Position numbers and translations under genes: made by a program
The notes under the pieces: model-generated
What the model saw: the letters and a program-made list of their open reading frames with translations, nothing else
What the model was told of the DNA's origin: nothing
Database searches by the model: none
Part shown: positions 1-64,000 of the stretch, one piece after another
Layout of the letters: each line of letters begins with the position of its first letter
Position numbering within the stretch: the first letter of the stretch is position 1
Assembly (NCBI GenBank): GCA_973895155.1
Contig: OZ316896.1
Span: forward strand, 8,081,539-8,145,538
From: Marsupella aquatica
Lineage: Eukaryota > Plantae > Marchantiophyta
DNA length: 64,000 bases
Direction: 5' to 3'

Positions 1-1217
1 TCCTTAGAAGAATCTTGATATTCTCCACATGCAATTAATTTGTCCACTAGTCTGATCAAAGTTCACTTCTCTCCAGCTTCATCAAAAATTAAATTGTCGA
101 CATGCAAGAGGACAGTTGTCCTTTGAACCCTTTGCTGCATCAGCAGACTGAGCTCCGCTTTGATGGCGTCAGTCTCATACATCGAAAGAGCAGTCTCCTC
201 CTCTTCATCAATCTAGAAAATGCCGTTTGAAATTAGATTATGAAAGAAACAACAAGATTTTTATCGGAATCCTCTTTCGTCAATAGAAAATCAAAGTTTG
301 GTAGCACTTACCGATCGAACCTCGGCTTGTATATCTGAACGAGGCAAACGCTCATCAAGCAAAGGAGGATCCATATCGATCAGGGCTTCCACTCCTTCTA
401 GGGCTGTGGATAAACTCCAACCTGTTCTCTTTCTCTTAACGCTAACTCCAGAACCAGATGGCCCCGATCCCTCAGATCCTCTACTCTCGCTTACATTTAT
501 GTAAGGCGCTTCCAAAACGCCTAAACCTGCACTGGTTGCACGACCTCGACGAATGCCGCTGCCCCTTCTCCCGCCCTCAGAGGGACCAGCAAAATCTTCC
601 ATGATGTTCCCTCTCCCTCTCCCTTTCCCCCTGCCACTTCCCTTCCCCGAACCACTTTTGGGCTCGTCCAAAGCCGTACCTCCAGCACTTTTTGCCGATG
701 AAGCTCCACTCCCGTTAGAACCAGGCCTCTTAATAACTATTTTCCGGATGGGTCTGAATTCTTCACCTGTGAGCCTCTTGTACTCTGCGTTCACCCTTGG
801 TAGCATGATGAGATCACAATCTTGGACAAACTGGCACACCCAAGCTGGGCCCATAAGATTCATTACTTTTGTTGACCTAACTTCCGCGACAAGCGCGTCT
901 TCAAGGTAACTCTCAAGGGATTTCTCAAGAAAGTTCTCCATGGTGACAATGACAGAGGTGAATCCCTTGCCTCCACACATTGTCAAGAAACTCAGACCCT
1001 CTTTCAACACTTTTGCCTCTCCCTGGCTAATCAAGTACTCACAGATCGCCACACCAACAACGGGGCCAAACAAGAGAGTAACCTTTGCGGATTTTTGCAT
1101 CTGGACCCAAAGGATAGGAGACTCACAGTCTACCATATCCTTGGATTGTAACCTGGCGTCGCGGAAGTACCACGGTTTCTTGATGAACCCTAAAACCAAA
1201 AACCGGCATGCAAACAT
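1..1217 (-). CDS. Hypothetical element-encoded protein, spliced and partial (globular N-terminus, G/S/R-rich linker, second domain); stop near 70
   Basis: ORF 291-1217 plus a phase-0 intron at 311-213 (GTAAGT...TTTTCTAG). The next exon reads IDEEEETALSMYETDAIKAELSLLMQQRVQRTTVLLHVDNLIFDEAGEK*TLIRLVD. Confidence 0.5.
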
Positions 1218-1481
1218 CGATACAATGAACTCAGAAAGTCCTCATTCACGTACAAGCATTAGGTCATTCCACGAGCGATACCAACTCCGATAAAATTATC
1301 GCAAACAAATATGAGCACGATATAAATTGACGGCCGAGATTACATTATCGTATGTGTCAACATCTGAAAATGAGAGCAACACCGATAAAATTATCGCAAA
1401 AGTGGTCCAAACAAAAAGTGAGCCTTCTTTAAATTGACGACCAACTGTACATGTGATAATGTGCCTAATCAATCATCCCAC

Positions 1482-1768
1482 CTCGGGGGGTTGACTATCA
1501 ACAATCTTAGGAACCACGTGCGATCCAAAATATGTATTTTTCATATAAATTAGCTAAATTTTTAAAAAGCGTAGGAAGCAAAAGAAGTTATTATAAACCT
1601 ATATTTGTAGAATATTCTCTAATATATACCTTTTATAAAGTAAAATAGATCATTTGTATTGAAAATAGAGAATATTTTTAGAATATTCCCATAATAAAAT
1701 AGGTGTGTTTATATTAGGCTAGGATCGCACGTGGTACCCCAAAATATACACTAAGTTAACCCCCCGAG
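1482..1768. mobile_element. hAT-type MITE (287 bp)
   Basis: TIRs CTCGGGGGGTTGACT / AGTTAACCCCCCGAG, with a perfect 8-bp TSD CATCCCAC at 1474-1481 and 1769-1776. Internal IR ACCACGTGCGATCC / GGATCGCACGTGGT around an AT-rich core with GAATATTC motifs. Confidence 0.9.
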
Positions 1769-2486
1769 CATCCCACCCAAGATCAAACCACGCTACAGCA
1801 AAGCAAGAGATTAGCTTCTTGGGCCATTGGGGTATATGAGTGATCCTATGATCATAGGCCCACAGCCAATGAAAATCTGTGGCACCGGTCTCAGGATTAA
1901 CTACAACTACTGAATAGCGGCGTGACGGAACGTCACAACAGGCATTTGTGCAACACTGACACATCTCACCATTGTCAAGGACATTTGTCCATAAACAAGA
2001 TACATAAGTTAACCTAAATAATGGACAAAGAGGCCTAGGGGGGAGTTGACGATGCCTGTACAAATATAACTTCCCACCAGTGTCAATCAAAAACTCGATA
2101 GCAAGAGGATTGTCCAGCTGGTCAATCACATCCTGAATCTCATCGAATGCTCTACGTCTGTTGTGGGCATAGAATTCTGGTTCATAGGCAGGATTGCCCT
2201 TCACAACATGACAGTAGTGCAGTATAAAACGTTTTACTGCACCGGTTTTAAGAAAAAGCAGGATAATACTTCTAGAAAATGCAGCATATCTATCCCACCG
2301 GATATAACTTTCTCCCCCTACCTGGTCTACATAGAAGTGATATGCGTTATTATAAAATGGTTTTGCTACCAACCTGCAAATCTTTAAAATTAGTGATTCA
2401 TCCAGCTTCCTTAGCTGGTCCATCAGGGCGCCATTCCCCCATTTCGGAGGATCCACGAAGGGAACAAAAATGTGTCGCTCGAGCAT
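1719..2486 (-). CDS. Hypothetical Cys-rich protein whose 3' end is interrupted by the MITE
   Basis: 255-aa ORF with CQCCTNACC. Removing the MITE and one TSD restores ...FDLGWDD* with the stop at 1469-1471. Confidence 0.5.
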   Translation of the reverse strand: MLERHIFVPFVDPPKWGNGALMDQLRKLDESLILKICRLVAKPFYNNAYHFYVDQVGGESYIRWDRYAAFSRSIILLFLKTGAVKRFILHYCHVVKGNPAYEPEFYAHNRRRAFDEIQDVIDQLDNPLAIEFLIDTGGKLYLYRHRQLPPRPLCPLFRLTYVSCLWTNVLDNGEMCQCCTNACCDVPSRRYSVVVVNPETGATDFHWLWAYDHRITHIPQWPKKLISCFAVAWFDLGWDARGVNLVYILGYHVRS

Positions 2487-2553
2487 GACCTGATCAGCGA
2501 ATAGAAATCAGGAATACATTTTGGAGAACATACTCATTACAATTCTACAAGTT

Positions 2554-3364
2554 TCATTCAACTTTATAGTACCTTGTATAACGGGCTGTGAAGCCAATGC
2601 ACTTGTCAGCTAATCGTCCGTAGAGGCGCAAAAAACTACACTCTGGACCACACAACCCGAAGTCAGGCGAGGCAGGGTCATTTACATTCAAAGTGTTTTT
2701 TACAAGCTCTTCTCGAGCAAACCTTAGAGCACCCAAAACAATTGACTACTAAATCGACCAGAGGAATGAGGAGTGCGATAAATTTATCGGATGTTCGCAG
2801 CAATGCCTCATCCACTCAGACTTGTCCATGCCATGCAAGAATTTTCCGCTTCCCACTTTCTCCAAGATTCACCCAAACTCTAAGAAATGCATCTAATCGG
2901 TCATACGAGAAGCACCCAAGCATATCTATGGGAGGGAGGAAATGAGTTTCCTCTCGGAAGACCCTAGCAATATGTAGGTTTGAGAGAAGGTCGGCATTAG
3001 GAATGCTTGCAAGCATTTGGTTTAAGTCATTAATCTCACGGACTGCATATTTCAGTAAAGCCCAAAATCGTGTACCAACAACAAGATGGTTCCATTTCTT
3101 CGAGGTGGCTCCAAGACAAATGATTGTTCTCATTCGAGCCAGTCGTTCTTCGGGTAAAAGTTTTAGGTCAAGGCCAAGGTGTTCATCTTGTGTGAAAGAC
3201 AACGCCAAGAGAGGCCAAATGTGAGATTCAACGAGTTGATCAGGAAGTCCATTCAACAGACTTCCGCATTCCACACCAGACACTTTTCCTTGAATATATT
3301 TCCTACGCTTGTGGGCTAATACGGATGCCATCTTAGCAACGATGAGGTTCTCCGACGCATCCAT
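2554..3364 (-). pseudogene. F-box-like-motif protein, degenerate at the 3' end
   Basis: ORF 2816-3364 contains LPDQLVESHIWPLL...IICLGATSKKWNHLV, an F-box-like pattern. The frame continues past the TGA at 2816-2818 (VDEALLRTSDKFIALLIPLVDL...). Confidence 0.45.
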
Positions 3365-3558
3365 GAAGCAGAGCTACCAAAACCACCAATAAAAGTACCT
3401 TCAATCACCAAGTGTAACCAAAGATATCCACAGTACCAACCCTGCACGACAGTTTAAAGATTAGGACTTGGACCATATTGTATTTGTTGCACATGGGTAG
3501 GACTTGTTTACTTAAATGTGTCCTTACAAAACGCGCCTCAATGTGAAGGTCGCAACAC

Positions 3559-3888
3559 TCATCGTGAAAGGTTGACCCAAGGGTCCTCGTTCCAAATCTG
3601 ACAACATAAGTATGCCAATTTATGGTACTTGTTGTCAAGACGACGACAACAATAGTTACAAGAAAACTCCAAAGAATGGAGACACGCCGTTAACATCAAC
3701 CTCGAATGGATTGGAACTCCTGCACCATTCATTCCGCAGAACTCAATCCAGAGAGGATTCTGCCTATCTCCGGGATCAGTCCCACCCATCCACAACGCTC
3801 CTACACCAATGGGGAGAACTTTACATTGCACGAGTTTCTTGTACAACCGGCGTGCACGTTTGACACGATTTTGAATTAAGACAACCAT
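3559..3888 (-). CDS. Small hypothetical Cys/His-containing protein of the same cluster
   Basis: 109-aa ORF co-oriented with its neighbours; no recognisable domain. Confidence 0.25.
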   Translation of the reverse strand: MVVLIQNRVKRARRLYKKLVQCKVLPIGVGALWMGGTDPGDRQNPLWIEFCGMNGAGVPIHSRLMLTACLHSLEFSCNYCCRRLDNKYHKLAYLCCQIWNEDPWVNLSR

Positions 3889-4075
3889 TTGTCACTATAC
3901 CTTTGATCCACCAAGTGCAATCGACCTTTCGTTGTGCCTCCTAAACCCTGCAGCACTGCAACATCATAGAGGAAGATGAGTCTCCAAACAAAACAAAGGA
4001 AGATGAGTCTCACAGGAGGGTGCGATAACTTTATCGCACCTCGCATTCATCTTGAAGACATGACTCCCTCACACA

Positions 4076-4409
4076 CTCAAGCAATCTTCAATCAATCACA
4101 GGAATGGAAACTCCGATAAATTTATGGGAGTCTCAAGCAATCTTCAATCAATCACAGGAATGGAAACTCCGATAAATTTATGGGAGTCTCAAGCAATCTT
4201 CAATCAATCACAGGAATTGAAACTCCGATAAATTTATTGGAGTCTCAAGCAATCTTCAATCAATCACAGGAATTGAAACTCCGATAAATTTATCAGAGTC
4301 TCAAGCAATCTTCAATCAATCACAGGAATGGAAACTCCAATAAATTTATCGGAGTCTCAAGAAATCTTCAATCAATGACAAGAATGGATACTCCGATAAA
4401 TTTATCGGA
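4076..4409. repeat. Tandem array of ~6 x 56 bp, each unit carrying a CGATAAATTTATCG variant
   Basis: Unit TCTCAAGCAATCTTCAATCAATCACAGGAATGGAAACTCCGATAAATTTAT(G/C)GGAG, starting at about 4076, 4131, 4187, 4243, 4299 and 4355. Confidence 0.95.
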
Positions 4410-4705
4410 CCTTGAATATAATTTATGGAATGAATGCGCACTGGATCAAAGGAATGCAACAGAGGAATGCAGAATGCGATAAATTTATCGCAGTCCTCTC
4501 GAATCAGGACATTGACACCAAATGACAAGTCAACCTTACATGGATGATACTCGACTGGAATGGTAGTTCCGATAAATTTATCGAGTTCTCTGGAGAAAGA
4601 GTCAAGTCTCTTGGGAGGAATGCAAGACTTGATAGGAGTTCAGTATTCACTCTGAGTGAGGTGTTGTCGCTCCGGCAAAAATAAACGTTTTATGGGCAGC
4701 CCGCT

Positions 4706-4721
4706 CCTCTTTATATAGGGG
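4706..4721 (-). promoter_or_regulatory. Putative TATA box driving leftward transcription of the ORF cluster
   Basis: Minus strand reads CCCCTATATAAAGAG, upstream of the repeat array and ORFs. Confidence 0.4.
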
Positions 4722-6547
4722 ATGCTCTAACCATGGTAACTTTCCCCCTTAACCATGGTTACTTTCTGCCTTAACCCGGGTTAGTGCGTGGTTGACCCTC
4801 GATTACGTGGTTTTGGACCAAGTTACTCGCAGTTCGGAATTTTTCACAGACCAAATGTAAAACCCGATGCACGTATCGCTCCCTGCATTCCCGCGGCGAT
4901 GCAATGTAGGCAACTCATGTTTTTTTAATTTTTTGGTAGTTTTATCGGAGATTGCATTGCCTTAGAAAAAAATGGAATCGGGCTAAACGAGAAGTGTGTC
5001 ACACTTCTCGGTCGGTCCAAAATCGTGTTAAATGTGAAACTTCTTTATTTGGCAATGTTTCCACGCGTGTCTCAAAAAACGACCTAAGCCAATTGACCAA
5101 GACTAATCTTTTAACAGATGGAGGGCGTCCAACTGGTTTAGAATATCCTAAGTCTTGGTTGTCTAATTTCAAAATTCTATTTAATCTCTGATTGCCAACG
5201 CAAAATATAAGCTTGAAAGCTTTTCAACAAATACTCTTTTGACCAAACGTGTAAGATATAGACTGCCTCCCTCCTTTCCGTCTCGCTTTATAAGCCACTG
5301 CAAAGATAAAGATCGATACTGAGATTTTTGCCTCAAAAATTTAGAACGCGCCTCACGAATTTCTTTTGGAGATAGACTTAGGTTACTCTTCCATCAGCCC
5401 TCGACCCGGCTCTCACCCTGAAACTGTTGTCACCCCGAATTGTGTTTAAGGGCAAGTCCCAGTCTCATTCCATGGGGCCCGCGTCATTTGATGAGGGTGA
5501 ATCATCGACTAATTGTAACCGGGTGTTGAATGACGGTGAGAGGGTCGACACTAACGGTGTGCAAGGGGGAATGAGTGTCAACACCAGCTCGTGTGAACGC
5601 AGAGGAAGGGAGCTTGATCCAACGTAGTGGACGGACTGAGAAGGGGAACGCGGAGGACGGGAGACCTTCTGATTTGCGAGTTCAGGTCGAGGGCTGAAGT
5701 GGGCAATTGGTGAGAGGAAGTGCGCCGTGCAATTCAGGAGAAGCCGATCGGAGTTGCTGTGGTAGACAAGTAGGGTTTCTTGTTGCAGAGTTAATGTTTG
5801 GACACCAGCTATGGAGTGAGTTGGAATCTTCAAGGGTGGCAGCGCAGCTCCTTGTCTAGTTATGGGGATGCTACGTGTAGACAGTTTCAATCATGACTGA
5901 CTGGCCCAATACTACCAGCTTTCCAACGGCCCTCGTTATGTCTTTCACTATTTGGAGGCAATTCTTATCGACGAATCAAAGACCAAGATTTGATTATTCG
6001 TTCTGTACGAGATCGACATTGTATCGTCATTTCTGGATGAGTTCTTGAGGTGATCATTTAATGAGTTCAAGGAAACGAGTTCTTAATGAGTTTTTAACGA
6101 GCATTTCCTTTGCTTGTCAACTGATGGTCCAATGGCTCTTTCATCCGTGCTACAATATCGGTAGATCTCCATAAACATGCCCCTGGAATAAGTTTTTTCT
6201 GGCTTAGGAGGCTTTACTGGCATTACACACTTTCTTCAGCATCAAGCCCGCAAGGTTATGTCAAACTGGAACCACACGAAGAATTAATGAAGAACTGTTC
6301 ATCCTAATTAATCATTTGCTTTCGTAGAACATGGAATGATCTTCTTTTTCAGAGTTTCAGCTGTTCCGTCATCTATTTGCGTCTTCAATTGGTTTGAACT
6401 TTTCTTTGGGATCAAATACTTGAATGTGGAAGGCAGACATACAACTTAGTGATTGAGAATTGAAGGTAGACCCTGGAAGGAATAGCATCAGGAATTGAAG
6501 GGAGACCCTGGAAGCAAAAGCATCAGGAAATCCCCCTTGATTCTATT

Positions 6548-6844
6548 CTCGGGGGTCTCACTATATGGGGACCTCCCCATCGCCTGCGACGTTTTTAGGC
6601 CTCGGACCCCCTAAAATGTAAGAAAACAAATTTATTTTTTAACCCCTATAAAGTTGGAATATTCTTGGAATATTCTAAAAATTGGATTAAAAAGACCCTA
6701 ATGTTCTTATAAGTCTCAAAATTGAATTTAAAAGACCCTATTGTTCTTCTACAAAAATTCTTAAGTCTTCCCTTAGAACCAATAAAATGACCCTATCCTT
6801 CGTCGCACGTGATATGCCATTTTTGTGGAAGTGAGACCCCCAAG
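6548..6844. mobile_element. hAT-type MITE (297 bp), same TIR class as 1482-1768
   Basis: TIRs CTCGGGGGTCTCACT / AGTGAGACCCCCAAG, with a perfect 8-bp TSD ATTCTATT at 6540-6547 and 6845-6852. Confidence 0.9.
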
Positions 6845-7284
6845 ATTCTATTGGAGGGAAGAATGGCAGACCGAATCCCTGTTGGGCCCTCACACCTTGA
6901 ATTTCACTCGGAATTATACTAACCAGTTGGCCGTGCTGCCCATTGCAAAATTTCATGGACAACTTCAGGCTGATGACTGGTGAACGCCCTTCAATGAGCA
7001 CTCCGAGTACAAAAAAATTTATAGCAGGTAAGATTACAAGCTCCAAAAAAATAGGTAGTCACAGATCTGTTCTGTTGACTCCATGTTGCTATGATGCTAT
7101 CCAGTTCTCACGAGCATTTTGTGTATGGCCATCATCCTGGCTCATCCATGCACTGTCGTTGTTCATCCTGATTAATGGTACCTTAATTGGATGACCTCAG
7201 GAGGAATTGTCCTGGACCTGTATTGCATTGTCCTGGACCTGTAGCTGCCCCCTATGGTTCAAGTTCTGCCACATACGGTTCAAA

Positions 7285-8694
7285 ATGGAGTTCCCAGGTC
7301 CAGATGAAGAAGACAGCATTTCTCAGAATTGGGAGTCGATGACAGCATTTGTAATCATGAATGCAACAATGGCTGTGTCGCTTGCTGTTTCTCTTCTATC
7401 CCTCATGACCAGGCAGCATCAACTTGGAAGGAGCACCATCTTGCAAAGATTGTCTGCATTGGAAAATTCTAAGTCAAGAAAGAGACATCGACATGATGAA
7501 GATGACTGGAAGCAAGTTTGGCTATTCAATCAGGTAGTTCAAAGTTTCTTCATGAGGAAAAGAGAGATCCAGTGTCGGTGGTACATAAAGCCGAGGAGTA
7601 TACAGTGGTTTTACCTTTTTATTGACTTTGTACCTCATGACGATCCTGAGAGATTTAAGGAGTTCTTTCGGGTCAGCCCAACGACATTCTATACAATTTG
7701 TGACATGGTACACGATGACATGTTGACACACCTGCCATTGGCATTTTGTACTTTGCCAAACAGAAGACTCACAGTTGAGAGGCAGGTGGCTATTGCGCTT
7801 AGGAGGCTCTGCACTCGAGACCAGTTTCTTGGAATCTCAGAGCTGTTTGGAGTTTCTTGTCCTACCGCAATCAAAGTAACTTGGAAGTTTATTCAGGCAA
7901 TCAATGCACGAGGGAGAAGACTTATCAAGTGGCCAACTGGGGCAGAGCTGGATGAGGTGAAATGTGAGTTTCTTGATCGATGGGGATTCCCAAATTGCTG
8001 TGGGGCCATTGATGGCACCCATTTTCCTGTAGAGTTGCCAGCATCAGAGTGCAGCCAAGATTATTTTGATTTTAAAAAGAAAACCTCAGTGTCTATGCAG
8101 GCTATAGTCAATTTGCAATTGCGCTTCTTGCACGTTGTAGCTAGATGGCCTGGGAGCATTCAGGACACACGCTTGCTCAGAGTGTCTACATTTTACAGAG
8201 ACGTTGAGTATAGAAGAGTCAAGTTGCAAGGCTTGGATTATAACTGTCAAGATGGAGAGACTATTCTAAGGGAATACATAGTTGGAGATGCAGGGTACCC
8301 CTTGTATCCCTGACTCATGGTGCCTTTTGCAAGGGGATTATCAGACGAGCATGACTTGTGGAACCACCACCACTCTCAAGCCAGGATGGCAGTTGAAAGA
8401 GCATTTGGGCAGCTAAAAGGAACCTGGCGGATACTCAGTCAAATACTATGGAAACCAAAAAAGCAGAGAATTGGTCCCATGATCTACTGTTGTTGCATTC
8501 TGCATAACTATTTGATTGAGAGAGGAGAGCATTTCAGTCCTGAGTTGCTTCGGGGTATTACACCCCATCCAGGTGGATACGCTGGAGTCCATGTGCCTCG
8601 AAGGGAGTACATGGACGAAGGGCTTGAGGCACGGGACAATTTGCTAAATGAGGTGACAATTTTGTCAGAACAAAGAAGAACCAGAAGAATGTAG
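7285..8694 (+). pseudogene. PIF/Harbinger DDE transposase (HARBI1-like) with one in-frame stop
   Basis: Motifs FRVSPTTF, VAIALRRL, GAIDGTHF, VGDAGYPL and RMAVERAFGQLKGTW. ORFs 7207-8313 and 8317-8694 are in frame across a TGA at 8311-8313 where Trp is expected. Confidence 0.95.
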
Positions 8695-9056
8695 ACTAGA
8701 TACTTTGCAGGTGATCTTTTCATTATTGTGATCAAAGAGCAACAATCAATTGCAACTTTGAGGATGTAGAAAGGACCACGGAACACGTCAGGTCATTATG
8801 AAATTATACATCTGGGATTTGTTCCCTGTTTAGTTAAGACCTGTGATCCATTGAGTTGTGGAATACATTACTCAGGTTTCTATCCTGAATTGAGAGAATT
8901 GGTGATACCTTCAGTGCTCTGGTTGGCATTGTTCTTCCATGAAGATTCTTTGTTGCACGATTGACATTGAGTACCATAGCCTTAGTAGAAGTCCATAAAC
9001 TTGTCACTGCTGTGTATTCTGTAGCTGTGATTGTTCACTGATATTGGAAATCAATT

Positions 9057-9158
9057 GACGAGGACAAACAAAATGTATTACTGGCTGGCATGAGCGATAA
9101 GAAAATTATGCAATGGGATATGCATTCTGGAGATATCACTCCTAAGGAGTATGACCAT
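9057..9158 (+). pseudogene. Captured fragment of the WD40 splicing factor PRP17/CDC40
   Basis: Translates as [34 protein letters not shown], which matches from memory the plant PRP17 segment ...[14 protein letters not shown]...QEYDQH. Confidence 0.75.
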
Positions 9159-9889
9159 TATGGCGAAAGGAGATTCTTCGGCAGTTGAGCAATGTAGACA
9201 TCTCTTGAAGATGTGCAAACAACGTAGATGGATATAGACCCTCGTATGCCAACAACTTACTTTGGTTTGTCTATGATTACTTCATCAAAGGCTTCAAATG
9301 AACGTGCGAACTAATTTTTTTGTGAGACTATATGAATTGTGTAAATGTCACGGGCTCGAGAAGCGGCTTACATTGAATGCCAAAACAATCTCATCATCGA
9401 ACGTGCATGAAGTAAGGACTCACTCTTTGTATACGTTGCCCCAATTTGATTCGGCAGGTTATGAATACAAGCTCGAATAGAACACACTCTCAGAAGAAGT
9501 AGGCGGTCCGAAGGCCCTATTTTACAACATCATTTCGCCAGGAACCATCTTACATGTAGCACCAAAATGGATGCAATCAGAAATTGTATTTGATATGGCC
9601 CAAGCTCTGGTTTCTTCCGGAGGATGGCTGTTGTTCTTCGCGATGGTGTATCAGTGGAATTGATAAAGCAAGGCCTGTCTTGCCTTTGGATCACATGTAG
9701 TTGATCAGTCGAGGAAATTCCCTGAGATCTTATTCATTGATAATCAGGGCAGAGTGTCTAGACGTCCACTGTGATTTTTTTCTCTCCTAGTTTAGTCTGT
9801 AGAGTACTAAGGAATGCGGATGGAAAAGATCAGCACATTATTCTTTAGCAAGTATGTTCAACTAGAAAGTCATAGCAGGATCGCGTGTT

Positions 9890-12800
9890 GTGATGGGTAC
9901 CCAAGCACCGATCGCGGGAGGAACTCCACCGGTTCCACCAGCCCCGCAGGTACCAGGTGCGTTGCGGCCCCCTGCGGCTCAGAACGTGTCGCAGCGATCC
10001 TGGTTTCACTATCGACCCTTTAAGGGACGACCCACAGACGACCCTGATGAATGGATAGCTGAGTTCGAGGCCACGGCCAAGGCGAATGGTGAGGAAGCCA
10101 TTAAGCTAACCATTCTTCCAGGCGTACTACGAGGAGAAGCGCGCCCATGGTATAACTTACAACCCCCGGGTGGTACATGGGGCCAGTTCCAAACGGCGTT
10201 CTTGCAAGAATTTTGGCCCGTCGGGATCGAATCTTGGGCCCTGTCAAAAATCGGGCGAATGCAAATGGGTAAGCATGACTCACTTCGCAAATTTCTGCAG
10301 CGGTTCCAGAAGGTTGCCGCCAAGATTCGGCCTAAGCCAGATGACTCTCTGCTGAGGAAATGGTTCGTCAACGCGCTACCCCAGAGGATGGCGTTCTCGG
10401 TGCTAGAAAAGAAGACCACCACTCTACAACAAGCAATTGATAGTGCCGAATCCTTCAAGGAATCGCACTACGCCTCTCAGCTTAATAGGAGGACCAAGCA
10501 TAAGAAGAGCAGGAGGTATCATACCTTCAGCGACTCTGACTCTGAGTACGACGAGAAGAAAAGGAAGAAGAAACGACGACATAAGAAGAAGGGCCGGACC
10601 AGCTCTTCGTCAGACTCTGAATCAGAGTCTAGTGATTCCCTGTCCAGTAGCCCGACATCAACTGGCTCATCCTCCAGCGAGATCGAGTCAGAGTCTCGAG
10701 ACCACAGAAGAAAGAAGGGATCACGGTCAGATACGGGTAAACATAAACCGCGAGCCAAAGTCGTCACCATGGACCCAAAGGCTGCGGAGGTAGAAAAGCT
10801 AAACAAAATCACAGACCGGCTGAAGGCACTGTCGGTGCACTTGGCGGAAAAACCTCCGGACAAGAAGAAACCACCGGAAATCCGAGCGCATGCTTGGTGC
10901 TCCAAGTGTTATCAGTCGGGACATGTGGTGCAAGAATGTCCAAGATGGAACACTCACGTGCACCAGATGGAGTTGGAGCCCGGACAGTCCGAGCCAGAGG
11001 GATGCACGATGGAGTACTTCTTCGAGGATCCAAGTGAGGCGGTGTTCCAGATGAGTATGACGGGACCTCGCACCCTAAGCGGCCACAATCCAGGGTTCCA
11101 TACCCCTTATCCATATCCGGTGAATGGGCGTGGCCCCCAGATGGTCAGCAATCCAAGTATCCCACCTAAACCCGGAGTTTGGCGGACCCCGGTTTGCTAT
11201 AATTGCGAGAAACCTGGTCACTTTGCCCGAGAGTGCACGGAGCAAAGGAAGCAAGGGGATGGGAGAGCGCTTCCATTGTGCCAGGTCTGTCGAACCGAAG
11301 CACATTCCACGTCAAACTGCCCCTTGGTGCTAGCCGCGAAGGCCGGCGCCGTCAGAGCTGCTCAACCTACGGCCCCACCAATTACGGATGCAGTAGTACA
11401 AATGGTAACAATGGAATGGCAGGACGACTCCACCGAATGGATCGATCTCATAGAAGCAGTCGAGCAAACGGGAACGCACGTGGACGACGAGTGCTATCGC
11501 GTTTCTACCCGATCATCCCGCAAGAAGGATAAGTACAAAGAACGAGATCGGAAGGATGCCCAGCAGAAAGAGGCGGTCACAGATAAGAATAGTCCAATGG
11601 AACCAGACGAGCTGGAAGACTACCAGCGGGATAACCCGAAGTTATTCTACCCACGAGTAGAGGAACTGGTCAAAAAGCAATTGGAAGCCTACGAAGCCCA
11701 AGAGCACGAGAAAGCCATTAAGAAGGATATTGCCGATGCTAAGGCGGCCGAAGAAGCCGAGGAAGCTGAGACTGCCTTGCAAACTGAAGTCAAGGGAGCA
11801 GAAGCAGTAAAATCTGCGACCCCACTGTCTAACCAATATGACATCAAAAAGGATGTTCAGAACTGTGCAGCCACAGCCACTATCGGACAACTATTGCAGG
11901 ATAACCCGAAGTATCGGCAACAACTCAAAGAGATGCTGATAGGAAAGAGGAGGCAACGGCTACCTCGGGTAAGCACCTTAGCCGACTGTATGATGATTTA
12001 CCAGGACTTAGGAGCGTCGGAAGTCTCTATCGAGATAGCGGGCTGTACTGTTCGGTTTGTACCGATAGACGGCGGGTCCGGTGTAAACATCATGATAGAG
12101 GACACTTCCGTAAGGTTGGGATATACATCTTATCAACCCACGGCGCGCGCCATTCGGTTAGCAAACGGCGCCAGGATCATGCCACTGGGGACGTTAACCA
12201 AGATATCCACGTGGATTGGAGGCCTCGAGTTCTTTCTAAATTACCTGGTGATGCGACCCGTCCGACCCTCTTCTTATCCAGTACTGCTGGGCAGACCCTG
12301 GTTATACGGTGCCCGAGTCGTTACCGACTGGGGAAGGAAGGAATTACGATTCGGTAACCCGACTACGACGGTGTCCTGGAAGGAAGAAGACTACCAGGGC
12401 GAGACGCCCCAGGGACCCGAAGAATATGACTCGGAGGAGGACATCTCAGAAGAAGAGGTGAATATGATGGAGTTAATCTCTCGCCTGGATGAAGAGGAAG
12501 TCTTCGGGGTAAATGTCGTCCGAGAAGCCCATATTCTGAACCAGCCCAGACCAGCGGCCCAAATCGAAGCACCCGGGAAACCAGAAGGAGATAATGCGGC
12601 AACGGGCGGAGCATTCCCCGGCAGGATGAGCCCTACGAAGGCAGTTGGCCGGCTGGCCTTACCCGGTATACCCGAGGAAAACGCCACTCAGACCATCACT
12701 CCTCCCGCAAAGAAAAAGGTTACCTGGAGCCCCGAGATTCCGTCCGTGATAAAGGAACCCAACGAACTCCCAAAGGAGCAGCCGACAGTCTGGGAACCTG

Positions 12801-15778
12801 TGGCCTACGATGGCACCAGACTAGAGGAATTGGAAGCTCACCTTGACCGGGCCACCAAAGACCATGTGGAGGTAATCCACAAGGAATACTATGGCAGGTA
12901 CACCACCAAGAGGGAGAGAACATTCAACGTCGGTTATGGCCTACGAGCGCCAGAGGAAAAGACCATCCAAGAACTCCTATCGGAATATGAGGACGTCTTC
13001 GCATGGAGTCACCGAGACTTAACCGGGATTTCACCGGCCTATGGCGAACACGTCATCGATCTAAACTTGGGTGCTCATGCCGTCCGAGAAAGGCAACGAA
13101 GACTAAACCCAAGACATTCCGTCTTGGTAAAGGAGGAGTTGGATCAACTGATCATGGCGGACATCATCTACCCCGTCTTATCTAGCGAATGGGTGTCCCC
13201 CATTGTGGTGGTTCCTAAGAAGGTAGGGCCTGATGGTAAACCTAAAATTCGAATATGCCAAGACTATCGGAAGCTCAACGACGCTACTCGGAAAGACCAT
13301 TACCCGCTACCTTACACGGATATGGTCCTTGACATGGTAGCCCGAAATGAGGTGTACACGTTCCTAGATGGATATTCGGGTTATAACCAGATTTGGATCA
13401 GACTATCGGACCAGCTCAAAACCACGTTCATAACCGAGTGGGGAACCTACGCGTTCAGGCGGATGCCCTTTGGCTTATGCAATGCCCCGGCTATGTTCCA
13501 GCGAATCATTATGAATATTTTTCATGACTTCTTACGAGAATTTTTGGAGGTGTTCATAGACGATTTTGCCATCTTCAGAACAATCGCCCAGCACCCAGAA
13601 CATCTGAGGCGGACTTTGGAGCGGTGCCGGGAAGTAGGGTTGAAATTACACCCGAGCAAATGCTTCTTCGGGGTAACGGAAGGAGTGCTACTTGGACACC
13701 GAGTGTCCAAACGGGGGATCGAGGTGGACCAGGAGAAGGTGGCCGCATGGATGAACGTCCCTTACCCAGCGGACCAGAAGGCGGTGCGATCCTTCTTAGG
13801 CTGCGTAGGATACTACCGACGATTCATTCAGGATTTTGCTAAGATAGCCCTACCCCTTACGGAAATGATGAAGCAAGACGCGGTCATAGAAATGACTCCC
13901 CGTCGAAAATCAGCCTTTGACGAACTAAAAAACCAGCTCACGATGGCTCCGATTCTGACTACCCCCGATTGGAACAAGGAGTTTCATGTGTATGTCGACG
14001 TGTCTGGGTTCTGCATCGGCTCAATCCTAAGCCAACTGGACGACGAAAAACGTGACCACCCCATTTACTTTGCGAGTCGACAACTGTTTGCCGTAGAGAA
14101 AAACTATTCGCCCACCGATCGGGAGGCCTTGGGAATCATCTACTCATGTAAAAAGTTTTGCCATTATCTATTGGGGTATAAGGTAGTATTCCATACTGAC
14201 CATGACAGCCTGAAGTACATGGTAAACAAAGCAGACTTAACGGGGAGAATAGCCCGTTGGGTCCTGCTGCTCCAAGAATTTAACTACGAAGTCAGGGTGC
14301 GACCAGGGAAAGCTCACGTAAATGCGGACTTCTTCTCAAGGATCGAAGGGGAGTCGGACGACGCACCTGTCGATGATGCATTCCCGGATGAGGAGTTATT
14401 CCGCGTAGAAACGGACCAACCAACATGGTATGGGGACCTAATCACCTTCCTCTTCACGGCCCGCATTCCAAGTAACATAAACCAAGAGGCCGCGTCGGTC
14501 TTTCTCCGCAAGGCCGCACCATACATGATGATCCGCGGACATCTGCATAAGGAAGGCGTCGATGGGAAAATCCGCAGATGCCTAGACTATAACGAGACGA
14601 TCATTGTCATGCGAGCTATGCACGAGGAAGAGGCAGGAGGACACTTCGCCCCGGTCACCATGGCTCACAAAATCTTGGACGCAGGTTATTGGTGGCCTAT
14701 GCTTCATCACGACGTAGCCCATTTTATCTGAGGGTGTGACTTATGTCAGCGCGCAGGCAAACCTCGCAGATCGGGTAATCATCCTCTTACTCCAATCTTT
14801 CCCCTTGCCCCGTTTGAGAAATGGGGCATCGATTATATCGGACCATTCACTCCGGTAACCCGAGGTCGGCGTTGCCGATACATCCTTCTGGCTATCGACT
14901 ACTCGACTAAATGGGTCGAGGCCCGGGCAACGGTCAAGGATGACGCGGCCACCACTGCCAGGTTCCTGTACGAACAGATCTTCACCCGCTTTGGACCTCC
15001 CTTGGAATTAGTCAGCGACCGCGGGACTCATTTTTTGAACGAAACGGTGGAAAAACTGACTGACCGTTACCTCGTCAAGCACAGGAAGACTACTCCTTAT
15101 CATCCCAAATGTAACGGACTAGCAGAGCGGGCTAATGGCATTGTAGGGAAAATCCTCAACAAAACCGTGGCAGCCCACAAAACAGACTGGGACGACAAGC
15201 TTTTTGCGGCGGTCTATTCGTACAACTTGGCGTTTAAGACCACTACAAACCATAGTCCGTATTTCTTGGTATTCGGACAACATGCGCTAGTACCCGTCGA
15301 GTTCGAGGTTGAGACCCCCCGGGTGCGCATCCGCCACAGACTATCGGAGGCCGCTAGTTTGTCCGATCGAGCATATAAGATCGACAGTCTAGAAGAACAG
15401 AGATTGTGGGCATCGCGACGCGTGGCAGCTAAGCAAGAAGCAACGAAGAAACAACACGACAAGGGACTGCGTCAGGTGGACATCACTGCGGGAGATCTTG
15501 TCCTTCTGTACGATAGTAGGTACATGTACTTCCCAGGAAAGTTACACACACGCTGGCTAGGACCTTTCGTTGTCCAGCAGATGTACCCGAACGGATCCCT
15601 ACAACTATCAACGTACGCCGGCGACCTCTTTCCCAATTGAGTTAGTTACGATCGTGTGAAGAGGTACTTTCACCAGGACAACGAGCGTAATGATGTTCAC
15701 GAGGACGCTTCACACTTAAGTGGGGAGCTATGTGACACGGGCAACATGTCACTTGACCGAACCCAGGTTGAAGATTAG
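9890..15778 (+). pseudogene. Gypsy gag-pol polyprotein in a single frame with two TGA stops
   Basis: Three CCHC knuckles, protease PIDGGSGVN, RT LDGYSGYNQI...MPFGL...VFIDD, RNase H YVDVSG...TDHDSL, integrase GIDYIGP...SDRG...GLAER and GPF motif. Stops at 14729-14731 and 15638-15640; the frame runs into the LTR and stops at 15776-15778. Confidence 0.95.
15718..15727 (+). other. Polypurine tract
   Basis: GAGGACGCTTCACACTTAAGTGGGGAGCTA|TGT has the typical gypsy end-of-pol, PPT and LTR-start arrangement. Confidence 0.75.
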
Positions 15779-18700
15779 GACTTATACGGTCATAAGGACC
15801 GTAGCCATAGCGTAGAATAGCACGTATAGCCGCCAAGTTGCCATTATGATTAGATTAGGAGTAGGTTAAGATAACCGAATAATTACGAGTTCAGGAAAGG
15901 GATTATTACGCACGACCGAGGTACGGTGGCGGCAGCGGAGTAAAAATCAGTTAGAAGAATCACGCTTGGACCGAGACGCCGACTTCAGCTCGTTATCAAT
16001 GACCAAACGGCCTGACCTTCTCACGCTCGGGCTCATCCTGGCACCCCCATAAGAGAGGAGCCGATGGCACTGCGGGCCATTCGATCACGTTTACCTTTTT
16101 GGAATTCATGGACGCTGCCATCCGCTCGCCTTTTTGATTGAATCCAGTCGACCTTTACGAGGAAATTATCGAGGGAGAAGAGCGGAATGTGGTGAGATTT
16201 AGTCAGGACGAGCGAGGCCTCCGCGAAAAAGGACCAGCCAGGTGGGAACGTGGACGCAACGAACCGGACTACGAGGTTAGTATGACCCTCACAGCCTTGG
16301 GATTTTGGACCTTGTTTGGCGAGGTAGGTGCTAAGTTCTCCGAGACTTACTGGTACTCTTGCCCCGAGAAAGCCGCTTACGAACGAAGGTACGCGAAGCT
16401 GGTAACCAAGGTAGCACTGGTTAATTGCGAAAGGACAGCCATCACCAGGGATTCTAGCTATAACGAGCTGCGAGACTACATCACCGAACTATATCTCAGC
16501 GAGGAAGGGCTTAGATCGGTAGCAAAGGCGATTCTTGAGGTTCCAGCTAAGTTCTTTAAGCTGAAGGGCAACCAGCGGCTTACTCAAGCGGAGTTCGACA
16601 AGATTCCGGGGTACCTAGACCAGCAGATCGCAGCCGAAAAGCGCCAAGAAGACATCAGCAGACAACGGGAAGCGGCGCGTAATCTCACGTTCCTCGGGGA
16701 AAGCTCCAACGCCTTCAACTGGGATATGGCTACCCCAGCGCCTCAACCGATGACCACCGAAGTACCGCCGAACCAGTCCCAAGTCCGTCCAGTAATCAAT
16801 GCGGAGTGTTCTTCGGGTTCCGAGCGAGCTAGTTCGCAACTCGAACAGCGTCCTCGTAAGCGGTCAAGGACTACGACGGCCCCCGAATCAACACGGACCG
16901 ACGCCGCGCCTGCACCTGCCCGGGCAAACCCCCCGACCAACCAGACCCGACGGCCCCCGGATAACCCGAAGTCCAACTTATTACAGGTAATCCGCGTCCC
17001 CGAGGTAGTCTGGATCGCGATCAAAAAACTCGAACATGCGGACTATCTCAAGGAGCATCAGTTGGAGCGGTTCGCCCACTTACTATGGAGGCCGTGCGCC
17101 GCCGGGCCGAAGAAGATTTGTGAGTTCATCTCCAATTTCGACACTGATGCGTCGACCACCAAGGTTTCGGGGCAGACCTTATCACTCACGGAGCATCGGT
17201 TAATGCAAATTTTCGGCCTACCAACCGGGCCGGTGCCGGTGGAAATCCAAATTTGGGATAAGGAGTATACGCCGCAGCACTTCAAACCTGAGGGTAAGAC
17301 GGACAACGGATACAAGCAGGGGGCGTGCACCAACTTAACCTGTATGGAGCGGCTTAACTTCATACAGACTACCCTACACATGATTGAGCCACGATCCGAG
17401 ATTTCCCTCTGCACGATCGTGCAGGTGGAACAGTACAAACGACGAAACTGGGCCCAATTCTTCTATCGAAGATTCTCGGGGGAGCTGAAGCGGGCTCAGG
17501 GTGGTATGGCTATTGGAGGGAAGACTTACTTGGGAAGTCATATCGCCATTATCCTCGCCTGGTACAAGGCACGGCGGGAGGCCAGAGGAAAGAATACGGC
17601 CACCTCAGCCCCGGGTAATGTCACCCCCGCCCCAGAGGAGGCAACCCCGACTACGCGGACTACTGTCCCTCGGACAAACCCCGAGCCGAAAGCCCCAACT
17701 AATACTCCGCAACCGCCCCCTATGGAAATTCCACCGCCTTCTTCCGTTGAGCCTCCGCTACCTGCAGTACAACCACCCCCAATCCCTCCACCACCTGAAG
17801 AAACCTTCCCCTCCCCAGCGCTGACTACGGAGGAGCTCATTGCCCCTGCCGAGGAACCACCGGTACCCGAGAGGATGGAGGACTACCAAGTAGCCCCGGG
17901 GACCATGGCCTACGACCTGGTCCAGAAGTTTAGCCAGACTATGTCTGGGGAGTTGGCGACATACATCGGACAACAAGTCTTGGCGTACTTTCAGCCAGCC
18001 TTCTTCATGTTAGAGCACCAACCACGGATTGTCAGCCGCTTGGAAGAAGAACTCATGGCGAAGGGGAATGAGATCGGGCGTCTCCAGATGCTAGTAGAGC
18101 ACCTCGAGGAAGAGGCAACGACCCGCCGCGAGGATTTAGTCCGCACTGTCGAACAGAGGGACGGACTAACCCAGGAGTTAAGCGGAGCGCAGGCCGAACT
18201 CAAGAAGCTGGACGACACCGTGCTTCAATTACGCTCAGAATCTTCGGCTCGGGTTACCAACCTGACCGACCTCAACAAACAATTCCTGCAGGCAGCACAA
18301 CAGGTGGCTAGTCTCTCCGCCGAACGAGATAAATTGCTAGCGCAGGACCAGGTCCATCGCGACGCCATCGACCAGCTCAACTTGGAGGTGGCGCGGCTCC
18401 AGACTGAAGCCGATGAAGCTGCAAACGAGGCGGAGGAAGCATTACGGGACAATAAGGCTTTGCAGGACCACGTCACCCTGCTCATCCTCCAGCGGGGAAA
18501 ACCTGGGCCCACCTCTGATCAAGGTGGCTCGAGGTCTCGCCCCGACAAGGGGACCAGCCCTGGTCCAACCACTGCACACACGTAAGGGGTAGTTAGCGAA
18601 GGGTAGAAGCAGGCGCCGCGCGAGGCGGTTAAGTCAGCAGCATCTTTTAGTTAGGCGTAACGACAGAATGATTGTCATTAGGCGCCGATTAGCGGCAGTA

Positions 18701-19568
18701 GGAAGAATTAGGGCCGGTCAGTTAGGATCAGCCAACGTAGGATTGAGTCCATCAATGGACTAGAGTTTGTCAGTAGGCTTGGCCGCTGCCATTCCGGTTG
18801 GCACACTCATCGTCGACGGTCAACCGGTCAGTGCAGCGCGACCAGTAGTCAGCAGTTAGTTAGTCAGTAGGTAGTACCCCGGAAGGTAGTATCCTCCGGT
18901 TCTCTTCCGCTATGGTAGTATTTAGGCTTCCCCTTCCGCGATGGGAAGGGGGAGAAGGCTTAGTTATCTCAGCAGAAGAAAGGCGAGGCACGGGGAGTCC
19001 CGGCCTGAGTAGGGTCAGAGCGTACCAAGGAGTGAGAGCCAGAGTCAAGCTTGCTGGGCAAGTGCGAGGCAGGGCCTCGTAGAGACTGCGCATCGACTGC
19101 CGTTGGGCCTGCTGTCCCCCTTTGAAGTCGAGTCAACCATGTAAACTGATGCTTCGCTGAGTAAATGTAGTCTTTTCCCCCTAATGTTTCTGAGAGTAAC
19201 TGGTGTTGTGTGTATGCTTTGTCCGGGCAAAGGCGCCATTTTAAGGGACGTACCGGGTGCAGACTAATGGTAGGGATTGCCACTCATTGCATGTCACAAG
19301 TTCCTGTCACGTCGATGGCTTGAAAAGCCCCAAGTCAGGAGTTAGTTCGCGTCACTAACTGAGGGAAAATTCCAGCGGTGGAAAATAAATATACCTATGT
19401 CAAGTACGAATTATGCGAGTGTTATACCAGTAAGTATAGCGGTTTAGCCCGACTTAGGGCTAATGAAGGTCACTACACACCTCCTTGCCCGAACCCTCAC
19501 CCCTACTGGTGGTCGAGGTCGCACCACGACACTAACCCGGATTTAAGGCCCAGGGTAGGGGTGCGACA
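15731..19568 (+). repeat. Inferred 3' LTR of ~3838 bp
   Basis: TGTGACAC...GTGCGACA termini (6/8 inverted match) immediately after the PPT, with TATA-like TATTTAGG near 18919. No second copy is in the window to confirm the length. Confidence 0.65.
16108..18585 (+). CDS. Extra retrotransposon ORF (Athila-ORF/plant-transposon-protein-like domain, Pro-rich linker, coiled coil) inside the inferred LTR
   Basis: 815 open codons from 16138, with an in-frame ATG at 16108 separated by one TGA (16135-16137). Motifs ICEFISNF...VSGQTLSLTEHRLMQIFGLP and NWAQFF...YLGSHIAIIL; C-terminal heptad repeats. Confidence 0.8.
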
Positions 19569-20556
19569 CGTAGTCATCTGTGACTGTTGACGTATCATTT
19601 CTTCGTGCTTTTTCATGTTAAGATCTACAAGATTATCATGCTTTTCCTTGTCCCAGTTGCGACTACTTTCATCCTCAAGAATCTTCCTAGCTGAGTCTTT
19701 CCCAAGGAAATCTAGAAAGGAACTTGTTGTCTTCTTGAACTGCTCATCAAGTTTCTCTCGATGACTTTTCTTGACCCCAGTATATTGCATTCCTGATGGG
19801 GGCGATCTCTGATGCAGTCCTGCTGCCCCTGATGGGGGCGATCGCTGATGCAGTCCTGCTGCCCCCGATGGAGGCGCTCTCTGCTGCAGTCCTGCTGCTG
19901 ATGTTTCCATTGGATCAGCGGGAATAGGAAGAGGAGAATTCACCTCTACATAATTTTCCTCTATGAAATTCGTATTCGTGGCATGTGGAGTATGTCCCAT
20001 ACCAGTTTGCCCAGCCTCCTGCATGAGCTCTTCCTCGACATCTCCACTGTCCACCACCTGGTTTGGTGATGGATTGATCGCTCGATGCGTGCCCATCCAG
20101 CACTCCATGGCATCAAATAATTCGTGAGCGAAATTGACGGGAATTTTCCTGCTCTTCCTTTCATCGCTGCCCATTTCATAGTAGTCAGATTGGCCACTCC
20201 CGACATGATTTTGATAATCATACACTTTCTTGAAGTCTGTGACCAATTTCTCCCAACGTTTCTTGGTCTGCAGTGATTGTCGTGTCACACTATCTCTTGC
20301 AAGGACTACCAAAATCTCTCTCCACTTCTGATCTACAGTCTTGATTCTTTCTCTCGATGTGTGATTCAAGGAAGTCTCGTGTTCCATCCGCTTTCCTTGC
20401 AATTAATAGAAGCAATTCATGTAGTCTCCATTGCCTAGTGGGGGGTTGATCTGAAGCAGGACCAGAAGGACGAGGCCCACTCGCCACAGCTCCACCAACT
20501 TCCCGAGATTGATGTGAGCCAGACTGAACACTTCCACTGGCAGATTGGGTCGCCAT
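19569..20556 (-). pseudogene. Harbinger ORF1, trihelix/Myb-SANT-like DNA-binding protein; frameshift near 20400 and C-terminus cut by the gypsy element
   Basis: WRLHELLLLI/QGKR...DQKWREI...QTKKRWEKLVTDFKKVYDY...YYEM...ERK...P, convergent with the transposase. Contains a 3 x 36-bp repeat (SGAAGLHQRSPP) near 19792-19900. A possible C-terminal remainder lies at 9142-9222. Confidence 0.88.
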
Positions 20557-21029
20557 TCTATCTGAGAAGCTTGATTCGACAGAGGAGCTCGGGGAGGAGC
20601 GTGATCGCGGAGTTAAATTCTCATGAGTTTCTCTGAAAAGAAGATGAATGACATCAATTCCCAATGGTCAGCACAAGAATCTGTTCCCAAGCAATAGAAG
20701 GAAATGGCCACGCACAAAATTACCAATGCAAAGTGAAGCTCACCGAGGGCTAGTGAATTCTATAAAATTTTCCTTGCATCCAGGTTGAGTGCAGCGACGA
20801 AGATGATGCGCGAATGGGCAGGAATTCCAAGACGTATCCTCCATGTTTGAGAGATTGATCAGCAAAAACGGGCGCTAGCGCCATGTAAATGTCAGCCTGC
20901 TGCTCCATCCCGAAAACCTGTCGTAACCCCGAATGCCGTCATCGATATGACCGACTGCAACTGACTGCAAGACGGCTATTGATGGTCATAACACCCATTC
21001 ACCGTCGGAACCAGTCATCACGAGGGCCG

Positions 21030-22183
21030 TCAAAGCAGGGTGGAAGGCCCGACAAGCCTTCCACCCCGAAGTTGAACTCGGGGGCCACCCTGAAGTCGTG
21101 AACGGTTGCAATTGTTTCCAAGAAGGGCGGAGGTTTGAGGGTGATCTCGGATGCCAACCATCGAGGGCTGATGGAATACGCGTCTTAGGAGACAATGACT
21201 CTGACAATAGTACTTACTATTTGTTTTCTTGATATCCTCCTCTTTCAACTTTGTTTCACACAAAGTGGCGTTGCTCGTACATTTGTAACGACTAGATGCC
21301 ACCCAAACATCATCATCCTCCTCACTCTCTGAAGACTCGCTATCATTCGATGATGAAATGGTCACCAACATTTGCTTCTGAACATCCCAAGATTCCAGAC
21401 CTGTAGCCTTCGGAGATGGAGGCTCTTCCTTCACTCTATGCAGCCTTGGAATACCTGGGCGTATTTCAGAAATCCCTCCATTACCGTGTAGGGACCCTTT
21501 CAATATTTTCCTAGGGGCCCTCTCCACCAGGTTGGTTTCCCTGTTTGCGTTTCCGTGACTTGATCCGCTCCCTGCCCCAACACCATGACTCCCAGGTAAA
21601 AATGAGGAACGCACATTAGAATTCCTTTCTGGAATACTTTTCAATAGCACTGGTCATCTAGTTTCTTCCCTCATCCCCCCGTGAAATGTTTCCGACGTTG
21701 GCTTACCAAAGGTTTTACTTTTTGGCATTTGCTTCAGCTGCTGAACACTTTGGAGACTACAAAAATCTCTGTCATTTGCCTCACTTAGTGCCTTCTTCGT
21801 CTTTCCAAATCCAGTCTTGATGAATTCATGAGACCGTTTCCCAGACATCCGAATAGGCATTGAACCTTCTAGATTACTCCCCAATTTGTCCTTTGTTGGT
21901 GACAAAGGAGATACAACTTGACGTCCAGGGGGACCAATACTCTCCAAGGAGTCAGAGGAGCTCCTTGACCTCTCCTTACCACCGACCAACGATTTCTTCC
22001 CACTAATTGCAAGTCGTAAAGGAGTACTTTTTAACTTGCTCATAGGGGTGGGAGGGGTGGCATATCTAAAACAGTAGTTATTCCAGGGATATCTGGGCCA
22101 ACCACTGTGCAGGGGCCATCCGGCAATGAAACATCATCAGAAACTCCATCTGAATAATCATCTGATTTGTAACATGTCGCCAT
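21030..22183 (-). pseudogene. Degenerate low-complexity S/K/G-rich protein with a C-terminal Cys/His cluster
   Basis: ORFs 21654-22043 and 21030-21650 are in frame across one TGA. An upstream ATG at 22183 needs a frameshift. Motif CTSNATLC...YYCQSH; TATAAATA on the minus strand near 22281-22288. Confidence 0.5.
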
Positions 22184-22963
22184 TGGAAAAACTAGTGCAA
22201 ATTGACAAGAAACTCAGAAAATCAGTAAAATCTAACAAATCTCCTCAAAATAATGACCAAGAGTCATGAATAAACGAGCCTATTTATAGTTTTTCACGGA
22301 TTGTTGGGACTTCTTAACTTCAAAAATATCAAATATTCATGAAATTTACAAGCTTTTTCCCGTTAATACCCCAAAATATTCATGAATAATTGGCCCGAAA
22401 ACATTGATTTATCATGATTTGGGGTTAATTTTACGAAGTCGTGCCTGATCCGTGATTAGTATGTATAACCAAGGAACACGGGGCAGCCCATTCATTTTCA
22501 CTCGATGTTATTTGGATTTCCTTTGTAAAAGAGTGAAAAACAATCTCGCTATCCAATTTCTTGCCATTTTCAGCACTCATCGGCGACGTGTCTCGAGTTG
22601 TCATGGTCGCGCTTCATTTTGACCCTGTTTTAGGTAGTAATTTAGACCCTGGGTGATTTCTTCACGTCACCCTCCCTCCGAACCCCATTTCTAATACCCT
22701 TCTGCATCTCCGAGGTGTACATGCGAAGAGAGAGGAGACTCCCTTCATGAATTCATGAAGGTCGGTGCGAGAGGGAGACTCTCTTCATGAATTCATGATA
22801 GGAGTCCTGGGGTGGCCGAGAGCGTTGTTAGATCCGTAAGGACACGGCTTTAGTAGCCATTTGTTGGCACATTCTTTGGTTTTGTGGCACTTTGTCTCGC
22901 AGGTTGGGGTTGAAGTGGATTGATTTTGTGGTATGTTCTTAGGTTTGAAGATCAGGCGGAAAT

Positions 22964-23951
22964 ATGACAATGTCGCAGGAAGAGCTGGTGGATGATATCT
23001 TTTCGTGCCATCCTTTGACGGACTTCCACAACTCATCCTGGACGATTTCCTTAGGGACGGAAACATGGAAGAAGCCCTTCCTAATGTTGTGTGTATTTGA
23101 GGGGCTTCCATCGGGGGCATTAGGGTGGGTCAATTATGGCCGCATTGATGTATTTTGACAGGGCGACAAAGTTGTGAACATGTTGATCACAACAAAGGAA
23201 ACATCGACTTTGATTGTCGTGGATGTGGAGAGGTTTTCCGGAATGGTTGCCACCTGCTATCTTGATGAGGACATCGATAGCATCATTGAGACTTTCAAGT
23301 CTCTTTCGAGTGAGGAACGTTACCACAACATCACGGGAAAGATTTCCGGTTTTGTGTTCGAATTTCACGCTAGCACTTTAAAGAGTGCAATCCAAAAATT
23401 GAGAGAGATTCTCCGGAAAAGATCGGCAGAGAAGGGGGTAAGTCGTCCACCCAAATCTTGGGCTTTTGGTGTTCCTTCTGGATCCAGACCTAGCATTTTA
23501 CCCGATGACATTTTGACCGTGGTAGCGCCTACAACCTCCAGGGAAGCAGCAGCATCTGGAGGGGGATCTCAAGTTGGCAGATCATCCCAGGGAACGGCTT
23601 TGACTGGTGGGTCGGCACAAGGTACGATTGGAACTCGCACTTCTTCAAAGAAGCAACCTGCTATGACTCCTGAGCCTGCCGAGCCCAGTGCTCCAGACTT
23701 TGGAGAAAATTCCAATGCATTTGGAGCAAAAGGCTCAATCCATGTCAATGGATGCACGGGTATGGTACCAGGAGGAGATTCTGGGAAGATGTGGTGTTCA
23801 AGAGGAGACCATGACCGTTGACATTGGTCAACTTTACCCTCCAGTGAGAGAAAAGGCTGTGGGCTTGCCCATTTACCAGGTATTAGAAATCGATGAGTTT
23901 GATTTTGACTACTTTTATAAAGTGCGTATTTCAAGGTTTATACAATTGTGA
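22964..23951 (+). pseudogene. Hypothetical element protein (globular N-terminus, G/S linker, second domain) with a stop and a frameshift
   Basis: ORFs 22964-23158 and 23174-23821 are in frame across a TGA, then shift to the 23688-23951 frame (TMTVDIGQLYPP...YQVLEID). A likely splice donor GTGCGT is near 23922. Confidence 0.55.
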
Positions 23952-24094
23952 GAATATCATATAAGATATGCTTATATTTTGGTGGTAAAATTCTCTTGAG
24001 TCTAATTTGGAAAATACATACCATTTTTTGGTGGTTTTTTGGTACACGTTTTTGAATATCATGAAGATTTTGAAAAGAGAAATAAGGCTTTGGA

Positions 24095-24700
24095 CTCATC
24101 CCTTAAGGCTTCTTGTTTTTATCCTTAAACGGCTAGGAGGAGTGAACCTAGGATACAATTCACAAAGGTAGCCACAGTTGCTTGTACCAAGACACAACGG
24201 CGATAAGCGGCTTTGCCCTTGATAGTTGCCAAGGATCTTTGGTGTAGTACCCAAATTTTCTTCCGGGTTCCAAGACAATACTTTTGGTTCAATGGTCATA
24301 GCCAGCCCATTTCACCAAATATTCTGACTAAGATTTGTCTTCTCAGCTTACGTAACTTATAACGATTGTCCAAAATTGCTTCCACCTCAAACTCCCCAGC
24401 GTACTCCACCAGCATGGCGTCTAGACGCAAGACCTAATCCCTGACAACCTGATCTCGGTTGGGATAAGTATCTTTGATAAATTCTTGGGTCGGCTAACAA
24501 GAAACCAAGAAATCCCAACACCCTTGGTGCCTGAATGCCCAGTACACGGAACTCCTTGTCTGAGCAAGCAACTTGGTACCGGTCCTCTTGCACCTCTAGT
24601 GGCAACTCCCATACAAAGCCACACTTGCTCTCTATCTCGATCGTTGCTCAACGGTCCTCACTTTCTGCACAAGCAACCAAACACCTTGGTAAGTAACTCG
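24095..24700 (-). pseudogene. Highly degenerate chromovirus integrase C-terminus/chromodomain
   Basis: Across frameshifts reads EFEVEAILD...EYLVKWAGYD...SWNPEENL, with an upstream WELP segment and a decayed PPT-like TTAAGGGATGAG near 24095. Confidence 0.7.
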
Positions 24701-25570
24701 TAAGATTAGGCACTCCCAGACTAGCATCCCAACTCAAGCCTCTGGGCCCTCAGTCTTAACTAATACATGGAGTACATGCAAACGCTCTACGGGTAGTTTT
24801 TATTCATTTTGAACTAATAATTATAATTATTACCGGTAATAAGAGAACTTTTTATACTAAAATGGAAAATAACAAGGGGTAAACATGAAGAGGTCCACTT
24901 CTTTTACACGGAGTAAGGGCCCAGGGACTTAAGCTCACCAGACATTCATTTGGTAAGTAGGTCTACAAATAGAATCTCACGGGCCCGCATGGCCATGCCA
25001 TAAGCTGAAGTCAGAGTCGACACCCATTGTTTGTCCAAAACAATCTCTTTTGGGGCTGGGTGTTGCCCATGCTTCCTCACTTTCTATCCGTCACTGGCTC
25101 ACCACCCTACCCCTGTCCCGCCCCTACAAATGCTCATGGCCCAAATAGCTTAGCTTGTCCCAAAATGCCGAGACCATGTTGGCCCCGACTCAAGCAACCA
25201 ACTCCAAGGTTCCCCCTCAACTAATTGTCTAAGGGCCAAATGCACTTGGAACTCAGCCTCCATACCTTTTGCTTTGCCTCCCCAACGCAAGGTCATGTGG
25301 GAAACTGAATGCGGTTTGGAATGCGGTTTGGTTGTTGTTTCGGCATGATTTGGCAAATAGGCGAGATAGCCCCTGCAAACCCTGAGAATCTATGGCACCA
25401 CCAGACCCAGCTAAGCTCAAGAGGATGTAGTCCACCTCAAGAGCTTTCCAACGCATAGGTGCAGGGCCCTATGCAGAGCATATTCGAGCCTTAGGGAGCT
25501 TGGAGGGCATTTAACTATGCTTGAGGCCATATAATCTCAGCAACAAGTGGCACAAGGGGGACAGAAGTGT

Positions 25571-25993
25571 TGTCACACCATTTTAGGTAGTGTTAGAGTG
25601 TATCGTACTATCTAGATCCGTATGTTTGGTATGTGTGCTATATGAGCCAATAAGATTTCCATTTAAAGGTTTGTGTGAGAGGGTAGTTCTCTCTTGTGAG
25701 GCATTGAAAGGTTATCTTTCAATGTTGAGCCTTGGAGAGGGGAGCTTGTGTGGTGGCTATGGTGGCTGAGAGCTCTCTCTATGTAGCGTGGATTCCTTGA
25801 GTGCAAGGTGTGTTGGCTCAACATATGTGTGTGATCGGATCGGACGGGATTGAGTGCGTTTTGGCGTCGATTGTGGTTCGATTCTATTGAGATTATTGTG
25901 GGTTTTGGACATGTGTGGACATGAGTTCCACTTGTATTCCATTCTCTTGTGTTTGTGATGTGGCAATGTGACTATGTCTGGATGTATGTGACA
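25571..25993. repeat. Possible old solo LTR
   Basis: TGTCACA...TGTGACA termini and LTR-like composition, but the flanks match only 3/5 (AGTGT vs AGCGA). Confidence 0.3.
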
Positions 25994-28599
25994 AGCGATG
26001 TATGTTGTGTAGCAATGTGTATGCGCACGACAGTGCGAAAGACATTTTGTTTGGTGGAAGTTTGTGGGGCAATAATCTCCTGTGATCTTTACTTTGATTC
26101 TCTTAAACTTCTATTAAATTATTTCTTTTAATTTGCACATTGGTGTTTCCTTTTGAGACGGACAGATGTCGGCTCCACATTCTTTCTATTGTAATGTTTT
26201 GACACACTATATTCCCTAGAAAGATGCTTTTCCATAGAGCTGATTTTTAGCCAAAACATTTTTGCAACACTTTGCAAGGGGACACTTAGGGGAGTTGAGC
26301 CAGGGCCAACAAAATTGATTTGCTCATTGTTGTTGAAATTTTCTTTTAGGACCTAAGATATCCAATGGGGGTCAAAATGGCCATCTTGACCCCTCTCCGA
26401 TCTGAATTGAATAAGTTTTTGTTGAAGGATTTTTTTGGCAAATAGTTTTCATATCTTGGCAATGTACCTTATAAGCTATGCAGCGGTGCATTACATTTAC
26501 ACTTTTGCTAACTTCCATTTTTTGGTGTTTTTTGTGTGAAAGTATTTGGTACTTGTGTTTCATGTGTGTTTTTGGCAGCATCCATGACTTCATGAGAGCT
26601 TGCGGCGCCTAAGAAATGTACAATGCACATGAATTGGGTTATGGAGGTATGTTACAAGAGGTCATGTCAAGAAATTTTTTGGAATAATTGGATTATCCAA
26701 GTTATTAAGAGGTTTGAATGGAGATCCCATCCAAGTTTCATTCCATTAGCCTGAATGCCTAAGGTTTGCTACATATAGTCAGGACCTTCTCCTCTTGAGG
26801 TCGTACTCTAGACCCTAGGCCCCTTCATCCTAGCTCCATCTACTCTTGAGATTTACTCTAGACCTAAGCCACTTTATCCTAGCTTTCCATTACACTTTAT
26901 GAGATAGATTCCTATGAAATGATGACAACAAGCCCCTTTATCATACCTTTCCATTACACTTTATGCGAGAGATTCCTGTGAACGATAACAACTGGCATAG
27001 TGAGTCCTTGACCTTTGTCAAATCTCTTACAAAGCTTGGAAGAGTGACACATGTGAGATTGCAATTGAGCATGCACAGTCTCCTGTTCATGCTCACCACG
27101 TAGCCCATGCAACCCGATCGCCCGTCTACTCACAAGAGCGGAGTTCCCACTTGTCCATCTCTCACTCGTATGATGTAGAGCCACGACCGGCTCCTCCAGG
27201 TCACCAGGCTTGTCAGCTTTCCATCCCGTATTCTTGTACAGGTACCCTGTCAACTTTGCTAACGAGGAGGGAAGGAGAAACGTAATGTGAATGCTCAATT
27301 CCATTCGATCCTTCTTCCAATGTAGGAGACGATTCGAATTCACACTTCATGAGGACGACGTTCCTCCCGTACTTCGTTGAGACTTGCACTGATGCCATTT
27401 GGCGCACGATCTGCTCTGCTTGTCTGCCGCCATATTTCGTCGACAGGAATCAAATTTGGTTCGTCCAGAGAATCAGTCAATGCCGCGAGAATTTGGAGCA
27501 TTGTTAGAGACGCAGAGGATTCGGTGAAGCGAGAGGGTGAGAGAAGCGCAAGACTGATAGGAGTTCTCGGGGCGAGAGGGGGCAATTCGGGAGCTGGATT
27601 TTCTGAAAGGTAGAATTCGGATGAACTTAGTGTATGAGGATTTGGCGACGATGAGACTGTGGTTTGACAGTTTCTCGAAAATCATTAGAAATGGACGCAT
27701 TTGAAAGTTTTGTCAGTTTTTTCAATTGTTTGGCGAGGGATGGAATCTTGTAGATTGTCAGCATTATTTTTCGAACTTGAGTAGAGGGTCTGCTGTATTT
27801 GTGATGTCTGCGATGGACATATGAGGACCTGAATTACTCTCCTAATTGTTGTCATGTGGGTCTGTTGAGAAGTGAGCTTTGACTGTGAGAGACTTCAATT
27901 ATACTCCGAATCGTCGCGCATGGAATGCTTGAAATTCGAAGCCCAGATGAACGCATGAAATGTGAAACTCAAAAGGACCTTAGTTGGCGTACAGGACCCT
28001 CGTACGCCAGGCATAGTTGCAGATCCAAGGTGGATTTGAATGTAAATGGAAGGGAAGATTGTAATGATGGAACAGAGTCAATTGTCGAATTCAAAGTTCT
28101 ATGTAGCTATTTCGATCAGGTTGTACGCGCTTCGAGGGAAGCTTGAGCTTTTCTTCAGTTGACATTATTTACCAACTGTACTACATAAAGAGCCGCTAAT
28201 GCACTTAGCAAGTGCGCTGTAGTACTGCCGTTGACGAACTTCATCGTTTTCAGCAGTAATGATTTCACAACTCCTAGTGGGGTGTTTCATGCAGGGCACA
28301 CAATGTGCCGCGCCATTCCCAGAGTGGGAATTCAGGGATCAAACTTTGACCCATGGAGCTACATTAGTGCTTTGGACTAAGTTTCATTCATACGTTTCAA
28401 CGCAAAGTAGGTAAGGAAGGTGCAAATGGGTTGAGGAGTCAGGTGGAGGACGGCGTATAATTTGGTTAGCACCAATCAAGTAAGGATTGCTAATAAAAGG
28501 CGGGAAGTCAGATTAGCATTTTACATTTCGATTTACTGACGTGTGTGGCTTCTTAACACTTTCAGGAACTATTCTTCAACTGGCCCAGCTTTCTTCCAA

Positions 28600-34471
<5,872 letters not shown>

Positions 34472-35751
34472 ATAATGGCATACAAGCACGGGACACGTAC
34501 TCGAGTGTAAAATTGTGCAACTTTTCTGATGAAGTTTTCAGTGTAAATTTTGTCAGACCTCCTTACGACGCTTACTTTTAAAAACAGTTAAGCAGATTGC
34601 CAATTTGGATTAGCGTTACAAGGGGAAGATCCTCTTCTACTGTGAAGAATCCTTCTTATGAGCCCGCACACAAGGGCAGAGTTCTATTTGTCTATCTTTG
34701 GTATATAATTATCTCAGTTTGGGCTGACGCAACAGTTCGTCAGGAAAATAAATGCCAAGTGGCAAAATAATGTTATCTTTGTTTCTTGTCCAAATGCAAT
34801 CCAGTTTCTTCTTTTCACAGAACAGCGGAGATTGAAATGAGCTGCTGTGAGGAAAATGCGTCTTCAATATGAGCCAGGGTTGATCAGACGTGGATTTTGG
34901 CTTGAACAAACCTGAATCCACGGGCGGCGCCCCGATTCTGTTTTATCTGCTCGTCTTCCCTTATTCAGTAAGCTCGCAAAATGTTGTTTCGTTCTTAGAA
35001 GAGATGGTCAAAGTGAGAATAATTTGTTAGTATGCTACCGTTGAAACTCCAATTTGATTTCGGGTTTCAGTAGAGCGATTCTCGGTGACAAGCTAGCGAT
35101 GGGTTTCGATCTCCATCGACATTTCAAAATTCGAATCCCAGTGTATGTGCATCCATTACCTACGTTACAGCTAGAGGTCCCGCAGCTTCCGGATGATCTA
35201 GGCTTATAACTCTTACCTGGAGTGCTCACAGAAAGAAGCGAAGTTTTGAACAAAACAATTGCACAAGTCTGTCTTGCACTAGATACTTTGGGCGTACTTG
35301 GACAACAGTTGTTAATCTCCATTTCTTCGTAACCCCGAATGTCCACACATCTTAGAATCTAAATACGAAAGATCTTTTACTCAAAATCTTATAGCCAAGA
35401 CCCTCGCAGTAATTGAATGAGACAGGGACTCTAAACCTGAGATGTTGCGTGACCGAAGTGAAAAGTGAAGCGGAGTGTTAGGACCTCAAATATCTCAAAG
35501 GCGTACATGAGTGTGGGACAAGATAGCCTTTGATTTTGGGTATGAGCTTCGGGTGTGTGAGAGCCTTGGTACTTCCTCTCGTATATCTCGTCAAGACCAA
35601 GGGGTGAGTGGCAGAATTGCCCTACAAATGTGCAGAAGTGTGCTTCTTATTGAAGCCTACTCTACCTTGAATTTGAAGGGGCCCCTTCCTAGGGCAAACA
35701 GGGAACAGTGATTTTCTTGACTTAAAAACACAATCTTCGGCAGTTGATTGG

Positions 35752-35882
35752 GGCCAAGTGGTCTAGCTCAAGTGGGCCAGGGATTGAGACGTACGAGGCC
35801 AGCACATCTAAGTCTCGAGTCCACCATTCACTGGGTGTGAATGGGTTCAGCCCTTAAATCCGGCAGAGGTGCCTTACAAATC
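35752..35882 (+). mobile_element. tRNA-derived SINE-like relic
   Basis: Pol III A box TAGCTCAAGTGG (35764-35775) and degenerate B box GTCTCGAGTCC (35812-35822); no cloverleaf and no clear TSD. Confidence 0.4.
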
Positions 35883-36289
35883 TTCTTTGGATAAACCAAT
35901 TTTGTGCCGTAACTAGAGACTTTGGTTCAAAGATATCAGGGCTAATAATAAAATGAACATTACTCGAATCCAATCCTGCTCTCGTGGTGGAATTTTTGAG
36001 TAACAAGAATGGATCACTAATTCTATTAATTTGACGAGTTTGGAGATACCTTCTGTATTCGCCGCTTTTCTTGAAGAACTAATAAACCTCCGGAGAATAT
36101 AATTGCCGCTTGCAGATATGAGAATGCCTTAGTTGCCAATCTTCAAGAGTTTTTGCCGGAGGGATTCTTCCACAAGACATTGTGCACACTTGCAAGTGAA
36201 GCCCCAACCCTGCTTGACGAGCGTTGACTGGACAACATAAGAGTTCAGATTCTTCCAAATTCTGAATATTTAGTTAGCTCCGCCCCCTC

Positions 36290-37660
36290 AACATTTGACA
36301 CCACTGTGATGAGAGTCTTTGGTCACCTCATTGGTCTGGGAGCCCTTGATGGAGAGGATGGTTCTTTTGCGGCTAGGCAGGCTGCGTTACCCCCATCGGG
36401 AGGGGGTATGGGGGTGGCCTCGGCAGTGGACACTGCCCCTTGCGCGTTTCTTGGTAGTTGGGCGCAGGTGGCCCCTGCCTTGGCCTCACGTTTCATTGTG
36501 GACCTTCGGCCTATCCTCTCTGACTCGGTCATGGGAGTGGAGAACGGAGCTCTCCCTTTTCAGGTCCAGCTTCGTCATGCACGGTCATTATTGCCGGAGG
36601 ACGTGCAGAGCGTGGTCCCTGCTTTCTAGGGAGTTGTTCTGGACATCCCGGATCGAGTCCAACAGGTGATTTCTGATCGCATGCACCGACACACCCTTTC
36701 CAGCATGCTTTCTGAGGCACCCTCGGATTTGGTACGGGCTAGTCTTTTATCCGGTTCGGGCGCTAGTTCGGGGGCTTGGCTATCGGCGAGTCCTCTTTGG
36801 GCCCCCTTTCGTATGAGTTCTTTTATTTTTACCACATCCACGCGCTTTCGGTTGGGTCTTCCTCACCCTTGCCTCTTGGGTCAGCCCACTTGCGTCTGTG
36901 GTGCGCCCCTTGATGGGCAAGGCATTCACATTCTCAGGTGCGGTCATGGTAGTGAGAGGACTGCGACACACGATGACATTCGGGACGTGGTGGCGGCCAT
37001 TGCCCGTGATTCTGGTTACCATGTCATGATGGAGCAGAGACATGTGTTACCTCCACGGGATGGGGTTTCTGATCGCCGTCGTGCAGATTTGGTATTCTCT
37101 CGCGCTGGTGTTCGTGCCCTTGGGGATGTCGTTGTTGCTGATCCGACTAGTGGGGCCAACGTGGCTTCGGCGGCTCATATACCTGGCCATGCCGCCGCGA
37201 GGGCAGCTCGGCTGAAGGAGGAGGCCTATGTTGTGCGGTACCCCGGGGACCTCTTCTACCCGTTTGCCGTGGAGGTCTTTGGGGCGCTACACCCATCCTT
37301 TGACCGTTTTCTTCGCTCTTGCGCAGTTCAGTACGTGGAGCGGAGGCCCTATCCCCCTGTGTCGGTCATCACTGCATTCTTTAGACAGAGGGTGTCTGTT
37401 GCGCTTCAGCGGGCACAGGCGTTCACTATTCTTCGTAGGGGGGAGACTGTTGGTATTAGGGCCGCTAGTAGGATTCCTTTGCTTGACCCCCCCATGCAGT
37501 TCACACCGGAGCTTTACCAGGCTCTCCAGTTTGCTGATAGGTAGGCGTTTGGTTTCCTGTATTTGGGTTTGCTTTTCTTGGCCCCTTGGTGGTTTCCCCC
37601 CTTGATTGGGTCTTTTGCCTGTGGGATCATGTCTCCCGGTTCGGCGCCCTCTGTTTTTTG
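36290..37660 (+). mobile_element. 5'-truncated non-LTR retrotransposon of the restriction-like endonuclease group (CRE-like)
   Basis: ORFs 36306-36629 and 36666-37544 are in frame across a TAG. Motifs LPPSGGGMG, GAWL, FRLGLP, zinc knuckle CVCG...H...C, HD, RADL...GDV, K..Y and PFAVEVFG. Boundaries are approximate. Confidence 0.85.
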
Positions 37661-39277
37661 GCAGTTTGATGCGTTCATTCTGACGATTTCACTGATGATG
37701 TCGGCATCCACCTTCAATTTCTCCGAGCTTTTCGGAATTCACTCACTTCCAGCTTTAAACAGATCCATTGACGGAACCTCCAATTCGTCACGAAAGCTGA
37801 GTGAAAATGCTGAGTTTTCGAATGCCCTTCATTGCACACGGTTCCAAGGTACAATTAGGACTTGGTTGCTTAGCACTCACACTCTGTCTTTTAGGTCTCT
37901 ATTTCTCTACCTCTACCTACAGCCCTGTAGGTGTCCACTACGGACAGCTGCCTGTCAATTATCAAGACCTATAATAAGAGGGTGCGCCAAAAATTGTCTC
38001 TGTCCTCATTCAAATTTGGTGTGTTGTTTTGGGTGAGAAATGGAACCAATAAGAGGGGAAAAACGAGGGAGAGAGAGACCACAAAGGTATTGTTGCCGTG
38101 AGTTTAGGCTGCATTTATAGCACATTTGTTATGTCGTATAGCTGGGTGCAAAACACTATTTTATGCGCCAATGTTTAGGGTTTGGAATTTTTTTGGCATC
38201 CCTCTATTTTGGAGGGTTAACGTATCTACTCTCCTGTTTTCAGTGAAGAGAACAACAAGCTCTGTCATTCATTGCAATGGGAACACCTTTACCAGCACAT
38301 ATTTTCTCGCACTGGAGATATCAGATTTTCCCCAGGGTGTACTCTCTAGACTAAAAAAACTCTCCTCACCTTTCCTATGCCCATTCCTATGCCCAACAAA
38401 ATGCACATCCAACACAAGAGATAGAATTTTGGATGAAATCAATGGTATTTGTTTTTGTAGTCTTTATTTTTATGGTAGGGCACAAAAAAAGCATGAGGAA
38501 TATTTGGTGCAACAAATTTGATATGACAGCAGGTATGCACATGCATGTCCCCTGTGCGAAAAATTTGGTATGGCGAAACCTGTGCAACAAATTTCCTATT
38601 GCATTGCGCGATACCTTTGTTGCAAACATTTTTGACCTGGTACTACAAGACAAGAAACGTCTGGTCTGGTGCAAAATATTGTGTACAGCACACCTCTGGA
38701 CTGGAGTTATCACATTGCACAAAATAGTGCAAAACTTTTTGTCTCGCGGGTTGGTGCAAAAACTTTGGTACTGCAGGAAATCACGTGCAAAACTGAAACC
38801 TTGAGTGTGCAAAATTCTTTAGTGAGTTGGGAAAAAAAGCTACAAAGTTAGTTGAGGGAGCCAATGGATAGGCCGGCCGGAAATTAATCCACCTGTTCCA
38901 TCATTATTAGTAGGACTCCCTGAAATTTGACTTCCTGTTGCTGGATACTTTCTGGCCGTCAGGCCACCTATGTTGCTGAGAGTTCTGGTTGGCCTTTCAT
39001 TAGCATGAATTGCATGCACGACTCACCAGCACCATAAGAACCAATTACCGGGTTGGTAAGTTATGTGGCACCCTCAACTATCGTGGGAAGGGGGGACGTC
39101 CTTGGGGTGGCAGGTAGGTGCAATTGCAGAACGTTCATAATTAAACTACAGTAGGATCTCTTTACTTTGAAATACAGAACATTTTCCTTTCTATGTACAA
39201 GTACCCTCATAAAAAGCCGTCATGGTTTTTTCCCATACATCACCCAGTCCACAAAACATGTTTGCACTCGTGTGAAT

Positions 39278-39545
39278 GAGGGTACTCTTATCTCCTAAGG
39301 GTACCCTTGTGCATGTGGGTACTCTTATCATTGAGGGTACTCTTATCAATGGGTACGCTTATCAACAATGCTACTTTGATCAATGAAGGTACCCTTATCA
39401 ATGAGGGTACTCTTATTTACTCTTATCTCCTGAGGGTACCCTTGTGCATGAGGGTACTCTTATCAGTGAGGGTACTCTTATCAATGGGTACTCTTATCAA
39501 TGGGTACTCTTATCAACGATGGTACTTTGATCAATGAGGGTACCC
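39278..39545. repeat. Minisatellite, ~16-18-bp unit GAGGGTACTCTTATCAAT
   Basis: More than 10 degenerate copies visible. Confidence 0.9.
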
Positions 39546-40570
39546 CATGAAGGCGGCCCACGCCGGCACAAAGACCCTAAACCTCACCGGACCGGCATTT
39601 TGGGTATTGCAGGAACAGATACCGGCCAAAGTACATGCCTGAATTTACCTGCTCTCTATTGGTTCCCTAAACCAGGGGTGATATTTTCATTGAATCCGTA
39701 CGTTGTATCCTAGTTTTTTTCACAGATGATGTAAACCGTACATAATGTAAAAGTGGGGGAGAAGGAAAAAAAGCAAAAACCAAAGCAAGCGAAAAAAATT
39801 CAGCTTTTTTCGGGGAAGAAAAATAAATTCTTCACCTTAAGGGGGGGAGAAAAAAAACTCCAGCTTCAGGCGTAGGGGGAAAAAAACTTGAGGGGGGTGG
39901 GGAAGGAAAAAAATTTTGAGCTTCAGGAAAGGGAAACTTTAATTAAGATTCTAGATGATGGGAAAACTTTAGGTAAGAGTCGAATGTTTTCTGTAGTAGT
40001 TGTAAATTAGAGCCGGGAGTTTTGAACGTATCTATTCTCTTTGGTGAATTTGTTTTGGCTACCTTGTTCCCCATAAAGGCAAGCATCATGCGTCGATTGA
40101 AGTGCAAAGAAGATGGGACGGTATTTTCCTTTCTGGGTATCGATCAGTAGGCGCATTATTTAAATATGGGGTACCATATATTCTAGTAAACAATTCTCTT
40201 TTTACAGTCAATATAAATGGACCCTAAACTCCCCTACCCCATTCTGGTCTGGTCTAGTTTTACTCCTCTACACCTCCCTATCTATTTCATACTCACATTA
40301 TACATTTTTATTTTTACTGTCAACCCTAGATTTCATAACCTAGAAGCGATGTGTGAGGCACGCTTCACACAAATCAAATTTTGTTTTTCCCCGATCCCAC
40401 ATGACCTGCCAATTTTCCCTTGCACTGGACATTGGCATCTAGATAACAACATTACTCAAATGGATGTTTGTACAACATAACAAATGTGCTGTACAAACTG
40501 CATTTGTGGCCAAAAACTCACGGCGACAGATTGGATGCAGCCATACAAAGGAGAGACGAGGGAGGTGCAG

Positions 40571-40867
40571 AAACCTGGTACAGGCCCTGTATGAGTGGCA
40601 TGAAAGGGGGCACAAGGCAGGTACACAAGGATGCACAGGGCAGGTGAAAAAACCTGGTACAGGCCCTGTAAGTACAAGTGGCATTAAAGGGGGCACAAGG
40701 ATGCACAAGGCAGGTGAAAAAACCTGGTACAGGCCCTGTAAGTACGAGTGGCATTAAAGGGGGCACAAGGATGCACAAGGCAGGTACGCAAGGATGCACA
40801 AGGCAAAAACCTGGTACAGCCCGGTACTTACGAGTGGCATTAAAGGGGCACAAGGATGCACAAGGCT
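40571..40867. repeat. Compound tandem repeat, ~70-87-bp units
   Basis: AAACCTGGTACAGGCCCTGTA...GTGGCATTAAAGGGGGCACAAGGATGCACAAGG repeated about 4 times. Confidence 0.9.
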
Positions 40868-41249
40868 ATAAAAAATAACAAAATCTACAACTATAATAAG
40901 GGATTGTGTATTTTTTTGTCCTGCGCCCCAATACAAAAAAGCTCCTGGGTGGGAAAGACCCACAGCCGTTGGATTTGTTTGGCTGTTTTTGGCTGTTTTC
41001 CCTGATCATTGATGGAACAAATGGACACCCCTGGTGCATATGTGCTTCCTCACACTACCCCATAAATGCCCTAGCCCGACTCCCTATGTGGAGCCCTCCT
41101 TGCACCGTGCAATGCACTAGCACATGGCTCATCAAGAACTATAATACAAGGGTGTGCCTTTTTATGCAGTGGTCGTCATTCAAATTTGGAGTAGCTTTTG
41201 GGGTGAAAAAAACAGAAACTGCAAAAAGTGGAAGCAATAAACAACAAAT

Positions 41250-44200
41250 TGTTATAACCCCTAAGAGAAGTCTACCTAAGGTTAGAACACATAGGACGGT
41301 TATACCACTAACCGCCTTAACAACAACCTCATGTACATATACCTTTGGATGAGTAAAGTGTGGCATCTTGATGTGTGAAGTTAAACACGTTATCAGCACG
41401 AAGGTGCTCACCAGTTTTTGGGGTGTGGATAGCCATCGCGAGTGACCACGACATTGGACAGACGGATAGACCAGGAGGATTCAATTTTTTTTTCGATAAG
41501 CCCTCAATTCCAGTAGAAAATCCCCCCCCCACCCCCGATTATAATTGGCGACCTCGATGGATCGAAGATGGATCACAAATCCATAAGTTCAGCAGCCAGA
41601 AATACACCAAATTCAACATCGAGAACGAATTTCCTTCACCAAATTACAACGCTGACCTCTGCATACTTTGCACCGAAGTGAAAACAGGAATGGCCATTGG
41701 ATGTTCACCACACTAGACTGAAAACGGCTGAGCAAGTATTCCCGCGAAGCTATCCTATTGGAAACAATGGCTACAAGCACCATCGAGAAACTCTATTTTC
41801 AGGCCCTGTGCATCGATGGTTCCAATTTCCTATCGTGGACATTGGACGTCGAGGCCCATCTGGCATCCAAGAACTTGGAGGACACTATCCTCACCGATAA
41901 CGGCCCCACCCTCCAGGAGAAGGCCAAGGCGCTGATCCTGATCAGACACCACCTAGCAGACTCCTTGAAGCGCCAATACATGAATGCATACAACCCCCGA
42001 GTACTTTGGGACGAGCTCCACGCCAGGTTCGACCATACATGCACAATATTTCTACCTGCAGCAAGACACGACTGGATTAATCTACGGGTGCAAGACCACA
42101 AGACGATTGCCGAATACAATAGCGAATTGTTCCGCATCGTTTCCCAACTGGCAATTTGCGGACACCCAGTGGGCGACGAAGAACAAATCGAAAAAACACT
42201 CTCAACATTTCATTCGACAAATCTGGTACTATCTACACAATATCGCAACATGCGATTCACTACATACTCAGAACTGATTTCTCATATGTTATTAGCAGAG
42301 AAATATCAAATCCTCTTACTACAGAACACCAAGCAAAGACCCCCCGGCACTCTACCTCCTCAACTGAACCCCGAAACTCACTTCAACACTTGGAGACGTG
42401 GTTCGTCCTCGACATACAGGGGTAGAGGGAGCAATAGAGGAAGGAATACCTTCCGTGGACGTGGCAACTCTTCACCACGTGGGGGGAGATATCAACTTCG
42501 AGGCGGAAGGGGTCGAGGGAGATCTCAACCCGGGAGAACTCGAAACAACTGGACGAGAAACAACGCGAATTCAGATAAGTCAGACAACCCAATCATTTGC
42601 CATCGATGCGGGACTAAAGGACACATTAAGAAAACATGTCGAGCCCCGGCCCACTTAGTCGCATTATACCAAAAGCAACAACAAAATGATGAATATGAAA
42701 CGCACGGGGCATTTCTAGAAATGCCCAATATCCTACCCGAAATGCACCTCGCTTTACAGCCTGAGATGCAGATGACTCCCGATGACCCCACCTTCTGCAT
42801 ATTGGACAGTGGGACTTCCCACTCGATACTACGGATCAAAACTTACTTCACGCACATCACCCCATCACAACGTAGAGTGACAACAATAATGGGCCACCAT
42901 CAATTAGAGGAGGGACATGGCCCTGCCAAACTGCTACTCCCTGAGGGCACACCTATTCATATACAGTCCGCCATATACGCCCCCAAGGCCACACGGAACC
43001 TCCTAAGCTTCAAGGATATTCGAGAAAATGGCCTACATATCCATACGAGCATTCAGGACTCCAAAGAAGTATTACACATTATCGCCATTACACAAAATGG
43101 CACAGAAATCAAAGAAACATTGATAGCCTTCCAAACGGGGTTCTATCCCATTCGGATCACCACCTTCCATACCGAGACCCATACACCCTCACCCACCAAA
43201 ATATGGCACCGCCGTTTGGGCCATCCTGCCACGCAATGTTTTACAAAATCATCAAAGACACTCAGGGAATACCATCTACCGTGCACCCAACCTCAATCAA
43301 AACCCCCTGCTTGGCCTGCTCGCAGGGGAAACTTACTGTCAGACCATCACCCTCAACCACAGACAAGAACATACCTCAATTCCTAGAACGTATCCACGCA
43401 GATGTCTGCGGCCCCGTAGACCCACCAAGTGGCCCCTTCAGATTCTTCCTGGCAACTATAGACGCCTCATCAAAATGGTCCCAAGTATCCCTCTTATCCA
43501 CCCGAAACTTAGTTTTCTCACGCCTGCTTGCCCACATCATACGTCTGAAAGCCCAATTCCCGATCACCCAATCCAGACCTTACGTGTAGACAACGCTGGG
43601 GAATTTACATCAAAGACATTTGACAATTTTTGTCAGGCAGCAGGGATAGAGGTGGAATACCCGGTAGCATATGTCCACTTCCAGGATGGAATCGCTGAAT
43701 CCCTGATTAAGAGACTACAATTCATAGCGAGACCCCTATTAATGCAAACACAACTCCCACCCACAGCATGGGGACATGCTATTCTGCATGCTCCATCCTT
43801 ACTCCGATACAGACCATCCGCCTTCAATACTAGTTCCCCACATCATCTGGCATTTGGAACAACACCGAACCTGGCTCACTTAAGAACATTTGGGTGCCAG
43901 GTACTGGTACCCATTATGGGACCCAAGAGGACCAAATTGGGCCCACAACGTCAGAAAGGAATTTACATCGGATTTGACTCCACATCCATAATACGCTACC
44001 TAGAACCTACTACCGCAGACGTATACAAAGCCCGCTTTGTCGACTGCCACTTTTATGAGAATATATTCCCAACCCTGAGTACCGGTCAGAAGACCACAAC
44101 ACCGCCAAGATTAACATGGCAACTCAATTCTAACTTCTGGAATGACCCTAGGACAGCACAAACCGATACGGAAGTCCAACGGATCTTACATCTCAACAGA

Positions 44201-46951
44201 ATAATGGAAGAGCTCCCAAATGCATTTGCCGATACCGCCAAAGTCACCAGATCCCACATCCCTGCAGCCAACACACCATCCAAAATTGAGATAGATAACC
44301 AACCAGTAAACAATGTAGAACCAAGGAAGAAGCGGGGACGCCCACTCGGGGCCACTGACAAACAACCACGACAGAGGAGAACACCCCTTAGCAACCCCAT
44401 TAACACCCCTCCATCTGAAAATGACGAAATCGCTATCAACTACAACTCTACCGGCAATATCTGGAACAGAGACACATCGGTCCCAGATAACATATTCGCA
44501 CTCCAGATATCACAAGAGATCATGGAGGACTCACCCGATCCAACAACGATATTTGAAGCCCAAAAGCAACAAGATTGGCCAGAATGGCAAATAGCCATTA
44601 ATTCGGAGCTGGACTCACTGATATCCCGACAAGTCTTTGGACCGATCAGGCCGGCCCTACCCCATACCCACCTCACCGGATATAAATGGACCTTCATTAA
44701 GAAACGGGATGCACAAGGCAAGATTGTGAGATACAAGGCCCGATTAGTAGCTAAGGGATTTACTCAAATCCCTGGCAGAGACTATGACCTAACCTACTCA
44801 CCGGTCATGGATGTCATCACCTACCGATACCTCATAGCATTCGCAATCCACAACAAATTAACAATGCACCAACTGGACATTGTTACTGCTTACCTTTACG
44901 GCCACCTTGACACCACAATCTACATGGAAGCCCCCCCGAGCTCTTAACCAGAGTAAACTACCACATTAAGGGGGAGCAAGCAAAAACAAGCTATCCAACG
45001 AAAAATGACGGCCCTTTTGGCCACACAAACAAGGCAGTGCTACACACCACAGCAAAAGCGATAGGATGGCAGGCTTCTACTAAGCCAACACCAGAACAAT
45101 CAGCACTTACTGCTAGGACCCGCTTTGCTGTTCAAGTCCTTCGATCAATGTATGGGTTAAAGCAGAGCGGTAGAACATGGTATAAACATTTCAAGAACGA
45201 AATGCTAGCCATGGGATTCAAAACTTCTGACTTGACCCCCTGCTTATTCATTAAACACGAAAAGCAGGAAATCATGATAGTGGCCATCTATGTGGATGAT
45301 CTCAACTTATTTGGGACACCAATAATCCTGCAAGAAACGATTCGTCAGCTGAACAAGATATTTGAAATCAGAGATTTAGGCAGAACTACATTTTGCCTCG
45401 GACTGCAGTTCGAACACCTACACACAGGAATCCTACTCCATCAATCCACTTACACTCGAAGGATGCTGAAACAATTCAACATGCAGACAATAAAACCAGT
45501 TAAATCACCAATGGATTTACGCTCACTGGATAGAGACAAAGACATTTTTCGAAAACGATCTGAGGGGGAGCCACTGCTTGGCTCAGAAAAGCCATATCTG
45601 TCAGCCATAGGAGCTTTATTATTTCTGGCCTCCTAGACACGTCCTGACATTGCATTCGCAGTTAATCTTCTGGCACGTCATAGCGCACAACCAACGATAA
45701 GACATTGGAACGGCATCAAACGAATACTCCGATATTTAAGCGGCACCATCGACTTCGGATTATTCTACCCCTACAACATGGATATTACATTGACTGGCTA
45801 CGCGGATGCTGGCTATCTGTCCGACCCGGCAGACGCGAAATCACAAACAGGGTACGTCTTTATGCTTGGACCTACTGCTATTTCTTGGAGAAGTACAAAG
45901 TAGTCACTCACAACAACTTCTTCGAATCACTCCGAGATTATCGCACTGTATGAAGCCAGTCGGGAATGTATCTGGCTACGAAACATAATCCAATATATTC
46001 AAGACACAACAGGTATGCTGAAATTACTACCACCTACAGTCATTTACGAAGATAATTGGCTTTGCATAGAGCAGATTTCAGCTGGATACATTAAAGGCGA
46101 CAGGACAAAACACATTGCTCCCAAATTTTTCTTTGCACATGAACAGCAGGGAGACACAATCAACGTCCAATGGATCCCGAGCTCTAAAAATAACGCAGAC
46201 CTATTTACTAAACCATTACCGCCAGTTATCCATACTGCTCTTACTAAATCCATCGGCCTGCATAGTTTACTTGAACTGACACAGGAAAAGGGATAATGAA
46301 AGAATCAACGATTGAGGGGGAGTATGAACTCCCCTACAAACACCAACAAATGCGGACCCCACCACCGATCGCACGCAGCTTCAATGAAGAAACGTACCTC
46401 CATGACCAGCAGGCGGACGCGGCCCAGAATGACCACTCTCACAAACCGCAACAACGACTATCAACCGACACCACATACAGTCAACCATTCGAACATGGCG
46501 CGACGAGCGACGAGCAACGACAACCTAAATCTTATCAAACCCACATCAACAGACGACCAAATACCCTTAGCTCTCTTACATATAACATATCCAGACTTAG
46601 CAACGTCAAAACACTTTAGGAATACCAAATTATTCCTTTACATAGTTTAAATTACAAATGAAGATAGGGGTGGTAATACTCTTTCCTCCCACAAGAAAGG
46701 AGGGGAGGTTTTGATGAGGTTACACCCCATCTTCCATACAAAACTTACTTTATAATAAGTAGACTTTCAATGTCTGTAACTTTACCCCCACAAAAGTTAC
46801 ATCCAAGGGGGAGTGTTATAACCCCTAAGAGAAGTCTACCTAAGGTTAGAACACATAGGACGGTTATACCACTAACCGCCTTAACAACAACCTCATGTAC
46901 ATATACCTTTGGATGAGTAAAGTGTGGCATCTTGATGTGTGAAGTTAAACA
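41250..46951 (+). mobile_element. Ty1/copia LTR retrotransposon, Bianca-like, full length
   Basis: 138-bp LTRs at 41250-41387 and 46814-46951, identical by eye. TSD CAAAT at 41245-41249 and 46952-46956; PBS-position motif CGTTATCAGCACG; PPT AAGGGGGAG. Confidence 0.96.
41767..46296 (+). pseudogene. Copia gag-PR-IN-RT-RNaseH with 3 frameshifts and 2 stops
   Basis: CHRCGTKGHIKKTC, ILDSGTSH, WHRRLGHP, HADVCGP, DNAGEF, YKARLVAKG, YGLKQSGR, YVDD and ADLFTKPL. Frameshifts near 43230, 43560 and 44935; TAG stops at 45634 and 45901. Confidence 0.93.
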
Positions 46952-47439
46952 CAAATGAATTATATTTGGTGTGAATGAAAAAGTGAATGCACCTGTCCCC
47001 AAACTAGAAGGAAAGAGACAAAGTATTCTCTTTACCATCCATGTATACAAATTATATGCTCTTCCCTCTACTATCCATGTTATACCATGCCCCTCCCTCT
47101 ACCATCCATGTTACCTCTCTTAACTCCCACCTTCTACCATCCATGCAATACCATGCTCCTCCCTCTACCATCCATGATATATCATCCATGCATACAACGT
47201 TACATAATGATAGTAGTGTAGTTTAATTGCAAATATCACATGGTCAATCAAGTAGGCATAATCTAATCAATGAGAGAAAAAGAAACCAAAAAGTAATAAA
47301 ACAGAGGGAACCAGGGGGGGTTGGTTGGTTTGGGGTCAGTGGTTTGTTGAGCTTTGAAAGGAAAAAAAGCAAAGGGAAAAATCATTGTCACTCTGTTATA
47401 CTTTGGTGGTTGATGTCGCCTCTCTTTGAGTCATGATAT

Positions 47440-48134
47440 CTCTTACTCAACAACATGTTTTATGCAATGAGATCTTTCTAACAAACAAAATCTTTTACTC
47501 AAGCTATCTTTAGCAACATGGTAATTTTTCTCAACTACATCTTTAGCACAACCTCATCTGTTATGCATTGACATCTTTCAACAAACAATATCGTTTAGTA
47601 AATCAAATGCAAGGGCATTTTGGGTAAAAAGCAAAACAAAGAAAAAGACTCGCTCCTTCTCTCCTTGACTTTTTACTTCAATACATCTTTCCCATAACAG
47701 TAACTTGGGTGAAACGACACCTTTTTTCTTATAACATCTTTTATTTCACGATATCTTTAGCAAAATGACACCTTTTCCTTATCAACATCTTTCACATAAT
47801 GGCATCTTTGGCAAAACTATTTCTTTTTATTTAACGACATCATTTTATTTCATGACATCTTTCACATAACAACATCTTGAGCAACATGACATCTTTAATT
47901 TGTGAAACGCATGGGTATTTCCCCCCAACAATGTCTTGGCCAACATGACATCTTTTCTTTCGATGACGTCTTTGCCGACACGACATCTTTTTCTCATTCA
48001 ATGACATCTTGGCCAACATGACATTTTTTTCTTGATGACATCTTGGCCGACATGACATCTTTTGTCTCAACGACTTCTTGGCCGACACAACACATTATTT
48101 CTCAACGATATCTTGGCCGACATGACATCTTTTT
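47440..48134. repeat. Degenerate ~35-bp satellite (GACATCTTGGCCGACATGACATCTTTTTT), resuming at 54738-54880 after the Copia insertion
   Basis: Repeated ACATCTT units that become more regular toward the insertion site. Confidence 0.85.
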
Positions 48135-48394
48135 TGTTGAGCATAGACGACGATCGCAACGGCAAGCCCATGAACCATCCAACGCACAATAGTCGACACA
48201 AGAGATACGTGGTTCACCTCCTTGAGGCTACGTCCACGGGAACACACAAGAGAGCTTTACTGAACTCTAAGCCCGTCGGCTATACCGAGTCTCCACAGTG
48301 TAAGCTCTCCCTATCTCTCAAGTGGCTCCATAACAATGAGCCTTGGTTCTACCTCTCCAAGCACACATGCCTCTTATGATATAGTGTGCAACTT

Positions 48395-48574
48395 AGTTGT
48401 ACCTAACCACATAGTTGTACCTAACCACATAGTTGTACCTAATCACGTAGTTGTACCTAACCACATAGTTGTACCTAATCACGTAGTTGTACCTAACCAC
48501 ATAGTTGTACCTAATCACGTAGTTGTACCTAACCACGTAGTTGTACCAACCCACGTTGTTGTACCAACCACGTC
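48395..48574. repeat. 10 x 18-bp LTR minisatellite (second copy at 54523-54702)
   Basis: Unit AGTTGTACCTAA(C/T)CAC(A/G)T. Confidence 0.95.
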
Positions 48575-48800
48575 ATACCTAACCTAGACGTAAGAGTAAA
48601 TACCCAACAATCTTCCCCTTGACTCTGGTCTAGGGGAGAGTAATACTGCCAATGTATATGATCCCTCAGCGGGAAGTTCTGGACAGAAACCAAACCGGTT
48701 TCCCTCTCTAACTAGAGCAAACCAGAACTAAGCCGTAGCCTAATACATAGGAATGAGGAAGAGCATATATCAGTAATTACAATGAATGTTTAAGAAAACT

Positions 48801-51800
48801 CTACTTGTGATGCAATTGCAAAACCTGCAATACGTCACGGTGTCTAGAGAAACTCTCCAAAGGAATCACTTTGGTAAATGCGTCAGCCGGGTTGAGTTTA
48901 CCATCAATCTTGACTAGCTCAAACAATTTATCAGACACAGCCTGCCTGATAAAATGGTACCTGACGTCAATGTGCTTCACTCTGCTGTCCATCACCTGGT
49001 TCACAGCAAGGTGGAGCGCACTTTGACTATCACAATGGAGCTTCACATTCCCCTGTGGCAATCCCATTTCAGTGATAAGTCTATCCAACCAAATCGCTTC
49101 CTTTGCTGCTTCCGCAGCTGCAACATACTCCGCTTCTGTAGTAGACTGAGCAATACACTTCTGCAAAGTAGACCTCCAACTTATGCATCCACCGCCAAGT
49201 GTGAACACGTATCCTGTTGTTGATCTCCTTCGGTCCAAATCTTGTCCATAGTCAGAATCTACATAGCCAATCAATGATCTAGCATTCTTTGCATTCGCAT
49301 CAAATAAAAGACCATGATCCACGGTACCCTTCAAGTACCTGATAATCCACTTCACTGCTTCCCAGTGTACCTTCCCTGGATTCGACATGTACCTGCTCAC
49401 CTTGCCCATAGCCATGGCAAGATCAGGTCTAGTGCAAGTCATCAAATACATGAGACTCCCCACTGCCTTGTCATATGGAACCTTTGACATCAACCCCTTC
49501 TCTGTGTCATCCGTAGGACAGAACGCTGATGATAACTTGAAGTGTGGAGCCAACGGGGTACTTACTGGCTTGCTATTCTCCATGTTGAACCTTGCAATTA
49601 CCTTCCTCGCATAACTGCTCTGCGTCAACCATAGCTTGCCAGCCTCCAAGTCCCTAGTGATCTCCATACCCAAAATCCTCTTAGCTGGCCCTAAGTCCTT
49701 CATCTTAAACTCTGCACTAAGCAGTGCCTTGAGCTTAACAATCTCAGACCTATCCTTGGCTGCAATTAGCATGTCATCCACATAAAGTACTAAAACAATG
49801 AACCCAAAGACAACATTCTTCACCGGTTTCAAATACACACAAGGGTCAAATACACTTCTGTGAAAACCTTGTGACCGAATCCAATCGTCAAACCGCTTGT
49901 TCCACTGTCTTGGTGACTGCTTCAACCCATACAAGGATTTCAGCAATCTGCAAACCAATTCCTCCTGTCCTCTCTTCACAAAACCTAGCGGTTGTCTCAT
50001 GAAGATCACCTCTTCCAATGTGCCATAGAGGAAAGCTGTGACAACATCCATCTGATCTAGGAGCAGACCAAACATTACAACAAGTACACACAATAGTCGT
50101 ATTGTAGAGTACTTAGCAACTGGTGAGAAGACCTCATTGTAATCCACACCTTTCTCTTGTGTGAATCCCTTTGCTACCAATCTAGCCTTGTAGACCTTCG
50201 ATCCACCTCCTATGGAATTATCCTTCAGCTTGTAAATCCACTTGCTGTCCACCACTTGCTGACCCTTAGGCAGCTTAACAAGCTCCCAAGTTTTGTTGTC
50301 CTTTAGTGACTGCATCTCTGTTTGCATTGCTGCAGTCCACTTTTGCTTCTCCTTTGAAGCACTTGCCTCATGAAATGAAGAAGGTTCTCCTTCTTCCAAA
50401 ATTAACGCATCACCCTCATCATCAGCTGTAAAATCATCCTCTTGCAGTTGAGATGAATCAACCCACTGTCCATACCTTGATGGAGCGCGTACAGTGCGAC
50501 CAGATGTTCTTCTAGCCGATGACTCCGGTTGATCTGCGTGTGCTGGTACAATTTGAAGCTCAACAGCATCCACTTGCTGCTCACCAGCATCAACAAACTC
50601 CTCTGGTTCCTCTGGCACAGGAACCAGCTCCATAATTGGAGCAACTCCTTCTCTCCGGTCATGCACCTCATAACCAATCTCCCCCTCAACGAGATCCGGG
50701 ATAGGAGATTTTCTTTTGTCAGTACGGGAGACCTGAGTATTCTCCCCCTCCTTCAATAATCTGGATTCATTGAAGGAAACATCCCTACTGACAACGAGCT
50801 TACAGGCAATAGGATCCCATAGCCTATAGGCTTTCACACCACTCTGGTACCCAAGAAAAACACATTTCCTGGAGGTAGGATCCAACTTGGTCCTATTCTG
50901 CTTTGGTGTGAGAGCATATGCATCACTTCCAAAAATTACCAAGCCATGATAGTCTGCTTGCCGCTTATAGCGCATCTCAAACGGCGTTTTGAAATTGATA
51001 GCACTAGAAGGAGAAAGATTTACCAAATAAGCTGCGGTATTGACAGCTTCTGCCCAAAATTCTTGTGGTAAACCTGATTGGCTCAACATACTCCGTGACC
51101 GCTCCAACAGTGTCCGATTGAGCCTCTCAGCGACACCATTCTGCTGCGGAGTATAAACTGTGGTGAGATGGCGAGTTATCCCCTGTTCTGAACAGTACTC
51201 TTCAAATTCCATTGAAGTGTACTCCCCGCCGTTGTCTGACCTCAAACTCTTCACCCTTGTATCCAAACACTTGATCGTGTTTCCAGTCTGATTCTCCACC
51301 TGGGCCTTCCATTTCTTAAAAATGGACAAGACATCAGACTTATGCGTCATGAAATAAATCCACACAAATCTTGAGTAATCATCAATAAATGATACATAGT
51401 ACAACTTTCCAGAGTGTGAGGGAGTCGGGGATGGACCCCACACGTCACTATGTATGTACTCAAGAACCGCTTTGGAACGATGAGTTCCAACACCAAAAGC
51501 ACGACGATGCTGCTTTCCAAGAATGCAATGCTCACAAAACTCTAATTTACAAGATTGCAAATCAGAAATGAGTCCATTCTTCCGTAAGATAGCCAAACCC
51601 TTCTCACTCATGTGGCCTAGCCGTGAATGCCACAGTTGAGTCATCTCCTCGTGAGACTTGGTTACATTGGCCTCTCCACATACAGTATTGCCCTGTAACA
51701 CATACAAATTCTTTTGTCTACTCCCCTTCAAAATCACTGTCTCTCCCGACCTGACTTGAAGTTCACCATCAATAACGCTCCATTGATGACCATTTGAATC

Positions 51801-52073
51801 CATCACACCGAGTGAAATCAGATTCTTACGCATGCCAGGTACATACCTGACTCCGGACACTGTGCGCACAGCGCCATCAAACATTTGAATCTTCACAAAC
51901 CCAATTCCCTCAATTTGACAGGAGTGATCATTTCCCATCAGAACTGAACCGTTTGAAATAGAGTAAGAACTGAAAAACTCACGAATGTAACAAATATGAA
52001 AAGAGCAAGCACAATCAAGAATCCACACATCATCTGCTCTCCTAGATGACGTGCACAGGGCATACCCCCGGCT
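48801..52073 (-). CDS. pol: Copia Pol (PR-IN-RT-RNaseH), uninterrupted and in the same frame as gag
   Basis: WILDCACSFH, WHSRLGH, HSDVWGP, SDNGGEY, YKARLVAKG, YGLKQ, LYVDDM and ADAFTK. Confidence 0.95.
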   Translation of the reverse strand, partial: SRGYALCTSSRRADDVWILDCACSFHICYIREFFSSYSISNGSVLMGNDHSCQIEGIGFVKIQMFDGAVRTVSGVRYVPGMRKNLISLGVMDSNGHQWSVIDGELQVRSGETVILKGSRQKNLYVLQGNTVCGEANVTKSHEEMTQLWHSRLGHMSEKGLAILRKNGLISDLQSCKLEFCEHCILGKQHRRAFGVGTHRSKAVLEYIHSDVWGPSPTPSHSGKLYYVSFIDDYSRFVWIYFMTHKSDVLSIFKKWKAQVENQTGNTIKCLDTRVKSLRSDNGGEYTSMEFEEYCSEQGITRHLTTVYTPQQNGVAERLNRTLLERSRSMLSQSGLPQEFWAEAVNTAAYLVNLSPSSAINFKTPFEMRYKRQADYHGLVIFGSDAYALTPKQNRTKLDPTSRKCVFLGYQSGVKAYRLWDPIACKLVVSRDVSFNESRLLKEGENTQVSRTDKRKSPIPDLVEGEIGYEVHDRREGVAPIMELVPVPEEPEEFVDAGEQQVDAVELQIVPAHADQPESSARRTSGRTVRAPSRYGQWVDSSQLQEDDFTADDEGDALILEEGEPSSFHEASASKEKQKWTAAMQTEMQSLKDNKTWELVKLPKGQQVVDSKWIYKLKDNSIGGGSKVYKARLVAKGFTQEKGVDYNEVFSPVAKYSTIRLLCVLVVMFGLLLDQMDVVTAFLYGTLEEVIFMRQPLGFVKRGQEELVCRLLKSLYGLKQSPRQWNKRFDDWIRSQGFHRSVFDPCVYLKPVKNVVFGFIVLVLYVDDMLIAAKDRSEIVKLKALLSAEFKMKDLGPAKRILGMEITRDLEAGKLWLTQSSYARKVIARFNMENSKPVSTPLAPHFKLSSAFCPTDDTEKGLMSKVPYDKAVGSLMYLMTCTRPDLAMAMGKVSRYMSNPGKVHWEAVKWIIRYLKGTVDHGLLFDANAKNARSLIGYVDSDYGQDLDRRRSTTGYVFTLGGGCISWRSTLQKCIAQSTTEAEYVAAAEAAKEAIWLDRLITEMGLPQGNVKLHCDSQSALHLAVNQVMDSRVKHIDVRYHFIRQAVSDKLFELVKIDGKLNPADAFTKVIPLESFSRHRDVLQVLQLHHK

Positions 52074-53108
52074 TCATAAAACATACTCATCATTGAGTAA
52101 ATCAGCTTCTCCATCAGCCCTAGCCACATTTGCCGATGAAGTTTCCGCTGCCTTTCCCTTACAGTCTCGCTTGAAGTGTCCAACTTGGTTGCACTTCCAA
52201 CATGTCACCTGCCTCCTCTGAGGGGATTTACCCTTGGACTTAGATCTGGATTTAGATCTAAACTGGGTTCTACGGTCCCCAGTTGGTCGCTGCATACTCC
52301 TCCCACGGTTAACATTGAGGGCAGCACCAGATGATGAAGGCTGTGACGTGATGTGCATCTTCTGCTGAAGATCATCACTAAGCAGAGAACTTACCACGTC
52401 ATTGTATGAAATGGTATCCCTATCACGATGCAACAACACTCGTGATAGGGACTGGTAAGATGGAGGCAATGAACTAAGAAGCTGCAGAGCCTTCGTCTCA
52501 TCATTCAAAGTCTCCCCAAGGTTTTCCAAGTCAACGACCATGTCGTTGAAAGCATCCACATGGTCTTGCAACTTCGTACCAGATTCCTTCATCCTGAAAC
52601 TCATCAGTTTGTAGGAAGTGTAGAGCCGGTTCGACAACTCCTTGCGGTGATACTTGCTCTGCAATTCCGCAAATAAGGACATGCAATCCTTATGTGCACC
52701 CAACTGCTTGATGATGGGAGGCATGAGATAGAGTGTAACACACCACACTCCCTGCTCCTGCATGCGGTCCCATTGTTTCTCATCAACATCGTCTTCACGA
52801 GGGCTCAGCAGTTGGCCCATCCCTGAAGCATTAAGCACTCCCTTCACCTGCTTCTCCCATAGCAAGTAGTCAGAGCGCCCATCATACTTTGTCACTTCAT
52901 ACTTGGGTCCCCCAAGCTTGAAAGTCCCCATCTTCTTCTTTACCGTGAGCTCCGGTAGTAGTACTGCTTCCTCCACCACACGCCGCACCGGTGATGGTAT
53001 CGGTGTCACGTGCTCTTCCTCCTGCTCCTCTCTCTGCCCCTGAAACCTCCGCGGTGACCCTCGTGCTTCAAGTTCCACGTCTTCGAAAAACTCCTCCGAA
53101 TCACTCAT
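52074..53108 (-). CDS. gag: Copia Gag (344 aa)
   Basis: KYDGRSDYLLW, LLSSLPPSY and CWKCNQVGHFKRDC; ends in TGA at 52074-52076. Confidence 0.92.
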   Translation of the reverse strand: MSDSEEFFEDVELEARGSPRRFQGQREEQEEEHVTPIPSPVRRVVEEAVLLPELTVKKKMGTFKLGGPKYEVTKYDGRSDYLLWEKQVKGVLNASGMGQLLSPREDDVDEKQWDRMQEQGVWCVTLYLMPPIIKQLGAHKDCMSLFAELQSKYHRKELSNRLYTSYKLMSFRMKESGTKLQDHVDAFNDMVVDLENLGETLNDETKALQLLSSLPPSYQSLSRVLLHRDRDTISYNDVVSSLLSDDLQQKMHITSQPSSSGAALNVNRGRSMQRPTGDRRTQFRSKSRSKSKGKSPQRRQVTCWKCNQVGHFKRDCKGKAAETSSANVARADGEADLLNDEYVL

Positions 53109-56100
53109 ATGAGAAAGTCACAAAAAATGTTGTTTTTCACAACTTCTCAAAAAACTCGAAACTCAACACCGCCGCGTAGCCCACAAAGCTAGGAGTCCAA
53201 TACTGAAAACCGAAATCAAAATCGAAATTTGACGGAAAAGTTATTCAAATTTCGGTCGAGGTGGGTAAAACCTTGGGAAACTCCCCCGTTTTGACCACCT
53301 CAGGGAATAACCGAAATACCAAGTACAACCCGTTGTCGGAATTGCGATGTGATTGGTGCGCTGCATTGCCAACTTCAATGGCTACGACCTCGCCGAAAAA
53401 TAACCAAAAAAGTTACCGTTCGGTGGATGAAATCTTTGTCGGACGGTCAAAAAATAGCTCTCTGGTTTTTTGGAATATTCTATGACCCTTGTACAGGCCC
53501 TGTGGGAATTTTGGAAGAACAATCGAGGGGCTGACATGTGTCCTCGAACCCCCAAAACCCCCTACCACCCTTCGTCGTCGAAATCTGGTCGCGCGCGCAG
53601 AAAATACACATGGCAGAATGTACCCCTCGACACCAAACGCAAGATATCTCACTCGGGTTTTGACTAAATCAAGATCCGATTTCAGATTTGGAAACTAGAC
53701 TCCGAGGCGATGAAGATCGATATAAGAAGCACCCAAAACGAGGAAAGAACGAGGGAGAAAAAAATTGGTAAAGATGACAGATTTCTCTCAATTGCCATAG
53801 CCAATTTCGAATCAGTTTTTCAAAGAGAAAAAAATGGTACCTTGTCAACAACGAATGTTGATCAATTGCACTTGGTGTCGTCACCAAGTCCAACAAGGTA
53901 ATTGATTTTGCTTAGCCTTCCTCTTTGCATCAAAGAGCCAATCCCGGACTCAAAAACAATCGTCTTGCCTCAATCTCTCCGTTGAGTCAAAACACTTGAC
54001 GCTTCTCCCTCCGAGTCGATTGCCAACTTTCTTCACAAAATCCAGAACGACGAAAACTTAGATCTCTCTGCACCACGAGCTCCGTTCAACGATTTCTTCA
54101 CACCGTTAGAAAGCTCTTGCCCTGATCTATCCGTTGAGCCCATAAACTCCAAGTTCCATGCGATGGAACTCTGGAAAATCCACCAACACTCAACGCTGGA
54201 AAAACCGTCATGAAATCCCGTCACGAACACACGTCACCTCCCAAGCATGCTCTGATACCAATTGTTGAGCATAGACGACGATCGCAACGGCAAGCCCATG
54301 AACCATCCAACGCACAATAGTCGACACAAGAGATACGTGGTTCACCTCCTTGAGGCTACGTCCACGGGAACACACAAGAGAGCTTTACTGAACTCTAAGC
54401 CCGTCGGCTATACCGAGTCTCCACAGTGTAAGCTCTCCCTATCTCTCAAGTGGCTCCATAACAATGAGCCTTGGTTCTACCTCTCCAAGCACACATGCCT
54501 CTTATGATATAGTGTGCAACTTAGTTGTACCTAACCACATAGTTGTACCTAACCACATAGTTGTACCTAATCACGTAGTTGTACCTAACCACATAGTTGT
54601 ACCTAATCACGTAGTTGTACCTAACCACATAGTTGTACCTAATCACGTAGTTGTACCTAACCACGTAGTTGTACCAACCCACGTTGTTGTACCAACCACG
54701 TCATACCTAACCTAGACGTAAGAGTAAATACCCAACATTTTTTTCTCAACAACATCTTGGCCGACATGACATCTTTTTTTCTCAACGACCTCTTGGCCGA
54801 CATGACATATTTTTTGCAATGAACTCTTGGCCGAAACAACATCTTTTTTTTAACGACATCTTGCCCGACTTGACTTCTTTTGTACAACGCACAGGTATTG
54901 AGCTAGTTTATCATAATATGGAGGGATATGGGCATATATATTTTGATGTGCATACCTAGACCCGGGACATATGAGCTCATTCCCCTTTGGACTCCCCAGG
55001 TACAAAGGGGATAGAGATCATGTCAGGAGGTACAGTTGTACCAGTAGGGTGAGGGAGAAGCATAGCTATGTACTTTCCCTTTGGAGCTCTCGTACACCAA
55101 ACCCAAGGTCCTATGTGAGCTCATACGGGGCTCCTCATATTTAATGAGGGCTTTTAAGCAACAACGACAATGGAGACTTGGCGACAAGAGGGAGAGCAAC
55201 AAGATGATGAGGGAGAGTGACGAGGAAGCGACAACGACTCCAGAGACTACCCTGGCCCTCGCCTGGACCCAACCAGCTTATTTTTTAGGTGCAATTTTTT
55301 GCCAAATTCCACGTCCCAAAAAAGGTTTTGCCACTTTTGCCAAAAATTGCTAGATTCTCTGCATACCACTTGCCACTTCTCCACCAAATCATGGACTCCA
55401 TTTGCCAGAATCTAACGGTTGTCCATAAATCAAGGGATATCTGACAATCAGGATATAATTCAGGAAATTTTGATAAAGAATATTCCAAGCATCTCCCATG
55501 TTAGAGAGGCTAGCATTTTCCCCACTGGCTAAATCAACAAAAAAAATGTTTTAGAATATGCTGGACCCAACATCCCGGGGTGGAATGAATCCCAAGACCC
55601 CAGGGTCCCATCCCCAACCCTAACTCAATCTTGGCCAGGGTCCCAACTCCCTCTCATGCGTAATTAAAAAATCCTTAAAGAGTCAAATGTAAAGGTAAAT
55701 AATTCTTAAAACGGATAGTAAAAACTTGAATCATTCTTAAAGATGTAAATATAATGTCAGAAAGATGTTGACTGACAGGTATTAAGGTATCTATCCTTAG
55801 GTATCCTTTTGAAACTTAGATGAGCTTGACCTTTGAATATAGGCCAAGATGAGCTTAGGGTTTAGGCCCTAAACCCTAAACCTTCCCATCTCCTCACAGG
55901 CTCATGCTCCCAGCAGCCTGTGGTCCCGTTTGGTGCTCTCCTTTCTCCTTTTCAGGGTCCCGTTTTCATTGTTGTCTTCCTGTTATTTTTTCTCTCTGAA
56001 TTTTTAGAGAGCTGATTCGTGTTGCTCGCTCCTACTCGTTTCAACTTGGTACTCCTGATTTACGCTCGGTGCTCGTTCTTGTTTCGCTGGGTGCTGCTAA

Positions 56101-56519
56101 TTTCTGGCTTGGTTGCTGCCACTGATTTTTGCTGCCACTCATAGGGCTTTAGCGGTTTGGCTCCTTCATTTTCTCGTGCTTCTACTTTGCTTTTGCTTCT
56201 CAGCGCTCGGCTCTGCTTTTGCTTCCTAGTGCTTGGTTCTTGTTCAGTGCTCAATGCTCTCAGGTCTTAGTGCTTGGTCTCATTAATGGCTTTTTCCTTT
56301 TGAAAATGGTTTCATATTTTGCAAATGAATAATAAAACAAATTGAAGCCTTCCTGGCTATCCATTTGGTCCTCTTTGAATCTGCGCTGTCCATTGTTTAT
56401 CCCTTCTCAAAATCTTGTCCGTCCACATCAGAAGGCAATCTACAACGCAAATGAACAATCTCAAGGAGATCTATGGCCTCATGTTTTAGGTTCCGAAAAT
56501 GAGTAAATATTTTTCAAAA

Positions 56520-57300
56520 TAAAAATGAATGAGTTTATCTGTTTTCTCCTCTTTCTCCTCTTTCTCCTCCCCATCTTTCTGTTTTCCTGAACCCTGCTAT
56601 CCATTACGCCCCTTATTACAATACCATAACTCCTTAAATACCTGGAGATGAGGTTTAATAATAAAGTAAAAACCAACAGCATATGTCTCCTATGTACTCC
56701 CACAGCTTCCGGGACAAAAGGCCCTTTCAGAACTAGTAGGTCGGGGTCTACCTCCTCGAATCTCAATTGTCAACTTTCCAGTCTTGAGTCTCAAAAGAAA
56801 TTAATTGAGCCGTTTGAGAGGGCGTGAGATTGAACAGATTCGTATGTCATCCGTCGCCTTGGCTTCGTCTGGCCCACCTCCGTAGACTTCCCAGAAAACT
56901 CTGAATGGACATTTAACTTTTGCATGACTGTGCACCCTTTCAAATAACGGCATGTACCCCCGAGTAATCAATTCATGCTGTGCGAATACTTTTGTCAGAT
57001 CCGCCAGCGACCCGTCCATAGGTTTGGCAAATACGTTTTTTTAGCTACTGGATCCTGTCGTACCGGATCCTCTCGTACCGAATCCCGCAGATACCTGATC
57101 GGGTCCAGAGATTTGTTCACATCCGTATCGGATCCTCCATAGGTGCTTCCGCTGACATATGAATGGTATTTGATGAAATCTTCAGCTGGCTTGTGAATTG
57201 AGCTCAATGAAATCTTTCGAGGCAAAACTGTTGGCTAAGTCCTGTCTAGAAACGTCTCCTGTAGAACCTATGGTAGAGAGGCAGTTGGCTCAAACCTCCA
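56520..57300 (-). pseudogene. Degenerate LINE-like 3' remnant
   Basis: Broken ORFs 56995-57225 and 56801-57019, then FLLRLKTGKLTIEIRGGRPRPTSSERAFCPGSC, resembling the C-terminal zinc-binding region of LINE ORF2. Confidence 0.4.
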
Positions 57301-57312
57301 CCACTAGCTCCC

Positions 57313-57500
57313 GTCTAAATAGAGGGCTGACCACTCCTACCAGTCTAAATAGAGGGCTGACGATTCCTCCCAGTCTAAATAGAGGGCTGACCACTCCTAC
57401 CAGTCTAAATAGAGGGCTGACCACTCCTTCCTGGTCTATATGGGCGGCTGACCACTCCTTCTGGTCTAAATTGATGGCTGGCCAGTCCTTCTGGAATATG
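57313..57500. repeat. 30-bp tandem repeat (4 good and ~2 degenerate copies)
   Basis: GTCTAAATAGAGGGCTGACCACTCCTACCA at 57313, 57343, 57373 and 57403. Confidence 0.92.
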
Positions 57501-58752
57501 TAGACGGCTGGACCAAGCCAAGTCATCAATAAAGTTTGAAACTCGCATCTGAGAAGCCCTCAAGCATGTGTCCTATTACAATCATGACACTTTCGGGAAA
57601 AAGCAGCACTTTCTTAATCTCACACACATCTGGTTCCCTACATAAAAGAGTATACAACAGGTGTATAGTTTTTTTAAAAAGTTTTTTTACAAGGCAAAGG
57701 TAGGGACCTACAAGGGCTAGAAAGGTTTAGGCCTCTGCCTTTGGAAATGCATGGATCATGCTTGGGTCATCAGGAGGTTCAGCTGGGTACATCTCATCAG
57801 TGATATGATGGCATGTGTGTCATTTAGGGCTGCAATTTGAAGGGCCTGGAACATGCGAGTTGGGCTTAAGATTACAACAGCTTGTGGTCTAAAGAGACGG
57901 GTGTACTGAGCTAAGCATCAAACTCAGACCCAGACCACTTTTTCCGTTGAACTAAACTGAGCCAACAAAGAAGTCTTGATCTGAGAGTGCATGGAGCTAA
58001 GCCAAACAACAGGGTGAGCTAGCTAAGTCAAATAACAGACTCTAATTAATCTGAGAGTGCAAATCACGGTCTAAATAGATGGCTGTATTGAGCTAAAGTT
58101 AACTCAGACCCATATCACTAGGGTCACAAGAAAGATACATGTTGTCAGATTAGATCAAATGTTAACGATTAACTGTGACAGTTTATTTATGATATTTATT
58201 GAAATCATAATTTTCTACTATTTAAAAAAAGTTGTTTTATTCATGTTCACCCCAAGGCCATTGAATTTATTCACTCTTTGGCTCACAATATGTAAAAGAA
58301 GATTCATTTTGGGGGGGAATTTAAGAATAATTGCATAAAATCAAATGGCACTAAGGTACAGGGACTCCAGATGGACCCGGGATCTTTAGTTGGCCTCTTC
58401 ACACTAATTAAAACCGTATTGTAGTCCATAATATTGGAGACAACGTATAATGAGGCCTACTTTTTGACCCTTCACGACAATTGAACAGGGTTCACCCAGT
58501 AAAGAGAGCTCAGAACGAAAAAACGCTAAATGTCCTTGGGCACTCTTGAGTCTCTCAAACTTTGTTGGTGTCACCATTCACAAAAACAGTTGCAGCTGGC
58601 TCAGAACAAAGAATCCCGGTCATCAGAGAGAGACAGAGACCGAGACCGAGCGACACACAGAGCGCAATTCGATCAATTCGATTGAGCACTTACGGTGATT
58701 GCGTGGCTTCTGGTAAGAAAAACGAGAGAGCACAGTTTGCGAACAGTAGAAC

Positions 58753-61700
58753 ATGGCGAGCGATGCGTGCTGCACACCAGCCCCGCCTGCTGAGCATCTC
58801 GATGAGGGGAAGATGGGAACCATTGGGGGGTTACCGGCTTACCTTAACAATCCGTCTGCCAACGCGGCCATTATTATGGCTCCCGATGTCTTCGGTATGT
58901 GATGGGTCCCTAGCTCTCTCTCTCTCTGTGTTTCCAGGTTGTGCTGCCGGTGATGTATTTAGCAACGAAGAAATTCCGGAAGCGAGGATCAGTAGCAGCT
59001 AGTCGAGCTCTCTGCAGCAGACCCACGTGGTGGTGATCTGTGAGGCTGATCTACATTCTAATTGTGTCTCCCTTATCGATCTCTCTTATGCTTACGTTAC
59101 GCCGAATTAAAGTGCTCACGCCGTTCGTTGGCAAGGGTATTGGGAGGTCTTGTACAATCGCTGCTGATGCCATAGATGGCCCACTTTTATTGTTTGGAAC
59201 TGCCTAGTCACTTTCATTTGCTGTCCATCTTTCTCTTTACAGTTACATGAACTGATTCGATCCTCCTGAACAAGGAATGGATTGATTATCACCTTTCTAG
59301 TTTATCGAAATGGGCAGGATTTCAAAAGAACGCAGCACCTCGTTGGTCATTCAAAAGATCTATGTAATTAAGTGATGATTCTATCTCTTTTCGGGATATC
59401 GGGGTGCTCTGGGGAGGTAATTATGCATGACGTTCATCCCTCTTTCGTGGCTCGTTTGCGCAGGTTCTGGTGCCCCTCTGGTAAGGTATGTGTCCTGGGC
59501 TTCTCCGAGTTGTTGCTGCTTTGCAAGTTTGCCAAATCATTTGTCTCAGTCCAGGGTTGATAAATTCTTTCCTTCGGCATCACCGGAAGTTTGGGCATCT
59601 GAGGTCGTCCGAGAAAAAATTATTTCCAGTGAACCGTTCGTATAATTGGACAACTTACTTTCGTTTAAACGTCTCTCTGGATCTTTTCTGCCTACGCATA
59701 AATTGTGAAGGCTGGGTTGGGTTTTCCTAATCAAATCTCGAGCCTCGTTTGACCAGCTGGAAGTGCCAATTAATGAAAGGACTGTAACACTCAGGCCGCC
59801 CCATATGGATGAAAATTCCTCAGATTCTCCACGTCAGCTCAATCTGACAGCTTGGCGTTTTTCGACGTTAATTTCTCTAATAAACTTGTTTTTCGAATCG
59901 GTGTTCTGTAACGTGGTATAATTATGAGTTCCACCCGTTTGGCTTGAAGTCAGCGGGAAGTTTTTCCTGGAACTGTGAATGAATAAGATTTCGTCTTCAA
60001 ATTTGACTGTCTTGGTTGTGGGTCATGTGAGTCAGGAAGCTTGCGGACAAAATTGCTGCCGCAGGCTTCTACGCGGTTCTGCCCGATCTTTTACTTGGAG
60101 ATCCTTATATCCCGAAAGATCTATCAGCTCCTTTCGCGAATATTGGGCCTTGGATTGCCGTTCATCACCCGGTAATTGTCTTTCTCACTGTAAAAGTGGC
60201 TGAGGGTTGTTGGACTGCTTGCTCCAATTTACATTCACAATTGGGTACTCCTGCCGATATAACATTGGATATAACATTGATCCCGTTAAGTGTCGCTGGA
60301 GTGTAATTGGACAATTAAAGGGCGTTGCTTCGGAGGTCTGTGATGGCCACCCTAGATTTGGCAGCAATTGTCACGAGTTTTCACTATGATACATCTCTGT
60401 GGCGAATCTCCCTGTTTACAAGCTTGTTCGAATAAATGTTGTGAACTCGTTCATTCATTGATTTGTTTACTCATTATCAAGTGCCAGAGTCGGTAGTGCA
60501 CATCATCGGGTAGGCTGCAGGGCTTTGTTCTCTCGTCCTTGAGCAAGGATGTTAATCTTCACGTTAGGTTCGTAGCGCTGACTGAGTTTGTAATAATTTA
60601 AACGTCTCTAGGATATCAGAATATATTTGACTGTGTTGTGCCATCATCCCAGGATGCAAGTATTGACGTGACTAAAGCGATTATCAAGGAGCTGAAGGAG
60701 CAAGGGTTTCAGTCAATTGGAATTGCAGGCTTTTGCTGGGGAGGTGATTGCGTTCACACATGACATTGTCCTCAATTAAAAGCTTACTCTCAAATATAAT
60801 TTGCATGTGTCTGAGAAAGTGATCGCGCCTATCTGCATACTCAATGAAGTTCAGTTATGAACCATCAGTGGACAATCTTTGCCAACTTCCTCATCCGCAA
60901 GCGGTCGTACCCTAAATTGATCTAGTCCATGGGAAGGGTCTTGTAGGAAATTTACCCCCGAAGTTACCTTGACTGCTCGCAAGAAGGTTCCTTCCCGTGC
61001 AGGACACAAACAAAGATAGATTATTGTTTAGGCGACTTCGTTTCAGAAATTGGTGCTACCAATCTATTGCAACAGCATTATGTGATTATCGCAAGTGAGC
61101 CAACCAGGGGCTCTTTGGCAATATGCTTGTCGCTATGTGATGCAGCTAGACTTGCTGCCATGATTGGAAAGGAGGAGGATCTACTCAAAGGCATAATCTT
61201 GTCACATCCTTCATTTACTACAATTGAGAATGTCAAAGGTAACTCATTATGTAGGTTGTTGACTGTAATCTATAATCTGTACTGTAACTCGTTAGAATCA
61301 TACTAAACCCTCCATGTTACACATTGTGTATGAGACAAAGTTGATGTGTGATCTGTGATCCATTTGGTGTATTCTACAATCTTCTCATTTGAGATCCGAC
61401 GGTTGTGAATGATCCTGACTCCACAGATGTGAAGGTTCCAACGGCAATTCTAAGCTCTGAGCTGGACGATTTTACACCTCCCGCCCTGGCTCTTCAGTTT
61501 AAGGAAATTCTGGCTACCAAGCCTGTAAGTTTCGTTTCCTTCGAAATTGTTACTTCTGATAATTCGTGCATTTTGAGACTATGAAAATCTGTTGTTTTTC
61601 CTCCTCTCTGGCGTTTGCCTCCCAAGGATTAGTTTGGTTTTGATGCAGTCAAATGCGGCAATTTCATTGTCGGGATTTGCATATTATTTTTAATTCTCGA

Positions 61701-62052
61701 CTTAATCATATTGAAAGCTCCTGTGTTGTCGATTTGGGAGCAGAGTTTGTCATTTGTTTGCTGCAACTATTACGTTTTGTTTAGAGGTCTTCCACTTATT
61801 TAGGCAGGAGAGCTCTAAACAGGAAGTTGTCAATCTTCAACAATTCATTTAATCTGTCATCTTTATTTGTCCATGTAGTACACTCACATAGAAATTGCTC
61901 ATCTGGTTCAGTTTCCCAGCCTGGTGAAGATTTTCCCCGGCCAGACTCATGGTTGGACTATCAGGTATGATGTGAACGATCCACATGAGGTGAAGGGTGC
62001 TGAGGAAGCACACGCAGATATGCTGGAGTTTGCAAAGAAGGTCCTTTTGTAA
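58753..62052 (+). CDS. Dienelactone hydrolase family alpha/beta hydrolase (plant endo-1,3;1,4-beta-D-glucanase-like), 7 exons, 240 aa
   Basis: Exons 58753-58894, 59464-59485, 60036-60171, 60653-60743, 61146-61238, 61427-61524 and 61912-62052 (723 nt). Motifs CC..P, DVFG, RKLADKIA, GFCWGA (Cys nucleophile), HPS, ELD and HGWTIR. Confidence 0.93.
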
Positions 62053-62519
62053 TCAGATTCTTCTACTTTGTGTTGTTTATCGCAAACAGACTCAGGAGTG
62101 ACGAGTAGATTGTATGTGGATGATAAGGTACTCCTCCTATTTTGAGAAATAAATAAATTGGAATGTGAACATTGTATTTGTAGTCAGAGAGGTTTGTTTG
62201 TCCTCACTCTTTGACTTTTATGATACAAAATGCAAGTAACTTTATGTTATATGAGCAACTATGTCATATGAGCAACCCTGATGTGCGGCTACACAGATTC
62301 TCAAATGAGTTTGGAATGTCATTTTTAACCAAAAGTTTGGAAAGGAGGAGGATCTTCAGTGTGGGTGTAGTGATTTTGCCATACCAGGTCTGGGTCTCCC
62401 TCTTTATCTACAGTTCTAGATTACGTAAAAGTGTCTCGTTAGGTAAACATTCAGACAGAAATCTGTCCTCTTCACTCCCAGCCCAATGTGTCCTAGCCCT
62501 TGGGAACTTACATTTATCT

Positions 62520-62828
62520 CTTGGGGCCTCAAATTAAGGGGTGTTTCATATGAAGCCCAAAGTTTTGGGTAAATAAACACTTAAGCACTCTAAAACATAA
62601 TTATATATAATTTTTTAAACAAATGTTTTTACAATAGAATATTCTTGGAATATGTTCATATTTTGTTTAAATAGACCATCTAGTAGACCATGTGATTAAT
62701 TCTCAAAATGGGATTTAGATACCCCTATCGTCCTTCCACAAATTTTTTAAATCTTTCACTAAACCCAATTAAAACCCGGATAATTATTTGTGATGCTGGG
62801 GCAAGCTAGAAGAAGTGAGGACCTTGGA
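62520..62828. mobile_element. Degenerate third MITE of the CT(C/T)GGGG family (309 bp)
   Basis: Starts CTTGGGGCCTCA and ends AGTGAGGACCTTGGA. Flanks ATTTATCT / ATTCATCT match 7/8, and it shares GAATATTCTTGGAATAT with the 6548 MITE. Confidence 0.45.
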
Positions 62829-63218
62829 ATTCATCTTTGTCTGGACATTTATTTGGCCCCAAAGCCATCATTTGGAAGTGACAAAAATCAAATGTTAGAG
62901 ACATCCGTTTTTTCAGTGCTTTGCAAGATAATCAAACACTAAAGTAACATATCCCACTGAAAACCTTGTTGTCAGTTTACAAAATGATAATCATTCAAGC
63001 AGGAGCCAATCTTGGCCCTTTGCGGAAAACTACTCTACTTGCACTAGGAAACCCCCCATGCACCTCTGAACATAAATAAAATAAAGAGAATAATTATTTA
63101 TCTAAAAAATGGAAGTTAAAACAAAAGCGAAAAAAATGAAAACCAACAATATTGCTTCCTACCGCGCTGACATGTTTTACTCCATGATGCAATGGTGGCT
63201 TTCTTGTGTCCCCACTCC

Positions 63219-64000
63219 TACACGTTTGTCCCTGGTTTGGACTTGTCGGACAAATAGGAGGATTTGGGACGACAAATGACATATGTCGTCCCGGTCGATC
63301 CCGATTGATCCCGGCCGGGTGACAGGGTCGGGCCGGGAGAAAGTAGAGGCGGGCCGGGAGCAGGGTCGGGACCCCGAACCGGTCCTCCCCAGCCCGGCCG
63401 CGTCCCCCCCCCTGGACCTCCCCCTCCCACTGGCCCCGCTGCCCTCCCCGACCCCCCCTCTCTCCCATCCCGGTCCTCCCCGGCCCGGCTGTCTCCCCCC
63501 GGACCTCCCCTCCCCCCCAGACCTCCCCTCCCCCCCGGCCTTGCTCCCCGCCCCAACCCCGCCTCCCGTCCTGGTCCAGCTGTCTCCCCCGGTACCTCCA
63601 CTCCCCCCCGGCCCTGGTCCCCGCCCCGATCCTGCCCCTCGCCCGGGTCCTCCCCGACCCCCCGACCTCCCCTAACCCCCCCCCCGACCCCGTGCCCCAC
63701 TGCAGCCCCGACCCCCGAACCCCGAACCCCCGGCCCCGACCCTAAACCGGGGGCCGGCTCACTTAACCGAGGGAGTCAGGGACATGGCCGGGAGATTTTA
63801 GGACCGGGCCGGGAAAGTTTTTGACCAGGCCGGGAGGGTCGGGACAGTGTGGGACTCGGCCGGGAGGGGTCGAGAGAATTCAAGACCGGGCCGGGTATGG
63901 GCCAGGAATTTTTTGGTCCCGGCCGGGGAATATAAGGGAATATTGGACAAATAGGGCGTTTTTGGGCGGACAAGTTGTCATTTGTCGTGTCGGACAAGGA
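63219..64000. mobile_element. GC-rich, probably non-autonomous TIR element running off the right edge
   Basis: Subterminal GGACAA/TTGTCC motifs at both sides, inverted pair CGACAAATGACA (~63270) / TGTCATTTGTCG (~63976), C-run core and CCGGG repeats. Confidence 0.45.

Follow-up and report, generated by a model that had tools for sequence, protein, structure and literature searches.

The locus raises the question of whether a retrotransposon may carry a protein-coding gene inside its long terminal repeat (LTR), and what the product of such a gene would do. The window analysed here is a stretch of 64,000 nucleotides from the liverwort Marsupella aquatica, in which a Ty3/gypsy element is followed by a long open frame. 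In our judgement the chances are evenly balanced that a 767-aa gene lies in the U3 of a 3.8-kb LTR and encodes a predicted nuclear coiled-coil, VANC21/PMD-like anti-silencing protein. The element, its flanks and the gene are arranged as follows.

7195 to 8700, plus strand: Harbinger-type DDE transposase, broken, in the left flank.
9893 to 15730, plus strand: gag-pol of a non-chromovirus Ty3/gypsy element, with zinc knuckle, RT, RNase H and integrase.
15718 to 15727, plus strand: polypurine-tract-like (PPT-like) sequence, 9 of 10 purines, 3 nt before TGT.
15731 to 19568, plus strand: putative 3' LTR of 3838 bp, TG...CA, a high-depth unit in reads; start inferred from PPT and TG.
16282 to 18585, plus strand: accessory gene, 767 aa from the ATG at 16282, open in the window copy.
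18590 to 18871, plus strand: short AGTTAG or YAGTAG-like motifs clustered ahead of the TATA-like box, as candidate enhancer elements or binding sites.
18919 to 18924, plus strand: TATA-like box TATTTA, 649 nt before the 3' end.
19569 to 20387, minus strand: Harbinger-type Myb/SANT gene, cut by the element's 3' end.

The window copy is a 5'-truncated non-chromovirus gypsy element. No 5' LTR, PBS or leader was found before gag, the left end is deleted and the copy has no target site duplication (TSD), and a second LTR copy was not found in the 64 kb of the window. In-frame stops interrupt gag-pol at 14729-14731 and 15638-15640. The Pfam domain order in pol was RT, RNase H, integrase, with the integrase running into the PPT-like tract. 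No Pfam chromodomain match was obtained in the element, which sets it outside the chromoviruses, and the additional RNase H of the Tat/Ogre/Retand group was absent across pol, where only the RT-linked RNase H was found, so that the element is not Ogre/Retand. In a quick RT-RNase H tree of 98 rows (23 of 120 matches were dropped for short cover), the window was placed together with P0055 from Riccia and metagenome rows (97) and separately from the 47 angiosperm rows (99); this tree contained no labelled Athila, Phygy or Selgy references. The Athila clade has a tRNA-Asp-type PBS, and an Asp-like PBS was seen in the relative L001. This locus carries only 1.55 kb of a relative's LTR tail without a long ORF and is uninformative.

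According to the first-pass annotation, a PPT and the TGT of an LTR start lie at the end of pol. Both are present, with TGT at 15731 and the PPT-like tract some 50 nt past the conserved end of the integrase. Sites of this type arise by chance at about 2.7% per 100 nt (300 shuffles), and 15600-19568 holds only two of them (15718 and 16174), both upstream of the accessory gene; gag-pol holds none, and neither does 18586-19568. Two stricter PPT scans did not flag 15718, and the tract is therefore modest. The block thus has the TG...CA termini of an LTR behind a modest PPT-like tract. Its CA terminus at 19568 adjoins the cut Harbinger gene. A matching terminus 3.8 kb downstream had been proposed; the CA is there, but read as inverted repeats, the termini at 15731 and 19568 share just 6 of 10 nt, a score exceeded by 4 of 168 TG sites. 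The TATA-like box was found where it had been reported, and its position downstream of the open frame would put the gene in U3. Among the short motifs before this box AGTTAG occurred 8 times versus 1.1 expected, a frequency that any 6-mer reached in 2 of 300 shuffles. The enrichment is not specific, because it was likewise present in 2 of 2 other LTRs tested.

The extent of the LTR was assessed from read depth in four sequencing runs from two studies, one of which may be the source sample. Measured as summed contig depth, which is a proxy and not a copy number and is inflated by short overlapping contigs where variation is high, the gene side exceeded gag-pol 8.2-, 12.5-, 7.7- and 9.5-fold in runs X1 to X4, and the lowest block bin was above the highest gag-pol bin in all four runs. 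Along all of its length an LTR should have no less than double the copy number of the internal region, and by the depth proxy the block lay 7.7 to 12.5 times above it in 4/4 runs. The last kb of the block reached 0.73, 0.66, 0.94 and 1.04 of the depth of the gene region. There was no step at 18.95 kb, and the purine run at 18943-18958 has no TG behind it, so an LTR made up of only the last 600 bp or so, which the first-pass annotation had named as the refuting case, was not what we found. At the left edge, block-level depth had been reached by 15794, 63 nt after the TG. The block start was resolved by depth to the bin 15417-15817 (about 400 bp), and in X2 and X4 a step at 15731 would give less depth than this bin showed, so the start is placed only loosely. 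The right-hand bin was consistent with an end near 19568. Among 24 of about 1870 loose read-contig ends listed, none fell at 15731 or 19568.

Neither a two-LTR copy nor a solo LTR of the window family was seen among the loci searched: the ORF gave no locus in metagenome contigs, pol none in viral contigs and the relative P0005 none in genome contigs, and the accession neighbours of Calypogeia relatives gave no clear LTR-pair signal. The earlier claim of a gene in a 3.8-kb LTR gains independent support, short of proof, from the depth of the block. From depth, a 3.8-kb LTR with numerous solo copies is the preferred reading, and we regard it as likely. Plus-strand synthesis would then quite probably start at the tract at 15718, with everything from 15731 on copied to both ends of the element. 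Solo LTRs left behind by recombination between the LTRs would retain the accessory gene and so account for a depth ratio well over 2.

In reviews, the extra ORFs of plant elements are put either ahead of gag or between pol and the 3' LTR (PMC7264820; PMC6317226; PMC11728184); the first-pass annotation had set them between pol and the PPT. The gene could accordingly be an ordinary 3' extra ORF between pol and a shorter LTR, in the position usual for such ORFs (PMC7264820; PMC6317226), with 15718 an internal PPT and the depth contributed by non-autonomous derivatives without gag-pol. We consider this unlikely, though not negligible. The window has no second LTR, and the complete gypsy element L002 carries the same domain internally and has a 3' LTR that starts without a PPT, so that a PPT need not precede the LTR in these lineages. 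Athila elements have an internal second PPT. If each derivative had two short LTRs, the tail should show double the depth of the gene or more; the 0.66 to 1.04 seen in 4/4 runs speaks against a short LTR, even if more rapid divergence of the non-coding DNA might mask some of such a step. This account is also opposed by the lack of a PPT+TGT site after the gene and by the block-level depth reached so soon behind the TG. Alternatively, the 3.8-kb block may have entered behind gag-pol as a separate insertion, for instance a non-autonomous DNA transposon or a solo LTR from a different family. The 8- to 12-fold gap in depth between block and gag-pol would suit this origin, as would the occurrence of PMD/DUF1985-like domains in Mutator-like DNA transposons, but it would require landing 3 nt behind a PPT-like tract, and a second deletion, since no gypsy LTR follows 19568. 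A nested block with its own TSD had been named beforehand as a refuting case, and around the block there was none (AGCTA versus CGTAG). We regard a separate insertion as very improbable, and if the block were another family's solo LTR, the gene would even then be in an LTR.

The accessory gene itself lies in a stop-free frame from 16138 to 18585 (815 codons), whereas the longest frame in 1000 order-2 Markov simulations was 290. The open frame behind the gene of about 825 codons in the first-pass annotation is therefore real, but the protein has 767 codons from the ATG at 16282. A model of 825 codons from the ATG at 16108 was rejected because relatives begin at a Met aligned to 16282; among nine relatives chosen for their N-terminal match seven did so, and none reached further upstream. 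The protein is made up of these parts.

16282 to 16701, plus strand: N-terminal helical domain, aa 1-140, conserved in relatives.
16849 to 16863, plus strand: RPRKR, nuclear-localisation-like by motif match only, aa 190-194, in a disordered linker.
16966 to 17592, plus strand: central domain, aa 229-437, net charge about +9, with a predicted fold like the DNA-bound region of VANC21 (DUF1985/PMD-like).
17593 to 17916, plus strand: proline-rich acidic linker, 30% Pro.
18034 to 18486, plus strand: heptad-patterned helical region, predicted coiled coil, about aa 585-735.

Distant relatives numbered 35 at E<=0.001, with 32 matching the central domain and 3 only the N-domain. Twenty relatives were looked up, and all 10 that were named by organism came from a liverwort. 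Relatives from Calypogeia fissa include CAM6086213 and CAM6082161. The full-length relatives P0183 and P0194 keep the domain order, and the central domain was net acidic in 4 of 24. Pfam placed the window protein in no family, and no profile match to PF10536 (Plant mobile domain) was obtained. DUF1985 (PF09331) matched neither the window protein nor the 35 relatives at E<=0.1 among the families shown, and none of 34 aligned members matched PMD, DUF1985, Transposase_32 or ATHILA among 25 of 80 Pfam families listed. The full ORF, used in a word-indexed search, returned 0 of 7994 candidates, and the search with alignment A1, a weak one limited to proteins of 1587-4530 aa, returned 0 of 3892. The start of Transposase_32 gave a weak profile match (E 0.015, probability only 3%) that stood above 30 shuffles and 40 real windows; with the domain HMM, Transposase_32 regions were not detected among 145 pol-type proteins.

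AlphaFold modelling, proposed as a check by the first-pass annotation, gave a confident fold for the central domain (pLDDT 94.5). Its best match among 48,161 chains was the VANC21-DNA crystal structure 9LNK (Z 7.7, rmsd 4.5, 194 of 209 residues aligned), and the next, unrelated chain had Z 2.6. The VANC21 structure 9LNJ (Z 7.9, rmsd 4.4) was the only one with Z>=2 among 72 chains. The VANC21 alignments spanned 194-198 residues at 9% identity, and the model thus resembles the DNA-bound region of VANC21 with a middling score (Z below 8). Foldseek against the PDB and viral models gave no match for the central domain at E<=0.001, sequence search of the PDB gave nothing or coiled-coil noise only, and structure matches of the N-domain were generic helical bundles. 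Atlas leads, with scores below 0.9 for all named families, were PMD (0.88, 20% of the cluster) and DUF1985 (0.87, 13%), and both recurred for the L002 domain. The DUF1985 of VANC and the PMD of MAIN/MAIL1 have a common structure, according to PMC13547354 and bioRxiv 2024.09.27.615353. The central domain is very probably a distant member of the DUF1985/PMD fold group.

We tentatively ascribe an anti-silencing role to the accessory protein, on a judgement that falls just short of balanced. Expressed, as candidate routes, through a promoter within the first 551 bp of U3 or as a spliced RNA of the LTR promoter, it would oligomerise through its coiled coil, recognise short motifs in the non-coding DNA of its family as described for VANC, bind the element's own DNA and counter silencing. 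The first candidate target is the AGTTAG-type cluster before the TATA-like box. With the location kept, the protein could instead tether the integration complex to chromatin, or be a structural or transcriptional factor without anti-silencing activity. We consider this somewhat unlikely. The L002 domain is fused in frame behind integrase, which is where other gypsy lineages have their targeting domains, a common fold does not show function, and PMD proteins act both for and against silencing. The window gene, in contrast, is free, and in its position it would persist in solo LTRs that lack integrase; its sole structural match is a DNA-bound anti-silencing protein. We give almost no credence to an envelope-like membrane protein, for which the sense ORF downstream of pol is in the env position. 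No membrane helix was found; the top 19-residue hydropathy was 1.18, only 2 of 38 relatives reached 1.6, and the protein has a nuclear-localisation-like motif and a DNA-binding-type fold match. The first-pass annotation, which saw no transmembrane helix, was right on this point, and its preference for a nuclear or anti-silencing factor over Env is supported, at the level of prediction, by this lack of a membrane helix, the VANC21 match and RPRKR.

Phrase searches of the literature for an ORF inside a retrotransposon LTR, partly judged by title, gave nothing relevant. If the reading of a gene in U3 is true, a 2.3-kb gene would outlast the recombination that removes gag-pol, and solo LTRs would not be inert. 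The accessory protein would be a candidate sequence-specific anti-silencing protein of an LTR retrotransposon. The origin of PMD, host or gypsy elements, was left open by PMC5418596, a survey that covered angiosperms, and dicot VANC is derived from host MAIN in PMC13547354; a DUF1985/PMD-like domain in liverwort retrotransposons would make the origin of PMD and VANC testable. More speculatively, and in our view somewhat unlikely as a whole, a liverwort gypsy family may have moved a VANC-like, sequence-specific anti-silencing gene into U3, making its many solo LTRs self-contained modules of gene, promoter and target motifs, which might hold the family unsilenced in trans. In that case retrotransposons would have used the DUF1985/PMD fold since before VANC and angiosperm MAIN arose.

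L002, on a plant-like contig, has the same domain (E 2.5e-11) followed by coiled-coil sequence, and its pol is 44% identical to the window pol. The presence of the domain in this complete element makes it a retrotransposon accessory domain. L002 differs in that the domain is internal and fused in frame to integrase, and its LTRs of about 1.65 kb have no long sense ORF, with no PPT adjacent to the 3' LTR. Protein-coding genes in U3, duplicated with the LTR, are known from MMTV (sag) and HIV (nef, which only partly overlaps U3), and the window gene is likewise placed in a putative U3. The LTRs of these viruses are far shorter than 3.8 kb, and no sequence or fold relation to the window gene is expected.

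The Athila ORF1/Transposase_32 3' extra ORFs (PF03078, PF20167) are also sense ORFs downstream of pol, with an NLS and a coiled coil (PMC11728184; PMC13547354), but they lie before the PPT, and in the RT-RNase H tree the window falls outside the angiosperm clade, together with Riccia and metagenome sequences. PMD-A of angiosperm gypsy elements (Ogre eORFs, PF10536), with host MAIN/MAIL1, offers a gypsy-encoded extra ORF, a PMD that is reported to be structurally DUF1985-like, and an Atlas lead. The window protein has no PF10536 match, its element lacks the extra RNase H domain between RH and integrase, and Ogre eORFs are described as internal, not in LTRs. VANC21 belongs to VANDAL21, a Mutator-like DNA transposon of Arabidopsis, whereas the window gene lies in a retrotransposon of a liverwort, and VANC is called dicot-specific in PMC13547354. 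Identity is low (the 9% given above), with no Pfam DUF1985 match in the window protein, and the window motifs are dispersed where the VANC system has long tandem arrays; the activity of the window protein is putative. The likeness to VANC21 consists of the predicted central-domain fold, a predicted coiled coil in both proteins (oligomerisation of VANC21 being itself predicted in PMC13547354), a transposon-encoded accessory gene, and short repeated motifs in the non-coding DNA (for VANC: PMC5735166).

The region discussed here comprises the following features:

9893 to about 15730 (+), gag-pol frame of a non-chromovirus Ty3/gypsy element, with two in-frame stops
15718-15727, polypurine tract (PPT)-like tract
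15731-19568 (+), putative LTR of 3.8 kb
16282-18585 (+), accessory gene

The accessory gene is real, and its family has no Pfam model. A gene of about 825 codons had been proposed in the first-pass annotation; the long open frame was confirmed, with 815 stop-free codons against a maximum of 290 in 1000 simulations, and its length was corrected to 767 aa from the first ATG. With the first 485 codons as query, a complete HMMER search returned 35 relatives, the strongest at E 1e-23 and 35% identity. Organism names were attached to 10 of the 20 relatives looked up, all 10 being Calypogeia fissa proteins. The methionine aligned to 16282 was the start in seven of nine relatives selected for an N-terminal match, two of which represent one cluster and all of which carry gene-caller starts. 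From its N-terminus the protein consists of a helical N-domain (aa 1-140), a linker bearing RPRKR, a central domain roughly 200 aa long (aa 229-437), a second linker that is rich in proline, and a heptad-patterned region predicted to form a coiled coil. It matched no Pfam family, and a search for membrane helices found none, as had been noted previously.

The central domain was folded from 34 sequences with a pLDDT of 94.5. Foldseek gave no significant match with this model. Among 48,161 chains compared with VIA-align, the top match was the DNA-bound crystal structure of VANC21, the anti-silencing protein of the Arabidopsis Mutator-like transposon VANDAL21 (Z 7.7, rmsd 4.5, 194 aligned, chain 295-534), and the other VANC21 entry scored Z 7.9; according to the tool, values below 8 may reflect a common arrangement. 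The match spanned the entire central domain and was isolated in the ranking, with a runner-up at Z 2.6. Atlas leads for this domain and for its homologue in a related gypsy element (L002) alike were plant mobile domain (PMD) and DUF1985 clusters. Two sources describe VANC DUF1985 and the MAIN/MAIL1 PMD as structurally similar (PMC13547354; bioRxiv 2024.09.27.615353). Against Transposase_32, profile comparison gave a marginal score (E 0.015, probability 3%). For the N-domain, modelled with a pLDDT of 82.7, the matches were to generic bundles only. Judged by the model, the central domain is likely akin in fold to the VANC21/DUF1985/PMD group, suggesting a credible link between the accessory protein and a known anti-silencing protein.

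The Pfam order in gag-pol was that of gypsy (zinc knuckle, RT, RNase H, integrase), and in a quick tree the RT-RNase H clustered with a Riccia protein and metagenome rows, away from the angiosperm clade. The host is probably a liverwort. A Harbinger-type transposase and host-like fragments lie to the left of gag-pol, and to the right of 19568 a Harbinger Myb/SANT gene is interrupted at the junction. Within the window there was no LTR or primer-binding site (PBS) left of gag-pol, no second copy of any portion of 15731-19568 by self-comparison and no target-site duplication (TSD), and we therefore infer that the 5' end of this copy was lost. The host-gene-like fragments occupy 8700-9890, with the Harbinger transposase on one side and the truncated gag on the other; one may resemble a WD40 splicing factor.

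Elsewhere in the window, a copia element at 48134-54737 (-) has 100% identical 476-bp LTRs, each with an 18-bp tandem array inside it, and a single stop between gag and pol, and is a very recent insertion. Another copia element (41250-46952, +) has identical 139-bp LTRs and a frameshifted pol. A 304-codon frame at 36630-37544 (+), with C/H zinc-finger-like and nuclease-like motifs and no Pfam match, is reminiscent of the C-terminal end of a site-specific non-LTR retrotransposon. A tandem array of about eight copies of a 56-bp unit lies at 4020-4465.

Read depth was profiled in four sequencing runs from two studies, out of five runs matching part of the window, none of which is recorded as RNA. 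Depth on the gene side was 8.2, 12.5, 7.7 and 9.5 times that of gag-pol, as mean summed contig depth, which by the tool's warning gives no copy number. In all four runs the minimum bin of the putative LTR exceeded the maximum gag-pol bin, and the ratio of the last kb to the gene side was 0.73, 0.66, 0.94 and 1.04. The rise was localised only to the bin 15417-15817, where two runs (X2 and X4) showed depth above prediction in the left bin; the drop fell within 19427-19827, consistent with an end at 19568. We read this pattern as a single unit of about 3.8 kb, far commoner than gag-pol. Such a unit is expected of a long LTR accompanied by solo copies but not of a 600-bp LTR, and the gene probably lies inside the LTR. 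It is unlikely, by comparison, that the gene is an internal ORF between pol and a shorter LTR. That explanation is kept alive by the complete element L002, on a plant-like contig, in which the same domain is internal and no PPT adjoins the 3' LTR; L002 belongs, however, to a different family. Its pol shares 44% identity with that of the window. Its LTRs, 93% alike, are:

L002, 4562-6203, LTR
L002, 16668-18322, LTR

Its 2444-codon frame carries the central-domain homologue (E 2.5e-11) after integrase, which shows that the central domain is a gypsy accessory domain that can be internal. The VANC-like domain and about 700 further residues (12950-15628, +), joined in frame to integrase, match no Pfam family. 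A second ORF (15805-16779) extends into the LTR, and the reverse complement of the sequence before the 3' LTR matches the 5' LTR end plus PBS start over 10 nt (16650-16680/6195-6225). Its TSD can be read in two ways, as 3 bp or as 5 bp that overlap the termini. In L001, another related element, an Elf1-like zinc-ribbon ORF (1965-2240, +; PF05129, E 3e-28) lies between PBS and gag and is apparently a captured host transcription-elongation factor gene. The L002 contig, L003-L006, L008, L009 and others are plant-like, retrotransposon-bearing contigs inside bacterial genome records, likely contamination.

At the proposed LTR start, 15718-15727 has 9 of 10 purines and is followed by 3 nt and TGT at 15731; stricter PPT scans left this tract unflagged. 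A loose PPT+TG definition, satisfied in shuffled sequence at about 2.7% per 100 nt, gave two sites in 15600-19568, each lying 5' of the gene, and none in gag-pol. The inverted match between LTR start and 3' end was 6/10, with a better score at 4 of 168 TG sites. A short LTR starting after the purine run at 18943-18958, raised in the first-pass annotation, was not borne out: CTTAG, not TG, comes next. A TATA-like box lies 649 nt before the LTR end, and TATA-like words lie about 760 nt (L001) and 890 nt (L002) from LTR ends.

VANC proteins strip methylation from their own family, whose non-coding DNA they bind at short motifs (PMC5735166; PMC10398659). In the non-coding parts of the putative LTR, AGTTAG occurred 8 times against 1.1 expected, a frequency reached by any 6-mer in 2 of 300 shuffles, and was concentrated, together with related words, at 18590-18871. 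Word enrichment was likewise seen in both other LTRs tested, and the cluster is thus only a candidate set of binding sites. The accessory protein, encoded in U3, would be a nuclear factor that forms oligomers, binds DNA and shields its own family from silencing; such a role is a tentative proposal, a little short of evenly balanced.

One survey gives the share of Ogre elements with PMD as 57% and that of Athila elements with Athila ORF-1 as 16%; the LTRs it reports reach about 5 kb, so that by this source 3.8 kb is not in itself exceptional (PMC6317226). The literature searched, with subscription papers mostly outside its scope, gave no report of a full gene within a plant retrotransposon LTR. 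Genes encoded in U3 are known from retroviruses, as in MMTV sag and HIV nef.
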